Positions 1 to 64,000 of a DNA stretch of 64,000 nt are shown here, piece by piece. The notes under the pieces are model-generated. The model was given only the letters and a program-made list of their open reading frames with translations, searched no databases and had not been told where the DNA came from. The stretch covers positions 43,624 through 107,623 of the forward strand of contig CANHFG010000001.1 in NCBI GenBank assembly GCA_947459875.1, read 5' to 3'. Numbering within the stretch: position 1 is the first letter of the stretch; each line of letters opens with the position of its first letter. Position numbers and translations under genes: made by a program. This DNA is from Ignavibacteria bacterium (GTDB taxonomy: Bacteria; Bacteroidota; Ignavibacteria; Kapaibacteriales; Kapaibacteriaceae).

Positions 1-906
1 CGGCGGGCTCTACCGAGACAAGTTCCGCTTGATGCACAGCCTGCTTCATGATCGCAAGGCACTGCGCGTTAAGCTCAACGGTCTGCGCAACAAACTCCTG
101 ATCGTCCAGCGCCGCAATTGCCGCACTGCAACCGACGCCGTTCGGATCGAACGGCAGCTTGGTACGATTGAGCCACTGGATCACGTCGGGATGGCCGATT
201 GCATATCCGATGCGCAGAGCGGCCAGGCCATATGCCTTGGAGAACGTCCGCAGGCGCACAACGTTGGGTCGGCTCACAGCATCGTCCGATGGAATGGTCT
301 GCGGATGCAGCTGGCGCGCGTATTCGATGTAGGCCTCGTCCAATACAACAAGCACGGACGTTGGGATCCTATCGAGAAAGGCGATGAGTTCGTCGGCAGG
401 CACATGCGTGCCTGTGGGGTTATTCGGATTAGCGATGTAGATGACCTTGGTCGACTCGTCCACCGCATCGGCCATGGCCGACATGTCGTAACGATAACCA
501 TCGGCCAGTGGCACAAGCCGACATTTACGGTCGGCGCCAGCAACGGCCAGACGGAAGCTCACAAAGGTGCCTTCGCTGCTGAGGGCCGTTTCACCGGGAA
601 GCAGGAAGGCGCGCATGATCTGGTGGATGATGGCATCGCTGCCATTGTGTACGGCGATATGATCCGGCGTTACCCCGTGAAACTCCGCCAGGCGCACGCG
701 CAGGGCCGTGCCGCCGTCGTTGTAGCGGTTGACCGTTGAGAGTGCGTCGATAGCCGCCCGCATGGCACGTGCTGAACAGCCGAGCGGATTCTCATTGGAA
801 GCGAGCTTCTCAACGTCGCTCAGGCCGTATTGTGCCTTGATCTGCTCAGGCGATGCGCCGGGGGCGTATGCCGAAGTCGTGTGCAGATGCGGGTTGACTG
901 TGATCA
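1..906 (-). CDS. hisC: Histidinol-phosphate aminotransferase. Partial: the C-terminus runs off the window start.
   Basis: Reverse-strand translation from the ATG at 904-906 reads MITVNPHLHTTSAYAPG...KLASNENPLG...YIANPNNPTG...VLDEAYIEY...RTFSKAYGLAALRIGY, which are class-II aminotransferase/HisC motifs. The listed + ORF 29..739 is its antisense. Confidence 0.85.
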
Positions 907-970
907 TGGGCTACAAAACTACGAAGCATGCCCCTATCTTCGCGGTTCCTTACGACCACTTGGAACAGCC

Positions 971-1990
971 GTGCCGACACCCGAAAAATCACGTATCGTT
1001 ATTGTCTTTACGGGCGGTACCATCGCCTCGACGCTGGATGCGGAATGGGGCGGTGTGGTGCCAAGCATGTCGGGCGGAGAGATCCTTGCCCGCATTCCGG
1101 GGATTCGATCCGTGGCCGATATCGTGGTGCACGAGTATGGGACATTCCCCGGTCCGCACATGACCATCGAGAGGATGATGGAGGTCTCCCGCATCGTAAG
1201 CGCGTATGCCTCTGACGCGTCGATCGACGGTATCGTGGTTACGCACGGCACGGATACGCTTGAGGAGACCGCATACTTTCTTGACAGCTCCGTGCAGACG
1301 ACCAAACCCATCGTGGTCATCGGTGCAATGCGCAATAGCAGTGAGCCCGATTGGGACGGTCCGCGGAATCTCCGCGATGCCGTAACGGTTGCGGCGCACC
1401 CCTCGGCCGCAGGCCTTGGAGTGCTGGTTTGCCTTGGCGGCGTGATCACGGCTGCATCGGAGACTTCCAAGACCGACACGCAGGACCTGTCTACCTTCGA
1501 GAGTTTCGACTTCGGCCCGGTCGGCAGGATCTCCAATGGCGTCGTCTTTTTTCATCGCAGCCCCTTTCACCGGGAGAGCTTCTTGGTGCAGTCCCTGCCG
1601 GCCTTTGTGCCACTGCTGAAGTCGTATGCCGGGATGGATGAGGCGCTGATCGAGGCATGTCGAAGCGGCGGATGCTCAGGGCTTGTGATCGAGGCGTTCG
1701 GCGTTGGAAATGTCACCCCCGCGGTCTTTTCGGCCCTCAAAAGAGCCAATGACGATGGCATACCGGTGGTACTGGTCAGTCGGTGTCCGGTGGGCCGCGT
1801 CGAACATATCTATGCCTACGAAGGGGCTGGGAAGCATTTGCATGCAGCCGGCATCATCTTCGCCGATTACCTCAACGGGCAGAAGGCCCGCATAAAACTG
1901 ATCTGTGCGCTCGGAGCCGGACTGGATGTCGGGCGAATCCGTGCGGCCTTCGAATGGGTTGACGCATCGGCAGCGGGGAAGGCCTCATGA
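971..1990 (+). CDS. ansA: L-asparaginase, type I-like
   Basis: VIVFTGGTIAS and HGTDTLEETA asparaginase motifs. The ORF track opens at TTG 830, but an in-frame GTG at 971 (VPTPEKSRIVIVFTGG) gives the expected ~339 aa and avoids overlap with hisC. The alternative ATG at 887 would overlap the hisC start. Confidence 0.8.
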   Translation: MPTPEKSRIVIVFTGGTIASTLDAEWGGVVPSMSGGEILARIPGIRSVADIVVHEYGTFPGPHMTIERMMEVSRIVSAYASDASIDGIVVTHGTDTLEETAYFLDSSVQTTKPIVVIGAMRNSSEPDWDGPRNLRDAVTVAAHPSAAGLGVLVCLGGVITAASETSKTDTQDLSTFESFDFGPVGRISNGVVFFHRSPFHRESFLVQSLPAFVPLLKSYAGMDEALIEACRSGGCSGLVIEAFGVGNVTPAVFSALKRANDDGIPVVLVSRCPVGRVEHIYAYEGAGKHLHAAGIIFADYLNGQKARIKLICALGAGLDVGRIRAAFEWVDASAAGKAS

Positions 1991-3144
1991 GAGCAACCGT
2001 TGCGACGATCGACCTTGATGCCCTGGAGTGGAACGTCAGTCGCGTGCGCATGCGCGCCGCCGGCAAGGCCGTCCTCGGCATGGTCAAAGCCAATGCCTAC
2101 GGTCACGGCATGATCGATGTGGCCCGCGTGCTTGAAGCAATGGGGCTGGATGTGCTGGGCACGGCGTTCGTCGACGAGGCCGTGGCTCTTCGCAAGGCCG
2201 GCATCAGCGCCCCTATCCTCGTGCTGACACCGATTGAGCGTCACGAGATCGACGCAGTGGTCGAGCATGACCTTATCACGATTGCCTGCGATCTGGATGG
2301 TGTGCAGGCGCTCTCGGACTGCGCTCAGCGTAAGGCACGTCGGGTGTCGGTGCATCTGTACGTCGACACCGGCATGCTGCGCGAGGGATTCCGGCCGCAT
2401 GAGGCCATCGAAGCCGCACGGCATATCCGCCGGATGGCGGGAGTGCGCCTCGACGGACTCTGCACGCACTTTGCCACGGCCGACGAGCCGGCAAGTACCT
2501 TTCTGCGGGAGCAGTTATCCACCTTTGAGCAAACGCACCGCCAACTCGTCGATGACGGCTGTACCTTTGTCTGGGTTCACGCAGCCAATACCGGAGCGCT
2601 GTGGCAGGCGTCGGATTCACATTATACGCTTGTGCGGCCGGGCATCTCGATCTACGGGTATGACCATGCGCTGGGCGATGAGATGACTCTTCGACCCGTG
2701 ATGTCCATCCGCTCGCGCGTCGTATCCAAACGACGTGCCTGGCCGGGTGACACGGTCAGCTATGGCCGCCGGTATATGGTGAGTGCCGAAACAACAATTG
2801 TTACGGTGCCCATCGGGTATGGTGACGGATATCTCAGGGGGCTTTCGGGACATGCACAATGCCTTATCGGCGGACGACGCTACCCGATCGTTGGCAGCAT
2901 CTGCATGGATGAGCTGATGGTCGATGTTGGTGATGCACCGGTCGAGATCGGCAGTGAGGTCGTGCTGCTTGGCATGCAGGCCACTTCCGACGGCCACATC
3001 GAAAGCATCGACGCGGTCGAGCTTGCCACGTGGGCCGGCACGATCCCGTATGAGATCACCACGGCCATATCGGCGCGTGTCCCACGAACGTATATCGGTG
3101 GTTCGGCGCATCGAGCGCCTTCGGCCGCGTCGGATTCAAGGTAA
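1987..3144 (+). CDS. alr: Alanine racemase
   Basis: VKANAYGHG PLP-binding motif, 385 aa, ATGA overlap with the upstream gene. Confidence 0.9.
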   Translation: MRATVATIDLDALEWNVSRVRMRAAGKAVLGMVKANAYGHGMIDVARVLEAMGLDVLGTAFVDEAVALRKAGISAPILVLTPIERHEIDAVVEHDLITIACDLDGVQALSDCAQRKARRVSVHLYVDTGMLREGFRPHEAIEAARHIRRMAGVRLDGLCTHFATADEPASTFLREQLSTFEQTHRQLVDDGCTFVWVHAANTGALWQASDSHYTLVRPGISIYGYDHALGDEMTLRPVMSIRSRVVSKRRAWPGDTVSYGRRYMVSAETTIVTVPIGYGDGYLRGLSGHAQCLIGGRRYPIVGSICMDELMVDVGDAPVEIGSEVVLLGMQATSDGHIESIDAVELATWAGTIPYEITTAISARVPRTYIGGSAHRAPSAASDSR

Positions 3145-3148
3145 CAAC

Positions 3149-3952
3149 ATGTACAGCGTACGACTAGAAAACTTCGAGGGTCCACTTGATCTCCTGCTGT
3201 TCTTCATCAAGAGGGACGAGCTTGACATCTACGACATTCCGATCGCATCGATCACTCAGGAATTCCTCGATTACGTGAAGGTGCTCGAAATTCTTGATCT
3301 GGAGCTCGCCGGCGAGTTCGTCGTGATGGCTTCCATGCTCGTGCAGATCAAGGCACAAATGCTCTTGCCACGACAGGAAAAGTCCGGCAATGCGCTCGGT
3401 GAGATCGACGACGAGGATCCTCGTGCAGAACTGGTGCGCCGGCTTCTGGAGTACAAGCGCTTCCGTGAGGCCTCCGAGTCGATGATGATCTCGGCCGAGA
3501 ATCAGCGCTATGTTCTCTACAGGCAGATCTTCGAGGCTGAAGAGATCCACGCAACAGAGTCGGGTGCCTATCGCAACGCAACGCTGTTCGACCTGCTAAA
3601 GGCCCTCAAGAGAGCCATCGATAAAGCGCCGGATCAGGATGACCCGCACGTGGTGACGCGCTTTCCGATCACGGTCGAAGAGAAGGCCACCGAGATCATG
3701 CATGTGCTTCGTTCATCGACATCGACGTCGCTGTTTCGTCTTGTCCAGGGCCTTACGCGCCTGCACATTGTTGTGACCTTTCTGGCGCTTCTGGAGCTGG
3801 CCAAGAACCAGCTCATTCTGGTGCGCCAGGATGACCGGCACGATGACATTGAAATTGTTGAACGTAAGAATGACGAATCGGACGAAGTCGATGCCACCAC
3901 GAACACTGAAGCATCGGATTCTCCCGACCCTGAAGAGGAAATCGAATCATGA
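3149..3952 (+). CDS. scpA: Segregation and condensation protein A (ScpA)
   Basis: MYSVRLENFEGPLDLLLFFIKRDELDIYDIPIASITQEFL is a typical ScpA N-terminus. The in-frame ATG at 3149 follows the alr stop; the ORF-track N-extension from 2924 overlaps alr and is rejected. Confidence 0.85.
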   Translation: MYSVRLENFEGPLDLLLFFIKRDELDIYDIPIASITQEFLDYVKVLEILDLELAGEFVVMASMLVQIKAQMLLPRQEKSGNALGEIDDEDPRAELVRRLLEYKRFREASESMMISAENQRYVLYRQIFEAEEIHATESGAYRNATLFDLLKALKRAIDKAPDQDDPHVVTRFPITVEEKATEIMHVLRSSTSTSLFRLVQGLTRLHIVVTFLALLELAKNQLILVRQDDRHDDIEIVERKNDESDEVDATTNTEASDSPDPEEEIES

Positions 3953-4878
3953 ACGACATCGAACAGGAAACCTTTGAGCGCGATATCTCCACGCGCGAGC
4001 TCCCGTACTTTTTCACTCTCGATCGTATTGAGCAGTGTCGCGCGCTCGAAGCGCTGATCTTTGCCAGTGAAGAGCCCCTTACTACGCGCGCGCTTCATCG
4101 CATCCTTGTGCAGGAAGATCCGTCGCAGCAGTCGCCCGGCCAGCAGTCACTACCACTCGAGGGCGAGCCCACACCCGAGCCACCGCCGGTGGTTGCCGTG
4201 CCGACGTTCGACGTACCCAAGGGGTACTTTGACGAGCTTGTCGAGGACATCAATGATGATCTTGCGCGCTCCAGCAGACCATACCGGCTGGTAAAGATCG
4301 CGGGGGGCTTTCAGTTTGCCACGACACCGCAACATGGCATGCTGGTGCAGCGCCTTCTGAAGGCCAAGAACCGCAAGCGTCTGACGCAGGCGGCGCTTGA
4401 AACCGTGGCCATCATTGCCTATCGACAGCCCATCACCAAGGGGGAGATCGATGCTATCCGCGGCGTCAATTCCGGCGAAGTGGTCAACTCGCTGGTTGAA
4501 AAGCAGCTTGTGGCAATGGTAGGACGTTCGGAATCTCCCGGCAAGCCGCTTCTGTATGGAACCACGGAGGAGTTTCTTCGGGTCTTCGGGCTGAACTCTC
4601 TGGCTGACCTGCCGAAACTTCGCGAGATCGATGACCTGTTGAAGACCACCACGACGATGATCGATATGGACGACAGCGTGGCCATTCAGACCGACCACCG
4701 CACACTGCGGAAGCAACTGGCCATTCTTCTGGAGTCGGGCGATGGCCAGTCGCAGGGGCAATCGCCGGCGAATTCCGAAGCAACATCCGGGGCCTACTGG
4801 CAACCGGCGTCTGAAGAAATCGAGGGCGACACGCAAGAGTCAGCTGACGAGCAAGCTCCGCAGGACGCTACGTCGTGA
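3949..4878 (+). CDS. scpB: Segregation and condensation protein B (ScpB), with a long internal insert and an acidic disordered C-tail
   Basis: ScpB winged-helix core (AALETVAIIAYRQPITKGEIDAIRGVNSGEVVNSLVEKQLV...GKPLLYGTTEEFLRVFGL) and an ATGA overlap with scpA. Confidence 0.85.
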   Translation: MNDIEQETFERDISTRELPYFFTLDRIEQCRALEALIFASEEPLTTRALHRILVQEDPSQQSPGQQSLPLEGEPTPEPPPVVAVPTFDVPKGYFDELVEDINDDLARSSRPYRLVKIAGGFQFATTPQHGMLVQRLLKAKNRKRLTQAALETVAIIAYRQPITKGEIDAIRGVNSGEVVNSLVEKQLVAMVGRSESPGKPLLYGTTEEFLRVFGLNSLADLPKLREIDDLLKTTTTMIDMDDSVAIQTDHRTLRKQLAILLESGDGQSQGQSPANSEATSGAYWQPASEEIEGDTQESADEQAPQDATS

Positions 4879-5635
4879 TCACCAGTCCGTCGTAGCAGAG
4901 CTCCACGCCGTTTGGCAGGCGTTCGGAATCTATCGCGTGTCGGACCTGATGGGCGATATGCGTCAGGTATGCGCGTTTGGGCTGAAGCTCGGCGATGATC
5001 GCCAGTGACTGATCGATGGTGAAATGCGTCGGATGCTGTTCCCAGCGCAGGCCGTCGATGATCAGTGTGTCAAGCCCCCTCAGAAGATCGAGGGATGTAT
5101 CCGGGATGAAGTTCGTGTCGGTACAGTAGGCCAGAGGACCGAAGCGGTAGCCGTTAACGCGCATGCGCAGTCCATGACGCATGGGTATGGGGACGATGTC
5201 GATGTCGCCAATGCGGAAGGGTGCTTCGTCGATCTCGTGCAGCTCAACGTTGGGGATGGACGCCCCGGTGGACTGGACCAATCCAAAGGCATAGGGAAAT
5301 GTTGACCGCAGTGCATGAATGGTTTCATTCATTGCATAGACGGGCATTGCGCTGCCGCGACGAAAGGCGTATGGACGAAGATCATCGAATCCGCCGATGT
5401 GATCGAAGTGATGATGAGTATAGACCACCGCATCGAGCTCAAGGACGCCGCTACGCAGCATCTGATAGCGGAAGTCCGATGAGGTGTCGACCACCAGTCG
5501 TGTCGCGGAGCTTTCGACAAGGAGCGATGTTCGCAGACGTTTGTCGCGCGGATCTGAACTGCAACATGTCGGGCACTCGCAGGCAACGGTCGGCACTCCC
5601 GTAGAGGTGCCGCTGCCAAGCACCGTGAATCGCAT
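4868..5635 (-). CDS. MBL-fold metallo-hydrolase (PhnP-like)
   Basis: THHHFDHIGG metal-binding motif, 255 aa, start overlaps the lipA stop. Confidence 0.75.
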   Translation of the reverse strand: MRFTVLGSGTSTGVPTVACECPTCCSSDPRDKRLRTSLLVESSATRLVVDTSSDFRYQMLRSGVLELDAVVYTHHHFDHIGGFDDLRPYAFRRGSAMPVYAMNETIHALRSTFPYAFGLVQSTGASIPNVELHEIDEAPFRIGDIDIVPIPMRHGLRMRVNGYRFGPLAYCTDTNFIPDTSLDLLRGLDTLIIDGLRWEQHPTHFTIDQSLAIIAELQPKRAYLTHIAHQVRHAIDSERLPNGVELCYDGLVITT

Positions 5636-6513
5636 CAGACGTGCCGCTCGGCGTGATAGGAGCTACGAACCAGCGGGCCGGATTCGACGATGCTGAATCC
5701 CATTTTCAGTCCCTCGACTTCGTAGTGCTTGAACTCATCCGGATGCACAAACCGGTCCACGGGTAGGTGGTTCTTTGTCGGCTGCAGATACTGCCCGAGT
5801 GTAAGCACGTCCACATGAACGGCTGCGAGCTCGACCATGGTTTCGAGGATCTCCGTGGGCGTCTCGCCCAGACCCAGCATGATGCCGGTCTTCGTGCGCA
5901 TGCCTCGCTCTTTGGACTGACGAAGCACATCGAGCGTCCACTGAAATCGTCCCTGTGGGCGCACGTGACGGTACAGGCGCGGAACGGTCTCGGTATTGTG
6001 ATTCAGCACATCAGGACGGGCATCGATCACTCGTTGAAGATTATCGAGGTTGCCTTTGAAGTCAGGGATCAGCACTTCGATGGTGGTCTCAGCAGAGGCC
6101 TGGCGCACGGCGCGGATCGTTTCTGCCCAGATCATCGAACCACCGTCTTTGAGCTCATCGCGGTTGACGCTGGTGATGACGGCATGCTTAAGGTTCATCG
6201 ATGCGACCGCCTCGGCCACGCGTCGTGGTTCGTCTAGATCCACGGGCAGCGGCCGTCCGGTCTTGACAGCGCAGAAACCACATGAGCGTGTGCAGGTGTC
6301 ACCATGGATCATGAAGGTTGCAGTACCGGCGTTCCAACACTCGGTGATGTTCGGGCAACGAGCTTCTTCGCAAACGGTATGCAGGGCTTTTGACCGCATC
6401 ATGGACTTGACGCGGGCATAGTCTTCGCCACCGGGGGCGCGAACCTTGAGCCATTCGGGACGTCGTCCTGCAGTGGTCTCGGGAAGGGTGATAACGGGCA
6501 GTTCGAAATTCAT
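5635..6513 (-). CDS. lipA: Lipoyl synthase
   Basis: Radical-SAM and auxiliary cluster motifs (CEEARCPNITECW, CTRSCGFCAV), 292 aa. Confidence 0.92.
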   Translation of the reverse strand: MNFELPVITLPETTAGRRPEWLKVRAPGGEDYARVKSMMRSKALHTVCEEARCPNITECWNAGTATFMIHGDTCTRSCGFCAVKTGRPLPVDLDEPRRVAEAVASMNLKHAVITSVNRDELKDGGSMIWAETIRAVRQASAETTIEVLIPDFKGNLDNLQRVIDARPDVLNHNTETVPRLYRHVRPQGRFQWTLDVLRQSKERGMRTKTGIMLGLGETPTEILETMVELAAVHVDVLTLGQYLQPTKNHLPVDRFVHPDEFKHYEVEGLKMGFSIVESGPLVRSSYHAERHV

Positions 6514-6537
6514 TGGAGGTCAGTTCTGGTGTGTCGA

Positions 6538-7029
6538 TCAGGGGGCTGTAAGGCCGGGACGGATACGTTTGACGATCGGTCGTATTGCCTCAAGAAAGGT
6601 AGTCGGTGACTTGTAGATGTCTTTTGCCTGATTGGTCCCGTCGGCCATCATCGAGCCCATATCGTAGATGTAGCAGTTGATCAGCACACGCTCGCCGCGG
6701 AGCTGAAAGTTGCCCTGAACAGCTTTCTGGGCCCCAAGGTTTCGTACGGCCTTCCACATATCCGATTCGTACTGAGGATTATTCGGGTCAAGATTCAGAT
6801 CGGCCAGGGCAAGCTCGACGCTGTCGGCTGGGACGATGGCGAACTCCTTCTGGGCGGGATCAGTTTCGAGAAGCGCCGCTCGCAGTGAATCGGCAAACTG
6901 ATAGTTCCAGGCGTTGTATTTGATGTCGTGCGACATGTTGCGAAAGGGCAGCACGACGATCCGGGTCTGTGCACAGAGGTCGGCACCGATCAGCAGCGCG
7001 GCTGCGAGCAAGGCAAAACGTAAGCGCAT
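6538..7029 (-). CDS. Hypothetical secreted protein with a signal peptide
   Basis: N-terminus MRLRFALLAAALLIGADLCAQ. No recognisable domain. Co-directional with and upstream of lipA. Confidence 0.5.
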   Translation of the reverse strand: MRLRFALLAAALLIGADLCAQTRIVVLPFRNMSHDIKYNAWNYQFADSLRAALLETDPAQKEFAIVPADSVELALADLNLDPNNPQYESDMWKAVRNLGAQKAVQGNFQLRGERVLINCYIYDMGSMMADGTNQAKDIYKSPTTFLEAIRPIVKRIRPGLTAP

Positions 7030-7133
7030 CAGCAGGTCCTCATGTCAAGGTGAGTCCACCACGGTCGAGAAGTTCAAGGGGCTTTACAGCACCCATATTG
7101 ACCGACGGCAAAACTATGGATCATCGATCAATC

Positions 7134-7589
7134 GTAGTGCGGAGACCCCTGTAAGCCGAATTCTGTCTTCCCCACCGGGGTGGGGGAGGCAACCATTTAT
7201 CTGGGATCGATGTTGCCATCGACCTCAAGCGACCTACCCGGACGTTGTTCGCCCCCTTACAGGGACGAGGAACGGCGAACAGCCGTACGCCACCCGAGGG
7301 TAGCCAACGCCCTGCTTGGTCTTGCTCCATGCGGGGTTTACCGAGCCAGACGGTCACCCGTCTGCCGGTGGGCTCTTACCCCACCATTTCACCCTTACCT
7401 GATCCCGTGCGAGCACGGGCCATCGGCGGTGTCTTTCTGCTGCACTTTCCGTTGCCTCGCCGGGCGGCACGAGGCCGCCGAGCTTAGCACCTTCCCGTTA
7501 GGAAGCGCATTGTTCTGCGGAGTTCGGACTTTCCTCCGGCGGAACTCGCAAGGAGCTCCGCCGGCAGTTGCCCGGGATCCCCGACTACG
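7134..7589 (-). ncRNA. rnpB: RNase P RNA, bacterial type A
   Basis: The reverse complement contains GGAGGAAAGUCCG (P4), ACAGAA, CCGCCGAUGGCCCG, GGGAUCAGGUAAGGGUGAAAUGGUGGGGUAAGAGCCCACC and ACAGAAUUCGGCUUA. The 5' CGUAGUCGGGG pairs with the 3' ...CCGCACUACG to form P1. The + ORFs 6914..7303, 7180..7599 and 7245..7487 inside it are spurious. Confidence 0.92.
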
Positions 7590-7603
7590 TTGTTGTTGAA
7601 AGA

Positions 7604-8347
7604 TCAGCCCTGCGCTTCGAGCAGCTCCTCGATGTCCACGGCAACGTCCTCCGTAAAGAGGATACGGCCGCAGTTTTCGCAGGTATAAAGCTTATCGCGC
7701 TGGTACTTCATTTCCATGATCCGCTGCGAGGGGATCGCCGAGTAGCAGCCACTGCAGGAGTTCTTCCTGAGGGCCACGGCGGCCTCGCTGTGGAACGTGC
7801 GAATGCGCTCGTATTCCGCTTCCAGAGTATCATCAAGCTTGGCGATGATCTTCAGTCGCAGAGCGATATACTTCTTCAGGTCCTCATTCTGATCACCGGA
7901 AAGCGCTTCGAGTGCCTTTTCCTTGTCGACCAGCTTCGAGCGCACCTCATCGAGCTCCGCCTGCTGCTGCTGCAGTGTTGTCGTGAGATTCTCCTCGGTC
8001 ACACCTGCAGTGCGAAGCCGCTCGTCGAGATCGGCACGTTCCTGCTTGAGATGGTCGATCTCCTTGGTGATCGCGTCAAACTCACGATTGTTCTTCACCT
8101 GGAACTGCTGCTGTGCCAGCTTCTGTTCCTTGTCGTGACTCTCCTGCATGGTCACGTGGGCCGTGCTTCGGAGCTGATTGAGCTCGTCGATAGCCGCCTT
8201 GGTGGCGTCGACGGCATCCTGCTTGGCACGCACAACCTTCTCGATCTTCTTGACCTCGGCCGGGAGGTCTCCAAGTTCGTCGTGCAGCTCATCGAGTTCC
8301 GCATCGACGGCTGCCAGTTGGGCCAGAAGTTGGAGTTGTTCTTCCAT
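7604..8347 (-). CDS. Zinc-ribbon domain protein (COG1579-like, coiled coil plus C-terminal CxxC...CxxC)
   Basis: Long coiled-coil region, then CSGCYSAIPSQ...CENCGRILF. This family is typically found downstream of nif3. Confidence 0.8.
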   Translation of the reverse strand: MEEQLQLLAQLAAVDAELDELHDELGDLPAEVKKIEKVVRAKQDAVDATKAAIDELNQLRSTAHVTMQESHDKEQKLAQQQFQVKNNREFDAITKEIDHLKQERADLDERLRTAGVTEENLTTTLQQQQAELDEVRSKLVDKEKALEALSGDQNEDLKKYIALRLKIIAKLDDTLEAEYERIRTFHSEAAVALRKNSCSGCYSAIPSQRIMEMKYQRDKLYTCENCGRILFTEDVAVDIEELLEAQG

Positions 8348-8366
8348 GCATGCTCCGCAGTTAGGG

Positions 8367-9191
8367 TTACAAAACTGAAACGAATCTGTTGTCGGATGTG
8401 GATGTCGCCGTGTGGTGTCCCACAGGGCTGGTCATGACCGTGCTGCAGTGAACGGTACAGTTGTCAAGGACACGCTCGAGCACGTCTGCGATGCCGCGGG
8501 CAACGAACTGTTCCATCTCATAATGTCCCGGATCGATAAGTCCGATAACATTCTGTGCAGCATGAAATGCATGATACTTGACGTCGGCCGTGATAAACAC
8601 GTCAGCACGACCAACGACCTGATCGAAAAACGACATGCCGCTGCCGGCGACGACGGCCACATGGCGTACGCGTGAGTGTGCAGGTGGACAGAAGCGCACC
8701 GGTGCGCCGCAGACGTCTGCCACACGCCGAAGCAGGTCTTCGAATTCGAGGTCGCACGTGGTGAAAAGCCCCATGCCACCGGGCTCGCCGTCGGGCGTGG
8801 CCGTTCCGGGCACGATGGCCGACGCTGGGGTCAGTCCAAGACGGTCAGCAAGCAGCCTGTTGGTGCCCCTCGGGTGAGCATCGAAGGCGGTGTGCACGCA
8901 GTACACGCTAAGGTCGGCTCGGATGCACCGGGCAACCAGCCGAGTGACGCGCTCGCTTGCATCCAGCTTGAGAAGGGGCGAATAGATCAGCGGATGAAAC
9001 GTCACGATGGCCTCGACGCCCAGAGTGATGGCCTCGTCGACCACCGCATCGGTGATCTCCATACAGGTAAGCAGCGATTTCACCGATTCCGAGGCGCTGC
9101 GGACCTGGAGGCCGACATTGTCGCCGGACATTGCACTTTCGAGCGGAAACGTGCGTTTGAGGACATTGTGGAATTCGGTTAGGGTCATCAA
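8367..9191 (-). CDS. Nif3-like dinuclear metal-centre protein (YqfO/GTP cyclohydrolase 1 type 2 family)
   Basis: N-terminus LESAMSGDNVGLQV, HTAFDAHPRG and FITADVKYH motifs, 274 aa. Confidence 0.85.
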   Translation of the reverse strand: MMTLTEFHNVLKRTFPLESAMSGDNVGLQVRSASESVKSLLTCMEITDAVVDEAITLGVEAIVTFHPLIYSPLLKLDASERVTRLVARCIRADLSVYCVHTAFDAHPRGTNRLLADRLGLTPASAIVPGTATPDGEPGGMGLFTTCDLEFEDLLRRVADVCGAPVRFCPPAHSRVRHVAVVAGSGMSFFDQVVGRADVFITADVKYHAFHAAQNVIGLIDPGHYEMEQFVARGIADVLERVLDNCTVHCSTVMTSPVGHHTATSTSDNRFVSVL

Positions 9192-9284
9192 CTGTTAAAC
9201 TACGGAAACTGAAAGGATTAGCAATGTTATCCACACTGACTGCGTTGTAGATTTGTGCTCGTCTGTTCACCTTCCTACTACCAA

Positions 9285-10031
9285 ATGGTCACACGCCAAC
9301 ACCACGTGTTTTTACTGCTGGCAATGCTGATCGCCCCGTGGGGCGGTCTGCGGGCGCAGGTTACCGGCGGCGATCTTCCGGTGACGGACACCACCATCAT
9401 GTTCCGCCCGGTGCGCCCGCTGATGGACGATGTGACAAGTCAGGCGGTAGCCTATAACAGTGCTGGTGCGAACATTCTCCTGTCGTCCAGTGGCTGGGCT
9501 TTGGGCGGGTATTACGGTTTTGAGCTCGGCAGTGGCATAACGCTGAACATTGATGCCTTCATCAGCGGCCGGCGCAACACGGACGAGTTTGACAATGCGC
9601 TGCTCAACGGTGTGATCCCGATCGTCGCTGAAAAGGTCAACCGTCTGTTCATGGTGCCACTGACGGTATCGATACAGTACAGACTCTTTCGCGAATCGCT
9701 GCAGGAGACCTTTCGTCCGTATCTGGCCTTTGGTGCCACGGGCGCCGGCGTTATCCGGACTCCGTACATCGACGAGGGCGACTTCTACAATCCCCCCCGA
9801 TACTTTGAGTTTTTCGAATCCTTCGGCAGCGCAACGCTCTATCCACGGATGGGCGTGATGCTCGGAGGTGGTGCGGTGTTCGGCCCTGTCGGTAAGGGCA
9901 ACCAGGTTGGTGTCAGCGTCAAGTACTACGCCATCCCATTTGGTGGAGACGGACTTGAGAGCATCCGCGGCAAGCCGATCACCAACTTTGGGGGACTTTT
10001 CATCGCGCTCTCGATCGGTGCCGCGTGGTGA
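9285..10031 (+). CDS. Hypothetical secreted or outer-membrane beta-rich protein
   Basis: Signal peptide MVTRQHHVFLLLAMLIAPWGGLRAQ. Gly/aromatic-rich, ends in an aromatic residue. The ORF track starts at 9255; the ATG at 9285 gives a better signal peptide. Confidence 0.55.
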   Translation: MVTRQHHVFLLLAMLIAPWGGLRAQVTGGDLPVTDTTIMFRPVRPLMDDVTSQAVAYNSAGANILLSSSGWALGGYYGFELGSGITLNIDAFISGRRNTDEFDNALLNGVIPIVAEKVNRLFMVPLTVSIQYRLFRESLQETFRPYLAFGATGAGVIRTPYIDEGDFYNPPRYFEFFESFGSATLYPRMGVMLGGGAVFGPVGKGNQVGVSVKYYAIPFGGDGLESIRGKPITNFGGLFIALSIGAAW

Positions 10032-10071
10032 CCACCGCGCCGGAGGTGAACCTCCTGGGACTCTGCCTGGC

Positions 10072-10784
10072 ATGCCCATGAGCAAGGATCATCCCGACGG
10101 GGGCGAACTCGAGACGTGGACGTTTCGCCCGATCGGTCACGTTCGGACATCGCATGTGCGCCGATATGACGCGCCGCGTCAGCCCAACCGCGATATGCAT
10201 CGAGTTTCAGCAATCGTGGAACTTAGGGCGAATGAGAACTTCGAGCAGGCCGTACAGGATCTTGCCGGGTGCGAGCGGATATGGCTGGTAACCGTTTTTG
10301 ATAGGGTGGAGCACTGGAAGCCCCTTGTGCTTCCGCCTCGCGGACGGCGCAAGCGGGGCGTTCTGGCAACAAGGTCTCCTCATCGCCCGAATCCGATCGG
10401 GCTTACGTGCGTCCGACTGTTGCGTGTTGAGGGACGTATGCTGCATATCGAGGATACGGACCTGCTCGATGGTACGCCGGTGCTCGACGTAAAGCCCTAT
10501 CTGGCCTATGCCGATGCTTTCCCGGAGAGCAAGATCGCGTGGGTCGATGATCATCCAGAGCCGAACCATAGGATCATCTGGGACTGCGGGGAAGCGAGCA
10601 TACCGCCGGACGAGCGCCTATACGTCGAGCGCACGCTCTCGGCCGACCCGTTACCGCATCCATACCGTCGCATCAGATGCGTCGGACCGGACCATTACGT
10701 GCTGTCGCTGCGCCATGCGCGCTTCCGTTACCGCATTGACGGTGATACGGTTGTCATCCTCGGTTACACCGTAGATTTGCCGGA

Positions 10785-10788
<4 letters not shown>
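10072..10788 (+). CDS. trmO: tRNA (adenine37-N6)-methyltransferase TrmO (TsaA/YaeB family)
   Basis: [17 protein letters not shown]...[11 protein letters not shown] motifs. The ATG at 10072 follows the upstream stop; the ORF-track extension from 9868 overlaps the previous gene. Confidence 0.8.
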
Positions 10789-14453
<3,665 letters not shown>

Positions 14454-14456
14454 CCG

Positions 14457-15068
14457 GTGGTATCCGCCTTGCCGTTACGGGTTGCCGTGCTAGGCAGTGG
14501 CACGGGCACGAATGCCGAAGCGCTGATCGAACACGGTCTGCAGCCCGGCTCATCGTACCGCATTGTGCTTGTCGTTTCCACCCGGCCTGATGCCGGGATT
14601 ACCGATGTTGCCCGGCGTTTGGGCGTTCCCCTGTGCATTCTGCCCCCATCGGACTGGGAGGCTGCCCTGATCGGGGCTCTTCATGACAATGGCATCGCTA
14701 TTCTAGCCCTTGCTGGCTTCATGCGTAAGATCTCGCCGCAGGTTATCGACTCCCTTCACGGCAGAGTTGTTAACATACACCCCGCACTTTTACCTAATCA
14801 TGGTGGTAAGGGTATGTACGGAATTCACGTTCATCGGGCCGTAATTGCTGCCACCGAAGCCCTCAGCGGCGCTACGGTGCATCTTGTGACGGAAGAGTAC
14901 GACCAGGGCTCGATCATCGCACAGGCATCCGTGAAGGTGTTTGAGGACGATACACCCGAACAACTTCAGGATCGTGTGAAGCATCTTGAGCACGTCCTTT
15001 ATCCGCGGGCGCTGGAACAATACGCCAAACGCGTTGCGATCGAAGAATCTGGACAGGAAAATCGCTAA
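14457..15068 (+). CDS. purN: Phosphoribosylglycinamide formyltransferase
   Basis: VAVLGSGTGTN...NIHPALLP...HGG motifs, 203 aa. Confidence 0.9.
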   Translation: MVSALPLRVAVLGSGTGTNAEALIEHGLQPGSSYRIVLVVSTRPDAGITDVARRLGVPLCILPPSDWEAALIGALHDNGIAILALAGFMRKISPQVIDSLHGRVVNIHPALLPNHGGKGMYGIHVHRAVIAATEALSGATVHLVTEEYDQGSIIAQASVKVFEDDTPEQLQDRVKHLEHVLYPRALEQYAKRVAIEESGQENR

Positions 15069-15285
15069 TGCTAATTCCGTCCCCCCGCTTCACCGTGTGC
15101 AGAAAATTTGTTTGACTAATTCGCCCAAAATCTGAATATTGAGGGACGCTGAATGGGGCGGAGCGCATTGTTGCACATGTAACTAAGTGCATCCAGCAAT
15201 GTTGTTACGTCTCTTCATCGCCGAGAAGGCTGTTCAAAGTGAAAACCAAACACACATACTTCATCACAGTTTCATCGAGGTTTGC

Positions 15286-18200
15286 ATGAGCCGCAGACTG
15301 CTATTCCTTGTTCTCATGACGGGGCTTGTGAGCGTTTCGCTCGCTATGGCTGCCGACGAAAAGGATGGCGAAGACGTGTTGCGCAAGAGCGGACAGCGTA
15401 CGCCGGTGGCGTCCTATCCGCAGCCGTTCACGGCCACTGGGCCGAACGCGCGCACGAATCCAGCCATCTCCACGGGGTATTACTTCGTGGACTCGGACGA
15501 CGAGGCACCGGATTTCTGGCGCCCAGATCCATCACAGTTTGTCGACACACTGACCGAGCCCGGCACGTGGAGGCGAATCCTCTCGGGTGCAAAGCAGCTG
15601 CCGACGGCTTACTGGACGGATCCGACGCAAAACATTTATGGCGGTTGGGCATTTTTCCGGAACCCCGGTGATGTGCGCGACTCAACCGACAATGCGTTTG
15701 CCGGCCCGATCTCGATCGGCTTCCCGTTCTTCTTCAACGGCGTGCGTCAGGACTCATTCTATGTGTCGACGAACGGTCTGATCGCCCTGTCGAATCGCCG
15801 TTATTTCTACACGATCGATCAGTTCGGTTACCCTGTTGCTCGCCAAACGCTGGAAGTACGCCCAGGCGTGTTCTCGGCGTATGACCCGATGTCAGACGAC
15901 ACGCGTTCGCGAGCCGGTAATGGCATGACGGATGCAACCCTCGATAACTGGGGCTTCAACAATGTCGCTTGCGGCGGCAACCCTACTAGCCCTACGGCCG
16001 GTATTCGCGCGACAACCAACCGTATGATGGACGGCAATAGCATTGCTGCCAACTGGGGAAGCACACTTCCGCAACTCATCGCTCCGTCGTGGGATGACCT
16101 TCAAGTTTCGGTGTATAACCCCAACGATAACGCTGTTGATGATTTCTCGCGCGTATACTACAAGCGCTCGCCATCGAACGACAAGCTCGTTATCTACTAC
16201 GTGAACCTCACACCTATCGGTGCCAAGACAGCCCGTTCCGGTGGTGGACCTCAGTACAATGTGACGTTTGCAGCCAACAATCGCCCCGGCCTTGGTGAGC
16301 ACCTTCGCTGGTCGCTTCAAGTGACGCTGAATCGTAACGACAGTTCTGTTACGATCCAGTACGAGCGATTCTCGGGTCTTGCACCGCGCACGGCGATTTC
16401 TCCGTACGCTGCTACCGTCTGGATGCGTTGTAATTCAACGGTCGGTGTTACTGGTCCGGCTCGCCGTCTGAACTGGAACGGTTTCCCATCGGTGATGCCA
16501 GCGATCACAGCGCTGGACTTCGACACACCGAAGTACATGCAGAGCACAGAGTATCTTTACAATGTCGACGTTGACCCACAAGGTGGTGTGCGTGCTATCA
16601 GCTCGCGTAACGACGACAACACGGTTCCGAAGGACTTCCTGGCCATTAAGTTCAAGCAGTTCCGCAACGTTCTTCGCGTTATCAACGTGTCGTATCGTGT
16701 GCGTCAGCAGAACAACAATGCCAACCTCGCGTTCTCGGTGATTGTTCCTCCAGCGCAGGCCAACAACTACGAACTGCTTGCTGGTGAGGATCGCCTCGGC
16801 GCCATCCAGCCAGTGGCCATTGTTCAGAGCCTGACCAATGACATTCAAGGTCCGCAGGGCGTGAACTATGTTCCTCAGGGAACGAACTTCCGCGTGCGTT
16901 TCCGTATCGTCAATGAGGCAACAGGCAAGATCGTTTACAACACATCGCGTGCTGTGACGGATGCTGCACTTCGCGACACGAACATCTCGCAGGTGTTCCG
17001 TTGCGATATCAACGGCAACAATCAGCCGTATCAGCCTGCCGGCACGTTCGTACTCCCGTACGAGTTTATCAAGGTGATCTTCCCTCCATTCGAGCCGAAC
17101 CCGTTCATCGACGATCAGATCGGCCGTCTCCTGACGACGGTTATTGCCGAACCAAAGGACTCGATCAATCAGCCAATTGGCGATCAGTGGCCGTTTGACG
17201 ATACGACCAGCATTCGCATCTTCTCGATGCGCCGTCTGACGTCGTTCTCGGACGACGTCAACGAGTACCACCTCATCGGTGGTGCCGCTATGCCTTCGGT
17301 TCTCAAGTGGGTTAACATTGAGTCAGAAGTTGTTGATGGTGACGAGGTCACCAACAACCCACCGCCACCGCGGGGCGAATACGCTGCTGCCAACTCAGAC
17401 ATCTTCCGTCTGAAGTCACCAGTGATTCGAATGAATCGTCTCAACCTTGCCAACGTTGACATTCCTGTGATTGGCCAATACGGCGGTGACGAGCTTCGTT
17501 CCTTCCCGGTCAACCTCGTTCGTCGCAAGCGCGCTGTTCTTTCGATCTCCTATCAGCGTTCCGGTAAGCTCACGAACATCGGTCGTGGCTTCTCTGACAA
17601 CCGTCTGATCGGACCTGAGCACCGCGTTAACATGCTGGCCGTGAACGGTTTCACGCCTGGTTTCCGTAATCCTGACCGTCTGCTGGTCGAGTTCGCTCGC
17701 CCGTCAAATGACGGTATCACGGGCATTACGAACATCCAGAACTGGATCCTTGATTACATGGGCCGCGCGACACAGTATCTCCAGCCGTTCCAGGTCTGGG
17801 GTGGTGGTGGCTTTGCCCGTGGTTTTGACATCGCGGACTATAACCTGCAGCTGACGAACACCACGACGCCACCACTCGGTGGTCTGCGCGAGGACCTGTT
17901 CGATGATGGTAAGGATGCCGAGTATTACAAGGTCACGATTCCAATTCCTGACACGGTACTCCGCTGGGTCAACGAAGGCGCCCGTAACTTCCGCTTCCGC
18001 CTACGTGCCAGCTGCGTGATGAATTCGCTTCCTCCGGCTCCATCGGACGACGAAGACAACTTCTACGTTGACAACGTGAAGCTTCTCTTCCCGGACGAAG
18101 TCACGGACATCGAGTTCAGCAACATCCAGCTTATCTGGCCTTACACGATGGCACCAGCTTCGCAGGCCACGCGAGTGCCGATCCGTGTGAAGCTGTCGAA

Positions 18201-20013
18201 CAACACGAACATTGCCGCTCCGGCATTCTCGGTTAAGCTCTGGATCAAGCCAGATGGAAACGAATCACAGCAGATCTACTGCCGTTCGATCACGGTTCCT
18301 ACGCTCGCCGGAAACCGCGAAGTGATCCTTCCGTTCCCAGACGCAAACTTCCGCACGACGACGCCTGGTAATTACAAGATCACGGGTCGCATCTTCTTCC
18401 CTGGCAATGACCTTGATACTCTGAACGATTCGACGTTCACGATGTTCCGCATGACGTTTGGCCCTGCGTTTGCCTACGAAACCAACCCAGCGAATCCAGC
18501 GAACGACGTTCCGAAGATTCAGTTCTCGGGCGTAACTGGTAAGGGTCTGAACCACGGTGGATTCTCAGCTGGTGCTAACGGTTCAACCTGGCAGTCACTG
18601 CTGACGGGTCCTAACCAGCAGTACACGGCGGGTTCAACGTGGGGTACCTTCCCAGCGCCGCTTGCTGGTTCGCAGATGTATGGTGCTGATGCCGGTAACT
18701 CTTCAGGTCAGCTGGCAATGCGCTTTACACTTTACTCTCAGGACACACTTGCTGGTTACCAGGCTTTCTGGGCAGAACTCAACCAGGACGTTCTGAACAT
18801 CTCGTTCTCTCTCTATCGTGATCAGGGCGGTGTTCCAGGTGACGAGCGTATCGCTAACTCTACAATCCTGCGTCGCCGTGGTGAAGACGAAACGGGCGCA
18901 TTTACCGAGCCTCAGTTCGGTAAGTATGTCACGTATCTGCTCGCTACACCAGTAGTTATCCCACCGGGTGAATACTGGGCTTCGGTTGCTCAGATGGGTA
19001 CGGAAGGCTACGAACTTGGTGCCTCGGAAACACGTATGGGTATGGTGACGACGCTATACTCGGACGTTCCTGTGTTCGGTATCGGTAACCGCTCGCTTCT
19101 TATCGACAAGAACTTCCGCGTGCGCAATCGTGCCGGATCGCTTCTGAACGATAACCGCTTCGCGTATGAAATGACACGCTTCAGCGGTGACTGGGTTCCA
19201 TTCACGCCAACGATCGGTAACCCTGGTTATCCGCATCTTGACGCTATGGGTGGAAGCCTTGGTTATGCCACGTTCACACGTGGTTCATGGATCCCGCTGA
19301 TCCGTCCATTCTTCGGAAATCGGTCGTTCTCAAATCCTCCACTGTTTATTGACTGTGTGGAAAACCCTGTCGAACTGTCCTTCTTTGATGCAAAGGGACG
19401 TTCTGCTGGTGTGGACCTCTTCTGGGAAACAGCGTCGGAAAAGAACAACGTCGGCTTCCATGTCGAGCGCCGCGCCGTCAAGGAAGTACACAACCTTACG
19501 ACGGGCAAGGCTTCGTTCACCTGCGTTGACAACACGACAGATGCAAACAATCCTTGGAAGAACGTTGGTTTTGTTGCTGGATCGGGCAACTCAAATACGA
19601 CGTTGAACTACAAGTTCTTTGATGCTGATGTCACGACGGGAGTTTCGTATCAGTACCGTCTGCGTCAGGTCGACGCTAGCGGCGCGAACAACTTCTCCAA
19701 TGTTGTCGACGTCGAGTTCGGAAACAACGCCAGTGTTGCGCTCGACAATAGCTATCCAAACCCATCGAACGGCAAGACAACGTTCACATTCACGGTTCCA
19801 CAAAGCTCACGCGTCAAGCTTCAAGTGTTTGACCTCATGGGTAATGTTGTCAAGAATGTTTACGACAACGTCGTCGCCGGTCAGTCAGTAGCATACGCTG
19901 TTGAGTGGGATGGTCGTGGCGAAGATGGCGTCGATGTCGCAAGCGGCTCGTACATGTACAAGCTCACCGTTGGTGAGACCATCCTGTCGAAGACGCTGAC
20001 GATCGTTCGCTAA
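15286..20013 (+). CDS. Giant secreted protein of unknown function with a T9SS C-terminal sorting domain (paralog A, ~1575 aa)
   Basis: Signal peptide MSRRLLFLVLMTGLVSVSLAMA. C-terminus ...SYPNPSNGKTTFTFTVP...KLTVGETILSKTLTIVR has the Por/T9SS CTD pattern. No catalytic motif recognised. Codon usage is enriched in GGT/CGT/GTT/GCT. Confidence 0.85.
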   Translation: MSRRLLFLVLMTGLVSVSLAMAADEKDGEDVLRKSGQRTPVASYPQPFTATGPNARTNPAISTGYYFVDSDDEAPDFWRPDPSQFVDTLTEPGTWRRILSGAKQLPTAYWTDPTQNIYGGWAFFRNPGDVRDSTDNAFAGPISIGFPFFFNGVRQDSFYVSTNGLIALSNRRYFYTIDQFGYPVARQTLEVRPGVFSAYDPMSDDTRSRAGNGMTDATLDNWGFNNVACGGNPTSPTAGIRATTNRMMDGNSIAANWGSTLPQLIAPSWDDLQVSVYNPNDNAVDDFSRVYYKRSPSNDKLVIYYVNLTPIGAKTARSGGGPQYNVTFAANNRPGLGEHLRWSLQVTLNRNDSSVTIQYERFSGLAPRTAISPYAATVWMRCNSTVGVTGPARRLNWNGFPSVMPAITALDFDTPKYMQSTEYLYNVDVDPQGGVRAISSRNDDNTVPKDFLAIKFKQFRNVLRVINVSYRVRQQNNNANLAFSVIVPPAQANNYELLAGEDRLGAIQPVAIVQSLTNDIQGPQGVNYVPQGTNFRVRFRIVNEATGKIVYNTSRAVTDAALRDTNISQVFRCDINGNNQPYQPAGTFVLPYEFIKVIFPPFEPNPFIDDQIGRLLTTVIAEPKDSINQPIGDQWPFDDTTSIRIFSMRRLTSFSDDVNEYHLIGGAAMPSVLKWVNIESEVVDGDEVTNNPPPPRGEYAAANSDIFRLKSPVIRMNRLNLANVDIPVIGQYGGDELRSFPVNLVRRKRAVLSISYQRSGKLTNIGRGFSDNRLIGPEHRVNMLAVNGFTPGFRNPDRLLVEFARPSNDGITGITNIQNWILDYMGRATQYLQPFQVWGGGGFARGFDIADYNLQLTNTTTPPLGGLREDLFDDGKDAEYYKVTIPIPDTVLRWVNEGARNFRFRLRASCVMNSLPPAPSDDEDNFYVDNVKLLFPDEVTDIEFSNIQLIWPYTMAPASQATRVPIRVKLSNNTNIAAPAFSVKLWIKPDGNESQQIYCRSITVPTLAGNREVILPFPDANFRTTTPGNYKITGRIFFPGNDLDTLNDSTFTMFRMTFGPAFAYETNPANPANDVPKIQFSGVTGKGLNHGGFSAGANGSTWQSLLTGPNQQYTAGSTWGTFPAPLAGSQMYGADAGNSSGQLAMRFTLYSQDTLAGYQAFWAELNQDVLNISFSLYRDQGGVPGDERIANSTILRRRGEDETGAFTEPQFGKYVTYLLATPVVIPPGEYWASVAQMGTEGYELGASETRMGMVTTLYSDVPVFGIGNRSLLIDKNFRVRNRAGSLLNDNRFAYEMTRFSGDWVPFTPTIGNPGYPHLDAMGGSLGYATFTRGSWIPLIRPFFGNRSFSNPPLFIDCVENPVELSFFDAKGRSAGVDLFWETASEKNNVGFHVERRAVKEVHNLTTGKASFTCVDNTTDANNPWKNVGFVAGSGNSNTTLNYKFFDADVTTGVSYQYRLRQVDASGANNFSNVVDVEFGNNASVALDNSYPNPSNGKTTFTFTVPQSSRVKLQVFDLMGNVVKNVYDNVVAGQSVAYAVEWDGRGEDGVDVASGSYMYKLTVGETILSKTLTIVR

Positions 20014-20025
20014 GCGTTTCCTGAC

Positions 20026-20066
20026 GGAAATTCCAAAGCCCCCGACGTTCTGCGTCGGGGGCTTTT
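20026..20066 (+). terminator. Rho-independent terminator after giant gene A
   Basis: GCCCCCGACG-ttctg-CGTCGGGGGC perfect 10-bp stem followed by TTTTCTTTTTCT. Confidence 0.8.
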
Positions 20067-20090
20067 CTTTTTCTCCTGATATTCGCAGAT

Positions 20091-21065
20091 ATGAATGCTC
20101 GCCCCCTGCCCCAGGATGTTGCCGAAGCATTGCAATTGCAGCGCAATGCCTTGAATCTGCTTGAAGAGGAGATCAACGAAGAGTTTGACCGTGCCGTGGA
20201 TGCTCTTATGAATGCCGGTGGTATTGTTGCCACTGGAGTAGGGAAGTCCGGCTTTGTCGCTCGCAAATTCGCGGCATCGCTTGCCAGTCTTGGACTCCAG
20301 GCTTCGTTCATGCATAGCGCCGATGCACTTCATGGCGACCTGGGTGTTGTGCGGCAGGGAACGTCGGTGGTGATGTTCTCCAAGAGCGGAGAGACGGCGG
20401 AGCTCGTCAGTCTCTTGGACGCGCTGAAGTCCGAGGGCGTGACATTGATCTCGGTGACCTCACGTCGGGAAACAACCCTCTCCAATAGGGCGCACATACG
20501 CCTCGTTGCGCCAATCGACCGTGAGTATGATCGGATGAATATTCTGCCGACGGCAAGTACGACTACGTCATTGATCGTTGCCGACCTGCTCGTGATGTCC
20601 ATCGCTCACCGCCGGCCGGAATCAATGGATGTGCTAGCGCGCACGCATCCACACGGTTCGATCGGATCTCTGCTAGGTCAGCGGGTGCAAGATCACATGC
20701 ATTCCGGGGCATCGCTGCCTTCCATAGTCTCAGACGCGAAGTTGGACAGTGCCGTACACGAACTTGACCGTCATGCCTTAGGCATCGTTTGCGTTGTTCG
20801 GGACGGCCTGCTCCTGCGAGGTATCCTTACCGATGGAGATGTGAGACGGCTCGTCGAGCGAGGTGTTGATTTCGCCTCGGTGACTGTCGATAGCGTAATG
20901 ACTGCCGCGCCGACGACGGTTCCCTCTTCTGCCTCGTTGCATGAGGCGCTTATGCTCATGGAGTCACCCCAGCGCGCCATCGGCGTGCTCCCGGTTGTCA
21001 ATGGTTCCGAGCTTGTTGGCGTCATCCGACTGCACGATGTCGTCCGCGCTCAGATGGCAGGGTAG
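20091..21065 (+). CDS. kpsF: KpsF/GutQ-family arabinose-5-phosphate isomerase (SIS plus tandem CBS domains)
   Basis: GVGKSGFVARKFAASLASLG SIS motif and C-terminal CBS pair, 324 aa. Confidence 0.85.
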   Translation: MNARPLPQDVAEALQLQRNALNLLEEEINEEFDRAVDALMNAGGIVATGVGKSGFVARKFAASLASLGLQASFMHSADALHGDLGVVRQGTSVVMFSKSGETAELVSLLDALKSEGVTLISVTSRRETTLSNRAHIRLVAPIDREYDRMNILPTASTTTSLIVADLLVMSIAHRRPESMDVLARTHPHGSIGSLLGQRVQDHMHSGASLPSIVSDAKLDSAVHELDRHALGIVCVVRDGLLLRGILTDGDVRRLVERGVDFASVTVDSVMTAAPTTVPSSASLHEALMLMESPQRAIGVLPVVNGSELVGVIRLHDVVRAQMAG

Positions 21066-21067
21066 GA
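20968..21067 (+). repeat. Direct repeat copy 1 (the native 3' end of kpsF); its partner is at 25774..25873
   Basis: About 93 of 95 nt are identical to 25779..25873 (gcgccatcggcgtgctcc...cagatggcagggtaggag). Confidence 0.9.
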
Positions 21068-21160
21068 GGCGCAAGTGTAACATTATTGCCTATGTTTAGT
21101 TGTTAGCAGCAGGGCCATAGTAACCTGCGATGTATGATAACTGTTTTATGCGAGGACACT

Positions 21161-24100
21161 ATGAAACAGTCCGCCGTTGTCTATCTCGTAGCATTGTGTT
21201 CTTATATCAACACCGTTACTGCGCAGGAGAAGCAGAACGATGAAGCCATTGCCCAGCGACGAAGTCACACACATGCAGCAGGCTCGACGTATCCGCAGCC
21301 TTTTGTCGGGTCAGGTGCCAACAATCGTGAGGCCGTGGCTGTTTCATCAGGGTATTACTTCGTCGATTCGGACGAAGCCATATCAGACCCTTGGAAGCCC
21401 TCGGCAAATGAGTTTGAGGATACGCTTAACGACCGAGGTTCCTGGAAACGAATCGTTTCGGGACCAAATCAATACGATGCTTCATTTTGGTCTGATCAGA
21501 GACGAAATGCATATGGAGGCATGGCGTTTTTCCGCAATCCGGGCGACCTGAAGGATTCAACAGATGATGCCTTTGCCGGACCTATTGCCATTGGGTTCCC
21601 ATTCAGTTTCAACGGCGTTCGGCAGGATTCCTTCTATGTCTCCACCAATGGCCTGATTGCTTTTTCGAACAGACGCTATCACTATCGTACTGACGTGAAT
21701 GGTGCCCTTCTTTCACGGGAGCTTCGTCTTGCCAGCACAGGTGTTCTTTCTGCTTACGATTCACAGTCCGATGATCCGCGCCATCGCAGTGGGGACGGAA
21801 TGTCAGATGCCACAGACGACTCGTGGGGTTACACGGCCGTAGCATGTGCAGGCTCACCATCGAGCCCGAAAGCAGGAATACGAACAAAGCAGAATCTCAG
21901 GCTCGACAGCAATGGACTCAGTGCCGTATGGGGATCAATCCTCCCACAGGTAGTCGCTCCGTCGTGGGATGACTTGCAGGTTTCTGTCGTGAATGGGGCT
22001 GATCTGAGCGTTGATGACTTTTCCCGCGTGTATTACAAGCGTATTCCGAACAGTGACCGAATCGTGATTTACTTTGTGAATCTCACGCCGATTGGTTTGA
22101 AACGAGCTCGTATCGGTAACCAGCCCATCTCCGAGGTCGCCTTTGCTGCTAACAATCGGCCGGGGTTTGGTGAACATTATCGGTTTTCTGTCCAGGTGAC
22201 ACTGAACGGGGCCGACAGCTCTGTGACAGTCCAGTATGATCGTTTTGCAGGAACAGCCCCGAGACTCTCAGCCACCTCATATCCTGCACATGTCTGGATG
22301 CGATGCAACTCAACCGTAGGGGTGATCGGTGCGGCACGGCGTCTCGACTGGGCAGGATTCCCTTCATCAGTACCGGCCTTATCGGTGCTTGATTATTTGG
22401 TTCCGAAGTACGTACAGAGCACTGTGTATCTACACAACATCGATACCGATGCCACCTCTGCCGTGACGCCTTCAGGAGCATCGCCGCTTGGCCGTGATTT
22501 TCCATCGGACCGGCTAGCTGTGCGATTTGCGCAGCATCGTAATATGGTTCGTGCAGTCAGTGTTTCTTACCGGGTCCGCTCCCAACAGGCAGGCTCGAGC
22601 CTTGCCTACTCTACACTTGTGCCTTCCGGGTCCGTCGATGGCTATGAGGTTCTGGCCGGCGACGAACGCCTCGGTCCGTTACAACCCGTTGCGCTCGTAC
22701 AGAGCCTTTCAAATGACATTCAGGGACCGGCTGGCGTGAATTATCAGCGCCAGGGTATACAGATGCGTGTGCGATGCCGTATCCTGAACGCCTCGTCCGG
22801 TGACCTCGTCTACGACGTCTCGAAGGTTGTTACAGACGCGACACTTCGCGACACGAACATCTCTCAGACTTTTCGCGCTAACGCTGATGGCACGAATAGA
22901 CCATACGAGCCGTCAGGCCGAGCCGTTCTGCCATATGAGTACGTCAAGGTCGTGTTCCCAGCATTTGAACCCAATCCCCTAAACGCAAAGCATGTAGGTA
23001 CCCTCTTAACGAGGGTTTCTGTAGAGGCTCTTACCAGCGAAAGTGCGCCTATTGTTGACAGGTGGCCTTTTGACGACACTATTGCGGCGAAGCTGCATGC
23101 TCTCGTCCGACTGTCGACGTTAGCAGAGACCGGTGACGGCTATCACCTTCTCGATTCAGTGGCCATTCCATCACCGCTTCGTTGGGTGAATATCGGCGCT
23201 GAAGTAGTCGATGGTGATCGAACTACCTACCTAGCCCCACCGCCGATTGGCACAAGTAGATGTGCAAATCGTTCAGAATTTGTGTTGAACTCACCAGTCA
23301 TTCGCATGAACCGCGTACATCATGACGGCTCTGAAATCCCGAAGCCCGGTCAGTATGGCGGTGACGAGCTGAGGTCGTTTCCGATAGACCTTCTTGGAAA
23401 GAAAGGCGCAGTGTTATCGATCTCGTACCATCGCACGGGCAAAGGTGCGAAGACCGATAGGGGCTTTAGTGACCTGCGTCTGATAGGACCAGAACATCGC
23501 GTTGCCATGCTGACGTCTTCCGGTGAAATGAAAACCTACCGCGAGCCCGATAAACTTCTTGTAGAGTTTGCCAGGCCTTCAGACGATAGCGTTACCGGGA
23601 TCACCAACGTACAGCAGTGGGTTCTTGACTACCAAGGCCGACGTGCAGAGTACATGCAACCATTTCAGATCTGGGGAGGGGGCGGGAATGCCCGTGGATT
23701 TGACTCCCAGGACTACAATCGCCAGCTCTCGAGCGACCCCGTGTCGGGTCGAACGGGATTGATGCCAGATCTGTACGATGAAGGTAAAGACATTGAGTTT
23801 CGGAAGCTTTTCATTCAAATTCCTGATACGGTGTTTAGGTGGTCGGCGCAAGGGGCGCGCAACTTCCGCTTTCGTCTTCGAACACATTGCCTCAATCACG
23901 GGATTGCTGGTGGTCCCGTGGATGATAGTGACGACTTCTTCATCGACAATGTTAAGGTGCTGTATACGCAGGAGATCCCCGATATAGAGATGAGCTCGAT
24001 TCGGTTGCATCAACCCTATACCATGGCCCCCCCTACTCAACTAGGAAGCGTTCCTGTTCGATTCCAACTTTCGAATCTGAGCACTGTAGTCTCTCCGTCG

Positions 24101-25744
24101 TTTTCCGTAGCCGTGCAGATTACTCGTGACCCCGATGGCTCAGATCTTGATCGGATTGGTTGCGTCTATTTCCGCTCGATAACAATTCCTACTCTTCGAG
24201 CCATGTCAAGTGTCATACTTCCGTCTCCCGATGCCAGATTCGATGATTTGCCACCAGGGGCGTACACGATTTCCGCCAAGCTGTTCTTTTCCGATAGTGA
24301 TGCTGAGTCAGCAAATGACTCCACATGCACGCGAGTTGTCATTAATCATGGTAGCGTTCTGGCGTATGAGTACGATGCCGACAGCGCGATCAATCGCGTT
24401 CCGCTGCCTCAGTTCTCTGGTATCGCTGGCAAGGGGCTCAATGCTCCCGGCAATAGCATTGCAGCGTGCTTTACCATCGTTGCGAGCGATTCGATCCTCG
24501 GCTATCAGATGCTATGGGGAGAATTGAACAGCAATCCCGACCCGGTTGAGATCAGCCTCAAGATGGAGACAGGAGAACAGATCCTGGTTGATGTGCCCGG
24601 CTCCGCGATCGTAAGACTCCGCGGCATGGATGATCTCGTACCGGGAAGTAGCCCACAGTTCGGACGAAACATCACCTACAAGCTGCCGAAGCCGTTAAAG
24701 CTTAACAGAGGTCGGTATTGGATCAGTGTCCGTCAGCTAGCGGAAAGGGGCATTGAGCTCGGAGCATCGGCTGACCGCATGGGAATGGTGACAACGATGG
24801 TAACCGAAGCGGGTTCGGGCAAGGACAGCTGTCTTTCGCTCTATGCAGACAGAAACCTTCGTCGACGTCTGCGAAGCGGGACTATGATTAATGACCAGCT
24901 GTTTGCAAATCTGAGGTCGAGTCCGAGTGGTGCTGTTGATTGGTTTGCGCCAACCGGCGGTACACCACTGTTGCCGCATCTGGACATCAAGGGAACAGTG
25001 AGAGGTTTTGAGACATTTACTCAGGGGTCGTGGATTCCCATGATACGGCCGTACTTTGGACCACGCCTGCAGCGTTACTCGTGGTCGTGTTTCGTGCCAG
25101 TCGTCCTCTCAGCCTTCGACGCTCGCCGCCGAGGCGCAGCCGTGGATCTCTTCTGGCAAACGGAATCCGAGCTGAACAATGCCGGATTCCTCATCGACCG
25201 TCGCCCAACGGATAGTGCAACTATTCTGGATGTTCGTGCTCGTGGTCTGTCTTGCGCTGATCACTACCAGAGCAAGACGCGTCCATGGAGCGAAATTGGT
25301 TTTGTCTCCGGCAAAGGCACATCTGCGCAGCAAGCGGACTACAGCTTTACGGATGTGAGCGCGTCAGTCGATAGCGCATTTGAGTATCGACTCCGGCAGA
25401 TTGAGGCGGGTTCGGGAGTTGCATACTCTGGCGTTGTTTCCGTCCCGAGGGGCAACGATGGTGATGTTGCAATGGACGAGCCTCACCCCAATCCGTCGTC
25501 AGGAAGCATCGTTCTGTCATTCAAATGCCCGAATCGGTCCCTCGTGCGCTTAGAAATCATCGATGCATTAGGCCGGCCTGTGATTCTGCTTTACGATGAT
25601 GTCGTAGAGGGAGTGTCTCAACGATACGTTTTGGGCTGGGATGGAAGATCCAATAATGGCGCCGAGGTGCCAAGCGGAGCATACTTCTGCAAGCTGACGG
25701 CTGGGGGCACTACTGTGTCGAAGGTTATCACCATCACCAGATAG
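21161..25744 (+). CDS. Giant secreted protein of unknown function with a T9SS C-terminal sorting domain (paralog B, ~1527 aa)
   Basis: Signal peptide MKQSAVVYLVALCSYINTVTAQ. Collinear blocks shared with paralog A include GYYFVDSD, AFFRNPGD, AFAGPI-IGFPF-FNGVRQDSFYVSTNGLIA, QYGGDELRSFP, QPFQ-WGGGG-ARGFD, ARNFRFRLR and GASE-RMGMVTT. The CTD is ...HPNPSSGSIVLSFKCP...KLTAGGTTVSKVITITR. Confidence 0.85.
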   Translation: MKQSAVVYLVALCSYINTVTAQEKQNDEAIAQRRSHTHAAGSTYPQPFVGSGANNREAVAVSSGYYFVDSDEAISDPWKPSANEFEDTLNDRGSWKRIVSGPNQYDASFWSDQRRNAYGGMAFFRNPGDLKDSTDDAFAGPIAIGFPFSFNGVRQDSFYVSTNGLIAFSNRRYHYRTDVNGALLSRELRLASTGVLSAYDSQSDDPRHRSGDGMSDATDDSWGYTAVACAGSPSSPKAGIRTKQNLRLDSNGLSAVWGSILPQVVAPSWDDLQVSVVNGADLSVDDFSRVYYKRIPNSDRIVIYFVNLTPIGLKRARIGNQPISEVAFAANNRPGFGEHYRFSVQVTLNGADSSVTVQYDRFAGTAPRLSATSYPAHVWMRCNSTVGVIGAARRLDWAGFPSSVPALSVLDYLVPKYVQSTVYLHNIDTDATSAVTPSGASPLGRDFPSDRLAVRFAQHRNMVRAVSVSYRVRSQQAGSSLAYSTLVPSGSVDGYEVLAGDERLGPLQPVALVQSLSNDIQGPAGVNYQRQGIQMRVRCRILNASSGDLVYDVSKVVTDATLRDTNISQTFRANADGTNRPYEPSGRAVLPYEYVKVVFPAFEPNPLNAKHVGTLLTRVSVEALTSESAPIVDRWPFDDTIAAKLHALVRLSTLAETGDGYHLLDSVAIPSPLRWVNIGAEVVDGDRTTYLAPPPIGTSRCANRSEFVLNSPVIRMNRVHHDGSEIPKPGQYGGDELRSFPIDLLGKKGAVLSISYHRTGKGAKTDRGFSDLRLIGPEHRVAMLTSSGEMKTYREPDKLLVEFARPSDDSVTGITNVQQWVLDYQGRRAEYMQPFQIWGGGGNARGFDSQDYNRQLSSDPVSGRTGLMPDLYDEGKDIEFRKLFIQIPDTVFRWSAQGARNFRFRLRTHCLNHGIAGGPVDDSDDFFIDNVKVLYTQEIPDIEMSSIRLHQPYTMAPPTQLGSVPVRFQLSNLSTVVSPSFSVAVQITRDPDGSDLDRIGCVYFRSITIPTLRAMSSVILPSPDARFDDLPPGAYTISAKLFFSDSDAESANDSTCTRVVINHGSVLAYEYDADSAINRVPLPQFSGIAGKGLNAPGNSIAACFTIVASDSILGYQMLWGELNSNPDPVEISLKMETGEQILVDVPGSAIVRLRGMDDLVPGSSPQFGRNITYKLPKPLKLNRGRYWISVRQLAERGIELGASADRMGMVTTMVTEAGSGKDSCLSLYADRNLRRRLRSGTMINDQLFANLRSSPSGAVDWFAPTGGTPLLPHLDIKGTVRGFETFTQGSWIPMIRPYFGPRLQRYSWSCFVPVVLSAFDARRRGAAVDLFWQTESELNNAGFLIDRRPTDSATILDVRARGLSCADHYQSKTRPWSEIGFVSGKGTSAQQADYSFTDVSASVDSAFEYRLRQIEAGSGVAYSGVVSVPRGNDGDVAMDEPHPNPSSGSIVLSFKCPNRSLVRLEIIDALGRPVILLYDDVVEGVSQRYVLGWDGRSNNGAEVPSGAYFCKLTAGGTTVSKVITITR

Positions 25745-25773
25745 TAACCTGAAGTTGATGGCACCATCTGCTG

Positions 25774-25873
25774 CCACCGCGCCATCGGCGTGCTCCGGGT
25801 TGTCAATGGTTCAGAGCTTGTTGGCGTCATCCGACTGCACGATGTCGTCCGCGCTCAGATGGCAGGGTAGGAG
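25774..25873 (+). repeat. Direct repeat copy 2: an orphan fragment of the kpsF 3' end
   Basis: Near-identical to 20968..21067 and starts within 30 nt of the giant gene B stop. The antisense ORFs 20771..21025 and 25618..25830 have near-identical translations (MTPTSSEPLTT...). Confidence 0.9.
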
Positions 25874-25886
25874 CAGAACGAGCCGA

Positions 25887-26927
25887 CTAGCGGATTGACC
25901 GCGGCGGCGTCTTTGTGATCGTTTGTTCCTGCTGACGCGGCCGCTTTTTCGGCGATGCAGGCTGCTGACGAGACCGTGCCTTGAGCTTGTCGCGCTTTTC
26001 GCGGGCAAGGCGCTGGTTTTCCTGGCGTCGCACAATACGGATAGAGTCGCGGCGCTGCTGCTCTCGGATGGAATCCCGACGGGCACGCTCAGGGTCAGCC
26101 GGTGCGGTGACCATCTTTGTGCTGGTGTTCGATGCGATCACTTCCGTGCGGGTGATCACGAGCTCGCGCAACACTTCGCCCCTTTTGCCATAGCGTGGAA
26201 GGGGCTGCCCATCACGAGAAAACTGTATCGCACCGGCGTTGAAGATATTGCTGACCGTGAAGCGATTCATCGCGCTCCATCGGTGCTCGATCTCCGGCAT
26301 CATCGTGATCTTCTGATAGCGTGTCCCATCCATGGTGATGGTCAGCTCTGCGGTGTCGGATGATACCGCTGAAAGGACCAGGCTGTCTTCCACGGCGGCA
26401 CCGGTGACGTCAACGATCTCTTCAGGTACATCATTCGGCGAGCCACTTCCCGAGCGCGAGATCAGAAACCAGGCCATGCATATGAGGACAAGCAGACCTA
26501 TGGAGGCAAACAAAATCGTTCTCGGCGTGAAACGGCTACTGCCGGCTTTGGCGCGTGACTGGATCGTTCGGAGCGTCTCGATCAGCGCTGTCAGAGGGTC
26601 TGACGAATCAGAGCTGCGTTGATCCTTTGATGTTGATGGTGCAGCCGATGCGCCGCTGCGCTGCTGTGAAAACGATGGCATCGAGGAGTCGGAATCTGCG
26701 TCAAGACACTGACTGATGAGACGGTTGATCTCATTCGGAGCGATACCGAGTTCCGCGGCGATTGTGCGGATGAACGAGCGAACGTAAACGGCAGGCAGAA
26801 CGTTATAGGAGGCCTTCTCGATGGCCTGGATGTACGGCTCGCGTATCTTCGTTCTTTCTGCAAGATCGAAGGTCGATAGTCCGCGTCGAACCCGTTCGTG
26901 GGCAAGCCGTTGAGAGAGTTGATCCAT
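25887..26927 (-). CDS. rodZ: RodZ-like protein (N-terminal HTH, one TM helix, DUF4115-like domain) with an extra Arg/Lys-rich C-terminal tail
   Basis: MDQLSQRLAHERVRRGLSTFDLAERTKIREPYIQAIEKASYNVLPAVYVRSFIRTIAAELGI is an XRE/RodZ HTH. TM helix ILFASIGLLVLICMAWFLI. The C-terminal region has a ...NAGAIQFSRDGQPLPRYGKRGEV pattern. The start is taken at the internal ATG (MDQLS). Confidence 0.7.
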   Translation of the reverse strand: MDQLSQRLAHERVRRGLSTFDLAERTKIREPYIQAIEKASYNVLPAVYVRSFIRTIAAELGIAPNEINRLISQCLDADSDSSMPSFSQQRSGASAAPSTSKDQRSSDSSDPLTALIETLRTIQSRAKAGSSRFTPRTILFASIGLLVLICMAWFLISRSGSGSPNDVPEEIVDVTGAAVEDSLVLSAVSSDTAELTITMDGTRYQKITMMPEIEHRWSAMNRFTVSNIFNAGAIQFSRDGQPLPRYGKRGEVLRELVITRTEVIASNTSTKMVTAPADPERARRDSIREQQRRDSIRIVRRQENQRLAREKRDKLKARSRQQPASPKKRPRQQEQTITKTPPRSIR

Positions 26928-27015
26928 GGCCCGTAAATGGATCTTCGTGTGAGATTTCGTGCGACACAAATATCATGCAAAAGAGCGCACTCCAACAGCA
27001 TAAAATTGTGGACAA

Positions 27016-27591
27016 ATGACAATGTCGTACCCCGAGCCCTGGATCGTCCTGCAGCATGGAGCCTACGTGGCCTTTGCCTTTAGCGTGTTGCTCTTCGGCG
27101 CACTCGCATTTCGGCAGATCCTGGACAACCTGGAGCTTCGACGCCGGCTCAGCGGCGAGGATCTCATGCTACTCTACAGTGCTCCGGGAGTGCTGCTTTC
27201 GCTGGCCGGTATCGGGGCCACAGTCATCGTTGGGCTGATCTGTTACAACATTGAACCACCCACGGTGTTCCGCTACGCCCTGCCGCTGGTAGGGGGCGTG
27301 CAGATGGCTCAGATCGCGCTGCGCCTTCACTTTCAGCGCACACGCCTGCGGACGCTTGCTCTCGTCATCCGGCCGATCGTGCGTTCTGGGCCGATCGTGA
27401 TCCCTTACGCAGAGATGACCAGCATCGAGCTCATCAGCACCATGCTTTGGACCACCGTGCGGGTAACGCAAGGTCAGGGCGAGGCCGTAGCCTTTCGTAT
27501 TTTCCCGTTCCAAAGGGCTCGACTCGAGCAACGGCTTCGGCTTGTCAGCTCGGCTACGATCCAATCCAATCACACCGCCGGCATCAGATAA
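27016..27591 (+). CDS. Hypothetical membrane protein (two TM helices plus a small soluble domain)
   Basis: Hydrophobic segments YVAFAFSVLLFGALAF and VLLSLAGIGATVIVGLICY. No known motif. Confidence 0.5.
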   Translation: MTMSYPEPWIVLQHGAYVAFAFSVLLFGALAFRQILDNLELRRRLSGEDLMLLYSAPGVLLSLAGIGATVIVGLICYNIEPPTVFRYALPLVGGVQMAQIALRLHFQRTRLRTLALVIRPIVRSGPIVIPYAEMTSIELISTMLWTTVRVTQGQGEAVAFRIFPFQRARLEQRLRLVSSATIQSNHTAGIR

Positions 27592-27606
27592 CACCGCATT
27601 CCCTTC

Positions 27607-28965
27607 ATGAAATCATCAATCCGCATCGCCTCCGGTCAGGGCTTCTGGGGCGACCTCCAGAAAGCCCCCTACGAACAAGTCACCCGTGGTCCGATCGACT
27701 ACCTCGTGATGGACTATCTGGCCGAGGTGACCATGTCGATCCTGCAGAAGCAGCGCATGCGTAATCCTGATCTTGGATATGCGAAGGACCTGATCGATGT
27801 CTGCGAGCAGATCCTGCCGACCATCATGCAGAAGGGCATCACGCTGATCACCAACGGTGGCGGTGTAAACCCGCTGGCTGCCCGTGACCGCATATTCGAG
27901 GTGGCGCGGCGTCTTGGAATCACCGGACTCAAGGTGGGCGTGGTTCTCGGCGACGATATCCTTCCGGAAATTTCATCGCTCGTCGATGCCGGACATGAAC
28001 TGCGACACATGGAGACCGGACAGCCCATCGCGGAGGTCAAAGACAAGCTCCTGAGCGCCAACGTTTACACCGGTGCATGGCCCGTTGTTGAAGCACTCCG
28101 GCAGGGTGCGCAGATCATCATTACCGGTCGCACGACCGACACAGGACTTACGCTCGCTCCGATGATCCACGAGTTCGGATGGGGCGAATCGGACTGGGAT
28201 CTTCTTGCTGCCGGTACCGTGGCCGGACATATCAACGAATGTGGTGCTCAGGCAACGGGCGGAAATTTTCTCGGCGACTGGCGCACGCTGCCGAATATGG
28301 CCGATGTGGGATTCCCGATCATCGAAGCCTATCCGGATGGCTCGTTTGTCGTGACAAAGCACGAGGGCACAGGCGGACGTGTAAGCCGGGAAACCGTCAG
28401 CGAACAGCTGATGTACGAGATCGGTGATCCGACGGCGTATATCACACCTGACTGTATTGCCGACTTTTCGACGATCCAGCTGGAAGATCTCGGCAACGAT
28501 CGCGTTCGCGTGTTCGGCATCAAGGGGCGTCCTTTCACACCCACGTATAAGGTCAGCGCCTCGTACCTTGACGGCTATGTTGCGTTTGGATCGTTGACAT
28601 ACTCAGCGCCCGACGCGTATGAAAAGGCAACCGTGGCCGACCGTATTCTACGTGAGCGTCTCGCCATGCTCGGTCTTGAATTCGATGAAGTGCGCACCGA
28701 GTTCGTGGGTATGAATGCCTGTCATGGTGCCATCGCGCCGCAGATCGTGCCCAATGAGGTTATGATGCGTATCGGTGTGCGTGGACGGGACCGAAGAGCC
28801 GTTGAAGCATTCTCCAAGGAGATCGCGCCACTGATCCTGACCGGTCCGCCGAGCGTGACAGGCTTCTCGGGCGGACGGCCCAAGCCGAGTGACGTCGTGG
28901 CGTACTTCCCGGCACTACTCGACAAGCGCGTAGTGAACATGCGTATTCAGGTCGATGCGCTGTAA
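27607..28965 (+). CDS. DUF1446 family protein (AtuA-like, acyclic terpene utilisation family)
   Basis: N-terminal IRIASGQGFWGD and overall resemblance to the AtuA N-domain, 452 aa. Confidence 0.7.
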   Translation: MKSSIRIASGQGFWGDLQKAPYEQVTRGPIDYLVMDYLAEVTMSILQKQRMRNPDLGYAKDLIDVCEQILPTIMQKGITLITNGGGVNPLAARDRIFEVARRLGITGLKVGVVLGDDILPEISSLVDAGHELRHMETGQPIAEVKDKLLSANVYTGAWPVVEALRQGAQIIITGRTTDTGLTLAPMIHEFGWGESDWDLLAAGTVAGHINECGAQATGGNFLGDWRTLPNMADVGFPIIEAYPDGSFVVTKHEGTGGRVSRETVSEQLMYEIGDPTAYITPDCIADFSTIQLEDLGNDRVRVFGIKGRPFTPTYKVSASYLDGYVAFGSLTYSAPDAYEKATVADRILRERLAMLGLEFDEVRTEFVGMNACHGAIAPQIVPNEVMMRIGVRGRDRRAVEAFSKEIAPLILTGPPSVTGFSGGRPKPSDVVAYFPALLDKRVVNMRIQVDAL

Positions 28966-29935
28966 GCTCTGTATCACGTTTATCATGCTGGGCGTTTTTG
29001 CCAAGGCCTCGGCATTGCCGGCTGATTCGCTGTACCTGTTCCGAGATGAGTTCACCGACGCCGGGCGTCCTCGATATACATTCACCGGAAGCACCCCACG
29101 CCGGGTGACACAGGTGCAGGCTGTGCCGACCATGGCGATCGCAGCAGCATATACGGGACTATTTGTCGTGCTGCAGGCGCAGATGTCAAACTCGTGGTGG
29201 CAACGCAGCGGCAGTTTCAAGATCCAGGAAGACGGCGGCTACGCCAAGTACGTCGACAAGGCCGGTCATTTCTTCACCGGGTTCACCATGAGCACCATTA
29301 TGGGGGATGCCCTCATGGAGTGTGGCTTCAGTTATGAGACCTCGTCGTGGCTTGGTGCCACCCTCGGGCTTGCCTACATGACGACCGTGGAAATCCAGGA
29401 TGGCTATGCCACATCATGGGGCTTTTCTCCATCGGATCAGATCGCCAATACCACCGGGGCCGTTTTCTATGCCGCCCGCAACCTTATCCCGGCCCTGCAG
29501 AACATCACTCCGCGCTGGAGCTACGTTCCGGGGCGGCTGGTTGGAGAGCGGATGACCACTGAGCGCCCCCTGACCATTTTTGATGACTATAACAGCACCA
29601 TTTTCTGGCTCAACTTCAACGTCGAGAACATGCTTCCGCGCACGTGGGCCGAATATTGGCCGGATTGGATGACCCTCAGCGTTGGCTACGGCTGCCGTGA
29701 TTATGAGGTGCGCAGCAGTCTTCCTGATGGACCCTTGCTGCCAGTACGGTCGCGGGCCATGATCGGGATCGATTATGACTGGCTGAAGATCATTCCTGAA
29801 TCCAGCATCGGTGTGCTCAATTACGTTCGCCAGGCCCTGAATTACATCCGACTGCCGGGACCAACGCTGGAGTTCTCCGATTCTGGCGTGCGGTTTGCCG
29901 TTCTCTACCCTTTTGCCGTGGTGGTGCCGTTTTGA
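28955..29935 (+). CDS. DUF2279-like predicted periplasmic lipoprotein or secreted protein
   Basis: Signal-like N-terminus and SWWQRSG...DGGYAKYVDKAGHFFTG motif. Overlaps its neighbours by a few nt. Confidence 0.55.
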   Translation: MRCKLCITFIMLGVFAKASALPADSLYLFRDEFTDAGRPRYTFTGSTPRRVTQVQAVPTMAIAAAYTGLFVVLQAQMSNSWWQRSGSFKIQEDGGYAKYVDKAGHFFTGFTMSTIMGDALMECGFSYETSSWLGATLGLAYMTTVEIQDGYATSWGFSPSDQIANTTGAVFYAARNLIPALQNITPRWSYVPGRLVGERMTTERPLTIFDDYNSTIFWLNFNVENMLPRTWAEYWPDWMTLSVGYGCRDYEVRSSLPDGPLLPVRSRAMIGIDYDWLKIIPESSIGVLNYVRQALNYIRLPGPTLEFSDSGVRFAVLYPFAVVVPF

Positions 29936-30702
29936 TAAATGCCGGCCATACCTCACAGAATGAGATCCTGCTCAGCGTGGTGGTTCCGACGTTGCAGGAG
30001 GAGAAGCTTCTTGAACGTACGCTCATGGTGTTTGACTCCGAATGGAGAAAGACGAATTCGGCCGAGCTGATCGTTAGCGACGGTGGCAGTACTGACGGGA
30101 CACTGGAGATCGCGCAGCGGCATGCCGACGTTGTGGTGCGCCACCTGGCCGATCATCGGCAGACGATCGCCGAAGGACGCAACTGTGGTGCAGCCGTTGC
30201 TCGGGGCAAGGTCATTGTCTTCATCAATGGCGATACCATCCCGGCTGACCGGGAGGCGTTTACACGGGTCATCGTTGACCTGGCCATGCGCCGCGGTCCG
30301 TACGGGCGGGCTTCGGCCCTTGCCTGCCCGGTGCGCTTTGAACCACACGAAGAGGGTCTCGGAGACGTGCTGTTTCTGGGATTCTACAACAACCTCGCAC
30401 GCGCGTTGTGCTTCATTCGGGTAGGCTCAGGAAGGGGCGAGTGTCAGGTTGTCCGGCGCGATGTCTTCAACACCGTTGGAGGGTACAAGAAACACCTTGT
30501 TGCCGGAGAAGATTTCGAACTTCTCGGCCGAATCGGTATGATGGCACGCGTGCAGTATGCCCCGGAACTGGTCGTTTTCGAGTCGCCCAGACGGTTCCGC
30601 AAGTTTGGGTATCTTCGAACGATTCGCTCATGGATCGGTAACGGTCTGAGCGTAATCTTCCGAGGACGCTCGTCGTCAGACGAGTGGGAGCCGGTGCGAT
30701 AG
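29932..30702 (+). CDS. Family 2 glycosyltransferase
   Basis: LSVVVPTLQEE...SDGGSTDGT...NGDT...GED GT-A motifs, 256 aa. Confidence 0.75.
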   Translation: MINAGHTSQNEILLSVVVPTLQEEKLLERTLMVFDSEWRKTNSAELIVSDGGSTDGTLEIAQRHADVVVRHLADHRQTIAEGRNCGAAVARGKVIVFINGDTIPADREAFTRVIVDLAMRRGPYGRASALACPVRFEPHEEGLGDVLFLGFYNNLARALCFIRVGSGRGECQVVRRDVFNTVGGYKKHLVAGEDFELLGRIGMMARVQYAPELVVFESPRRFRKFGYLRTIRSWIGNGLSVIFRGRSSSDEWEPVR

Positions 30703-30735
30703 CCGGCAATTGGATTTTTGCAGACTCCCTGACCT

Positions 30736-31725
30736 ATGGATTACAAATCAGCAGGCGTTGATATCGAGGCCGGCGAGGCACTCGTTGATGACATCAAGCC
30801 GTATGTAAAGGCAACCCGCACGCCGGGCGTATTGAGCGAGATCGGCCTCTTTGGCGGTCTCTTCGATGCTCGTTTTCCCGGGATGGAGCATCCTGTACTG
30901 GTGGCAAGCACCGACGGAGTAGGGACCAAGCTGAACGTTGCCATCATGGCCGGCAAGCACGACACGGTAGGACAGTGTCTTGTCAACCACTGCGTCAATG
31001 ACATTCTTGCTTGCGGAGCTCGCCCGCTATTCTTTCTGGACTACTTCGCCACGGGTCGACTCGAGCGTGGCGTTGCCCGTGATGTTATCAAGGGCGTTGC
31101 CTTGGCATGCCAGCAGAATGGTGCCGCATTGCTAGGAGGCGAGACAGCCGAAATGCCGTCGCTATACAAAGACGGCGACTATGACATGGCCGGCACGATC
31201 GTCGGCGTCGTTGAAAAGTCGCGTATCCTCAACGGAGCGCACGTCAAACCCGGAGATGTCCTCATCGGACTCCCATCGACGGGACTACACACGAATGGCT
31301 TTTCACTGGCTCGGGCCGCCCTCTTCCCATCGTACCGCACCGATCAATACGTCGATGCACTCGGCACAACGGTTGGTGAGGCTCTGCTGGCCGTGCATGC
31401 GTCATACCTGCGCGTCATCGAGCCCCTTCTCGATGCCGGACTGATCTCGGCTTTGTCGCACATCACCGGCGGTGGCATTGTGGGCAATACGTCGCGGGTG
31501 CTTCAGCCCGGACAGGCACTTGAGGTGCTATGGGGCTCATGGAACATCCCCGAGATCTTTCGTCTTGTACAGCATGCCGGTGATATTGCCGACGAGGAAA
31601 TGCGTCACGTCTTTAATCTCGGCGTCGGTATGATCATGATCGTCAGCCCCGAGCGGGTGGACGAAGTCATGCGCGTGGCGCACCAGTCCGCCCCCTTCAT
31701 CATCGGCCACGTCACGACGGCCTGA
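30736..31725 (+). CDS. purM: Phosphoribosylformylglycinamidine cyclo-ligase
   Basis: YKSAGVDIEAG N-terminus and AIR synthase motifs, 329 aa. Confidence 0.92.
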   Translation: MDYKSAGVDIEAGEALVDDIKPYVKATRTPGVLSEIGLFGGLFDARFPGMEHPVLVASTDGVGTKLNVAIMAGKHDTVGQCLVNHCVNDILACGARPLFFLDYFATGRLERGVARDVIKGVALACQQNGAALLGGETAEMPSLYKDGDYDMAGTIVGVVEKSRILNGAHVKPGDVLIGLPSTGLHTNGFSLARAALFPSYRTDQYVDALGTTVGEALLAVHASYLRVIEPLLDAGLISALSHITGGGIVGNTSRVLQPGQALEVLWGSWNIPEIFRLVQHAGDIADEEMRHVFNLGVGMIMIVSPERVDEVMRVAHQSAPFIIGHVTTA

Positions 31726-31753
31726 GTCGGCTATCGCTGAAGGAGTGTGAGGC

Positions 31754-34393
31754 ATGTTCGAGCGTGCACGGACAATATTGCGTGACGTGTTCGGACATCC
31801 CGAGTTCAGAGGCGGACAGGATGATATCATCCGTGCGGTTCTTTCAGGACGTGATGTGCTTGGAGTCCTCCCGACAGGCGGAGGCAAGTCGCTGTGCTAT
31901 CAGATCCCGGCGCTTCTCTTTCCTTACACGACACTGGTGATCTCACCACTTGTTGCTCTCATGCAGGATCAGACGCAGCGTCTGGCCGAGCGTGGCGTTG
32001 CGGCGGCATGTATTCACTCGGGGGTGGCTGATGATCATATCGACGCGATCATCAGGCAGGCTATGGCCGGCACGCTTCGGCTGCTCTACATAGCACCCGA
32101 GCGACTCGAGTCGACGGCGTTTCGCATGAAGCTGCATAACGTGCCGCTTAGTCTTGTCGCGGTTGATGAGGCGCACTGCGTCAGCGAGTGGGGACATGAT
32201 TTTCGTCCAAGCTACCGAAAGATCTCGACCATCTTCGAGACGCGTCCACGACTGCCAATCATTGCGCTTACGGCAACGGCTACACCGGATGTTCGACGTG
32301 ATATCGCGGCTTCGCTTACCCTGCGTGATCACATCGAGATCGTCCGCGGTTTTCATCGTCCGAACCTGACCTTTCGCGTCGAGCACACCGGATCAAAGAT
32401 CGAGTTCATCACGCGACTCGTCCGACAGCACCCCGAAGGTAGCACGATCATCTACGCAGGGTCACGGCGAAGAGTCGAGACCACCGCTGATGAGCTCCGC
32501 AAGCGCGGCATAGCGGCTCTGGGATACCATGCCGGCCTGGATGGTTCGCAGCGAAGCGATGTGCAGGATCGATTCCTGAGCGGCGCTAGCAGCGTCCTTG
32601 TTGCCACAAATGCCTTTGGCATGGGCATCGATAAATCCGACGTACGGCATGTTGTCCATACGGACCTGACGCTTACCCTCGAGGCATACTACCAGGAGGC
32701 CGGCAGAGCAGGTCGTGACGGCAAGCCGGCCGACTGCATTCTGCTGTATCAGAGCGACGATCGGCGTCTGATGGATTTCTTCATCTCCGGCACGCATCCC
32801 GAGCCGGCCGAGATCTGCGCAACGTATGACGCGATCACGCGTCGTATGTCGGCTCCGGTGGGCGCAATCAGCAGCGATCCGATCCTGGCTGATGCCGATA
32901 GCCTGGCGGCGGAACTGCACTGTTCGGTAGCGGTGATCAACGGTGCTCTTCTGGTGCTGGAGCGGTCGGGATTGCTCATCCGCACCACCTCGCACGGACA
33001 GGCTCGCCTGCAGCTGCGCACGACCTCTGCCCGATTGAGCGACTATGCTCGGCGGGCACCGGTTGAGCGGCGCATGGCAGCTGAGTTCATCGTGCGCCTG
33101 CTTAGTCACCTCGAGATCGGCGGTGAGATCGATCTTCCTCTCAGTGAGCTACTTCGCCGAACGGACCTTGCTCCGGCAGAGGTTGCCGGCGCTCTCTCGG
33201 CCATGCACATGGCTCAGCTGATCCGCTACCGTCCTCCGCAGTCGGGAGGGGGCATTGTGGTGGTTGGTCCGCGACTACTGCCGTCTGAACTGCCGGTGGA
33301 CTTTTCATCGATCCATCACCGGCGCGCCCATGCCGTGCGCAAGCTGGAGATCATGATCGGTTACGCCGAAACGCGCCAGTGCAAGCAAAACTATATCCTG
33401 TCGTACTTCGGCGATTCGTCAGGCATGCTGCGCTGCGGACGATGCAGCTCGTGTTTGCAGACACCCAGCAACGCCGCACTGTCGCCGCGTCAGCAGCCCC
33501 TTGTCATCGCCGCCATTGACGTTTCATGGCAGCTCAGGGGGCGATTCGGACGCCATGTCGTGGCCGATGTCATCCGAGGTGTGCTTTCGGATAAAGTGCG
33601 CCAGTACCGGCTTGACCGCGCAGCGTCGTGGTCGGCCTTTGCCGATCGCAGCAAGGCCGAAGTCCTGGAGGCGATCGACGAGGCGCTCAACCGCGGTTGG
33701 CTTGTGCGGTCTGCCGACATCTATCCGACCGTCGGTGCCAGCGATGACGGGATGCGACAGCTGGTCGATCCGCAGCGGCCCCTTGACCTCAGGATGCGTC
33801 CACCGTCCACCCCGAGCGCGTCGCAGGCGGACGCGTCGCGAGAGCGGTTTCATGCCCTGCAGGCCATGCGTGAGCGCCTTGCAGCCCATGCTAAGGTTGC
33901 GCCTTCAATGCTTGTCACCGATGATGAATTGCAGCGTATCGCCGACGATGCGCCCACGTCACTGGCACGAATGGTGCCGGGACGTCATGGAAGCGGGCAC
34001 TTCATTGCTCGATTTGGTGCTGAGGTATTGACAACGATCCGCGCCGTGGACACGTCCGTGAGCGTCGTGGCAGAGCCGGAAGAGCTGCCAACGGAACTAC
34101 TCGAGGTTCTGCGCCGTCATCGGCGCAGTTTCAGCGACATCATCCATGAGCTCGGCATGACGCCGCCGGCTGCTTCGCATGCTCTCGAACGCGCCATCGA
34201 ACGATATGCGTGGATCGAACGTTCGGGACTTGTCGACGACGATCTGTATGAAGAAGTTCTCACCTATGTTCGCTACCACCGTTATGCCAAGATCCGCCAT
34301 GTGCGCGAGCATTTACGTCGTGACGTGGACCTGCCGGTGCTGCGGGTTGCGCTGGCCTTTGCGCGACGGGATCTGGCGCAGACAGGATTATAG
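31754..34393 (+). CDS. recQ: ATP-dependent DNA helicase RecQ with a long C-terminal extension
   Basis: FRGGQDDIIRAVLSGRDVLGVLPTGGGKSLCYQIPALL, DEAHCVSEWGHDFRP and an HRDC-like segment. 879 aa, versus about 600 aa typical. Confidence 0.9.
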   Translation: MFERARTILRDVFGHPEFRGGQDDIIRAVLSGRDVLGVLPTGGGKSLCYQIPALLFPYTTLVISPLVALMQDQTQRLAERGVAAACIHSGVADDHIDAIIRQAMAGTLRLLYIAPERLESTAFRMKLHNVPLSLVAVDEAHCVSEWGHDFRPSYRKISTIFETRPRLPIIALTATATPDVRRDIAASLTLRDHIEIVRGFHRPNLTFRVEHTGSKIEFITRLVRQHPEGSTIIYAGSRRRVETTADELRKRGIAALGYHAGLDGSQRSDVQDRFLSGASSVLVATNAFGMGIDKSDVRHVVHTDLTLTLEAYYQEAGRAGRDGKPADCILLYQSDDRRLMDFFISGTHPEPAEICATYDAITRRMSAPVGAISSDPILADADSLAAELHCSVAVINGALLVLERSGLLIRTTSHGQARLQLRTTSARLSDYARRAPVERRMAAEFIVRLLSHLEIGGEIDLPLSELLRRTDLAPAEVAGALSAMHMAQLIRYRPPQSGGGIVVVGPRLLPSELPVDFSSIHHRRAHAVRKLEIMIGYAETRQCKQNYILSYFGDSSGMLRCGRCSSCLQTPSNAALSPRQQPLVIAAIDVSWQLRGRFGRHVVADVIRGVLSDKVRQYRLDRAASWSAFADRSKAEVLEAIDEALNRGWLVRSADIYPTVGASDDGMRQLVDPQRPLDLRMRPPSTPSASQADASRERFHALQAMRERLAAHAKVAPSMLVTDDELQRIADDAPTSLARMVPGRHGSGHFIARFGAEVLTTIRAVDTSVSVVAEPEELPTELLEVLRRHRRSFSDIIHELGMTPPAASHALERAIERYAWIERSGLVDDDLYEEVLTYVRYHRYAKIRHVREHLRRDVDLPVLRVALAFARRDLAQTGL

Positions 34394-34402
34394 AAAAACG
34401 CC

Positions 34403-37400
34403 GTGAAGCTGCTCAACACCATCATTGCTGTTGCCGTGCTTGTGAGTGCGGGTGACGCTCTTGCCCAGCAGCGCGTCCTGGTGCGTCTTCATTCTCGGAC
34501 CGTGCCCGAGCAGCTCCTGCCGTTCACGCCTCGTGCGGCCATTGCTGATGCTCTCGTGCAGGTCAAAGCCGTGGATGCGCTGCAGTCGTCATCCCAGCGA
34601 GCCCTTATCGAGCGGCTATCCCGCTATGTCGTGATCGACCTTCCGTCGGGGATGGATCGGTCCGCACTTGATGGCACTGCAGGTATCGAAGATGTTCGAC
34701 CCCTTGCGCGCTTCCGACTTCATGAAGAGCCCCTTACCGACGACTCGCTTGCCGATCGGCAGTATGCGCTGCAGCGCATCGGTGCCGCCCGGGCCTGGCA
34801 GCGGGCAACCGGCAAGGGCATGGTGGTGGGGATCATCGATACCGGCATTGACTGGACGCATGAAGATCTCATGGGCGCGCTGAGCATCACGCCGGCGGAA
34901 GACCGTAATGGTAATCAGCGCTTCGATGCATGGTCGCATCGCGATACGATCGGTGGTCTGACGGGTGACCTTGACGGACTTGATAACGACGGCAATGGCA
35001 TCGTTGATGACGTGATCGGCATAGACCTTGTGGACCAGGCAACGCGCAACCTTGGCGATGACCGTGAGTATGACCCGATCCCGTTCGATGAGCAGGGACA
35101 CGGAACGCTGGTAGGGGGCGTTATTGCCGCCACACCCAATAACCGTCGAGGAATCGCCGGACTTGCCTACGACGCTCGTCTGAGGATCGTTCGTGCGTTC
35201 GATGCCACCGGAAATGCCGAGGAGGATGACGTCGCGGCCGGAATCGTATACCTTGCGCTGCAGGGTGTTGACGTGATCAACATGAGCTTTGGCGATGGCG
35301 TCGATTCTCCGCTGATGCGCGATGCGATCCGGTTCGCCCATGAGCGCGGCTGCCTGCTTGTGGCCTCGGCCGGTAACACCGGTACGACGTCACGGCAGTT
35401 CCCGGCCGGTTATGATGAGGTAATCGCCGTAGCTGCCACGAATGATGAAAATCAGCGTTCGCCGTTCTCTTCGTCCGGACCTCTTGTGGCGCTCTCTGCA
35501 CCGGGTCAGGCCATTGTCACAACTTCCGTCGGCTCGCGCTACCGCACCGTCAATGGCACGTCATTCTCAGCCCCTTACGTTGCGGCCACTATCGCCATGA
35601 TGCGCCAGAGGTTTCCGATGATGGACCGAGCCGACGTACGAGCCACGCTGCAGCAGCGCACGCTCGACCTTGGACCTCGGGGCTGGGATGATCTTTTTGG
35701 TGCAGGGCTGCTGCGGGCCGATCTGGCGCTTGCAGACGGTCCGTCGAGTCGCGTGGAGATCACCGAGCCATCAAATGAGATCGAGATCGACCGGAGCAAG
35801 ACTCCGCAGATCGACGTGCGCGGCAGTACAATGCTGGCAAGCTTTTCCGGCTATGAGCTGGCCTGGGCTGAGGGTCTTACCCCTCGGACGTGGTCGACAG
35901 TTTCATCGTCGGCCACGGCAGTGCGCGATGGACTTCTGGGGCGCGTAGGCCTGCCCGAGAGCGACAGCCAGGTGGTCACGCTGCGGCTTCGCGTTCTCAG
36001 CAGTGACGGCCGCTCGCTGGACGTGTTCCGTCGTGTGCGGCTGGTGCCGTCGGCAGACCTCAGCATACGATCGATAGAGATCGTGCCGGCCTGGAAGACT
36101 GATCGCCGCACGGCCGTTGTAACGGTTCGAACCACTCTGCCATGCGCCTGTGAGCTGACCAGTACCACCGATACGACTGCCCTGGTGCAATCGCTCCGGC
36201 GGGCCCGTGTACACTCGATGATCGTTCCCGATACGCTGCGCAGTGCCGCAGAGCAGCAACTGCTTGTGCGCTGCACATCCGAGGTAGGCAGTCGGCATGA
36301 CAGTTCGATCGTGATAAACGGATCGATGCAGGGGGCAGGTGCCGATTCGCAGTGGAGCTCTGCCGGTGCAGCGCCGTGGAGCGGATATGTCCTCAATGAC
36401 ATACGGGATATCTACCGCGATGGGCGAGCCACTGTTGTCATGAACGACATGTCACGCGGTACGTTTGGAGCTCTGGTAACGCGGCAGTTTGACGACGGCC
36501 GCTGGAACACCAGAGATTCGATCCCCGACGTCTACATTCCTCGCGGCCTTGGTGATGCCAATGGCAATGGCCTCCTGGATCTGCTCGTGCACACCGTCGG
36601 CAAGATGGTCCTCTTCGAGCAGCGTGAACCGGGTGGCAGCCCCATGGCATCGGTGATCTTTGCCGATACAACCTCGGGCGTGAATGGCGCCGGAATGGTA
36701 GACATCGACGGTGACGGACGCGAGGAACTGATCGGTCTGGCCGACGATGAATGCCTGGTCTATACCTTCAAAGGCACGGCATTTCGGCTGCTCGGTTCGA
36801 TCACCAACTCAACTCCGCCCGCGCCGGGCAACGCCATGAACAGGGTCGATGAGATCAGCATAGCCAGTGGCGACTTTGACGGCGACGGACGTATGGAGAT
36901 CGCCTTCAGCGATACCGACGGTGATCTGGTGATCGGCGAGTGGCAGGGGACGCGGTTTGATCTGACCTATACCCTGACGCAGCCCGGGTCGGGAGGCTCC
37001 GGCTTCGTGGCCCAGGGTGATGTGACCGGCGATGGCAGGCCGGACGTTGTCTACGCCGTACCTGATAGCATCGAGGCCGATGCCAATGGGGATTATGGTC
37101 GATCGGTCTGGACCTATACTCTGCTCGGTTCCACGGCGGACAACACGTTCGAACAACTATGGCAGGATCGCGTGGCCGGCGTTCGATACGGTGCAGGATT
37201 TCGCAATGGTCTGGCCGTGGGAGAGCTCGACGACGTCAAAGGCGCCGAGATCGTCCTCTGCGCGTTCCCTCGGCTGTATGTTTTCGGTCGCAATGCCCGC
37301 GGCACATCCATGGTGTGTAAACGCTACATCGCCGACGTGGCATCGCCGAGATTTCTCATCCACGACTTCGATGGAAACGGTCGACGTGAGCTCGGTTATG

Positions 37401-38644
37401 GAGTGACCATCGCAGAGATCGGTGCGATGACGTCTTTCATGTTCACCGAGACTACCGCGTACGAACTTGAGGCCCCTTCATCGCTGCGCGCGCAATGGCT
37501 GGGCGATGATCTGCAGCTGGACTGGATGCGTTCGAGCACGGATGGGCTGTCCGTGATCGAATGGGCCGAGCCATCCGCCCCCTTCACGTTGCTTGATACC
37601 ACCGGCGGTATGACCTTCACACTCGCAGCGAGTTCCTTCAAAGCCCCAGTCATGCGCTTTCGCGTTCGTGCGCTTGACGTATCCAGCGGAATCCTTTCCT
37701 CGCCTTCGAACACCGTCACGGCTGTCCGGAGAGGATCGTTGCCGCGTGTCTTTGTCGCCCGAGATACTGTTCGACGCTCAGAGGTGCAAGCCGGACTGAT
37801 GATGCCTATGATCGCCACGGCCGACCTTGATGTGCGTTCACTGACAACGACGATGTTCGAGTACATCGATGATGCAGGCAGAAAAGTAGGCAGGGCCAGA
37901 TCGGTCGTTCCGAGATCGCTCAGAGACATGATCGTATCGTTACCCCCTCATGAACCCGGAAGCAGTCTCGGCATAGGTCTGCGCGGGATCCGTGATGCGC
38001 AGGGCAGGGGGCTTGCCGATACCGTGATCATCGTGGAGGTGATTCCGGATGAGCCGCCATCGCGCGAGATCACACTCGCATCGGTCACGGTGGAATCCCT
38101 GCGGCAGATTCGTGTTTCGTTCAGCGAACCGGTCGATCAGAGTGCCGAGCTCGTTACAGCCTACCGTCTTGCACCCGCTGGCCGCATCATTTCGGTTGTT
38201 CGCACGGGCGAGTCGACTCTTCAGATTCTGCTTGATGCAGAGAGGCCGCTCGAGCCGCGCGGTGTGCCATACTCCATCACTGCCACAGGGGTTACCTCGG
38301 CCAGCGGCACGAAAATGACCCTCGGTGCGGGGTCTACGCTGCTCTTTACCGTCGTTGCTCCTGATCTGGAATCTGTGTACGCCTATCCGCAGCCCCTGCA
38401 CCTGGGTCAGCATGCTGCACTGAACATCGGCGGCCTTCCGTCGACGGCAACCGTAGAGGTGCTCGATGCCTCTTTTACGCCGCTCAGACGACTCGAGACC
38501 ACCTCCGGTATAGGGGGCATTGAGTGGGATCTGAGGCTAAGCGACGGCCGCAGTCTGGTTCCGGGACTTTACTATGTGCGCGTCAGTGACGAATCGAATC
38601 CCGATGCTGGGCCCGTTCTTCGGAAGGTTTGGATCGAACGCTAA
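34403..38644 (+). CDS. S8 subtilisin-like serine peptidase with FG-GAP/VCBS-like repeats and a T9SS C-terminal sorting domain (1413 aa)
   Basis: Signal peptide. Catalytic triad contexts VVGIIDTGIDWTHEDL, HGTLVGGVIAA and GTSFSAPYVAATIAMM. Repeats DIDGDGREELIG, GDFDGDGRMEIAFSDTDGD, GDVTGDGRPDVVYA and HDFDGNGRREL. CTD ...GLYYVRVSDESNPDAGPVLRKVWIER. Confidence 0.85.
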   Translation: MKLLNTIIAVAVLVSAGDALAQQRVLVRLHSRTVPEQLLPFTPRAAIADALVQVKAVDALQSSSQRALIERLSRYVVIDLPSGMDRSALDGTAGIEDVRPLARFRLHEEPLTDDSLADRQYALQRIGAARAWQRATGKGMVVGIIDTGIDWTHEDLMGALSITPAEDRNGNQRFDAWSHRDTIGGLTGDLDGLDNDGNGIVDDVIGIDLVDQATRNLGDDREYDPIPFDEQGHGTLVGGVIAATPNNRRGIAGLAYDARLRIVRAFDATGNAEEDDVAAGIVYLALQGVDVINMSFGDGVDSPLMRDAIRFAHERGCLLVASAGNTGTTSRQFPAGYDEVIAVAATNDENQRSPFSSSGPLVALSAPGQAIVTTSVGSRYRTVNGTSFSAPYVAATIAMMRQRFPMMDRADVRATLQQRTLDLGPRGWDDLFGAGLLRADLALADGPSSRVEITEPSNEIEIDRSKTPQIDVRGSTMLASFSGYELAWAEGLTPRTWSTVSSSATAVRDGLLGRVGLPESDSQVVTLRLRVLSSDGRSLDVFRRVRLVPSADLSIRSIEIVPAWKTDRRTAVVTVRTTLPCACELTSTTDTTALVQSLRRARVHSMIVPDTLRSAAEQQLLVRCTSEVGSRHDSSIVINGSMQGAGADSQWSSAGAAPWSGYVLNDIRDIYRDGRATVVMNDMSRGTFGALVTRQFDDGRWNTRDSIPDVYIPRGLGDANGNGLLDLLVHTVGKMVLFEQREPGGSPMASVIFADTTSGVNGAGMVDIDGDGREELIGLADDECLVYTFKGTAFRLLGSITNSTPPAPGNAMNRVDEISIASGDFDGDGRMEIAFSDTDGDLVIGEWQGTRFDLTYTLTQPGSGGSGFVAQGDVTGDGRPDVVYAVPDSIEADANGDYGRSVWTYTLLGSTADNTFEQLWQDRVAGVRYGAGFRNGLAVGELDDVKGAEIVLCAFPRLYVFGRNARGTSMVCKRYIADVASPRFLIHDFDGNGRRELGYGVTIAEIGAMTSFMFTETTAYELEAPSSLRAQWLGDDLQLDWMRSSTDGLSVIEWAEPSAPFTLLDTTGGMTFTLAASSFKAPVMRFRVRALDVSSGILSSPSNTVTAVRRGSLPRVFVARDTVRRSEVQAGLMMPMIATADLDVRSLTTTMFEYIDDAGRKVGRARSVVPRSLRDMIVSLPPHEPGSSLGIGLRGIRDAQGRGLADTVIIVEVIPDEPPSREITLASVTVESLRQIRVSFSEPVDQSAELVTAYRLAPAGRIISVVRTGESTLQILLDAERPLEPRGVPYSITATGVTSASGTKMTLGAGSTLLFTVVAPDLESVYAYPQPLHLGQHAALNIGGLPSTATVEVLDASFTPLRRLETTSGIGGIEWDLRLSDGRSLVPGLYYVRVSDESNPDAGPVLRKVWIER

Positions 38645-38657
38645 GCGGCAGACCTTA

Positions 38658-40085
38658 TCAGGCGGTGAGCATCCTCCGCAGACCGCCAACATTGCCATTG
38701 CTGAGGATCGCCACGACGTCACCCGACTTGACGCGGCGACCGAGAAACTCCATTGCATCGTTGCCCCATGAAGGGTCGGCCGCCCGCGCCGAATCGATCG
38801 AGAACGCTTCGACGCCGCAGCGGGCGATCGCTTCGACGAGTTTTTTCGTGTCGAGCCGCTCGTTCTCCCGGTACCGCTCCGGTCGGTTGACCGGGCCAAG
38901 ACATACCGATGCAGCGCCCGCGAAACACTCGCCGAGTTCCTTCTGAAAGAAGTTCCGCGTGGTGGTGTTGGAACGGGGCTCAAACACCACATGGATCCCT
39001 GCCGATGGATACTTCTGGCGCAGCGCCGAGATAGTCGCAGCGATCGCCGTTGGATGGTGGGCAAAGTCGTCAATGACCTCAGCCCCCTTCCATGAACCGA
39101 GAACTTCGAGTCGGCGCTTGGGCGGCACGTAGGCCGGCATTGCCAGCTGCTGTTCCTGCGATGTCAGCCCTGCGTGGAATGTTGAGGCGATGGCCATGGT
39201 TGCGTTGCGCACGTTGTGCAGGCCCGGCATGGCCATTGTGAAACGACCATAGAGCGAGCCGTTGTAGTCGACACTCCACGAAGTCTGCTCGCCCTGCTCC
39301 AGCAGGTCATGGATACGCCATGAGGCGTCGCCGGCCAGGCCTACCGTTTCTCGCCTCGTAGGGCATCCTTCGGCGGCTCGCATGGCGTTGGGGTCGTCGG
39401 CATTGACAAGCACGACGCCCGACGACGGCACGATGCGGACCATCTGACGGAAGCTGCGGATGATCGACTCAAGGTCATCGAAGATATCGGCATGGTCAAA
39501 CTCGAGATTGTTGATCACGGCGATCGTCGGTCGGTAATGCACGAACTTGCTGCGCTTGTCGAAGAAGGCCGTGTCGTATTCGTCGCCCTCGCTAACAAAG
39601 ACTCCGCCGAAAGTGTTGTGAAGGTGCGATGGAACCGGGCGGCACCCGACTGAGAAGTTGCCCGGTACGCCGCCGATGAGAAAGCCTGGGCTTCGGCCCG
39701 CGTGCTCCAGAAGCCATGCCGTTATGCTTGATGTTGTGGTCTTGCCGTGAGTACCGCAACAGACGATCGACGTGTTGCGGGAGATGAACAGCCGGCCAAC
39801 GAGGTCGGCCATGGAGGTCATGTCCCAGCGCTGATCGAGAACAAACTCAAGTTCAGGGTTGCCGCGGCTTATGGCATTGCCGATCACGACGAGATCCGGC
39901 CGAGAGTCGGAAAGAGCCTGTGCATCGTACGACTCACGCCGGTCAATTCCCGCTTCGTCGAGAACCGAGCACATCGGTTCATAGACCGGGCCATCGCTGC
40001 CCGTAACGGTGTGTCCCTGCATTCTGCAGGCCACTGCAACCGATCCCATTGCGGTGCCTCCGATGCCGGTGAAGTGAATGTGCAT
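38658..40085 (-). CDS. mpl: UDP-N-acetylmuramate:L-alanyl-gamma-D-glutamyl-meso-diaminopimelate ligase (murein peptide ligase)
   Basis: MHIHFTGIGGTAMGSVA, GTHGKTTT and EGDEYDTAFFDKRSKFVHY match Mpl rather than MurC. The start is taken at the internal ATG (40083-40085). Confidence 0.85.
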   Translation of the reverse strand: MHIHFTGIGGTAMGSVAVACRMQGHTVTGSDGPVYEPMCSVLDEAGIDRRESYDAQALSDSRPDLVVIGNAISRGNPELEFVLDQRWDMTSMADLVGRLFISRNTSIVCCGTHGKTTTSSITAWLLEHAGRSPGFLIGGVPGNFSVGCRPVPSHLHNTFGGVFVSEGDEYDTAFFDKRSKFVHYRPTIAVINNLEFDHADIFDDLESIIRSFRQMVRIVPSSGVVLVNADDPNAMRAAEGCPTRRETVGLAGDASWRIHDLLEQGEQTSWSVDYNGSLYGRFTMAMPGLHNVRNATMAIASTFHAGLTSQEQQLAMPAYVPPKRRLEVLGSWKGAEVIDDFAHHPTAIAATISALRQKYPSAGIHVVFEPRSNTTTRNFFQKELGECFAGAASVCLGPVNRPERYRENERLDTKKLVEAIARCGVEAFSIDSARAADPSWGNDAMEFLGRRVKSGDVVAILSNGNVGGLRRMLTA

Positions 40086-40180
40086 GTGTCGATGGCTCTC
40101 TGAAAATGTGGTAACTTTCCTAGTCACAAACATACGCGGCCGCACTGCGCGGCGTGCCGTTCAACCGTCGAGGAAAGTCT

Positions 40181-41518
40181 ATGAACATGTTGCGATTCGC
40201 CCTCTGCCTTTTTGTCTGCACCGCCGTTACCAGCGCCCAGTACTGGGAGCAGACGAGCGGTCCACCAGCACCTACGGTATGTCTGGCTGCGAATTCAAAG
40301 GGGCATGTCTTTGCCGGAACACAGTTCAGCAAGGTCTATCGCACGACCGACAGAGGTACCAACTGGGAGCCGTTGGAGAATGGCATTGCAACCGGGATGG
40401 ACTTTACCACGGTGGCTCAGATCAAGGTTGGCCCGAACGATGTGCTGTTCGCGGCGGTTTATGGTCTGGGTCTGCTTCGCTCGGATGATAATGGTGAGAA
40501 CTGGAGGAAGCTGGATCTCAAGATCAACAATATGACGCCATCGAGCCGGCTGTTTTTCCATCTCAAGCCCCTTGTCTCGGGTGCGCTGCAGATCTTCGTT
40601 GGTTATGACGGTGGTCCAACCAATCTCCTGATGCGCATCTCGAATGATGGCGGAGAGACATTCACCGAAGTGTCCCGCTCGAATATCCCTTCAGCGACGA
40701 ATTCTATCTTCGGTGTCTTCATCTCGCCAACCTCCGACAAGCTGTTCGTACTTGTGAGCTACAACAAGGGGCTCTACCGCACGACGAACGGTGGTGCCTC
40801 CTGGGCGCGCATCGATACCGATGCATCGTCCGGAGAGAGCGATGATACGTTTCGGCAGATGACCTCTGACGAAAAGGGGCATCTCTACGTCGGGCGCAAT
40901 GCGCTTCCCGGGTCAACAAAGACACCGAACGCAGTTGTCATGAAGTCCACCAATGACGGTGAATCATGGACCTATCTGACAAATGGCTGGGACAACCGCG
41001 ACGTGACGAACAATCGGATCAGCTCGATCTCCATTGGAAAGAACGGTCGGATCTGGGCCACACTGGAAAAGTCGTCGGGTCCGATGCTCAGCACGAACTA
41101 TGGCGAGTCGTGGTCAACGATCAAGGATGGCTTCGAAGGTGAAGACGGGGCCGCACGGGCGATCGTCATTGCAGCTGATGGAGCAGAGTACGTGGCACCG
41201 GTCTCGGGTTTCGTCATGCGTCACCTCGGCGCAGCATCTGTCAACGAGTACCTTTCGAAGCTGCGTATTGATGCCTATCCGAACCCGGCAACTGACCGGC
41301 TTCGCATTGATCTTGGCTCGCAGGATGCCGGAACATTTGATATCGAACTGGTCGATGCTGCTGGCCGTCAGGTGATCCCGTCGCACAGGGCGGTAGCCGC
41401 AGTCGGAGCATCCACAAGCGTGTGGCTGTCGACGAGCGAAATCCCGTCGGGCATGTACTCTGCCGTCATCCGTTCGAATGGTGGCGTGCGCTCGGTACCT
41501 GTGGCTGTTGTGCGCTGA
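40181..41518 (+). CDS. BNR/sialidase-like repeat protein with a T9SS C-terminal sorting domain
   Basis: Signal peptide MNMLRFALCLFVCTAVTSAQ. Six SxDxGxTW-type BNR motifs (TTDRGTNWE, SDDNGENWR, SNDGGETFT, TTNGGASWA, STNDGESWT, STNYGESWS). CTD ...IDAYPNPATDRLRIDLG...SVPVAVVR. Confidence 0.75.
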   Translation: MNMLRFALCLFVCTAVTSAQYWEQTSGPPAPTVCLAANSKGHVFAGTQFSKVYRTTDRGTNWEPLENGIATGMDFTTVAQIKVGPNDVLFAAVYGLGLLRSDDNGENWRKLDLKINNMTPSSRLFFHLKPLVSGALQIFVGYDGGPTNLLMRISNDGGETFTEVSRSNIPSATNSIFGVFISPTSDKLFVLVSYNKGLYRTTNGGASWARIDTDASSGESDDTFRQMTSDEKGHLYVGRNALPGSTKTPNAVVMKSTNDGESWTYLTNGWDNRDVTNNRISSISIGKNGRIWATLEKSSGPMLSTNYGESWSTIKDGFEGEDGAARAIVIAADGAEYVAPVSGFVMRHLGAASVNEYLSKLRIDAYPNPATDRLRIDLGSQDAGTFDIELVDAAGRQVIPSHRAVAAVGASTSVWLSTSEIPSGMYSAVIRSNGGVRSVPVAVVR

Positions 41519-41559
41519 TAAGCCCCCTTATGCTGGTGTCAGATTGAGGGGCGACGTTG

Positions 41560-41976
41560 TTACTTGCGACGCAGATCGGTGATCTTGGTGATCCACCACT
41601 GACCGTCCTTACGCAGTGTGCCGAACTGCATCTTGCGGATGTAATCAAGCGTGATGGTAACATCGTGTACAGACTCTGACACGGTGTCAACACGCGTTTC
41701 CGAGATGGCCACACCGGCCATCACAGCCCGCCAGCGCACGAGATCGTCGGCCAGCTCATACTTTTCAACGGCCAAAAGAGGCCGACCCGTAGGGCCGACC
41801 ATCAACTCTGTCGCTGCTGTGGTATTGCCGCTGTCGATCTCGGCCTTGAACACATGCACCACGCCTGCCGACGAGCGCTGACTGCGCTCGATCACCGGTG
41901 TACGACGCTGAGTTGAGCCGATGACAAACAATTCGCACCCCGTGATCGCAATGGCGAAGAAGGCGGTTATGATCAT
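41560..41976 (-). CDS. Hypothetical lipoprotein
   Basis: MIITAFFAIAITGC lipobox when started at the internal ATG. No known domain. Confidence 0.45.
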   Translation of the reverse strand: MIITAFFAIAITGCELFVIGSTQRRTPVIERSQRSSAGVVHVFKAEIDSGNTTAATELMVGPTGRPLLAVEKYELADDLVRWRAVMAGVAISETRVDTVSESVHDVTITLDYIRKMQFGTLRKDGQWWITKITDLRRK

Positions 41977-41996
41977 GCCGTGCCGATGTGTTCTCA

Positions 41997-42857
41997 TTAC
42001 GGCTGCACCCAATTCATCATCTGCGTAAAGGCCTCGAGGAATCCCGGCGTGATGCGCTCCACCGGATGCGTCATGCCGAAGGTATGTGTTGTGTTTTCGA
42101 TAACGGTCAGATTGGGCCCACCGGGTGCATGCAGGGCAAGCTCACGGATCTCGGCAAGGGGCACCGTGAGGTCCTGCGCGGCGTGAACAAAGAGCATCCG
42201 TCCATCGAGGCGCTCAACGGCCTGCGTCAGCGATAGCCGTTCGGCGTTTTCTTCGAGGTCATCCACAAAGCTCGCGTTGATTCGCACGGTCTGCCCGGTA
42301 CGCTGGTTGTTAACGTCTACATACCCGGCACGACGCCATGCCTCGGCCTGACGCGCGGTCCAGCGTGTCCACATGCCGACGGAGTTGAGTCCGACAACGC
42401 GCAAACTCGCTGCAACGGCATCGCGATTGAGCATAAGTTCGCCGGCCGCAACCTGGGCAATGCCTCCACCGCGTGAGTGTCCGGCAATAGCCAGACGTCC
42501 GTTCCAGCGCTGCCGAAGGGCGGCGAACTCATCGTGAGAGCGAATCTGCGCCAGAAGGTCGTGTACGTCGTCGACCTCGCGCGAAAGAGTATTGCGCGCA
42601 AAGTCATCGGGCTTTTGAACAAGCCACGCCGTGTTATCCATGCCATTCAGTGAGAAGCACATACGAAGAGCAATCATACCACCTGCAGAAGCCCCTTGCG
42701 AGATCCACGGAAGAAAGCCGTAGTTGCGAAAGCCCTTATGGCCGTGCAGGATCACCAGCAGTGGATGCTGCGAGGCATCCGAAGCCGGCATTGTCACGGT
42801 CGTGTGTATGAGATCTCCATGACGGTTCTGAACGCTGATAGCTGATTCGGAGATCAC
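41997..42857 (-). CDS. Alpha/beta hydrolase
   Basis: GHSRGG nucleophile elbow, 286 aa, overlaps the trmD stop. Confidence 0.75.
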   Translation of the reverse strand: MISESAISVQNRHGDLIHTTVTMPASDASQHPLLVILHGHKGFRNYGFLPWISQGASAGGMIALRMCFSLNGMDNTAWLVQKPDDFARNTLSREVDDVHDLLAQIRSHDEFAALRQRWNGRLAIAGHSRGGGIAQVAAGELMLNRDAVAASLRVVGLNSVGMWTRWTARQAEAWRRAGYVDVNNQRTGQTVRINASFVDDLEENAERLSLTQAVERLDGRMLFVHAAQDLTVPLAEIRELALHAPGGPNLTVIENTTHTFGMTHPVERITPGFLEAFTQMMNWVQP

Positions 42858-43567
42858 GATGCGTCCTCGCGGTCGGATAGCAGATCCGGACGCCTTTGCC
42901 GCGTGCGTTCAAGGGCCTGCTCGGCACGCCATTGACGGATCAGCGCGTGATTGCCACTCATGAGAACATCGGGCACCTTCTGTCCACGAAACTCCGCCGG
43001 CTTGGTGTAGAGTGGCGCATCAAGAAGCCCGTGCATGAATGAGTCTTCGAGTACGCTCTCGGCGTCTCCGACCACGCCCGGCACCAGACGGACGATCGCA
43101 TCGGTCAATACCGCGGCGGCGATCTCTCCACCGGTCAGTACGTAATCTCCGACAGAGATCTCGCGGGTGACGAGGACGTCGCGGATGCGCTGATCGATGC
43201 CTTTATAGTGTCCGCATAGCAGGATCATCGAACCTTTCAGCGATAGCTCGTTGCACGTCCGCTGTTCGAGCACGGCACCATCCGGACAGAGGTAGATGAC
43301 CTCTTCGTAGGCGCGCTCATTCTGCAGTGATTCGATGCAGCGGAAGACCGGTTCACATTGGATGACCATGCCGGCGCCTCCACCGTACGGTGTATCGTCG
43401 ATGTGGCGGAACGTATCGGTTGCATAGTCATGCAGATTGTGCAGCACGATCTCTGCAAGCCCCTTCTGACGGGCACGCCCGACGATCGAAGTAGAGATGA
43501 ACGACTCGAGGATCTGTGGCACCACGCAGACAATGTCGATGCGGATCGGCGATTCAAGCATCGTCAC
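42854..43567 (-). CDS. trmD: tRNA (guanine37-N1)-methyltransferase
   Basis: DDTPYGGGAGMVI, LLCGHYKGIDQRI, GDYVLTGGE and SGNH motifs. Confidence 0.9.
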   Translation of the reverse strand: MTMLESPIRIDIVCVVPQILESFISTSIVGRARQKGLAEIVLHNLHDYATDTFRHIDDTPYGGGAGMVIQCEPVFRCIESLQNERAYEEVIYLCPDGAVLEQRTCNELSLKGSMILLCGHYKGIDQRIRDVLVTREISVGDYVLTGGEIAAAVLTDAIVRLVPGVVGDAESVLEDSFMHGLLDAPLYTKPAEFRGQKVPDVLMSGNHALIRQWRAEQALERTRQRRPDLLSDREDAS

Positions 43568-44102
43568 GCTCCTCGTCGGCAGTACCCAGCTCGGCCAGTC
43601 CCGGCAGCAGGCGTATGGTTATCAACCGTGCCTGCGGATCGACCTTGAGAATCACATCGTCGATCACCGGCAGGGGGATCGTGCGGCCGCCGGGTAGTGT
43701 CATAACCCAGACATCGTTGGCAGGCATCAGCCATACATCAGTGATCGTCCCGAGGGTTTCGCCCGACTCATCAATGACCGTGCATCCCTCTACGTCGCCG
43801 ATGCGAAAGCGGCTCGATGCATCAATGCCGACATCCGAAGAACGGGCGTAAACAGCCTGATCGACGAGGGGCGTCACGGCTTCGGCCGTGACCACATCGC
43901 GCAGTCGCAGAGTTGTGCGAAACGCGGTCGATTCAAAGTGCGCAACCACGTGTGGCTGGGCAAAGTCACGACTGTAGCCGATGGCCACCTCAGAGCCCGG
44001 TGCAAGGGGGCGAGGCAGGACGACAACGTCCGTCAGGACCATCGTTCCATCGAGTCCATGCGAGCGTGTGATCACGCCCAGATACTCGTCAAACGTGCTC
44101 AT
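43554..44102 (-). CDS. rimM: Ribosome maturation factor RimM
   Basis: YLGVITRSHGLDGTMVL N-terminus, PRC-barrel C-terminus, located upstream of trmD. Confidence 0.85.
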   Translation of the reverse strand: MSTFDEYLGVITRSHGLDGTMVLTDVVVLPRPLAPGSEVAIGYSRDFAQPHVVAHFESTAFRTTLRLRDVVTAEAVTPLVDQAVYARSSDVGIDASSRFRIGDVEGCTVIDESGETLGTITDVWLMPANDVWVMTLPGGRTIPLPVIDDVILKVDPQARLITIRLLPGLAELGTADEERDDA

Positions 44103-44144
44103 TACTGCTGCAGCGTCGGTCGTGGCTGGTACGTACGCCGCCGA

Positions 44145-45008
44145 TCAACCTAGATAGGTACGCAGTGCCTTGCTCCGGGAGGCGTGACGCAGGCGACGGA
44201 TGGCCTTTTCCTTGATCTGGCGCACGCGTTCACGCGTGAGGTTGAACTTCTCGCCGATCTCTTCAAGCGTCAAAGCCTGCTGATCATCAAGTCCGAAGTA
44301 CAGACGGATGACTTCGGCCTCGCGCTCGCTGAGTGTGTTGAGCACCTGCTGCACTTCCACACGCAGTGACTCACGCATCAGCTCGCTATCCGGCGGCGGC
44401 TGCTGGTCATTGGGCAGAATGTCCAGAAGTCGATTGTCTTCGCCCTGCACGAAAGGTGCGTCCACCGACAGGTGGCGACCGGAGATTTTGATCGTTTCCG
44501 AGATTTCCGCGATCGACATTTCCAGCTGCTCGGCAAGTTCGGCTGCTGTCGGTTCACGCTCGTACTGCTGTTCGAGTTCGGAAAACTTCTTGCCGATCTT
44601 GTTCAGAGCGCCCACACGGTTGAGCGGCAGACGCACGATCCGTGACTGTTCGGCCAATGCCTGAAGAATGCTCTGGCGGATCCACCACACGGCATAGGAA
44701 ATGAACTTGAAGCCCCGTGTTTCATCGAAGCGCTTGGCAGCTTTGATCAAACCTAGGTTTCCTTCGTTGATCAGGTCACCCAGCGACAGACCCTGATTCT
44801 GGTACTGCTTGGCCACGGACACGACGAAGCGAAGGTTTGCCTTGACTAGCCGCTCAAGTGCCTGCGCACCCTCAAAGCCACCCTTACGGATGGTCTGTGC
44901 CAGCACGATCTCGTCATCACCTGTGAGAAGATCGACGCGGCCGATCTCCTGAAGGTACTTGTCGAGTGACTGACTCTCGCGGTTGGTGTACTGTTTGGTA
45001 ATCCTCAT
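44145..45008 (-). CDS. rpoD: Primary RNA polymerase sigma factor (short sigma-A lacking region 1.1)
   Basis: Region 2-4 motifs ([76 protein letters not shown]), 287 aa. Confidence 0.92.
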
Positions 45009-45122
45009 GAAGGGCTCTCAGCGGCAGAAGGTTTTGAACGATGGATGGCATGCCGTATGCGTCGGCGCGAGTCAGGACGTAGTAGCTGCGACCTTCGTGC
45101 ATCCGGGCAAGGGGCTGCAAAT

Positions 45123-46757
45123 TTAGTGATCTGCGGGCAATTCCGACGACAGCAATTGACGATAGGTGTCGGTGCGGAGGATCTCGATGGCTCGTCCCAC
45201 CGATGGGGTCAGCGGAATGAAAAACCGATCGCGATCGCGGGACGTTCCGAAGCGCGTGCGGATCTCCATGTCGATCAGCCGCAGAATGTCGTTCTGCTGA
45301 CGTCGGATAGACTGGATCTGGTCGCGCTCGACTGAACGGCGAGCCCCCTCCAGAGCCACAATGGACGTCTTCGGCAGCCGGTACTTCTGGGCTAGCTCCT
45401 CGGCATCTGCCAGACCGCTCAGGAGCTTGCTCCGCTTGCGTGCCGGTTGCTGATCGACAAAGCGCAGAAAACTGTCGAACATGCGGGCATCGGCGGCGAA
45501 CCCGGCGGGTAGATCGCTCATGCCGGCAGCGGTGCGTGTGGCAAATCGCTGGATGAGATTCGACGACATCAGTTCGTTGACAAGGGGCGAGAAGATCGAA
45601 TCGCTCACCACCAGGTCCGGATCAATGCCATGCGTGCCGGAGACGCGACGGCCGGCAAATGTGCGATATGCGGTCGTGTCGACATCGTCCTTCAAGGTTC
45701 GGTAGTTCCTGCGCTGAATGCATCGACCGGAAGGCGTGTAATAGCGCGCGGTGGTGAGCTTCAGGATGGCGTTGTCGGACAGCGGTACGATCGACTGAAC
45801 CAGTCCCTTTCCGAAGGAACGGATACCGACGATCACCGCTCTGTCGAGATCCTGCAACGCGCCGGCAACGATCTCGCTGGCGCTCGCGGAGAACTCGTTG
45901 ATCAGCACCACGAGCGGGAGGGTCGGTTCGATGGGGACAGCGTCCGATCGGTACTCGATGGAGGATTCATCGAATCTGCCCTTCGTGGAGACGATGGGAC
46001 TACCTGTCGGCACAAACGTTTCCACGACGTCGATGGCCGCCTCGAGAAGGCCACCGGGATTGCCCCGCAGGTCGAGAACGAGTCCGGTCATGTTCGATCG
46101 TGAACGCAGCGACGCGATGCACTGACGCAGCTCGGCACCGGTCTTCTTGCTGAACCTCTCCAAGCTGATATATCCGATGCCTGACGGCAGAACGTCGCTG
46201 TATCCGATCGATTCCAGGTCGAGCTCCAGCCGCGCTAGTGTGAACGTCAGGGTATCCGGACGGCCCTCGCGGAGGATCTTCAGGCGAGCCTGCGATCCGG
46301 GTTTGCCGCGGGTGTACGGTCGGAGATTCTCCGACTGCATGGTGTCAGTTCGTACGCTGTCGATAGCCAGCAGATGGTCGCCTATGCGGATGCCGGCCTT
46401 ACGCGCTGGACCCGACTCGCGAAGGTCCGTGATCGTAAGGAGGCTGTCGGGGTTTGATACCGTAATGCCGAACCCGACGTATGATCCCGTGGTGACGGTT
46501 TCGATTTCGTCGGTCTCGTCTTCGATGTAATACTCGCTGTACGGATCAAGGTAGCCGAGCATGGCGCTGACGCCAACGTCCACGAGCTCTGTCGGATTGA
46601 CATCATCGACGTAGCGCGTGTTGACCTCGCGAAAGACCGCGTTGAAGGTCTCGATCGCCTTGGCCAGGCGTAGATACGTCGAATCATCGTCGACTCGCGC
46701 CACGGCGCTTGCCGCTGCGCAGCCGAGCAGGATACTGATGATCAGTGGTCGGATCAT
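45123..46757 (-). CDS. S41 family C-terminal processing peptidase
   Basis: Signal peptide, PDZ region, then GLVLDLRGNPGG...SASASE...GIRSFGKGLVQS catalytic motifs. Confidence 0.88.
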   Translation of the reverse strand: MIRPLIISILLGCAAASAVARVDDDSTYLRLAKAIETFNAVFREVNTRYVDDVNPTELVDVGVSAMLGYLDPYSEYYIEDETDEIETVTTGSYVGFGITVSNPDSLLTITDLRESGPARKAGIRIGDHLLAIDSVRTDTMQSENLRPYTRGKPGSQARLKILREGRPDTLTFTLARLELDLESIGYSDVLPSGIGYISLERFSKKTGAELRQCIASLRSRSNMTGLVLDLRGNPGGLLEAAIDVVETFVPTGSPIVSTKGRFDESSIEYRSDAVPIEPTLPLVVLINEFSASASEIVAGALQDLDRAVIVGIRSFGKGLVQSIVPLSDNAILKLTTARYYTPSGRCIQRRNYRTLKDDVDTTAYRTFAGRRVSGTHGIDPDLVVSDSIFSPLVNELMSSNLIQRFATRTAAGMSDLPAGFAADARMFDSFLRFVDQQPARKRSKLLSGLADAEELAQKYRLPKTSIVALEGARRSVERDQIQSIRRQQNDILRLIDMEIRTRFGTSRDRDRFFIPLTPSVGRAIEILRTDTYRQLLSSELPADH

Positions 46758-48202
46758 CTGGCGAGGCGCTCAGCGATGGCCTGGGCCAGACCCGAGGCCG
46801 GCAGGCGCACCTGCTGCATCGAGTCGCGCTCGCGAAGAGTGACCGTCGCATCGGATACCGTCTGCCCGTCGACGGTGACGCAGAACGGTGTGCCGACTTC
46901 ATCCTGACGCCGGTAGCGTCGGCCAATGGCGCCGGACGTATCGTAGTCCACCCGAAACTGGCGCTGCAGGTCGGCCATGATCGATTCCGCCGCCTCCGGC
47001 ATGCCGTCTTTGTTGACCAGTGGCAACACGGCCACCGTGACCGGCGCTAGCGAGGGCTTCAGACGCAGCACCACACGCGTTTCCGAACCGCCGTCACCAT
47101 TGGGGATCTCCTCCTCGGTGTATGCATCACAGAGAACGGCCATAAAGGTTCGTGTTGCTCCTACCGCTGTCTCAATAACGTAGGGAACAAAACGGTCCTT
47201 GGTTGCTGCATCGACATACTCAAGCTTCTTGCCCGAGAACTCCTGGTGCCGACCAAGGTCAAAGTCCGTACGCGAATGGATACCTTCGACCTCACCCCAT
47301 CCGAAGGGGAAGAGGTACTCGATGTCTTCGGCCGCCGCCGCATAGTGTGCAAGCTTCTCATGGGGCTTGCGGTGCAGGCGCTCCGGGTCGATGCCGAGCG
47401 TTTGTACAAACCAGTTCCAGCGCGCCGTACGCCAGTATTCGAACCACTCGACCTCTGTGCCGGGCTTGACGAAGAACTGCATCTCCATCTGCTCGAATTC
47501 GCGTGTTCGGAACAGAAAATTCTTGGTATTGATCTCGTTCCGGAAGCTCTTACCGATCTGCGCGATGCCGAACGGCGGCTTCATGCGCGAAGATTCCATC
47601 ACGTTCTTGAAGTTCACGAAGATCCCCTGCGCCGTCTCGGGTCGCAGGTACACCACATTAGCCGCATCGGCCACAGGGCCGACGTGCGTCTCGAACATCA
47701 GGTTGAAGTTGCGGACCTCGGTCCAGTCCGTGGTGCCTGAGATCGGATCGGGAATGGCGTTCGACATGATGATCTGGTGGAGATCATCATTGGAGCCGGC
47801 CGCATTCAGTGCTTCCTCAATGGCCGCTGCCTGATCGGTCCTTCCCTTGTTGCGAAGACGCGTGATGTAGTCTTCGATCAGATTGTCGGCCCGGTGCCGC
47901 GACTTCGACGTCTTGTTATCGATCATCGGATCCGAGAACTGCTGAATATGCCCCGAGGCCTCCCACACGCGCGGGTGCATGAGGATCGAAGAGTCGATGC
48001 CTACGATATCCGGACGGAAGGTCATGGCCTTCCACCAGGAGTCCTTGATGTTGCGCAGCAGTTCCACGCCCAGCGGACCGAAGTCCCAGCATCCATTCAG
48101 ACCGCCGTAGATCTCCGACGACTGGTAAACAAACCCCTTGCGCTTGGAAAGCGACAGGATCGCATCGATCGATGTTGTGGAAGCCATATCCTCGCTGAGC
48201 AC
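46754..48202 (-). CDS. glyQS: Glycine--tRNA ligase (homodimeric class II type)
   Basis: RKGFVYQSSEIYGGLNGCWDFGPLG, FRNE and class II motifs, 482 aa. Confidence 0.92.
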   Translation of the reverse strand: MLSEDMASTTSIDAILSLSKRKGFVYQSSEIYGGLNGCWDFGPLGVELLRNIKDSWWKAMTFRPDIVGIDSSILMHPRVWEASGHIQQFSDPMIDNKTSKSRHRADNLIEDYITRLRNKGRTDQAAAIEEALNAAGSNDDLHQIIMSNAIPDPISGTTDWTEVRNFNLMFETHVGPVADAANVVYLRPETAQGIFVNFKNVMESSRMKPPFGIAQIGKSFRNEINTKNFLFRTREFEQMEMQFFVKPGTEVEWFEYWRTARWNWFVQTLGIDPERLHRKPHEKLAHYAAAAEDIEYLFPFGWGEVEGIHSRTDFDLGRHQEFSGKKLEYVDAATKDRFVPYVIETAVGATRTFMAVLCDAYTEEEIPNGDGGSETRVVLRLKPSLAPVTVAVLPLVNKDGMPEAAESIMADLQRQFRVDYDTSGAIGRRYRRQDEVGTPFCVTVDGQTVSDATVTLRERDSMQQVRLPASGLAQAIAERLAR

Positions 48203-48303
48203 GTAATGAAAAGAGCGTTAAAATACGAAGTCGACGCCGTTGCGTAGTTTTGGCCGTTGTAGCGCCGAACGTGCGCCCCTGCATGCATTTCATCGCCCCC
48301 TGA

Positions 48304-50304
48304 ATGAACATTACCCGCTTTTTCACGTCCGGACTTTTGCTCCTTGTCCTGCAGTTATGCGGCCTTACCTCCGGCGCGATTGCACAGATGCCCTCGGCAC
48401 GCGACAAGGTCACGTTTTCCTCCATAGCGGCATGCTCGCTCAAGGCCGGCGACACGGCAACAATCATCGTCAAGGGCCGTATTGCCAAGCACTGGCACAG
48501 TTATGGGCTGACGCCGGCCGTGGGACCGGACGGACTCGGCCCGGATGCAACGGTTGTCAGTGTTGCCCCTGGTGGGATTCTCAAGCTTGCCGGCAAGCCA
48601 CGCATCATCAAGGGGGCTCACTCGGCCTTCGACAAGACATGGGAGACCACCGTCGAGGAGATCGCCGGTTCTTTTGAAGTCGCCGTACCCGTGCGTGCCT
48701 CAACATCACTACCGGTGGGGCAGCACAAGGCAAAGGTCATCGTGACAATGCAGTTGTGCGACACCTCGGCATGTCTGCCCTCGGAGGATATGCCGCTGCC
48801 GGTTACTCTTGTTGTTACCCAAGCGGCCACCACATCCGACGCGCCGTTCGACGATCTGGGTGAGGTTGCTACTGTGAAACCAGCAGCAGCTGCCGCAAAC
48901 GCACCGATCGTTGAGGACACTCAAAGCGAGATCGCGACGGAGAAGCGCAAGGGTCTGGTGAGCTTTTTCCTTTACGCAATGGGCGTTGGATTTCTTGCTT
49001 TGCTCACGCCGTGTGTGTTCCCGATGATCCCGATCACGGTCTCGTTCTTTACAAAGCGGCACGAAAAGCATCGCGGCTCGGGCATGCGCGACAGTGCGCT
49101 CTTCGGCCTCGGCATCATCTCAACGTTCACAGCCGTCGGCATTCTGGCCTCGGTCATCTTCGGTGGTACGGCCGTGCAGGACCTTGCAGCGAATCCCTGG
49201 ATGAATCTCGGCATCGGTCTGCTCTTCATGGTACTGGCCTTCAACCTCTTCGGATCCTTTGAGATCCAGGTGCCGGTGTCGATCATGAATGCTCTTAACA
49301 AGAAGTCACAGGGAGACGGTACCGTGTCGGTTCTGCTCATGGGGCTGACCTTTTCGCTGACGTCGTTCACCTGTACGGTGCCGTTTGTGGGGACGCTTCT
49401 GCTGAGTGCTTCCGGGGGCGACTATCTCTATCCGGCTGTCGGCACGTTTGGCTTTGCCACGGCCTTTGCGATTCCCTTCGTGCTTCTGTCGATGTTTCCG
49501 TCGCTGCTGGTGCGTCTGCCTCGGGCAGGAGGCTGGATGAACAACCTCAAAGTGGTAATGGGATTTCTCGAGATCGCTGCCGCTGTGAAGTTCTTCTCGA
49601 CGGCCGAGTTCATCTTCGGTCTCGGACTCCTTCCGCGTGAGGTGTTCCTTGCTGTCTGGGCTGGCGTCTGCCTTCTGATCGTACTCTATCTGCTGGGTAC
49701 CTTCAGAATGACCCTCGATACTCCCGTCGAACGCGTCGGTGGCCTTCGAGCTTTTTTTGCTGTGATCTTTGCCACGCTCACTCTGTGGTTCACAGGCGGC
49801 ATGCTAGGTAAGCCCCTTGCTGCCGACCTTGAAGCGCTGCTGCCACCGGAGAACTATCATCAGCTACTGGATCAGATGAACGGCGCTCCGGCTGTGTCTG
49901 CGGCGCCGACAACCTCCGAAACGTCATCGGCCGGTCACGGCGGACTGACGTGGTTGAATGATCTTGAGAAGGCCAAGAAGATCGCACGCCAGGAGGGGAA
50001 GCCCATCTTCATAGACTTCACGGGGTTTGCCTGCGTAAACTGCCGACTCATGGAAAAGGAAGTGTTCCCCAAGCCCGAGGTGGTTGAGCAATTCAAGAAG
50101 TTCGTCCTCGTGCAGCTCTACACCGACAGGAAGTCTGAGCCATACATCACCAATCAGAATATTCTGAAAACCTATGGCACGGTGGCCAATCCGCTCTATG
50201 TAATGCTCCGCCCCGACGGGAGTTATGTGGCGCAGTCAGGGTATCAGACGCAGTTTCGTTCGGACCCATCGACGTTTCTGGCCTTTCTGTCTCAGGCTCT
50301 CTGA
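48304..50304 (+). CDS. dsbD: Thiol:disulfide interchange protein DsbD
   Basis: Signal peptide, an N-terminal periplasmic domain, a TM core with PCVFPMIP and conserved Cys, and a C-terminal thioredoxin fold (GFACVNCR). Confidence 0.88.
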   Translation: MNITRFFTSGLLLLVLQLCGLTSGAIAQMPSARDKVTFSSIAACSLKAGDTATIIVKGRIAKHWHSYGLTPAVGPDGLGPDATVVSVAPGGILKLAGKPRIIKGAHSAFDKTWETTVEEIAGSFEVAVPVRASTSLPVGQHKAKVIVTMQLCDTSACLPSEDMPLPVTLVVTQAATTSDAPFDDLGEVATVKPAAAAANAPIVEDTQSEIATEKRKGLVSFFLYAMGVGFLALLTPCVFPMIPITVSFFTKRHEKHRGSGMRDSALFGLGIISTFTAVGILASVIFGGTAVQDLAANPWMNLGIGLLFMVLAFNLFGSFEIQVPVSIMNALNKKSQGDGTVSVLLMGLTFSLTSFTCTVPFVGTLLLSASGGDYLYPAVGTFGFATAFAIPFVLLSMFPSLLVRLPRAGGWMNNLKVVMGFLEIAAAVKFFSTAEFIFGLGLLPREVFLAVWAGVCLLIVLYLLGTFRMTLDTPVERVGGLRAFFAVIFATLTLWFTGGMLGKPLAADLEALLPPENYHQLLDQMNGAPAVSAAPTTSETSSAGHGGLTWLNDLEKAKKIARQEGKPIFIDFTGFACVNCRLMEKEVFPKPEVVEQFKKFVLVQLYTDRKSEPYITNQNILKTYGTVANPLYVMLRPDGSYVAQSGYQTQFRSDPSTFLAFLSQAL

Positions 50305-50777
50305 TGTTGCCGGTCGAGATCGTCCCGGTCAGGCGTGAGCACTTTGCCGAGTTCTTTGCGCTGGTGGTGATGCTTGCTGAATATGAGAAGCTCGACCCTC
50401 CATCGGATGAGGCCCGCGAGCGCCTTATGCATGACATCTGCGGAGACTCTCCGCGCATAGAGGCCATGTTGGCGATCGATGGGCAGGGGAAGGCCCTCGG
50501 ATACGCCATCACCCTGGAAACATATTCGTCTTTTCTGGCGCTGCCAACGATGTATCTCGAGGACATATTTGTGCGCGAGGACGCACGCTCGCTTGGTGTG
50601 GGGTCGATGCTCTTCGATGCCGTGATCGCTCTGGGCCGCGAGCGTGGCTGCGGACGCGTCGACTGGCAGGTTCTTGATTGGAACAAGCTCGCCCGCGACT
50701 TCTATGAGCGTCGTGGCGCAGCACCAATGAAGGAGTGGATGCTCTACAGGATCGACCTTACGGCCGACCTGTCCTGA
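50304..50777 (+). CDS. GNAT family N-acetyltransferase
   Basis: Acetyl-CoA binding motif RSLGVGSMLFDAVIALGRERG, 157 aa. Confidence 0.75.
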   Translation: MLPVEIVPVRREHFAEFFALVVMLAEYEKLDPPSDEARERLMHDICGDSPRIEAMLAIDGQGKALGYAITLETYSSFLALPTMYLEDIFVREDARSLGVGSMLFDAVIALGRERGCGRVDWQVLDWNKLARDFYERRGAAPMKEWMLYRIDLTADLS

Positions 50778-51648
50778 CAAGGACATTATCGATCAGGCGC
50801 GTACTGCCCAGTCGGGCGGCGATCAGCAAGGCGAACTCGTCGCACACCCCGGGCGAAGCCGGACGTCGAAGGGTCGAAGCGTCCACTGCAACCGCGTAAT
50901 CGATCTCAAGTCTCGGCACACCCCTCAGCACGTCAAGCATGGCCTGCTCGACAGCATCGAGATCATGCATGCCCCCTTTAAGAAGCTCAGCTCCGCGGGT
51001 CAGCGCCGCAAAGATCACGGGCGCCTCACGGCGGTCCTCTGCCGAGAGGTACACGTTCCGTGAGCTTCGCGCAAGTCCGTCAGGTTCCCGCACTGTCGGC
51101 AGCACTTCAACGCGCACGCGCTGAACGCTCTCAAGGGGCGAAGAGCGAACCAGCTCCCGGATAATCAGCGTCTGCTGCAGGTCCTTTTGACCGAAGTACG
51201 CCACATCGGGTAGCATCGCCTCAAACAGGCGCGAGACCACCGTTGCCACGCCATCGAAATGCGTTGGCCGAGAAGCCCCCTCAAGAACTTCACTCACCCC
51301 CGCGATATGGATGCTTGAGCGCGGACCCCCGGGGTAGATCTGATCGACCGTGGGAGTGAAGACGTGTGTTGCTCCGGCCTGGTGGACGATCTCAAGGTCG
51401 TGGGCTAGATCACGCGGGTAGCGCGCGTAGTCCTCATTCGGCCCGAACTGCGTGGGGTTGACGAAGATCGAGACAACCACGACCGGATGCCGCTCGGACG
51501 CATGACGGATCAGCGATGCATGCCCGTCGTGCAGGTAGCCCATCGTGGGAACGCACCCAACGCTGAGCCCATCGGCGCGTACGCTCTGAACGACCGACTG
51601 CATCTCGTCGACGGTTTCGACAACTGATATGTCACGTTTGCGCGTCAT
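50758..51648 (-). CDS. panC: Pantoate--beta-alanine ligase
   Basis: GCVPTMGYLHDGHASLI (HIGH-like) and VVVSIFVNPTQF motifs. The internal ATG (MTRKRD) aligns with canonical PanC N-termini; the ORF track starts at 51684. Confidence 0.88.
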   Translation of the reverse strand: MTRKRDISVVETVDEMQSVVQSVRADGLSVGCVPTMGYLHDGHASLIRHASERHPVVVVSIFVNPTQFGPNEDYARYPRDLAHDLEIVHQAGATHVFTPTVDQIYPGGPRSSIHIAGVSEVLEGASRPTHFDGVATVVSRLFEAMLPDVAYFGQKDLQQTLIIRELVRSSPLESVQRVRVEVLPTVREPDGLARSSRNVYLSAEDRREAPVIFAALTRGAELLKGGMHDLDAVEQAMLDVLRGVPRLEIDYAVAVDASTLRRPASPGVCDEFALLIAARLGSTRLIDNVLVRTGRP

Positions 51649-51708
51649 GATGCTCGAAGATATCGACAGCCGATCAAGTTTCACGTTCCCTAATCCCTAG
51701 ATTCGCAC

Positions 51709-52773
51709 ATGCCACTACCAATAGACCGCGCGGCGATGCCGCGACTCGAAGCAGATGCCGTTGCATCTCTCAAGCTTATCAATGTTCCCAGTGATCACAT
51801 GTTCATCGCTGAGTATTCGCATGGAGAGTGGCGTAAAGCCCGTATCCAGGCCTACCGACCTGTGCCGTTTTCGCCTCTTGCCCTGGGTCTGCACTATGCA
51901 CAGATCGTCTTTGAGGGTATGAAGGCCTATCACATGCAGGACGGACGCGTTGGTGTGTTTCGCACGCCGCGGCACCAGGAGAGATTTACGATCTCCCTTG
52001 AGCGTATGCTCATGCCTCCGGTGCCGGCCGAGCTCTTCGCCGAGGCGATCCACACGCTGGTGGATGTTGATCGCCAGTGGGTGCCGCCGGGACCTGATGC
52101 GTCGTACTACATCCGTCCTTTTGTGATCGCCACCGAGGAGCGCATGGGGCTGAAAGCCGCCGATGAGTTTTCCTTTATGGTCGTCGGCGGACCGTTCAAG
52201 CCGGTCTATACTCGCCCCCTTCGCGTCAAGGTCGAACGGGAGTTCACACGTGCGGCACCCGGGGGCACGGGGTACGCAAAATGCGCCGGTAACTATGCGG
52301 CAGCAATGTATCCGACGAAGCTGGCGCAGGATGCGGGATTCGATCAGGTTATCTGGACCGATGCCAAGCAGCACGACCACGTAGAAGAGTCGGGAACGAT
52401 GAATCTGATGTTCTTCATTGATGGTGCGCTGGTGACGCCTCCGACGGGCGACACCATTCTCAAGGGCGTTACGCGAGAGAGCGTTATCCAGATCGCCCGT
52501 GATCTTGGCTACGATGTAATCGAGCGCCCGATCTCCGTCGAGGAACTTACCGAGGGGATCCCGAGCGGACGGGTGACCGAGGCCTTCGGCGTAGGCACGG
52601 CAGCTTCGGTTGCTCCTATTGCCACAATCTCTGTTGACGGAACGGACTATCAGCTGCGCGTCGATGATGATTGCCGGATGTTTGCTCTTAAGAACAGGCT
52701 CAATGACATTCGCTTTGGACGTGTCGAGGATGTGCACGGTTGGATGACGATCGTTGACGGGACAGCCCGGTAA
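51709..52773 (+). CDS. ilvE: Branched-chain amino acid aminotransferase
   Basis: Class IV aminotransferase pattern (LHYAQIVFEGMKAY...E.SGTMNLMFF...GVTRESVI), 354 aa. The opposite-strand ORF 51715..52878 is its antisense. Confidence 0.9.
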   Translation: MPLPIDRAAMPRLEADAVASLKLINVPSDHMFIAEYSHGEWRKARIQAYRPVPFSPLALGLHYAQIVFEGMKAYHMQDGRVGVFRTPRHQERFTISLERMLMPPVPAELFAEAIHTLVDVDRQWVPPGPDASYYIRPFVIATEERMGLKAADEFSFMVVGGPFKPVYTRPLRVKVEREFTRAAPGGTGYAKCAGNYAAAMYPTKLAQDAGFDQVIWTDAKQHDHVEESGTMNLMFFIDGALVTPPTGDTILKGVTRESVIQIARDLGYDVIERPISVEELTEGIPSGRVTEAFGVGTAASVAPIATISVDGTDYQLRVDDDCRMFALKNRLNDIRFGRVEDVHGWMTIVDGTAR

Positions 52774-52792
52774 ACTGCGCAGAGATGTTTTC

Positions 52793-55024
52793 GTGACCGC
52801 CGCGTCCACATCGCCGCTCATCCTGCCGCTGCAGTACGTCAAGGGCGTTGGGCCACGTCGTGCCGAGGCGCTTGCCAAGGAAGGAATCGTCAGCTACGCA
52901 GACGTCATCTACAACGTCCCCAGAGCCTATGTTGACCGGACGGCTGCCGAGAGCATCGTGCAGCTTCGCGAGCGCTACCGTGCACCTGATCTCTGGTCCG
53001 GCGATGCTTCACACGCCATCAAGGTCACGGCGCAGGTAACGCTCGTAGGCACGGTCATGCGACTCGAGCAGCGCACCGTTGGCAAGGGGCGCAGCATGCT
53101 CGTGGCTGTCATCGGTGACGATTCCTCGGCCACCATGCAGCTGATCTTCTGGAGTGGACTAGCCTACTACGGAAAGGTCCTCACAGCAGGATCCACATAC
53201 GTCGTTCACGGCGTGCCACAATACGACGCGAAGTGGGGCACACTGAGCATGCACCATCCGGAGATCGAGGAAGTGCATCCGGAAGAGATCGAACAGTACC
53301 GAGCCGGAAGTATCCTTCCACGGTACCGCATGACGCAGGGGTTGAAGTCCGCCGGACTGACCATGCGGCATCTTCGTGCCATTGCCGAGCATGCATTGGA
53401 AAGGGGCTTGGGGCTGATCGATGATCCGATTCCGGGTGATCTGCGCCAGGCGCGTCGGCTCATGCCGCAGCACGATGCTTTGCGGCAGTTGCATATGCCG
53501 GCTTCGCTCGATCAGATCGAGCTGGCAAAGAACAGCATGAAGTACGAAGAGCTCCTCGTCTTCGAAACCCATCTTGCCGCGCGACGTGCCTCACGGAAGC
53601 GACCCGAGAGAGGTCTGCCGATGCAGGCCCAGAGTCCACGCGCTCGCGCCATCATCGATGCACTCCCGTATGAACTCACCGCTGCCCAAAAGCGGGTCAT
53701 CCGCGAGATCGTGGGCGATATGACGTCCGGTACGCCGATGAATCGGCTACTTCAGGGTGACGTCGGCTCGGGCAAGACCATTGTTGCCCTGCTATGCATG
53801 CTCAGCGCCATCGACAATGGTTACCAGACTGTTCTGCTTGCGCCAACAGAGATCCTTGTCGAGCAGCACTATCACAGCCTGACGAAGCTTCTTAGCAACG
53901 TCGAAGGCATCAATGTCGCACAGCTCGTCGGCGCACAGCGCAGTGTCGCGCGACGTCATGCCCACGAGATGATCAGCAGCGGGCAGGCGCAGATCGTGGT
54001 TGGAACGCATGCGTTGTTTGAGGCCGATGTGAAGTATCACAAGCTTGGTCTGATCGTCATCGATGAGCAGCATCGTTTCGGAGTTGCTCAGCGCAAAGAG
54101 CTCCGACGCATGGGGCAGATGTCACATGGTGATCAGCCCCGTACTCCGCATATACTTGTCATGTCGGCCACTCCTATCCCTCGAACGCTGGCCATGACGC
54201 TATACGGCGACCTCGATGTTTCGGTGATCGATCAGCTGCCGGCTAATCGCAAGCCCATCATCACGCGCCTGGTCTTCGAATCATCGCTGGCCGAGACCTT
54301 TCGATTCATCCGCGCGGAGGTCGCTCGCGGACGTCAGGCCTATATCGTCTATCCGCTGGTCGAGAAAAGCGAAAAGGTGCAGGCAAAGAGCGCGGTAGAG
54401 CATTTTGAATGGCTGCATAACGAGGTGTTTCCTGACCTGCGCGTTGGGCTTCTGCATGGACAGATGACCTGGGATGAGAAGGAAGAGATCATGCGTGCGT
54501 TTCTGCGTCGAGAATACGACGTGCTCGTATCTACCACGGTGATCGAGGTGGGCATAGACGTTCCTAATGCCACTGTCATGCTGATCGAGAACGCCGAACG
54601 CTTCGGGCTTTCCCAGCTGCATCAGCTCAGGGGGCGGGTAGGGCGCGGAGCCGACCAGTCGTACTGTTTCCTTGCAACAAAGGATCATTTTCGCTATCAG
54701 GTCACCCGAACGTCGGCTGCAGAGGATATGATGGCGGCCGTGGTGCGTCTGCGCACGATGGAGCAGACCACCGACGGTTTCAAGGTCGCCGAGGTTGACC
54801 TTCGTCTTCGCGGTCCGGGTGACGTGATGGGTACGCGCCAGTCGGGCATCCCGGAGTTTCGCTTTGCCGATCTGGTTGGGGATGCCGAGATCATTGCCCA
54901 GGCGCGTAGCGACGCTCACGCCATCCTGGCTGCCGATCCGCACCTGCGCGCTGCGCAGCACCAGGCATTGCGCACGGAGGTGCTGAAGATGTTCGACGAG
55001 GGCGGCTTGATCACCGTGGCGTAG
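52793..55024 (+). CDS. recG: ATP-dependent DNA helicase RecG
   Basis: Wedge/helicase motifs (LQGDVGSGKT, DEQHRFGV, TATPIPRT, RGRVGRG). The GTG at 52793 is the first in-frame start after the ilvE stop. Confidence 0.9.
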   Translation: MTAASTSPLILPLQYVKGVGPRRAEALAKEGIVSYADVIYNVPRAYVDRTAAESIVQLRERYRAPDLWSGDASHAIKVTAQVTLVGTVMRLEQRTVGKGRSMLVAVIGDDSSATMQLIFWSGLAYYGKVLTAGSTYVVHGVPQYDAKWGTLSMHHPEIEEVHPEEIEQYRAGSILPRYRMTQGLKSAGLTMRHLRAIAEHALERGLGLIDDPIPGDLRQARRLMPQHDALRQLHMPASLDQIELAKNSMKYEELLVFETHLAARRASRKRPERGLPMQAQSPRARAIIDALPYELTAAQKRVIREIVGDMTSGTPMNRLLQGDVGSGKTIVALLCMLSAIDNGYQTVLLAPTEILVEQHYHSLTKLLSNVEGINVAQLVGAQRSVARRHAHEMISSGQAQIVVGTHALFEADVKYHKLGLIVIDEQHRFGVAQRKELRRMGQMSHGDQPRTPHILVMSATPIPRTLAMTLYGDLDVSVIDQLPANRKPIITRLVFESSLAETFRFIRAEVARGRQAYIVYPLVEKSEKVQAKSAVEHFEWLHNEVFPDLRVGLLHGQMTWDEKEEIMRAFLRREYDVLVSTTVIEVGIDVPNATVMLIENAERFGLSQLHQLRGRVGRGADQSYCFLATKDHFRYQVTRTSAAEDMMAAVVRLRTMEQTTDGFKVAEVDLRLRGPGDVMGTRQSGIPEFRFADLVGDAEIIAQARSDAHAILAADPHLRAAQHQALRTEVLKMFDEGGLITVA

Positions 55025-55028
55025 TTTT

Positions 55029-55712
55029 GTGCGTATGTCATCGAGCCCCTTCAATAGCGATCGCCTCAACGTCAACGAGATATTCATTTCAGTGCAGGGC
55101 GAGGGCACCCGAGCCGGCATGCCATGTCTGTTTATTCGCCTGCAGGGATGCCGCCTACGATGCGTCTGGTGTGACACGCCATATGCACTGGATCATCGCC
55201 AGCAGGAGCGTCTGATGACGCCGGAGGACATCTACGCTGAGGTCGAAAAAGCCGGCATCCGATTTGTTGAGTTCACCGGTGGCGAGCCCCTTGAGCAGTC
55301 TGCCGTGTTGCCGGTGATGCAGCAGTTATGCGACCGGGGATATACGGTGGCGGTAGAGACCGGCGGACACGTGGATGTTTCGTCGGTCGATCCGAGGGTG
55401 ATCTGCATTGTCGACGTGAAATGTCCCGACTCAAAGATGTCCTCGCTGAATCGACTCGAGAATCTCGAAGCACTTCGGCCCCATGATGAAGTAAAGTTCG
55501 TTATCGCTTCGCGAGCCGACTACGAATATGCCCGCGAGGTGGTAAAGCGGTATGATCTTGAGCGTCGCGTGGCGGCCGTTCTGATGTCCTGCGTCTTCGA
55601 TGCAATTCCATTCGTTACACTCGTCGAGTGGATCCTCGAGGACAAGCTCGATGTGCGCTTTCAGCTGCAGATGCACAAGTTCATCTGGTCACCGGAAACG
55701 CGTGGGGTCTGA
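55029..55712 (+). CDS. queE: 7-carboxy-7-deazaguanine synthase (radical SAM)
   Basis: ISVQGEGTRAGMPCLFIRLQGCRLRCVWCDTPY cluster motif, 227 aa. Confidence 0.85.
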   Translation: MRMSSSPFNSDRLNVNEIFISVQGEGTRAGMPCLFIRLQGCRLRCVWCDTPYALDHRQQERLMTPEDIYAEVEKAGIRFVEFTGGEPLEQSAVLPVMQQLCDRGYTVAVETGGHVDVSSVDPRVICIVDVKCPDSKMSSLNRLENLEALRPHDEVKFVIASRADYEYAREVVKRYDLERRVAAVLMSCVFDAIPFVTLVEWILEDKLDVRFQLQMHKFIWSPETRGV

Positions 55713-55716
55713 CGTG

Positions 55717-56583
55717 ACATCTACATCGGCACCGGCACGCCGCGTAGCTTCGGCCATTGCTCTCGCGCTCGGACTGAGCATGTTCGGCCGCACGGATGCG
55801 TGCATGGCGCAGACGGACACGGTTCAGCGGGCCCCCTGGCCGCATCCGACATGCAACTCCGTCGCTGACGACTATGCGCCAAGCTCCGATCTGGATCGAC
55901 AGTCGATGCTCTTCACATCAGAGCGTAGTGGTGTTGCGCAGGTGTATCGGTGCCACGGCGATGGCCGTGTTGACCTTGTGGCCGGAACGCTCAACCTGTC
56001 CGGCAGAGCACGCGGCTTTGTCAGTCTGACTCCCGATGGTTCGGGACTGGCAACATCCTACCGCATGGGCTTGCGTCAGTCGTTTGCCTCCATCATCAGC
56101 GTTCTGCGCACCCCTTCAGGTCTTGATGAAGGGCCGGCACTCGAGAGCGCCGGCGGCGAGTTCTTTGCCGCCCAGGCCAGCATCGCTCCGGATCAGTCCC
56201 GCCTGTTGTTCGTCTCCGACAGGGAAGGGGGCTTAGGTGGTACGGACATCTGGATGATGGAGCGCCGTCAGGACGGCTCATGGTCCGGGCCGCATCACGG
56301 CGGTGATGCGATCAACTCACCGGCCAACGAGCTCACACCCGTTCTCATTTCCGCCGACACGCTACTGTTCTCGTCCGATGGCATGGGTGGCAGCGGAGGC
56401 CAGGATGTGTACATGTCCGTTGCACGTGGAGGACGCTGGAGCGACCCTGTGCCTGTGACCGCCATCAATTCGATATGGAACGAAACGGACGCTGTTCGCA
56501 TGCACGACGGTACGTACCGCTTTAGCAGCGATCGCCCGGGAGGACGCGGCGGATTCGATATCTGGATCTGGAAGCCCGAGTAA
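55717..56583 (+). CDS. TolB-like periplasmic protein with WD40-like (PD40) beta-propeller repeats
   Basis: GTG start gives the signal peptide VTSTSAPARRVASAIALALGLSMF. Repeated ...LFSSDR.GG.GG.DIW... units. The ORF-track start at 55600 overlaps queE. Confidence 0.65.
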   Translation, partial: TSTSAPARRVASAIALALGLSMFGRTDACMAQTDTVQRAPWPHPTCNSVADDYAPSSDLDRQSMLFTSERSGVAQVYRCHGDGRVDLVAGTLNLSGRARGFVSLTPDGSGLATSYRMGLRQSFASIISVLRTPSGLDEGPALESAGGEFFAAQASIAPDQSRLLFVSDREGGLGGTDIWMMERRQDGSWSGPHHGGDAINSPANELTPVLISADTLLFSSDGMGGSGGQDVYMSVARGGRWSDPVPVTAINSIWNETDAVRMHDGTYRFSSDRPGGRGGFDIWIWKPE

Positions 56584-56588
56584 GGGGC

Positions 56589-57407
56589 TTATCGTGCCGA
56601 CCAGCGCTTGGCGGTCTGGATCATGCCCGGAACGGCCTGCATAGGCATTCCAAGGAAGCCACCGAGGATGCCGAGGTCAATGACGGCGGCCTTCTGTTCC
56701 ATCTTCACAACGCCGACCTTTTCAGCGAACCAGTACGTGCGCTCAAGCCTGATCGGAAGAGGGATCGACGTAGGGCCAGCCGCCAGATAGAGCGTTGCGT
56801 TCATGTCGATCTGAACCTTCTTGGTCTTCAGCGTCTGGTTGTTGAGCGTAACGGTTTCTTCGCCGAGGGACTTGCCAGTAAAGTTCAACGTGCCGGAGGC
56901 CTTGTACTGTGCCATGCCCGGGAGATCAAATGGAAGCACGGTGTCCTTCAGGGCCGTCCACGTGGAGTTTCCGAGATCGCAGATGACCATGTCCTTGCGG
57001 CCCAGGTCAAGCGGGATCTGCTGGATGGAGTAACGCAGACGGAAGCTCTGCGTGATCTTGCCACCGAGTTGCGTGACCGTTACGGTGTCGGTTGGCTGGC
57101 CGTTGACGTACACGTAGGATTCGGTCCTGTACAGAGGCAGCTTTTTTGATGGATTCGTCTCATCGATACCCTCACCCGTCTGCGAGCTGAACACAACCGT
57201 GCTGTCGTCCGGCGCCGGCTGCTCGGTGGTCTGCTTGGTCGTCGCGTCAATAGCAACGTTCACGTTGGAGTTGATAACGTAAGCACCGTTGGTCGTGTGA
57301 ACGTAGGTGCCGTACGATGGAGCGTCTGGCGAGGTTGGCTCATCCGAGCACGATACAAGGGCCAGAGTGAGTGCAGCGAAACCGAGGGTGGTGAGTGAGC
57401 GCATGAT
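56589..57407 (-). CDS. Hypothetical lipoprotein
   Basis: MRSLTTLGFAALTLALVSCS lipobox from the internal ATG. No known domain. Confidence 0.55.
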   Translation of the reverse strand: MMRSLTTLGFAALTLALVSCSDEPTSPDAPSYGTYVHTTNGAYVINSNVNVAIDATTKQTTEQPAPDDSTVVFSSQTGEGIDETNPSKKLPLYRTESYVYVNGQPTDTVTVTQLGGKITQSFRLRYSIQQIPLDLGRKDMVICDLGNSTWTALKDTVLPFDLPGMAQYKASGTLNFTGKSLGEETVTLNNQTLKTKKVQIDMNATLYLAAGPTSIPLPIRLERTYWFAEKVGVVKMEQKAAVIDLGILGGFLGMPMQAVPGMIQTAKRWSAR

Positions 57408-57464
57408 ATACTCCTGCCGTATGGCGTGGTAAGTGGCGATGCCTACTAAACTGTAATGACGGAG

Positions 57465-57546
57465 CGGAGGGCGAGGGACTCGAACCCCCACAGGATCTCT
57501 CCCGGCTGTTTTCAAGACAGCTGCAATACCATTATGCGAGCCCTCC
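57465..57546 (-). tRNA. tRNA-Ser (anticodon UGA), type II, CCA not encoded
   Basis: The reverse complement GGAGGGC-TC-GCAT-AATGGTA-TTGC-A-GCTGT-CTTGAAA-ACAGC-(15-nt variable arm)-GGGGG-TTCGAGT-CCCTC-GCCCTCC-G gives a perfect 7-bp acceptor stem, a U33/A37 anticodon loop and the G73 discriminator typical of Ser. Confidence 0.7.
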
Positions 57547-57584
57547 GTCGCGAGAGCGATGCGAATCTACGAAAATGTCTCGGC

Positions 57585-58640
57585 TCACTCCACGGTCTGG
57601 TCGAAACCATCGTCCGGACGTTTATAGTTGGCCTCGTCAATTCCGAGGAACTCTATAACGGATGTGGCAAAAATCTGTTGTTTCGTTGCCGGGGATAGAT
57701 CCGTCATCATCTCGATAAAGCGTCCATGCTCGAGGTCACCCAGCGGGAACGGATAGTCCGTTCCATAGGCGATCTTCTCTGGTCCGATCAGCGCCAGGAG
57801 GTACCGCAAGGCATCGGCATTATGGGTGATCGAGTCGACCCAGAATCGGCCGATATAGCTGGCCGGATCCTGCACGCCATTGACGGCACAGAGGTCAGGA
57901 CGGGCGTGGTATCCGTGTGAGATACGCCCGATGGTGAAAGCGAAAGAGCCCCCTGCATGGGAGAACATCACTTTCAGATTCGGGAAACGGTCAAAGACAC
58001 CACCGAAGATCATGGACGTCATCGACAACGTGGTTTCGGCAGGCATGCCCACAAGCCACTGCTGGAAGTACCGTGCTGTTCGATCGGATCCCATCATCTC
58101 CCACGGATGAACGAAAATGCCTGCCCCGAGGCGTTCGGCCTCTGCCCAGAAGGGATCGAGCGACCGGTCGTCGAGATTCATGCCGTTGATGTTTGTGCCG
58201 ATCTCGATGCCGGGCATTTTCAGCTCAAGCACGCAGCGTCGCATCTCGCTAATGGCCATTTCGACGTCCTGCATCGGGACCGTGCCCAGTCCGATGAAGC
58301 GCCGCGGATGTTGTTCGATCACCGATGCCAGATGGTCGTTCAGGAACCGCGACCAGTCGAGCGCATCTTTGGCTGGGGCCCAGTAGGAGAACAGCACCGG
58401 AACCGTGCAGAGCACCATCACGTCCACGTGATGCGCATCCATATCACGGATAATGGCCAGTGGGTTCCAGCAGTTCTCGTCGATGTCGCGGAAGAACACG
58501 CCGTCATCGCGCATCATGCGCGCTTTGCCGGGCGCGTAATGATCAAGCCAGATAAAGCCACCGTAGCCGTAGCGTTCTTTGAGCGATGGCCAGCGTTCGG
58601 GCAGAATGTGAGCGTGAGAGTCGATCTTGAGCATCGACAT
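57585..58640 (-). CDS. Amidohydrolase-2 family decarboxylase (2-amino-3-carboxymuconate-6-semialdehyde decarboxylase-like)
   Basis: MSMLKIDSHAHILPERWP N-terminus and metal-dependent ACMSD family motifs (HPWEMMG..., DYPFPLGD). Started at the internal ATG, whose TAATG overlaps the upstream gene's stop. Confidence 0.8.
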   Translation of the reverse strand: MSMLKIDSHAHILPERWPSLKERYGYGGFIWLDHYAPGKARMMRDDGVFFRDIDENCWNPLAIIRDMDAHHVDVMVLCTVPVLFSYWAPAKDALDWSRFLNDHLASVIEQHPRRFIGLGTVPMQDVEMAISEMRRCVLELKMPGIEIGTNINGMNLDDRSLDPFWAEAERLGAGIFVHPWEMMGSDRTARYFQQWLVGMPAETTLSMTSMIFGGVFDRFPNLKVMFSHAGGSFAFTIGRISHGYHARPDLCAVNGVQDPASYIGRFWVDSITHNADALRYLLALIGPEKIAYGTDYPFPLGDLEHGRFIEMMTDLSPATKQQIFATSVIEFLGIDEANYKRPDDGFDQTVE

Positions 58641-59161
58641 TACACCTTGGCAGGGGGCTCGATGACCGTTGCGCACTTCTTGCAGGTGCGATGATCCGTG
58701 CTCGACCAGAAGCGTTCGAAGATCGGTGGCAGCTGGGTAACGATATCGGTAAGTGGTAGAAACTCTTCGTAGAGCTTCGTCCCGCACGATTCGCAGAACC
58801 ACATGAACGCGTCCAGTTCGGCTGTCTCACGCTTGCGTTCCACCACCAGTCCGACGGTATTGGCTGGACGTTGCGGGGAGTGTGGCGTGCGAGGCGGCAG
58901 CAGGAACATGTCGCCTTCGTTGATATGCATGTCGCGCGGCACCCCGTCGTCGATCACCTTCACCGTGATGTCTCCCTCGAGCTGGTAGAACAGCTCTTCA
59001 CCTTCATTGTAGTGGTAATCCTTGCGGGCATTTGGTCCGCCCACGATCATGACGATGAACTCCGTGTCCTCGTAGACCTTGGCATTCCCAACCGGTGGTT
59101 TGAGCAGGTGACGGTGCTCGTCGATCCACGTTTTCAATGGAAATGGGGCTCGGATGGCCAT
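58640..59161 (-). CDS. 3-hydroxyanthranilate 3,4-dioxygenase
   Basis: Cupin core (FIVMIVGGPNARKDYHYNEGEELFYQLEGD) and the C-terminal rubredoxin-like CESCGTK...CKKC site. About 173 aa from the internal ATG; the ORF track extends to 59551. Confidence 0.85.
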   Translation of the reverse strand: MAIRAPFPLKTWIDEHRHLLKPPVGNAKVYEDTEFIVMIVGGPNARKDYHYNEGEELFYQLEGDITVKVIDDGVPRDMHINEGDMFLLPPRTPHSPQRPANTVGLVVERKRETAELDAFMWFCESCGTKLYEEFLPLTDIVTQLPPIFERFWSSTDHRTCKKCATVIEPPAKV

Positions 59162-59222
59162 GTGGGGTCCTTTCGGAGTTGGTAGCTTTGCGGTAACAAA
59201 GCTACAAATCGGAGCGCATCTC

Positions 59223-60014
59223 ATGAATCTGGACATCACGGGGAAGACGGCACTGGTCTGCGGTGCGTCAAAGGGTATCGGGCGGGCAACGGCCATCGAG
59301 CTGGCCTCAAACGGAGCAACGGTCGTGGCTCTGGCCCGAAGTGCCGAACTTCTGCGCACGGTTGTTTCCGAGCTGCCGACACCCAGCGGTGCACGGCACC
59401 ACGCGCTTGCAGTCGACCTTGGCAACGAAACCGAGTATCTAACAGGTGTGAATAACGTTGTGGATATTGTTGGCGCTATCCACATCCTGGTCAACAACAC
59501 CGCTGGTCCCGCTGCGGGGCCGCTGCGAAAGAGCTCTGTTGCTGATCTCATACAAGCTTTTGAAAATCATATTCTTGTGGCTCAACGCCTGATGTCCGCT
59601 CTCGTGCCTCACATGGAACGTTCCGGATATGGCCGAATAATCAACATCGTTTCCACATCGGTGAAACAGCCCATCGAAGGACTAGGCGTCAGCAACACGA
59701 TCCGCGGTGCAATGTCCAGCTGGGCCAAGACCCTGGCAACGGAACTCGGCCCCACGGGCATTACCGTGAATAACGTCCTGCCGGGTGCGACCATGACCGA
59801 GAGGCTAGAGGCGATCATCGACCGGAACGTGGCTTCCAGTGGGCGTTCCCGCGACGAGGTCGTCGGCTCGATGGTTTCAGAGATACCGCTCGGACGCTTT
59901 GCGCAACCTGACGAGATCGCTGCCGCGGTAGCATTTCTGGCCTCACCGGCCGCGGCCTACATCAGCGGCACGAGCATCCTGGTTGACGGAGGAAGAACGA
60001 AGGCTCTGAGCTGA
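59223..60014 (+). CDS. SDR-family oxidoreductase
   Basis: TGKTALVCGASKGIGRA Rossmann motif and a conserved Y...K active-site region, 263 aa from the ATG at 59223. Confidence 0.85.
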   Translation: MNLDITGKTALVCGASKGIGRATAIELASNGATVVALARSAELLRTVVSELPTPSGARHHALAVDLGNETEYLTGVNNVVDIVGAIHILVNNTAGPAAGPLRKSSVADLIQAFENHILVAQRLMSALVPHMERSGYGRIINIVSTSVKQPIEGLGVSNTIRGAMSSWAKTLATELGPTGITVNNVLPGATMTERLEAIIDRNVASSGRSRDEVVGSMVSEIPLGRFAQPDEIAAAVAFLASPAAAYISGTSILVDGGRTKALS

Positions 60015-60035
60015 GTCGGCGAGAGCGTTTCCACG

Positions 60036-60250
60036 CTATCCACAATTCGTGGATAACCTGTGTGCAAATCATCGCGACCAGCCCCCTTTCCCGCTTGCAT
60101 TGGCCATAATTGTCCACTACATTTGTTCTTTCACTAACTCGTTGCGAATATGAATGGATATGTCCATTTTGTCCTTCAGGTGACCGCAGCGATCAGGTGG
60201 TAAAACGGGGATTATCAACAGATGTGAATAACTGACTGAAGTTATTCACG
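60036..60250. promoter_or_regulatory. Cluster of DnaA-box-like 9-mers (TTATNCACA, at most one mismatch) around an AT-rich core, immediately upstream of ftsQ
   Basis: cTATCCACA at 60036-44. TTATCCACg on the minus strand at 60049-57, which with the first forms the palindrome TATCCAC-aattc-GTGGATA. TTGTCCACt at 60109-17. TTATCAACA at 60213-21. TTATTCACA (9/9) on the minus strand at 60224-32. TTATTCACg at 60242-50, forming the palindrome GTGAATAAC-n8-GTTATTCAC. The region is about 45% GC, against about 60% in the flanks. Confidence 0.5.
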
Positions 60251-60253
60251 GAT

Positions 60254-61063
60254 ATGAGGATAGTGGTGGCCAAGCGAGCACGGCAACTGGACGTCACAGG
60301 GAAGCCCGAACGGAGAACTTCCGGGCTGATGATCTGTCTACTTGGTCTACTGTTTCTGTCGTTTATGGCCACGCAGTGGAAAGACCGTCAGCGGATCGCG
60401 GACGTCGACGTCGTGGGTGCCACGGGGCTGAGTCGTCTTTCGGTGCAGCGTGCGGTGGACTCTCTGCGCTACCGCCGGGCAAAGTCCATCACGCTGGCCT
60501 CGATCCGCCAGAGCGTCGAGCAGATTCCCTACGTGCGCAAGGCCTCGGTGTACTTTTCGGGTGTGAACGGACTCTGTGTGGATGTTGTCGAGCGACTCCC
60601 GGTGGCGCATGTGCTTCACGCCGGCGGTGTCTTACGGTACGTCGACGACCAGGGTACGGTGCTTCCTGTTGTTCAGGAGCGTACGGCGCACAATGTCCCT
60701 ATGCTGCACGGAACGAACGGATATGTGCTGTCGGAGTCGGAGGTACGTTCACTGACGTCGCTGCTGAATCGTGCGGCGCGGGCGTTGGATCCTCGACTGT
60801 ACCAATCGATCTCCGAGCTAACGTACGACCGGCGTTCGCGCACGGTTGATGTGATCACTGATGATGCCACATGGCATCTCGGCAGCATCGGGTCGGACCG
60901 GGCCACGGAGGCGCTGGCCGACATGAACGTCTTCTGGAAAGATGCATCCGCCTCGCTTCGTCTTGCACACGTTCGTGAGGTTGACCTGCGCTGGCGCAAT
61001 CAAATTGTGCTGCGCTACAGCGCTGAGCGGCCACAGACATCAAGCGGGGGGGCAAGGGTATGA
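60254..61063 (+). CDS. ftsQ: Cell division protein FtsQ (single TM helix plus POTRA)
   Basis: TM helix LMICLLGLLFLSFMATQW and POTRA-like region, with an ATGA overlap with ftsA. Confidence 0.8.
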   Translation: MRIVVAKRARQLDVTGKPERRTSGLMICLLGLLFLSFMATQWKDRQRIADVDVVGATGLSRLSVQRAVDSLRYRRAKSITLASIRQSVEQIPYVRKASVYFSGVNGLCVDVVERLPVAHVLHAGGVLRYVDDQGTVLPVVQERTAHNVPMLHGTNGYVLSESEVRSLTSLLNRAARALDPRLYQSISELTYDRRSRTVDVITDDATWHLGSIGSDRATEALADMNVFWKDASASLRLAHVREVDLRWRNQIVLRYSAERPQTSSGGARV

Positions 61064-62349
61064 GCAAGCAGACGATCCATGCCGGTCTTGATATTGGATC
61101 TACCAAGGTCAGCGCGATCGTGATGTCGCGGGATGCCGACTCGGGTGCCATCGAGGTTATCGGTACGGGCGTTGCCGAATGCGACGGTCTCAAACGCGGC
61201 GTTGTGAGCAATATCAACAAGACCGCAGAGGCTATTCGCGCAGCGGTCGACCGCGCCGAGCAGACCAGTGGGTATCAGCTTGGGCCGGTTGTGGTGGGGA
61301 TAAGCGGCGAGCACATTAGCACGTTCACGACTCGCGGTATTGTAACAACGAGGACGTCGGAGATCTCCGAAAGCGACGTCAAGCGTCTGCATGACGAGCT
61401 GTCGCAGGTGCACGTCACGCCGGACCGTCGCATTCTGCATGTTATTCCGCAGGATTATCTGATCGACGGACAGGATGGTATCTCAGATCCACTCGGAATG
61501 AGCGGACGGCGCCTCGAGGCAAACGCCCTGGTGATCACGGCCAGCTCCTCAGCGGTCGACAACCTGTATAAATGCGTTGAGCGGGCCGGACTGCACGTCG
61601 ATGCCGTGGTGCTTCAATCGATCGCCAGTTCCTACGCCGTTCTCGACGAGGCGGAGCGGGAAGTCGGCGTGGCCCTGGTCGACATCGGCGGTGGCACCAC
61701 CGATATGGCCATTTACAAGGACAACGTTCTACGCTATGTGAGCGTTATCGGCATTGCCGGTCAGCGCGTAACTGATGACATCGTTGCCGTTCTCGGCATC
61801 CGCAATACCGATGCCGAGAGTATCAAGCTCAGCTACGGTCATGCGATCAGCGAGAGCATTCTGCGCGACGAGCATTTCCAGGTTCCGGGAATCGGTGGCC
61901 GCACGCCGACCGAGGTATCGAAGTCGATCCTATGTCAGGTGATCGAACCCCGGATGGAGGAGATCTACGACTTTGTTCTCTCGCGCATTCACGAGTCCGG
62001 CATGTCGCACCAGCTGGCCGCCGGTGTTGTCCTCACGGGCGGGTGCACCGAGCTCTATGGCTCGGAGCAGCTGGCGCAGCGGACCTTCCGACTGCCGGTC
62101 AACAAGGGGCTTCCGCGCGGCTTCGGCAATGACGGTTTTGCCCGTGAAGTGACCACGCCATCCCGGGCAACAGCCATTGGTCTGGCACTCTATGGAATCA
62201 AACATCACCACGAATTCATCTCTGATTCACATGACGTTCAACCGACAATTCAGGCAGCAAAAGATGCGCCCCCTGCAGAACCTGCGGAGGTTCATGTTCA
62301 TAAAAAGGGAGTCGTTCAGCGACTCAAAGACTGGTTTGAAAACTTCTGA
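61060..62349 (+). CDS. ftsA: Cell division protein FtsA
   Basis: Actin-fold motifs (GLDIGSTKVSAIV, DIGGGTTD), 429 aa. Confidence 0.92.
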   Translation: MSKQTIHAGLDIGSTKVSAIVMSRDADSGAIEVIGTGVAECDGLKRGVVSNINKTAEAIRAAVDRAEQTSGYQLGPVVVGISGEHISTFTTRGIVTTRTSEISESDVKRLHDELSQVHVTPDRRILHVIPQDYLIDGQDGISDPLGMSGRRLEANALVITASSSAVDNLYKCVERAGLHVDAVVLQSIASSYAVLDEAEREVGVALVDIGGGTTDMAIYKDNVLRYVSVIGIAGQRVTDDIVAVLGIRNTDAESIKLSYGHAISESILRDEHFQVPGIGGRTPTEVSKSILCQVIEPRMEEIYDFVLSRIHESGMSHQLAAGVVLTGGCTELYGSEQLAQRTFRLPVNKGLPRGFGNDGFAREVTTPSRATAIGLALYGIKHHHEFISDSHDVQPTIQAAKDAPPAEPAEVHVHKKGVVQRLKDWFENF

Positions 62350-62388
62350 CTGGTTAAGTTCACGAAACATGACTGATTTCCGGGGGGA

Positions 62389-63705
62389 ATGATGGCAATT
62401 GAGTTGGATGTATCATCTCTGACGTCCGATGCACGCATTCGCGTGGTCGGCGTAGGCGGCGGTGGCGGCAATGCAGTCCGCACCATGATCGCCCGTGGAC
62501 TCGATGGAGTCGAGTTCGTTGCAGCAAACACAGACCGTCAGGCTCTTTTGAGCAATCCGGCTGGCATCAAGCTTCAGCTTGGTAAGGATGTGACGCGTGG
62601 TCTTGGAGCCGGAGCCGATCCCAATAGGGGGCGGATGGCTGTCGAGGAAAGCCTTGACGACGTGCGCGAAGCCCTTGAAGGCAGTGACATGATCTTCGTG
62701 ACCGCTGGTATGGGCGGAGGCACGGGGACCGGGGCTGCGCCGGTGATCGCACGTATTGGTCGCGAGATCGGTGCCCTCGTCGTGGGCATCGTGACCAAGC
62801 CGTTCAACTATGAATCCAAAAGGCGCATGGCCGTTGCCGAAAACGGCATCAAGGACCTGCGCGAACATGTAGATGCGCTGATCGTCATTCCCAATCAGCG
62901 GATCCTGACGGTCGTGGACAGGGACGTAACGTTTGCCAATGCGCTCATGATGGTCGACAACGTTCTGTACAACGCCACGAAGGGCATTGCGGATATCATC
63001 TCCGGTGTCGGGTATATGAACGTCGACTTTGCCGACGTCCGCACGGTCATGTCCGGCATGGGCGATGCGCTCATGGGGATCGGCCGCGCCAGTGGCGAGC
63101 ACCGTGCCATTGAGGCAGCACAGAACGCATTGAATTCTCCGATCCTTGAGGGCATGTCGATCTTCGGTGCGCAGGGACTTCTTGTCAATGTGACAGGGGG
63201 CTCGGGCATGACAATGTTCGAGGTCAGCGAAGCTGTCGCCGCCATCGAACAGGCCGCCGGCGATGAGGTGAACCTCATCCACGGCGTGGTGATCGACGAA
63301 CGTATGGAAGACGAGATCGCCATCACAGTTGTGGCCACGGGCTTCCACCGTCAACACGAAGAAAAGAAAGCCACGGTTGTTCCTGTGGCAGCGCCGGTGG
63401 CCGGGCCTATCATCGAGATCGTCCGCCAGCAGCCAGAACGCGATGTGGTAGCGGAAACTCCCGCACCATCGCCAGCTCCAACTGCTCCTGCCGCATCTGA
63501 AATTGATGTCAACGACATCAACGTTCCGACCTATCTGCGACGTCAACGCGAACGTGAGCAGGACCATCGTCAGACCGGTATGCCACATTCCGAGCCCCCT
63601 TCATCGGGCTCCGTTCCTGTAGCCGCTCCGGATCCATCTCAACCGCAGATGCGCCGCGCTGCCGCCGGCAGCCAACCGGCGTTTCTGCGGAAAATCATGG
63701 ATTGA
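62389..63705 (+). CDS. ftsZ: Cell division protein FtsZ
   Basis: Tubulin signature GGGTGTG (GMGGGTGTGAAPVIA), NTDRQAL, and a C-terminal conserved peptide (DVNDINVPTYLRRQ). Confidence 0.95.
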   Translation: MMAIELDVSSLTSDARIRVVGVGGGGGNAVRTMIARGLDGVEFVAANTDRQALLSNPAGIKLQLGKDVTRGLGAGADPNRGRMAVEESLDDVREALEGSDMIFVTAGMGGGTGTGAAPVIARIGREIGALVVGIVTKPFNYESKRRMAVAENGIKDLREHVDALIVIPNQRILTVVDRDVTFANALMMVDNVLYNATKGIADIISGVGYMNVDFADVRTVMSGMGDALMGIGRASGEHRAIEAAQNALNSPILEGMSIFGAQGLLVNVTGGSGMTMFEVSEAVAAIEQAAGDEVNLIHGVVIDERMEDEIAITVVATGFHRQHEEKKATVVPVAAPVAGPIIEIVRQQPERDVVAETPAPSPAPTAPAASEIDVNDINVPTYLRRQREREQDHRQTGMPHSEPPSSGSVPVAAPDPSQPQMRRAAAGSQPAFLRKIMD

Positions 63706-63712
63706 GAAGAGA

Positions 63713-63895
63713 ATTACGGGAGTACGGAAGTACGGAAGTACGGAAGTACGGAATTACGGAAGTACGGAAGTACCGAATTACGGAAGTACGGAAGTACCGA
63801 ATTACGGAAGTACGGAAGTACCGAAGTACGGAAGTACGGAATTACGGAAGTACGGAAGTACCGAATTACGGAAGTACGGAATTACCGAATTACGG
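63713..63895. repeat. Tandem array of about 23 copies of the 8-bp unit AGTACGGA (variants ATTACGGA and AGTACCGA) with a 24-bp higher-order period
   Basis: Direct reading gives attacggg, agtacgga x4, attacgga, then repeated agtacgga-agtaccga-attacgga triplets. It begins 8 nt after the ftsZ stop. The ORF 63702..63962 (ITEVRKYR repeats) is its translation artefact. Confidence 0.9.
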
Positions 63896-64000
63896 AATGA
63901 CGCAGTGTTTTTGGGGTGAGACGAAGTCTCGTCCGTGCTATTCTGTGCGCTACCGGGACTGATGCTCTTTAACGCGTTGCAAAAGAAGCATGCCGGTGAG

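Follow-up and report, generated by a model that had tools for sequence, protein, structure and literature searches.

S-layer families such as sap of Campylobacter fetus and slpA/slpB of Lactobacillus acidophilus combine one expressed copy with silent or variable paralogues, and repeat recombination in these families alters the surface-protein repertoire. In Tannerella forsythia, the S-layer glycoproteins TfsA and TfsB are T9SS cargo of more than 1100 aa, each with an N-terminal signal peptide and a T9SS C-terminal domain (CTD), and are encoded by tandem genes; once the T9SS has exported them, they are fixed to the cell and form its dominant surface layer (PMC4175972, PMC7468200). With respect to codon usage, highly expressed genes form a class that is recognised by the codon usage of ribosomal proteins and described by CAI, Sharp's S and translational selection (PMC2891978, PMC2797632). 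Here, we report on gene A, which likely encodes a very highly expressed, Sec/T9SS-exported surface protein of freshwater Kapabacteria, with codons shaped by long-term translational selection. The Kapabacteria, uncultured so far, are a widespread class of lakes, hot springs and bioreactors whose cell envelope is, to our knowledge, uncharacterised.

Gene A occupies positions 15286..20013 of the window, i.e. the whole 64,000-nt stretch of DNA analysed; all features given here lie on its + strand. From the ATG at 15286 to the TAA at 20011-20013, it encodes 1575 aa, a precursor of ~174 kDa with a pI of 5.5. The sequence-only reading had placed it at the same coordinates, and public gene callers and assemblies predict the identical product. 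Upstream, a consensus scan revealed a promoter-like block at 15112..15140 (TTGACT at 15112-15117, a 17-nt spacer and AATATT at 15135-15140) with a conserved TTTG just before it. Over the 12 orthologous upstream regions compared, this block is near-invariant while the flanking intergenic DNA is variable, and it may well function as a promoter. The leader that would follow (15141..15285, ~145 nt) has a final stretch of ~45 nt (ACACATACTTCATCACAGTTTCATCGAGGTTTGC) that is also near-invariant in the alignment of 12 orthologues, with a GAGG Shine-Dalgarno motif at 15277-15280, 5 nt upstream of the ATG. Between gene A and kpsF, an intrinsic terminator at 20035..20075 (14-bp stem with 9 G-C pairs, 3-nt loop, T-run) is predicted to be strong. 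With its conserved promoter-like block, its conserved leader carrying a Shine-Dalgarno motif and this terminator, gene A would form a stand-alone transcription unit.

Codon usage was compared between gene A and the 43 other ORFs of the window, always within synonymous families. As the comparisons are made within families, with the paralogue gene B as a control, an artefact of amino-acid composition is ruled out. In agreement with the sequence-only reading, gene A favours GGT (55% vs 24% in the other ORFs) and CGT (45% vs 21%, co-dominant with CGC at 46%), has raised GTT (39% vs 23%) and GCT (34% vs 13%), and prefers AAC (74% vs 59%) and TTC (82% vs 60%), while its neighbours favour GGC, CGC, GTG, GCC and CCG. 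Two of the proposed marker codons fared less well: CCA and CCT together are indeed raised (60% vs 29%), yet CCG remains the top single Pro codon, and TAC (61% vs 60%) is not distinctive. Thr and Ser move to ACG and TCG, and AAG accounts for 100% of Lys codons against 77% elsewhere. The shifts in Gly, Arg, Val, Ala, Pro, Thr and Phe have chi-square p values of 1e-3 to 1e-13, and 13 codons are near unused (<5%) in gene A, compared with 4 for the background. The Nc of gene A, 41.5, is the minimum among 45 ORFs, where 57.5 is expected from its GC3s; its deficit of 15.9 is the largest, for a median of ~7. Under a codon model of gene A itself, gene A is the sole ORF with a positive score (+0.17 bits/codon). 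Altogether, gene A is the clearest codon outlier of the window within synonymous families.

The label "NNT-rich" describes only part of this pattern, since four-fold families gain T while two-fold families gain C instead, and a comparison of third positions shows a shift in the proposed sense that is modest (GC3 0.63 vs ~0.68, T3 0.26 vs ~0.20). Likewise, the atypical usage holds for the gene overall and not for its 5′ end, where the within-gene profile reveals a background-like, poorly adapted "ramp" of ~100-150 codons (15286..15735). This ramp is conserved: scored with the ribosomal weights described below, codons 1-100 (the first three bins) are negative or about zero in 20/20 orthologues.

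Could such a pattern arise by mutation, from a transcription-associated or strand-specific bias (e.g. C-to-T on the coding strand) or from regional composition? The region has a negative GC skew with T > A over 16-19 kb, and heavy transcription is able to bias mutation. However, T/(T+C) is up in Gly, Ala, Pro, Val and Arg and down in Phe, Asn, Asp and His, and gene B and kpsF, on the same strand and in the same region, do not have the pattern. Moreover, gene A favours codons such as ACG, TCG and CCA and shuns CCC and ACC; these are codon-specific choices, which it shares with ribosomal genes elsewhere in the genome. We thus regard a mutational origin as very improbable. A rise of T in four-fold families together with a rise of C in two-fold families could come from neither a single mutational pressure nor a low-GC donor, and we read this opposite shift as a signature of selection, not mutation.

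Neither the window, nor the 8 kb upstream, nor the 10 kb downstream holds ribosomal, EF-Tu or chaperone genes, and a tblastn search of all 76 gene A loci with ~55 E. coli probes recovered only rplK-rplA, at the distant locus L077. Six sets of ribosomal genes were rejected as references for belonging to the wrong Kapabacteria lineage: P0160 (64% GC), P0206 (bioreactor), P0123 (hot spring), P0260 (38% GC), P0180 (JBKBVP01) and P0164 (CP058732-type). The L11 of the clade was reached via a metagenome pattern scan built to leave these six out. The reference therefore consists of rplK-rplA-rplJ-rplL clusters from metagenomes, which come from sister species within this freshwater clade and not from this genome, and whose link to the clade rests on a match in codon usage, on habitat and on elimination, no contig being shared. 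The background codon usage of these ribosomal contigs is best matched by members of the clade, including a MAG of the same lake series.

The ribosomal genes of the clade have a restricted codon set: GGT reaches ~48%, Arg is encoded by CGT and CGC only, TTC, AAC and CAC are favoured, the AAG fraction is 0.87-0.97, and CCC, ACC, ATA and AAA are shunned. Their Nc is 37-44 against 50-57 for the other genes on those contigs, with more T at four-fold sites (0.32-0.43 vs 0.20-0.29 for same-contig genes) and more C at two-fold sites (0.67-0.79 vs 0.48-0.63). Whether ribosomal genes have the preference of gene A was the check proposed by the sequence-only reading, and these sister-species genes do: the gene A-versus-window shift correlates with the ribosomal-versus-background shift (r = 0.74), and ribosomal codon weights place gene A first among the 45 ORFs of the window (z ~4). 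At 15 of 15 loci the top rank goes to the orthologue of gene A, and in one sub-clade these orthologues score at least as high as rpoB. Ribosomal genes have a Sharp-type S of ~1.05, and gene A orthologues one of 0.4-1.0. Within the sub-clade to which the window belongs, the two-fold component is weaker (S 0.15-0.41) and Ile runs the "wrong" way, with ATT up. Ala is a mismatch, ribosomal genes preferring GCA and gene A GCT.

Since gene A shares its codon set with the ribosomal genes of its clade, high expression is suggested rather than foreign DNA, and this match to sister-species genes supports the high-expression reading that had been proposed. Heavy ribosome traffic on gene A would select against synonymous mutations to poorly decoded codons (GGG/GGA, CGA/CGG/AGR, CCC, ACC, ATA, AAA, TTA/TTG and NNT of two-fold families), so that the gene would converge on the restricted set used by the ribosomal-protein and RNA-polymerase genes of the lineage. 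Synonymous selection could also act for reasons other than expression, namely accuracy or processivity, co-translational folding or export of a long all-beta protein, or mRNA stability. The product is indeed very long and all-beta, translation errors cost more in long proteins, the conserved, poorly adapted 5′ ramp is indicative of position-specific constraints, and the Ala preference departs from that of ribosomal genes. Length as such does not account for the bias, as other long genes of the window are unbiased (gene B, 1536 aa; an S8/FG-GAP protein, 1413 aa; metH, 1222 aa), and the favoured codons are those of the ribosomal-protein and rpoB set, as selection driven by abundance predicts. 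Such causes taken in place of expression level are unlikely, and accuracy selection and expression-level selection can coexist.

We also examined the conservation of gene A. In ~44 species, an orthologue with 65-97% identity lies between the same genes, in the order metH-purN-A-kpsF; gene A is found at this locus in all genomes of the clade, and the identity of the protein tracks that of core enzymes, which are equally conserved: gene A has been vertically inherited. Across the class, the protein is kept within 1500-1620 aa, and its sequence is tightly conserved too. In ~40 genomes with a background GC3s of 0.42-0.67, the orthologue has the top Nc deficit of its locus, in the same direction, and the bias persists even where the background is less GC-rich than the gene itself. 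Synonymous divergence (K4) at short divergence (vs L018) is 0.42 for gene A and 0.15-0.47 for its neighbours, hence not reduced. As an independent test of selection, K4 tells something at saturation only, and there it is largely the shared bias in another form. In distant Kapabacteria lineages, gene A homologues are weakly biased; in two outgroups scored with same-lineage ribosomal weights, the homologue is barely biased and ranks 8/35 and 8/27, which lends weak support to high expression.

The sequence-only reading had offered horizontal acquisition from a lower-GC donor as the alternative to high expression; the codons would then still be those of the donor, unameliorated. Several features of the region would suit it: GC over 15-26 kb is below that of the remainder of the window, purN and kpsF, which flank gene A directly, are lowered in GC3 and unusually divergent between strains, and the adjacent gene B does look transferred. 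For gene A itself, this origin is contradicted by the conserved synteny and the core-like protein identity, by two-fold families that go to C and away from T with no increase in A-ending codons, and by an Nc far under the curve expected from GC3, on which foreign DNA should fall. It also conflicts with a codon set that is that of the clade's own ribosomal genes, and with a bias that holds over the whole range of backgrounds. Foreign origin of gene A is, in our view, hardly credible.

The contrast with gene B points the same way. Gene B (21134..25744, 1536 aa) is a full-length paralogue with 49% identity to gene A, the same architecture and a T9SS tail, and it sits 1.1 kb from gene A. Its codons are unbiased and AT-shifted (Nc 57, S = -0.83, r = -0.25 to -0.36), and being adjacent and of the same architecture, it is a built-in control for the codon bias of gene A. 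The gene B cassette is bracketed by 100-nt direct repeats of the 3′ end of kpsF (left copy at 20969..21068; right copy at 25774..25873, 97% identical and 4805 nt from the left one). A sister strain lacks gene B, while other genomes carry up to two extra copies. The marks of horizontally acquired islands (patchiness, variable location, a uniform shift to the composition of a donor, flanking repeats or mobility genes) are found in gene B and not in gene A; horizontal transfer thus fits this strain-variable tandem paralogue.

Turning to the protein, a Sec signal peptide (15286..15351, residues 1-22) reads directly from the translation as MSRRLLFLVLMTGLVSVSLAMA followed by ADEK, with a cleavage site predicted from the AxA motif. 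At the other end, residues 1490-1572 (19753..20001) match the T9SS type-A C-terminal sorting domain TIGR04183 of NCBIfam at 32.5 bits for a cut-off of 23, which bears out the export tag noted earlier; the Pfam match PF18962 (23 bits) is under its gathering cut-off of 27. The homologue profile matches the PorU C-terminal domain (6za2) and the FlgD Ig-like domain, and a beta-sandwich is predicted for this domain. With both a type-A domain and a Sec signal peptide, the product is a predicted T9SS type-A cargo: the signal peptide would bring it to the periplasm and the C-terminal domain to the T9SS, after which, to judge from other type-A cargo, it probably becomes anchored on the outside of the cell. 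No T9SS core genes are present within the window; other CTD-bearing genes nearby (a BNR/sortilin protein at 40154-41518 and an 820-aa Ig protein upstream) imply a functioning T9SS.

The model of the gene A product is all-beta and multidomain, with 0.44% Cys. Outside the CTD it has no sequence match in Pfam, NCBIfam or the PDB, no homology to known S-layer families or anchoring modules (SLH, TfsA/B, RsaA etc.) and no detected internal repeats. Foldseek returned matches to single Ig-like, CARDB, MG and FN3 domains only (TM ~0.1-0.15). One of the Foldseek matches is the archaeal S-layer protein 7ptp. Our search of the literature on T9SS and expression in Kapabacteria found nothing relevant.

An S-layer reading of gene A is plausible, with indirect support from its codon adaptation, its acidic pI, its Cys content and its all-beta multidomain model, and a structural role, as a coat or S-layer-like protein, may be suggested. 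More specifically, though we hold this to be doubtful, gene A might encode the ~1470-residue all-beta monomer of a surface coat (S-layer or sheath), the adjacent, unadapted, repeat-flanked and strain-variable paralogues being exchangeable variant cassettes that pass between strains and diversify the surface against phages or grazers. If true, a previously unrecognised, T9SS-exported coat with no solved or characterised relative covers Kapabacteria cells. In any case, a conserved 174-kDa T9SS cargo, everywhere annotated as "hypothetical protein", is flagged by codon adaptation as probably among the most abundant proteins. As a candidate for a major protein of the cell surface in this group, it can be specifically targeted by metaproteomics, by antibodies or FISH-like labelling, by cryo-ET and in phage-receptor work. 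The codon data also indicate that translational selection is fairly strong (S of about 1) in these freshwater lineages, which bears on their growth strategy. Moreover, the adapted, conserved gene A next to the unadapted, recently exchanged gene B would provide a clean natural test case of selection versus horizontal transfer.

Gene A shares features with each of several described systems. Like the gliding adhesins SprB and RemA of Flavobacterium, its product is a giant, beta-rich predicted T9SS cargo, but SprB and RemA have type-B CTDs and are highly repetitive and lineage-variable, while the CTD of gene A is of type A (TIGR04183), and its protein is conserved, with no internal repeats detected. 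As in the sap and slpA/slpB families, gene A lies beside a paralogue that is repeat-flanked and present or absent among strains. Unlike in these families, gene A/B show no sign of an inverting promoter or of cassettes being exchanged into the expressed site, and the gene B repeats duplicate the kpsF 3′ end rather than conserved 5′ regions of surface-protein genes. Gene A and gene B resemble TfsA and TfsB in being tandem, giant, CTD-bearing and beta-rich, gene A with a signal peptide, although there is no detectable sequence homology to them outside the CTD. TfsA and TfsB are co-expressed lattice components, whereas here the first copy alone shows codon adaptation, the second varying between strains. 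Finally, gene A differs from the usual members of the highly expressed class by being neither a translation nor a core-metabolism gene, by encoding a predicted secreted protein of 1575 aa and by its Ala codon (GCT, not GCA). It resembles that class by C-ending codons in Phe, Asn, Tyr, His and Asp, by favouring GGT and CGT and shunning AGR, CGA, CGG, GGG and ATA, and by a low Nc for its GC3 within a codon set that is common to ribosomal and RNA-polymerase genes and conserved across relatives.

We showed that gene A, the giant ORF running on the forward strand from its ATG at 15286 to a TAA at 20011-20013, departs modestly from the rest of the window in overall composition (GC3 0.63 vs about 0.68; T3 0.26 vs about 0.20), but that its anomaly within synonymous families is large and highly significant. 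Relative to the other 43 ORFs, it favours T-ending codons for Gly, Arg, Ala, Val and Pro (GGT 55% vs 24%, CGT 45% vs 21%, GCT 34% vs 13%, GTT 39% vs 23%, CCA plus CCT 60% vs 29%), C-ending codons in two-fold families (AAC 74% vs 59%, TTC 82% vs 60%) and G-ending codons for Lys, Thr and Ser (AAG 100% vs 77%, ACG 63% vs 42%, TCG 47% vs 36%). The sequence-only reading had described an atypical, NNT-rich usage dominated by GGT, CGT, GTT, GCT, CCT/CCA, AAC, TTC and TAC. The anomaly and these codons are borne out, except for TAC, which is not distinctive (61% vs 60% in the other ORFs), and the label "NNT-rich" is too simple, since the pattern is one of narrowed codon choice. Indeed, 13 codons fall below 5% of their own family in gene A, compared with 4 in the background and 0 in the second giant ORF downstream, gene B. 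The effective codon number (Nc) of gene A, 41.5, is the lowest of 45 ORFs and lies 15.9 below its GC3 expectation (median gap about 7), and a codon model trained on gene A scores it alone among the window ORFs above zero. In all 20 orthologues examined, the first 100-150 or so codons (window 15286-15735), covering the signal peptide and an N-terminal stretch, form a conserved, poorly adapted "ramp", and the remaining 1450 or so are adapted. Non-optimal codons are generally favoured at 5′ ends and in signal peptides, a tendency that this ramp resembles.

Four arguments that are independent of any reference gene set point to selection as the source of the gene A codon bias. In four-fold families, gene A has a higher proportion T/(T+C) than the background (Gly 0.63 vs 0.37, Ala 0.52 vs 0.23, Pro 0.88 vs 0.37); in two-fold families, its proportion is lower (Phe 0.18 vs 0.40, Asn 0.26 vs 0.41, His 0.29 vs 0.46). 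Strand-specific mutational pressure predicts a single direction in all families, and a low-GC donor would likewise push every family alike, so that these opposite shifts indicate selection. Horizontal acquisition from a lower-GC donor, which had been put forward as the alternative to high expression, is also contradicted by the history of the locus: gene A is syntenic in about 44 species at 65-97% identity (metH-purN-A-kpsF), and its protein is conserved on a par with core enzymes (93% identity to the L045 locus of another genome, compared with 86% for metH, 90% for purM and 95% for lipA). In a scan of reference genomes, relatives of gene A were found in 307 species. Moreover, the bias itself is conserved. 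Across some 40 genomes with background GC3s of 0.42-0.67, the orthologue exceeds every other gene of its locus in Nc deficit and the bias direction is identical in all of them, while tandem B-type copies are always unbiased. We therefore reject horizontal acquisition for gene A. The NCBI organism names given to the MAGs carrying these syntenic copies (L017-L060) disagree wildly with one another (Chitinophaga pinensis, Patescibacteria group, Hyphomicrobiales, Bradyrhizobiaceae, Melioribacter, Didemnitutus, Ignavibacteria, Kapaibacterium), and many of these MAGs are evidently mislabelled.

Gene B (21134-25744), 1.1 kb downstream on the same strand, is a full-length paralogue of gene A, with 49% identity over about 1586 positions and the same T9SS tail. 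Its codons show a uniform AT shift and almost no bias (Nc 57); thus, architecture, amino-acid composition and location cannot account for the bias of gene A. It is gene B that is the more "foreign" of the two. A sister strain lacks gene B, its kpsF lying right next to an HTH_25 gene (L011 5135-5152). In the window, 97% identical 100-nt direct repeats derived from the 3′ end of kpsF bracket gene B (20969-21068 and 25774-25873). The synonymous divergence of gene B at four-fold sites from the L018 copy is 0.05, about six-fold less than that of the flanking genes (0.15-0.47). These features suggest that gene B is a recently exchanged, recombination-mobilised cassette. Tandem paralogues also occur in other Kapabacteria genomes, three in L062 and L063 (around 9956-24478) and two in L018, L028, L052, L074 and L086; in L018, L028, L052, L062 and L063 codon adaptation is strong in the first copy and confined to it, the downstream copies being unbiased.

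A comparison with ribosomal-protein genes required sequences from other genomes, as neither the window nor its flanks contain ribosomal or other classic high-expression genes. One distant gene A locus (L077) carries rplK-rplA, and its L11 served as a lineage-specific seed; L11-guided look-ups first gave other Kapabacteria lineages, outside the freshwater clade of the window. Ribosomal genes of L103, L077 and L113 are visibly biased with the same general lean as gene A: GGT/GGC, CGT/CGC and C-ending two-fold codons are raised and GGG/GGA, CGA/CGG and ATA lowered. The ribosomal shift correlates positively with that of gene A in all four lineages compared (r 0.19-0.42), and the gene A homologue lies on the ribosomal side of the score distribution in two outgroups (ranks 8/35 and 8/27). 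In a 64%-GC lineage (L093), ribosomal genes are little biased and lack T-ending enrichment. To sample metagenomes, a pattern was derived from an L11 peptide that is identical across 147 Kapabacteria variants; the constraints set on third positions left out lineages already sampled and none touched T versus C at four-fold sites. Among the 43 loci retrieved was a new freshwater family of L11, rich in species, whose contigs match the backgrounds of the window clade in the synonymous usage of their non-ribosomal genes. The L284 and L288 backgrounds are closest to L050, L022, L024, L023 and L047, of which L023 is a MAG from the same lake series.

In this freshwater family, rplK, rplA, rplJ and rplL differ clearly from other genes on the same contigs in Nc (37-44 vs 50-57), T at four-fold sites (0.32-0.43 vs 0.20-0.29), C at two-fold sites (0.67-0.79 vs 0.48-0.63) and AAG (0.87-0.97 vs 0.43-0.84), and rpoB behaves in the same way. 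As in gene A, GGT is frequent (about 48%), CCC, ACC, ATA, AAA and TTA are avoided and CCA, TCG and GAA raised; Arg is encoded solely by CGT and CGC. The ribosomal preference is thus shared by gene A: with a reference taken from sister species rather than the same genome, log-ratio shifts correlate at r = 0.74 in both sub-clades and ribosomal weights place gene A first of the 45 window ORFs (z about 4), while the gene B shift is anti-correlated (-0.25 and -0.36). The genes coming next encode a 287-aa sigma-70 factor, a T9SS BNR protein, ftsZ and glyRS, plausibly moderately expressed ones. The gene A orthologue is first in 15/15 clade loci, with a score at least equal to that of rpoB in one sub-clade. 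Sharp-type selected bias (S) reaches about 1.05 in clade ribosomal genes; gene A of the window has 0.41, its orthologues span 0.15-1.0 and gene B has -0.83. On the comparison that the sequence-only reading had named as decisive, this outcome favours high expression over horizontal transfer, and high expression of gene A is supported as far as codon usage can indicate it.

Alanine is the sole family of disagreement, ribosomal genes favouring GCA (0.43-0.54) and gene A GCT (0.34; GCA just 0.16); in the window's sub-clade, gene A also shows a slight rise of Ile ATT. Selected bias is fairly strong in freshwater ribosomal genes (L259, L266, L277, L288, L290 and others) and almost nil in the 64%-GC L093-L102, a contrast suggesting that growth strategies differ greatly among members of the Kapabacteria class. 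The sigma-70 gene (44145-45008), second in the window for Nc deficit and fourth on ribosomal weights, is possibly a candidate housekeeping factor; it lies upstream of rimM-trmD (42854-44102), where the usual flanking rpsP and rplS are missing. In bioreactor Kapabacteria, a 69-aa ORF matching the L7/L12 C-terminal domain follows rplL (L104 12268-12477; L107 12270-12479; L109 6644-6853; L110 3766-3975) and looks like a partial rplL duplication.

The surroundings of gene A also carry putative expression signals. Upstream lie purN (14457-15068) and metH. Between purN and gene A, a promoter-like block, TTGACT-17-AATATT (15112-15140), is near-invariant in 12 orthologues whose intergenic DNA around it diverges. 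The final 45 nt or so of the leader (15240-15285), A/C-rich and ending in a GAGG Shine-Dalgarno (15277-15280), are almost invariant among orthologues differing by 20% in protein and may constitute a translation-enhancing or regulatory leader. Between the stop codon and kpsF (20091-21065), a hairpin with a 14-bp G+C-rich stem is followed by a T-run (20035-20075). With these three elements, gene A has the appearance of a self-contained unit with tight termination. Its immediate flanks, purN and kpsF, show much greater divergence among close relatives (53-68% and 63-85% identity) than the rest of the locus (86-97% for gene A, metH and lipA) and have lowered GC3 (0.58-0.62), so that the gene A borders resemble putative recombination or replacement hot spots.

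The 1575-aa product, also called in public assemblies, has a canonical Sec signal peptide, and the T9SS export tag proposed earlier was recovered as a C-terminal type-A sorting domain (TIGR04183, 32.5 bits; cut-off 23). The roughly 1470 residues in between gave no sequence match in Pfam, NCBIfam or PDB. AlphaFold gave confident models of two overlapping halves (pLDDT 84.5 and 83.7), both almost entirely beta, and Foldseek against PDB retrieved individual Ig-like, CARDB, macroglobulin or FN3-type modules only (TM-scores 0.1-0.15), including those of an archaeal S-layer protein, a large adhesin repeat and PorU. The mature protein is about 172 kDa, acidic (pI 5.5) and Cys-poor, and homologue length is tightly conserved across the class (1500-1620 aa), which fits a structural surface protein. 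Where homologues carry a name at all, they are listed as hypothetical or as T9SS proteins from MAGs labelled Kapabacteria, Ignavibacteria or "Bacteroidota", and many freshwater metagenomes hold contigs matching the window. Gene A presumably encodes a codon-adapted, very abundant secreted surface protein, and we single out its family, conserved throughout the class but uncharacterised, as probably a dominant part of the cell envelope in uncultured Kapabacteria. A lattice-forming role would be pure inference. While the gene A protein has no homology to them, its closest known analogue in kind is the Tannerella forsythia S-layer pair TfsA/TfsB, giant T9SS cargo proteins encoded in tandem (PMC4175972, PMC7468200).

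Follow-up and report, generated by a model that had tools for sequence, protein, structure and literature searches.

Why does a second, non-coding copy of the end of kpsF lie behind a giant gene, and what does it say about how that gene arrived? The question arises in a 64-kb stretch of bacterial DNA, called the window here, in which two giant paralogs, A and B, lie on either side of kpsF. A sequence-only reading had placed a kpsF-end copy at 25774..25873 and had seen in it the mark of either a duplication junction or an insertion of B by recombination. The parts of the locus, in order, are these:

15187..20013, plus strand: giant paralog A, 1608 aa, with a T9SS type A sorting domain (Pfam and NCBIfam C-terminal domain)
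20035..20065, plus strand: terminator-like hairpin after A, a 14-bp stem with 9 GC pairs, followed by a T run
20091..21065, plus strand: kpsF (KpsF/GutQ arabinose-5-phosphate isomerase), 324 aa, intact, with SIS and CBS domains
20969..21068, plus strand: repeat copy 1, the kpsF 3' end, with the same boundaries in all B+ loci
21069..21133, plus strand: 65-nt spacer ahead of B, forming the left end of the insert, with no counterpart in B- alleles
21117..21127, plus strand: 11-nt direct repeat ATAGTAACCTG, the copy upstream of B, 7 nt before the start codon
21134..25744, plus strand: giant paralog B, 1536 aa, the only gene of the insert, with a T9SS type A sorting domain
25741..25751, plus strand: second copy of the 11-nt direct repeat ATAGTAACCTG, overlapping the B stop codon
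25745..25773, plus strand: 29-nt spacer (TAA and 26 nt), the right end of the insert, absent from B- alleles
25774..25873, plus strand: repeat copy 2 (the orphan), which matches copy 1 at 97/100 positions and adjoins the ancestral downstream sequence
25874..25886, no strand: ancestral 13-nt spacer between kpsF and the RodZ-like gene, matching the spacer after kpsF elsewhere
25887..26969, minus strand: convergent RodZ-like HTH_25 gene (PF13413, E = 1.5e-16)

The product of kpsF scores 211 bits with TIGR00393 against a cut-off of 203.7, as a member of that family should, and the gene is equally long in alleles with B (B+) and without it (B-). B scores 25.9 with TIGR04183 (cut-off 23) over residues 1452-1532, which makes it a predicted type A cargo. 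Beyond the C-terminal sorting domain no further Pfam or NCBIfam domain was found in A or B, and a search of B against the PDB gave no sequence match. The contrast drawn earlier between the ends of the two giant genes is borne out: A is followed by the hairpin and T run at 20035..20065, and B by no terminator; none was found between kpsF and B either. The sole Rfam match in 19800..27200 is to suhB/mmgR at 19991-20077; at 21.3 bits (gathering 41) and E = 0.64 it is sub-threshold and, lying on A's hairpin, most likely just the terminator.

The copy at 25774..25873 is real. It aligns without gaps over 100 nt to 20969..21068, at an offset of 4805, and consists of 94 nt from the very end of the kpsF coding sequence, the TAG stop codon and a further 3 nt, GAG. 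In the sequence-only reading the partner had been set one base off (20968..21067) and the identity had been put at about 93 of 95; the exact figure is 97/100. The identity breaks off sharply at both edges. The pair is the sole dispersed repeat of high identity and at least 30 nt in the 64-kb window, where the one other substantial repeat is an octanucleotide array at the far end; a chance match is therefore excluded. The two copies bracket B. The orphan begins 29 nt past the B stop, ends 13 nt before the end of the convergent RodZ-like gene, and shares the reading frame of B, from which TAG TAA separates it; it is annotated as a gene in none of the related contigs.

Two other repeats in the window deserve mention on their own account. 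The 11-nt sequence ATAGTAACCTG has just two occurrences in the 64 kb, even with one mismatch allowed (0.21 expected). Upstream of B it is intact in the window and in one related contig (L001) but changed in loci of the type of another (L003); the pair may be the footprint of an older event, or chance. The octanucleotide array (GAAGTACG) is a tandem of 23.4 units with 86% matches at 63711-63897, starting 6 nt past the end of the open reading frame 62389..63705.

The locus was compared with 30 related loci from uncultivated Kapabacteria. Genome and metagenome scans gave three close loci; the majority of alleles were retrieved by looking up the exact proteins of kpsF clusters. Every complete B+ locus has two repeat copies with identical boundaries, and alignment of eight contigs from independent assemblies (L001, L003, L008-L011, L013 and the window) places the copies at both ends of B, as first noticed. 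Could the orphan nonetheless be a duplicated contig edge or a collapsed repeat? Metagenomic assemblies may break or mis-join at 100-bp repeats; one contig (L016) ends precisely at the last base of the repeat, and another (L031) closes on itself inside it. However, the eight contigs come from different projects and assemblers and include contigs of 395 kb and 516 kb and a k=141 assembly, and the copies in the window are distinguishable from each other, with three differing positions. The probability of an artefact, which the earlier reading had itself raised, is negligible.

Relatives that lack B indicate which of the two copies stands at the old site. In one genome whose kpsF is 85% identical (L002), the genes run metH-purN-A-kpsF and the RodZ-like gene comes immediately next. 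When five sequences were aligned, what follows kpsF in L002 proved to be what follows the orphan in the window and in L001 (CAGAACGAGCCGACTAGCGG...), and nothing in L002 corresponds to the stretch behind the kpsF-attached copy (GCGCAAGTGTAACATT...). The orphan thus retains the ancestral right neighbour and the kpsF-attached copy the ancestral left neighbour. From this pattern it follows that the novelty is a 4705-bp insert (21069..25773) together with one extra 100-mer. B is likewise absent from the outgroups L022 (kpsF 85%), L023 (84%) and a P0125 contig (69%), and from L024-L030 (kpsF 61-63% identical). In all B- loci the RodZ-like gene is the immediate neighbour of kpsF, and the 13-nt spacer of the window matches that of L002 at 12 of 13 nt and those of conspecific B- alleles exactly. 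On this comparison the ancestral order is kpsF and then, 13-16 nt on, the convergent RodZ-like gene. A is a conserved resident gene outside the insert; it is present in every related locus examined and adjoins kpsF in all Kapabacteria-like genomes examined. An A-type cargo (about 1600 aa, predicted T9SS) lies between purN and kpsF in every related genome examined.

The slot between kpsF and the RodZ-like gene is also used elsewhere. In L006 and L007 it holds a B-type gene of 1520-1527 aa (B'), whose stop lies 14-15 nt from that of the RodZ-like gene. No flanking repeats of at least 14 nt were found in flanking position around B' in these two loci, and no kpsF remnant follows B' in the B' loci. 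Comparison of L007 (4184-8969) with L029 (7148-7214), whose kpsF genes are 92% identical, reveals a second, independent presence/absence of B' in the same slot. Flanking repeats are absent here too, the left flank is 93.4% and the right 99.1% identical, and the kpsF C-terminus is replaced (VVRAHMVS* in L007 vs VVRTQITATQLRR* in L029). When L007 is set against both L029 and L030, which lack B', the left breakpoint falls within the last 19-34 nt of kpsF and the right one exactly at the RodZ-like stop. Repeats are therefore not required for turnover at the slot, as the repeat-free gain or loss of B' indicates, and from the breakpoints the conserved kpsF tail seems to be the usual left anchor.

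B-less alleles, expected from the sequence-only reading as excision products, were found in the same species (L012, L017-L021) as well as in outgroups (L002, L022, L023, P0125). The conspecific contigs were picked because they encode the exact kpsF proteins of the two closest clusters, P0122 and P0121. Contigs with the first protein (98% identical) carry B in L008-L011 and L013-L015 and lack it in L012; those with the second (99% identical) are all B- (L017-L021). Within the species, B+ alleles (L003, L008-L011, L013-L015) and B- alleles (L012, L017-L021) have the same kpsF protein or proteins 99% identical. Four of the B- alleles (L012, L017-L019) align without gaps over 6.1 kb to L003 once 4805 bp, that is, one repeat and the insert, have been removed from it in silico. 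In their flanks, L019 and L003 are 0.0% divergent in the 1300 bp to the left and 0.1% in the 1200 bp to the right; for L012 and L003 the two figures are 0.1% and 0.2%. A 1-nt indel lies about 950 nt left of the repeat in the flank comparison.

Most B- haplotypes have private variants inside the repeat, namely G at column 4 and A at column 13. The B- contigs come from Logan (k=31) as well as from ENA scaffolds, and a sample with B+ alleles only would be expected to branch a k=31 graph at the repeat, as L016 does. The B- alleles are therefore real and not collapsed assemblies. By their sequence they are either the product of recombination between the repeats or the pre-insertion site. One B+ contig, L009 (GCA_046306255), has six transversions within 75 bp (11239-11313; B 3196-3270), which create a premature stop, so that B is called as two proteins of 1070 and 411 aa; the cluster is either a local sequence error or a sign that this B is pseudogenised.

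The two repeat copies do not diverge independently. They are identical at 100 of 100 positions within L001, and likewise within L003. Between L001 and L003 there are three differences (columns 29, 61 and 73), each common to both copies. With L002 as reference, column 61 is derived in both copies of the window/L003 type and column 73 in both copies of L001. Independent identical substitutions are implausible, so the copies must exchange sequence by gene conversion. The copies in the window differ from each other by three singletons, and the cassette repeat of L031 differs from that of L001 at two positions, which indicates that homogenisation is frequent but not instantaneous.

The insert and its repeats also have a history different from that of the flanks. 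The window compares with L001 as follows:

A: 90.3% nt identity, dS 0.48
kpsF: 87.7% nt identity upstream of the repeat, dS 0.37 for the whole gene
B: 98.0% nt identity, dS 0.047
RodZ-like gene: 89.7% nt identity, dS 0.39

The left 65-nt spacer is 63/65 identical in this pair. The density of mismatches falls at most 18 bp from the left edge of copy 1 and rises again within about 60 bp of the end of copy 2. The same profile can be followed along L003 and L001:

left flank, -300..-101: 49/200 differences
left flank, -100..-1: 10/100 differences
each repeat copy: 3/100 differences
spacer upstream of B: 3/61 differences
end of B and spacer: 9/300 differences
right flank, +1..+100: 6/100 differences
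right flank, +101..+300: 17/200 differences

The low divergence of the cassette relative to its flanks suggests that, long after the two lineages had split, one of them acquired the repeat-B-repeat unit or had its own unit replaced, with the reservation that the low-divergence tract of L001 is known from one metagenome-assembled contig, where a strain switch at the 100-bp repeat could mimic cassette transfer. An independent Logan contig, L031, has the L001-type cassette at 99.94% identity and carries no flanks. The dN/dS of B is 0.19-0.23, which marks it as a constrained, functional gene, though far less constrained than A, whose value is 0.035 and whose protein is 83-97% identical across genera. 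This range for A is found where kpsF is 63% and the RodZ-like protein 53-58% identical (L002, L006, L007, L022-L030).

Between the window and L003, dS is 0.38 for A (L003 5096-9922), 0.083 for kpsF and 0.017 for B, and the right flank is 0.2% different; the A proteins are about 97% identical. A single species thus harbours deeply diverged A alleles that segregate or recombine. The B- strains, for their part, have in common a divergent block in A's 3' half. A sharp breakpoint inside the left repeat was considered for the window and L003 and rejected, the differences being patchy.

Of the two origins proposed in the sequence-only reading, recombination-mediated insertion of B is upheld by B-less alleles that equal B+ alleles minus exactly one repeat and the insert, and the duplication junction is not. 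A and B are only 49% identical in amino acid sequence whereas the repeats are 97-100% identical, and B belongs to a clade apart from A; the repeat is therefore not a relic of an A-to-B duplication. In a neighbour-joining tree the window's B is the long-branched sister of the B' clade, outside the A clade. A, B and B' are about 50% identical to each other in all pairings, the local A is no nearer to B than other A proteins are, and the B-type clade is patchily distributed. A tandem duplication should have given paralogs that are each other's closest relatives and repeats and genes of one age, and neither is found. A more elaborate version would make the orphan the relic of a tandem duplication of the whole A-kpsF pair, in which the second kpsF lost its 5' 875 nt and its tail was held similar by conversion. 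A and B are indeed paralogs in the same orientation with kpsF sequence after each, and gene conversion between the tails is demonstrable. This version is nevertheless very improbable: besides the 49% identity and the clustering of B with the B' of other genera and not with the local A, the nearest outgroups have no B and keep the kpsF tail beside the RodZ-like gene, the B' loci have no kpsF remnant after B', and from the window to L001 A has diverged about ten times as much as B.

We consider it probable that a 4705-bp segment with a single gene was inserted by recombination at the kpsF 3' end, and that conversion, loss and exchange between lineages came later. The donor would have been a relative with a B-type gene already in place behind kpsF, as in L006 and L007, and its kpsF 3' end would have come along as homology. 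A search for donors found all relatives of B outside its clade to be at most 50% identical, so the structure of the donor is inferred. Integration could have followed either of two routes, presumably with RecA-type enzymes: Campbell-type integration, in which a circularised fragment enters by one crossover, or homology-facilitated illegitimate recombination, in which one end pairs homologously and the other is joined illegitimately. Both would duplicate the homologous 100 nt and keep kpsF intact. The repeat would end 3 nt past the kpsF stop because the homology between donor and recipient ends there, and its other edge would be the illegitimate junction, at which any microhomology is unreadable since the donor sequence was not found. 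Gene conversion would afterwards keep the copies alike, and homologous recombination between them would delete one repeat and the insert (4805 bp), giving B-less alleles; these may thus be secondary deletions, or else empty sites that were retained. The repeat-B-repeat unit would also have moved between diverged lineages. The repeat, the empty sites, the exact indel, the concerted evolution of the copies and the low divergence of the cassette are observed. As in other duplication-flanked insertions, the repeats copy one contiguous target segment, which is single in the empty-site alleles, and the empty-site allele is exact.

Could a dedicated element have done the same? The insert contains B and the 65- and 29-nt spacers only, with no integrase, excisionase or other mobility gene, and its ends show neither terminal inverted repeats nor microhomology, the best inverted match being 6 nt. 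A transposon or insertion sequence was rejected for want of a transposase and of terminal inverted repeats, and because the duplication is 100 bp, not 2-14 bp; a duplication so far in excess of target-site duplications disfavours any transposase origin. A phage or plasmid vehicle for B was rejected as well, since IMG/VR contigs hold no relative of B and PLSDB gave no match. Site-specific integration, with an att site in the kpsF 3' end, B as the cargo of a minimal element and an integrase acting in trans, would account for direct repeats of a housekeeping-gene 3' end around the insert, for the exact empty site, for the identical boundaries of all B+ genomes, and for a cassette far less diverged than its flanks, in a tract that stops at the repeats. 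But one ancestral event predicts identical boundaries equally well, viral contigs and plasmids contained nothing related, the 100-mer and its surroundings show neither inverted repeats nor an arm-type structure, and homologous recombination over 100 bp explains all the observations. Of the marks of an integrase island, the recombinase gene is missing from the insert; the border repeats and exact empty site are present but not specific to that family. We regard site-specific integration as quite unlikely, and so too its corollary that the element brought a replacement 3' end for its target gene. Somewhat less doubtful, though still unlikely, is that repeat-B-repeat is a mobile cassette free of any integrase, with the kpsF 3' end as a portable homology arm: a 4.8-kb circle would pop out through the repeats and re-enter kpsF by a single crossover, in the same or a diverged lineage. 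The contig L031 (Logan SRR6483167_451, 4834 bp), reported in two samples, consists of the B cassette and one repeat, and its 30-nt terminal self-overlap closes it into a 4804-bp cycle. It could be a k=31 de Bruijn loop from genomic repeats, an excised circle or a tandem array. If such a cassette exists, it would explain why dS is 0.047 instead of about 0.4, why the repeats are identical and why L031 closes on itself.

Insertion by recombination leaves room for a further reading, an add-on to it and not an alternative, in which the orphan is kept for its function: it would provide the RodZ-like transcript with its 3' UTR or terminator region, or the mRNA of B with a 3' element. With a spacer of just 13-16 nt, the RodZ-like transcript of B- alleles must end inside the kpsF tail, and the orphan preserves that context; the copies are 97-100% conserved, and no terminator follows B. 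However, the folding energy is unremarkable on the two strands (z = -0.07 and -1.59), the minus strand of the orphan has no terminator-like site, and gene conversion without selection explains the covariation of the copies. A structured RNA in the repeat was rejected, given these ordinary z-scores and the lack of any Rfam match near the repeat in the range searched, 19800..27200. On balance a function of the orphan is improbable.

How does the locus compare with known systems? Circular molecules that integrate by one crossover in Escherichia coli leave the insert between duplications of 109-950 bp (PMC3240628). Campbell integration and the kpsF locus have in common direct repeats that copy one chromosomal segment, an intact target and exact restoration by recombination between the repeats, but here the event is natural and chromosomal, involves no vector or selectable marker, and the circle is putative. 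At T6SS/Rhs loci, homology-anchored insertion is proposed to displace old 3' ends (PMC5361080). The likeness to such C-terminal displacement in Rhs, CDI and T6SS systems lies in the upstream anchor, the new downstream module and the orphaned old 3' end (PMC5361080); the orphan tail at kpsF indeed sits between B and the ancestral downstream neighbour. Unlike in those systems, however, the old and new tails here are 97-100% identical, so that no diversity of kpsF C-termini arises, and an entire gene of its own forms the cargo. Nor does the orphan decay or act as a silent store of toxin or immunity sequences; conversion holds it identical to the other copy.

Flexible genomic islets and presence/absence polymorphisms of surface-protein genes, upheld by homologous recombination of the conserved genes on either side, offer another parallel, a fast-evolving giant surface or secreted gene in a fixed slot, patchily distributed and exchanged between lineages, but at kpsF the cassette brings its own duplicated homology, which leads to precise and frequent loss. 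Integrative elements that insert into gene 3' ends bring a replacement 3' end with them, as do tRNA-gene islands and, in the icd gene of E. coli, e14 and phage 21. They too have a duplicated 3' end at both borders, an intact target and an exact empty site; here, by contrast, there is no mobility gene and the repeat identity extends across the whole 100 nt. The event at kpsF is a new, well-documented case of a known kind, not a new mechanism.

The locus is a natural example of the 3' end of a housekeeping gene being duplicated upon capture of an accessory gene. For annotation, it accounts for a puzzling non-coding fragment of kpsF and warns that assemblies may break or mis-join at this point. 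The 100-bp repeats, homogenised by conversion, make B precisely deletable and delimit the unit that is exchanged between lineages. B itself is a 1536-aa predicted type IX cargo, a fast-evolving paralog of the very conserved giant A. With its B+ and B- alleles at this locus, the uncultivated lineage thus offers a natural on/off polymorphism for what is probably a protein of the cell surface.

Follow-up and report, generated by a model that had tools for sequence, protein, structure and literature searches.

A conserved cluster of DnaA-type boxes around a putative DnaA-gated promoter of the ftsQAZ operon in a Kapaibacterium-related lineage of the Bacteroidota

The DNA under study is a window of 64,000 nucleotides from the genome of an Ignavibacteria bacterium (Kapaibacteriaceae), in which the division genes ftsQ, ftsA and ftsZ follow one another on the plus strand. 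They are separated from a co-directional gene encoding a short-chain dehydrogenase (SDR) by a spacer of 239 bp (60015-60253), whose left edge is the stop codon of the SDR gene. The FtsQ of the window is found as identical protein on several freshwater metagenome contigs. Based on the letters of the spacer, the original prediction had described a dense cluster of sites resembling the DnaA box around an A+T-rich core and had offered several readings of it, among them a replication origin, a division promoter controlled by DnaA or by another dimeric regulator and an mRNA hairpin over the ribosome-binding region. The genes and sequence elements of the locus that are relevant for a distinction between these readings are the following, with W standing for A or T.

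59223-60014, plus strand: SDR (short-chain dehydrogenase) gene, Pfam adh_short_C2, E 3.5e-43
60027-60035, plus strand: box a, GTTTCCACG, weak, with two mismatches to TTWTNCACA, found in closer relatives only
60036-60044, plus strand: box b, CTATCCACA, left arm of the conserved palindrome TCCAC-n5-GTGGA
60048-60056, minus strand: box c, TTATCCACG (plus strand cGTGGATAA), the most strongly conserved of the boxes, 38-39 nt before the TTG of the -33 region
60061-60069, minus strand: box d, ATTTGCACA (plus strand TGTGCAAAT), a relaxed-consensus box
60088-60100, plus strand: -33 region TTTCCnCTTGCrT, with the TTG at 60095-60097 and an invariant CTTGC in the alignment
60110-60118, plus strand: weak box TTGTCCACT inside the promoter spacer, abutting the -7 element, in close relatives only
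60118-60125, plus strand: -7 element TACATTTG (TAnnTTTG) of a predicted sigma-A promoter of the Bacteroidota type, invariant across the alignment
60131-60200, plus strand: predicted 5'-terminal stem-loop (60131-60135 with 60196-60200 and 60139-60146 with 60185-60192)
60134-60151, plus strand: conserved leader block (G)TAACnCnTTG..AATA, 7-8 nt after the -7 element
60212-60220, plus strand: box e1, TTATCAACA, with 0-2 mismatches to TTWTNCACA in 19 of 19 lineages
60223-60231, minus strand: box e2, TTATTCACA, a perfect box that starts 97-99 nt after the -7 element
60242-60250, plus strand: box e3, TTATTCACG, inverted relative to e2 (second palindrome), in 12 of 19 lineages
60256-60260, plus strand: Shine-Dalgarno-like GAGGA, followed by the GTG start of ftsQ at 60266 (alternative 60263), conserved in the spacer alignment
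60254-61063, plus strand: ftsQ as delimited by the ATG start of the original prediction, Pfam POTRA_1
61060-62349, plus strand: ftsA, Pfam FtsA/SHS2_FTSA
62389-63705, plus strand: ftsZ, Pfam Tubulin/FtsZ_C

The start of ftsQ requires a correction. The ATG at 60254 is not conserved, and what the orthologues keep is the GAGGA followed by the GTG at 60266 or 60263; on some contigs a protein of 265 amino acids starting at the conserved GTG has been called. The last box, which had been described as ending 4 nt before the ftsQ ATG, is thus better described as ending 5 nt before the ribosome-binding site. A leader peptide starting from an ATG at 60150 was also considered and rejected on inspection of an alignment of 16 spacers, in which the respective open reading frames comprise only 2-17 codons and are not conserved in length. 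Three further box-like 9-mers are located inside the SDR gene at 59447-59484, where the coding of the protein could explain such 9-mers.

To quantify the cluster, we searched both strands of the window for TTATNCACA with at most one mismatch. The spacer contains five such sites, at 60036 (+), 60048 (-), 60212 (+), 60223 (-) and 60242 (+). Six 9-mers within about 215 bp had been counted before, and while the cluster itself is found again, the number is not, since the sixth site, ATTTGCACA at 60061-60069 on the minus strand, matches only under the relaxed consensus TTWTNCACA. The window as a whole is not enriched in TTATNCACA-like sites (27 compared to 24.1 expected), about 0.09 sites are expected by chance in 239 bp, and five sites in 215 bp were reached in none of 200 dinucleotide shuffles of the window, where the maximum was three. 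The local cluster exceeds chance, and the observation is confirmed to be real. Equally present is the palindrome TATCCAC-aattc-GTGGATA at 60037-60055, as is a second one formed by GTGAATAAC (60224-60232) and GTTATTCAC (60241-60249) with 8 nt in between, for which the previously assigned end at 60250 is one base too far. The core of the spacer (60100-60179) has a G+C content of 37.5% (62% A+T) compared to about 58% G+C for the window.

The conservation of the spacer was followed in related genomes. A genome scan with one genome per species provided 15 loci, all on MAGs that carry the label Kapaibacterium, Ignavibacteria or Bacteroidota, at FtsA identities of 75-100%, and a protein search added six more distant loci with identities from 73% down to 48%; in the NCBI taxonomy, Kapaibacterium is placed within Bacteroidota. 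In the following, the 19 lineages denote the window and 18 related box-bearing genomes, whose FtsA identity ranges from 95% down to 55%. An arrangement with 3-hydroxyanthranilate dioxygenase first, followed by SDR and ftsQAZ, is retained to about 60% FtsA identity, and among the 18 related loci with boxes, 17 have the SDR gene ahead of ftsQ. The exception, L029 (FtsA identity 55%), has no SDR gene upstream and carries a non-coding region of about 750 bp with about nine boxes and divergent flanking genes. A pseudogene remnant of the SDR as source of the extra upstream boxes in this locus was sought by tblastn, which found none.

Within the 18 related loci, the density of boxes in the spacer is 21-fold that of the rest of the locus, with 3-7 sites per approximately 250 bp in the spacer compared to 0.07-0.37 elsewhere. 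The alignment of 16 spacers shows a mean column identity of 64% and contains 50 invariant columns in five blocks, termed A to E. Block A consists of TCCAC-n5-GTGGA(T/A)A followed by TGTG and encompasses boxes b, c and d, to which box a is added in closer relatives. Block B comprises TTTCCnCTTGC, block C TACATTTG, block D GTAACnCnTTG..AATA and block E ACAnATGTGAATAAC with another box before it. Two or three further boxes just before the GAGGA/GTG start are kept in the 18 related genomes. No boxes were found in L030 and L031, with FtsA identities of 48-50%, of which L031 still has TACATTTG, and the box arrangement is therefore clade-specific.

The individual boxes were compared across the lineages in one common orientation. 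Box b reads nTATCCACA, box c TTATCCACn or ATTTCCACA and box d ATTTGCACA, TTTTTCACA or TTATCCACA, the latter being a perfect box in L013. Further downstream, e1 is represented by TTATCAACA, TTTTGCACA or TTGTGCACA, e2 by TTATTCACA or TTATCAACA and e3 by TTATTCAC(G/A). In L029, box c is a perfect TTATCCACA and the downstream boxes are TTATCCACA, ATATCCACA and TTATCCACA. The TCCAC core of box b is invariant in 16 of 16 aligned sequences, and the box is degenerate only in L027 and L029. More distant relatives carry ATTTCCACTTGC in the -33 region, which constitutes a further box-like 9-mer overlapping the -33 element. When pooled, the boxes fit TT(A/T)TNCACA with a variable position 5. This sequence with its free fifth position is the classical relaxed DnaA box. 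Its matches are located at a promoter and are conserved in orthologous spacers, both of which characterize a DnaA-box cluster outside oriC.

The promoter in question is situated between the two groups of boxes. The type TTG-n17-23-TAnnTTTG was mapped by dRNA-seq in Chlorobaculum, a member of the sister group Chlorobiota (bioRxiv 10.1101/172254), and its sole match in the 64-kb window is the TTG-n20-TAnnTTTG at 60095-60125. With a TTG, 20 nt and TACATTTG, the predicted promoter is like other sigma-A promoters of Bacteroidota and Chlorobiota; no difference was detected, and this would be the ordinary part of the spacer. The -7 motif TAnnTTTG is enriched in the window (16 compared to 8.9 expected), with about half of the matches residing in the approximately 6% of the DNA that is non-coding. 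Two of these matches form a divergent pair in the region that separates the dioxygenase gene from the SDR gene. Neither an E. coli-type sigma-70 promoter nor an intrinsic terminator was predicted in the spacer. We infer a transcription start at about 60130-60133. Since blocks B and C correspond to a promoter of the Bacteroidota type, the A+T-rich core appears to be the core promoter together with the start of the transcript. Of the A+T-rich unwinding element that had been proposed for 60100-60180, the A+T richness thus remains, and the stretch itself is occupied by a conserved promoter and what would be a transcribed leader.

The distances between these elements are nearly fixed. In all 19 lineages, box c is placed 38-39 nt from the TTG of the -33 region, which in turn is separated by 20 nt from the -7 element, and the distances from the latter to block D and box e2 amount to 7-8 nt and 97-99 nt, respectively. 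The spacings are constant although about 50 nt of leader between block D and e1 diverge in sequence. A spacing so free of indels is not commonly seen in a 5' leader, and its invariance suggests a nucleoprotein complex with defined phasing.

In light of these features, our preferred interpretation, to which we assign a probability of roughly 0.6, is that the region 60015-60265 constitutes the promoter and 5' leader of the ftsQAZ operon, which would putatively be gated by DnaA, and that it is not a chromosomal origin. The DnaA-controlled division promoter that was among the initial proposals thus appears to hold, as conserved boxes with a match to the DnaA consensus are found at fixed distances to the predicted promoter in 19 of 19 lineages. 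The assignment to DnaA is founded on the identity of the motif with the near-universal DnaA box and is to be read as putative. In the proposed mechanism, the sigma-A promoter (TTG at 60095-60097, 20 nt, TACATTTG at 60118-60125) would fire at about 60131 and would be flanked by two groups of DnaA-type boxes, a-d at about -105 to -60 and e1-e3 at about +80 to +120. The second group would thus be located directly before the ribosome-binding site, and weaker boxes would overlap the -33 element and the promoter spacer in some lineages. By occupying the boxes, DnaA would set the transcription of ftsQAZ by its level or its nucleotide state, and division-gene expression would thereby be tied to the initiation of replication. 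That box c, the promoter and box e2 are always spaced in the same way speaks for a protein-DNA assembly of fixed geometry, in which upstream DnaA might contact RNA polymerase, or the box groups might be bridged around the promoter, or both. Boxes over the core promoter and in the transcribed leader would favour repression or a roadblock at high DnaA-ATP, and the phased upstream box c would equally fit activation.

A more specific version of this mechanism, in which DnaA bound to a-d and e1-e3 bridges or loops about 175 bp to form one rigid switch that gates ftsQAZ transcription once per cell cycle, is one that we regard as doubtful. If true, an origin-like assembly would have been re-used as a division checkpoint, maybe also titrating or recycling DnaA, and it would be recognizable by the strict indel-free spacing, which persists to an FtsA identity of 55%.

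We have also considered that the same motifs might serve as operators of a regulator other than DnaA, either a dimeric helix-turn-helix protein acting on TCCAC-n5-GTGGA or MraZ, which usually regulates clusters of division and cell-wall genes. The exact spacing of the b/c palindrome in 17 of 19 lineages would be in line with a dimeric protein, and the link between the boxes and DnaA is itself drawn from motif identity. Against a dimer operator, it is the full 9-mer that is conserved, including its TTWT part and the free position 5, and the geometry of the boxes is not that of a single palindrome: the head-to-head gap differs between pairs within a range of 2-4 nt (3 nt in b/c and 2, 3 or 4 nt in e1/e2), the tail-to-tail gap of e2/e3 measures 8-11 nt, and a/b are direct repeats. 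Moreover, the left arm can vanish while box c stays, as illustrated by L027 and L029, where the left arm of the first palindrome is gone and box c is perfect. Because the boxes fit TTWTNCACA, vary at position 5, are found in differing mutual arrangements and can lose the left arm with box c being kept, independently bound monomer DnaA boxes would suit the data better than either a dimer operator or an RNA hairpin. As for MraZ, this protein recognises GTG(G/T) boxes, and GTGG forms the core of boxes a-c, but MraZ sites consist of at least three direct GTG(G/T) repeats with 6-nt spacers (PMC12957436), whereas the conserved core in the spacer is an inverted pair, any direct repeats recur with a period of 9, 11 or 13 and the sequence in box e2 is GTGA. 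A MraZ operator was thus rejected upon inspection of the spacer and of the 16-spacer alignment since its repeat geometry is wrong. Altogether, we consider control by a regulator other than DnaA to be unlikely.

A second alternative attributes the conservation to RNA. In this case, the hairpin formed by e2 and e3 (60223-60250, in its extended form 60211-60264) would mask part of the ribosome-binding site and start codon and control the translation of ftsQ or the stability of its mRNA, and the likeness to DnaA boxes would be incidental. The hairpin is able to form, as originally proposed, with a predicted stability of -21.2 kcal/mol (z -3.8) in the window and an outer helix that pairs with GAUAGU beside GAGGA and reaches into the region of the GAGGA and GTG. 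Further points in its favour are that one-sided changes in close relatives are mostly compatible with wobble pairing, that distant relatives form a different hairpin centred on the same box and that the z-scores obtained from folding of the whole leader are mostly negative. As a conserved feature the hairpin does not stand, since its 3' arm (e3) is missing in 7 of 19 lineages. RNAalifold, applied to the nine closest sequences, detected no covariation and no double compensatory change in the e2/e3 hairpin, and a search of 59950-60350 against Rfam returned no family, with the best sub-threshold match scoring 18 bits compared to a gathering score of 43. In L026, L027 and L028, the complementarity between e2 and e3 drops to 8, 6 and 5 of 9 pairs while both arms differ from the box consensus at only 0-2 positions, and the lone mismatch in L026 falls exactly on the free position 5 of the box. 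In addition, copies of this 9-mer are also conserved in DNA that precedes the promoter and is not part of the transcript. The loss of complementarity with arms that stay box-like, together with the boxes upstream of the promoter, therefore identifies a DNA site as the conserved unit. We thus find the control of ftsQ by this hairpin quite improbable as the reason for the conservation of the boxes; the hairpin may be a by-product of the inverted boxes, and it may coexist with DnaA control.

A different structure concerns the 5' end of the predicted leader, which from about 60131 onward can pair with a partner located 40-60 nt downstream. In the window, the resulting stem-loop (60131-60200) has a predicted energy of -23.6 kcal/mol with a z-score of -1.6, and the conserved leader block may represent its 5' arm. 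The pairing partners change in a compensatory manner between lineages, as seen in the comparison of UCGUUGCG/CGCAGCGA in the window with CCUUGAU/AUCAAGG in L017. In 7 of 16 sequences, the duplex energy is better than that of shuffled partners at p <=0.01, and a Fisher combination of the leader pairing over about 10 lineages, which was computed by hand, amounts to roughly 1e-6. When applied to four more distant loci, this fixed-offset test of the pairing was not significant (p 0.49-0.85). Since the distant loci are not significant, RNAalifold found no covariation and the z-score is only -1.6, we treat the predicted 5' leader stem-loop as suggestive only.

A further alternative retains DnaA and dispenses with ftsQ. 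The spacer could be a DnaA-handling site of the datA or DARS type that titrates DnaA or alters its nucleotide state, in which case the adjacency to ftsQ would be incidental. Several close boxes in mixed orientation with fixed spacing would agree with such a site, and clusters of this kind are described outside oriC in E. coli and B. subtilis (PMC4585315; PMC2533591). Against this, the positions of the boxes relative to the -33 and -7 elements and the start codon are exactly maintained in every lineage. As these exact distances to promoter elements argue for a coupling to the ftsQ promoter, we judge a function that is restricted to DnaA handling to be very unlikely.

Finally, the spacer might be the chromosomal oriC or half of a bipartite origin, with the two box groups flanking an A+T-rich unwinding element. 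An origin would account for the dense cluster of DnaA-type boxes, with its five sites in 215 bp, and for the core with 37.5% G+C; fixed spacing with variable intervening sequence is typical of origins too, and the region of about 750 bp with about nine boxes and divergent flanking genes in L029 is reminiscent of one. The composition of the surrounding DNA argues against it. We analyzed the GC skew in a region that starts about 60 kb left of the site and ends about 12 kb beyond it, with its right part including an extension taken from an almost identical contig, and found no switch at the site; the skew is positive throughout the window and the 12-kb extension. If resolved by gene strand, the plus-strand skew is +0.013/+0.026 on the left and +0.031/+0.028 on the right and thus positive on both sides. 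Both flanks are also skew-positive in 16 of the 18 box-bearing related loci, including L029, and the small negative values in L010 and L027 are confined to the left flank. These loci are syntenic and thus not fully independent with respect to skew, and the strand-resolved skew of the window is independent of them. A bias in the direction of genes points the same way, as 73% of 57 kb of coding DNA on the left is transcribed towards the site, whereas an origin would give the opposite.

Linkage of oriC to dnaA or dnaN is usual but not obligatory. Neither gene was found near the site in gene tables and Pfam searches from about -68 to +12 kb, with the Pfam run covering the window genes outside 31 to 51 kb. 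No dnaA was found in a leftward extension of 8 kb, and all frames of the window and of loci L001-L025 were free of a DnaA domain-IV signature. Inspection of the 16-spacer alignment revealed no conserved 13-mer repeats or DnaA-trio array, and the A+T-rich core finds its explanation in the invariant promoter and leader block. In Melioribacter, a related organism that has been cultured, the dnaA-dnaN spacer, situated at the skew transition, serves as the origin (PMC3534657). With the absence of a skew switch at the site and of dnaA from about -68 to +12 kb, the gene-strand bias towards the site and a core that is accounted for by a predicted promoter, the proposal of an origin has not withstood scrutiny, and we regard it as extremely improbable. 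Bipartite origins such as those of B. subtilis and the oriC1/oriC2 of Helicobacter pylori (PMC3479198) likewise contain two box groups that are about 150-200 bp or more apart with A+T-rich DNA between them. In contrast to these, the spacer lacks a skew switch, adjacent dnaA or unwinding repeats and instead contains a predicted promoter and leader between its box groups.

A promoter of ftsQAZ gated by DnaA, which remains our preferred reading, would have relatives among known systems. DnaA acts as a transcription factor; ftsZ is under its control in Caulobacter, and in B. subtilis it binds at the promoter of ftsL (PMC8203912). The closest parallel is the ftsZ promoter of Caulobacter crescentus, where, as far as the work of Hottes et al. 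2005 and Fernandez-Fernandez et al. 2011 is summarized in PMC8203912, DnaA boxes are likewise placed at the core promoter of a division gene. Common to both would be the idea that the replication initiator times the expression of division genes. The two differ in phylum and promoter type, and the present spacer contains six to eight boxes in two flanking groups with invariant spacing, which reach up to the ribosome-binding site. They also differ in the nature of the evidence, since for Caulobacter the same summary describes DnaA binding in vitro and DnaA dependence in vivo, whereas for the spacer both would be predictions from sequence.

In B. subtilis, stable clusters of DnaA boxes outside oriC regulate neighbouring genes (PMC2533591). 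These clusters, exemplified by sda, ywlC and yydA (Ishikawa et al. 2007, PMC2533591), and the ftsL promoter similarly consist of dense intergenic boxes of consensus or near-consensus sequence; the clusters are conserved among related species and modulate the adjacent gene positively or negatively. The spacer differs from them in its target ftsQAZ and in the flanking layout with fixed spacing, and while the B. subtilis clusters tend to be located near oriC, the cluster in the spacer comes without sign of a nearby origin. Matches to the DnaA box beside ftsQAZ are also found in E. coli, upstream of ftsZ in ftsQ and ftsA. These E. coli boxes are intracoding and irrelevant to the transcription of ftsZ (PMC8203912), and the presence of boxes by itself is thus no proof of control. 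Unlike in E. coli, the boxes of the spacer are intergenic, numerous, phased with respect to the predicted promoter and conserved across a clade of family level or deeper.

The DnaA-type promoter of ftsQAZ would thus represent a known kind of system in a new phylum-level setting, with an unusually elaborate and rigid layout. For genome annotation, the locus carries a warning, as a box cluster with an A+T-rich core next to ftsQAZ would be a false positive for origin finders that rely on box density. With its approximately 250 bp and defined boxes and promoter, the spacer offers a testable target. To our knowledge, the coupling of replication and division is well worked out only in few model organisms, with a direct link between DnaA and ftsZ being established only in Caulobacter. 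If the promoter is indeed controlled by DnaA, it would provide an independent instance of a link between DnaA and cell division in an uncultured lineage of the Bacteroidota.

The leader of ftsQAZ contains two sequence blocks, GTAACnCnTTG..AATA (60134-60151) and GGATAT (60157-60162), which are kept in all lineages including the most distant ones that bear DnaA-type boxes, and which are not accounted for by the DnaA-box consensus. Of the 16 aligned leaders, 12 share an ATG, at position 60150 in the window, from which a mini-ORF of 2-17 codons starts; in the window this reads MNGYVHFVLQVTAAIRW (60150-60203). Since neither its length nor its sequence is conserved, this mini-ORF probably does not encode a leader peptide.

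Further box-like and promoter-like sites, together with two ordinary genes, are located as follows:

7136-7583, minus strand: class A RNase P RNA (249 bits), an ordinary gene
9227-9235: perfect box TTATCCACA, 12 bp upstream of the -7-like element TAGATTTG (9248-9255)
19100-19364: three box matches with one mismatch each, spaced by about 128 bp, inside a 1608-aa ORF
57464-57546, minus strand: tRNA-Ser(TGA), an ordinary gene
59183-59204: palindrome TAGCTTTG-cggtaa-CAAAGCTA, between the divergent genes of 3-hydroxyanthranilate dioxygenase (minus) and a short-chain dehydrogenase (SDR, plus)
59447-59484: three DnaA-box-like 9-mers, TTATTCACA, ATATCCACA and CTATCCACA, within 38 bp of SDR coding sequence
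2640-2810 of L029, a distant box-bearing relative: extra box-like motifs GTGGATATTACGGTGGATAAC and TTTTCCACATTTGTGGGAAAA, 300-400 bp upstream of the promoter

Within the SDR gene, TTATTCACA and ATATCCACA are box-like in all 16 orthologues despite variation in the encoded residues, which are VNN, VHN or VQN at the first and VDI, VEN, VDN or VDK at the second site, with the valine codon being GTG without exception. The 9-mers could constitute additional DnaA sites or reflect mere coding constraint. The matches in the 1608-aa ORF probably originate from a repeated protein domain rather than from DnaA sites. L029 is devoid of the SDR gene and carries about 750 bp of non-coding sequence ahead of ftsQ, where a tblastn search found no SDR remnant; a GC-skew switch is absent at this locus.

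Each strand of the palindrome upstream of the SDR gene bears one TAnnTTTG -7 element, which makes it a likely pair of back-to-back promoters. The spacer that contains the site at 9227-9255 is bounded by a NIF3-family gene (minus) on one side and, on the other, by an unannotated ORF and then TrmO (both plus); the -7-like element of this site has no -33 TTG at the expected position.

In this clade, as seen at 57585-63705 of the window and in related loci, ftsQAZ is separated from the mur/ddl portion of the division-cell wall cluster, and its stable neighbours are kynurenine-pathway genes, encoding an ACMSD-like amidohydrolase and 3-HAO, and an SDR gene.
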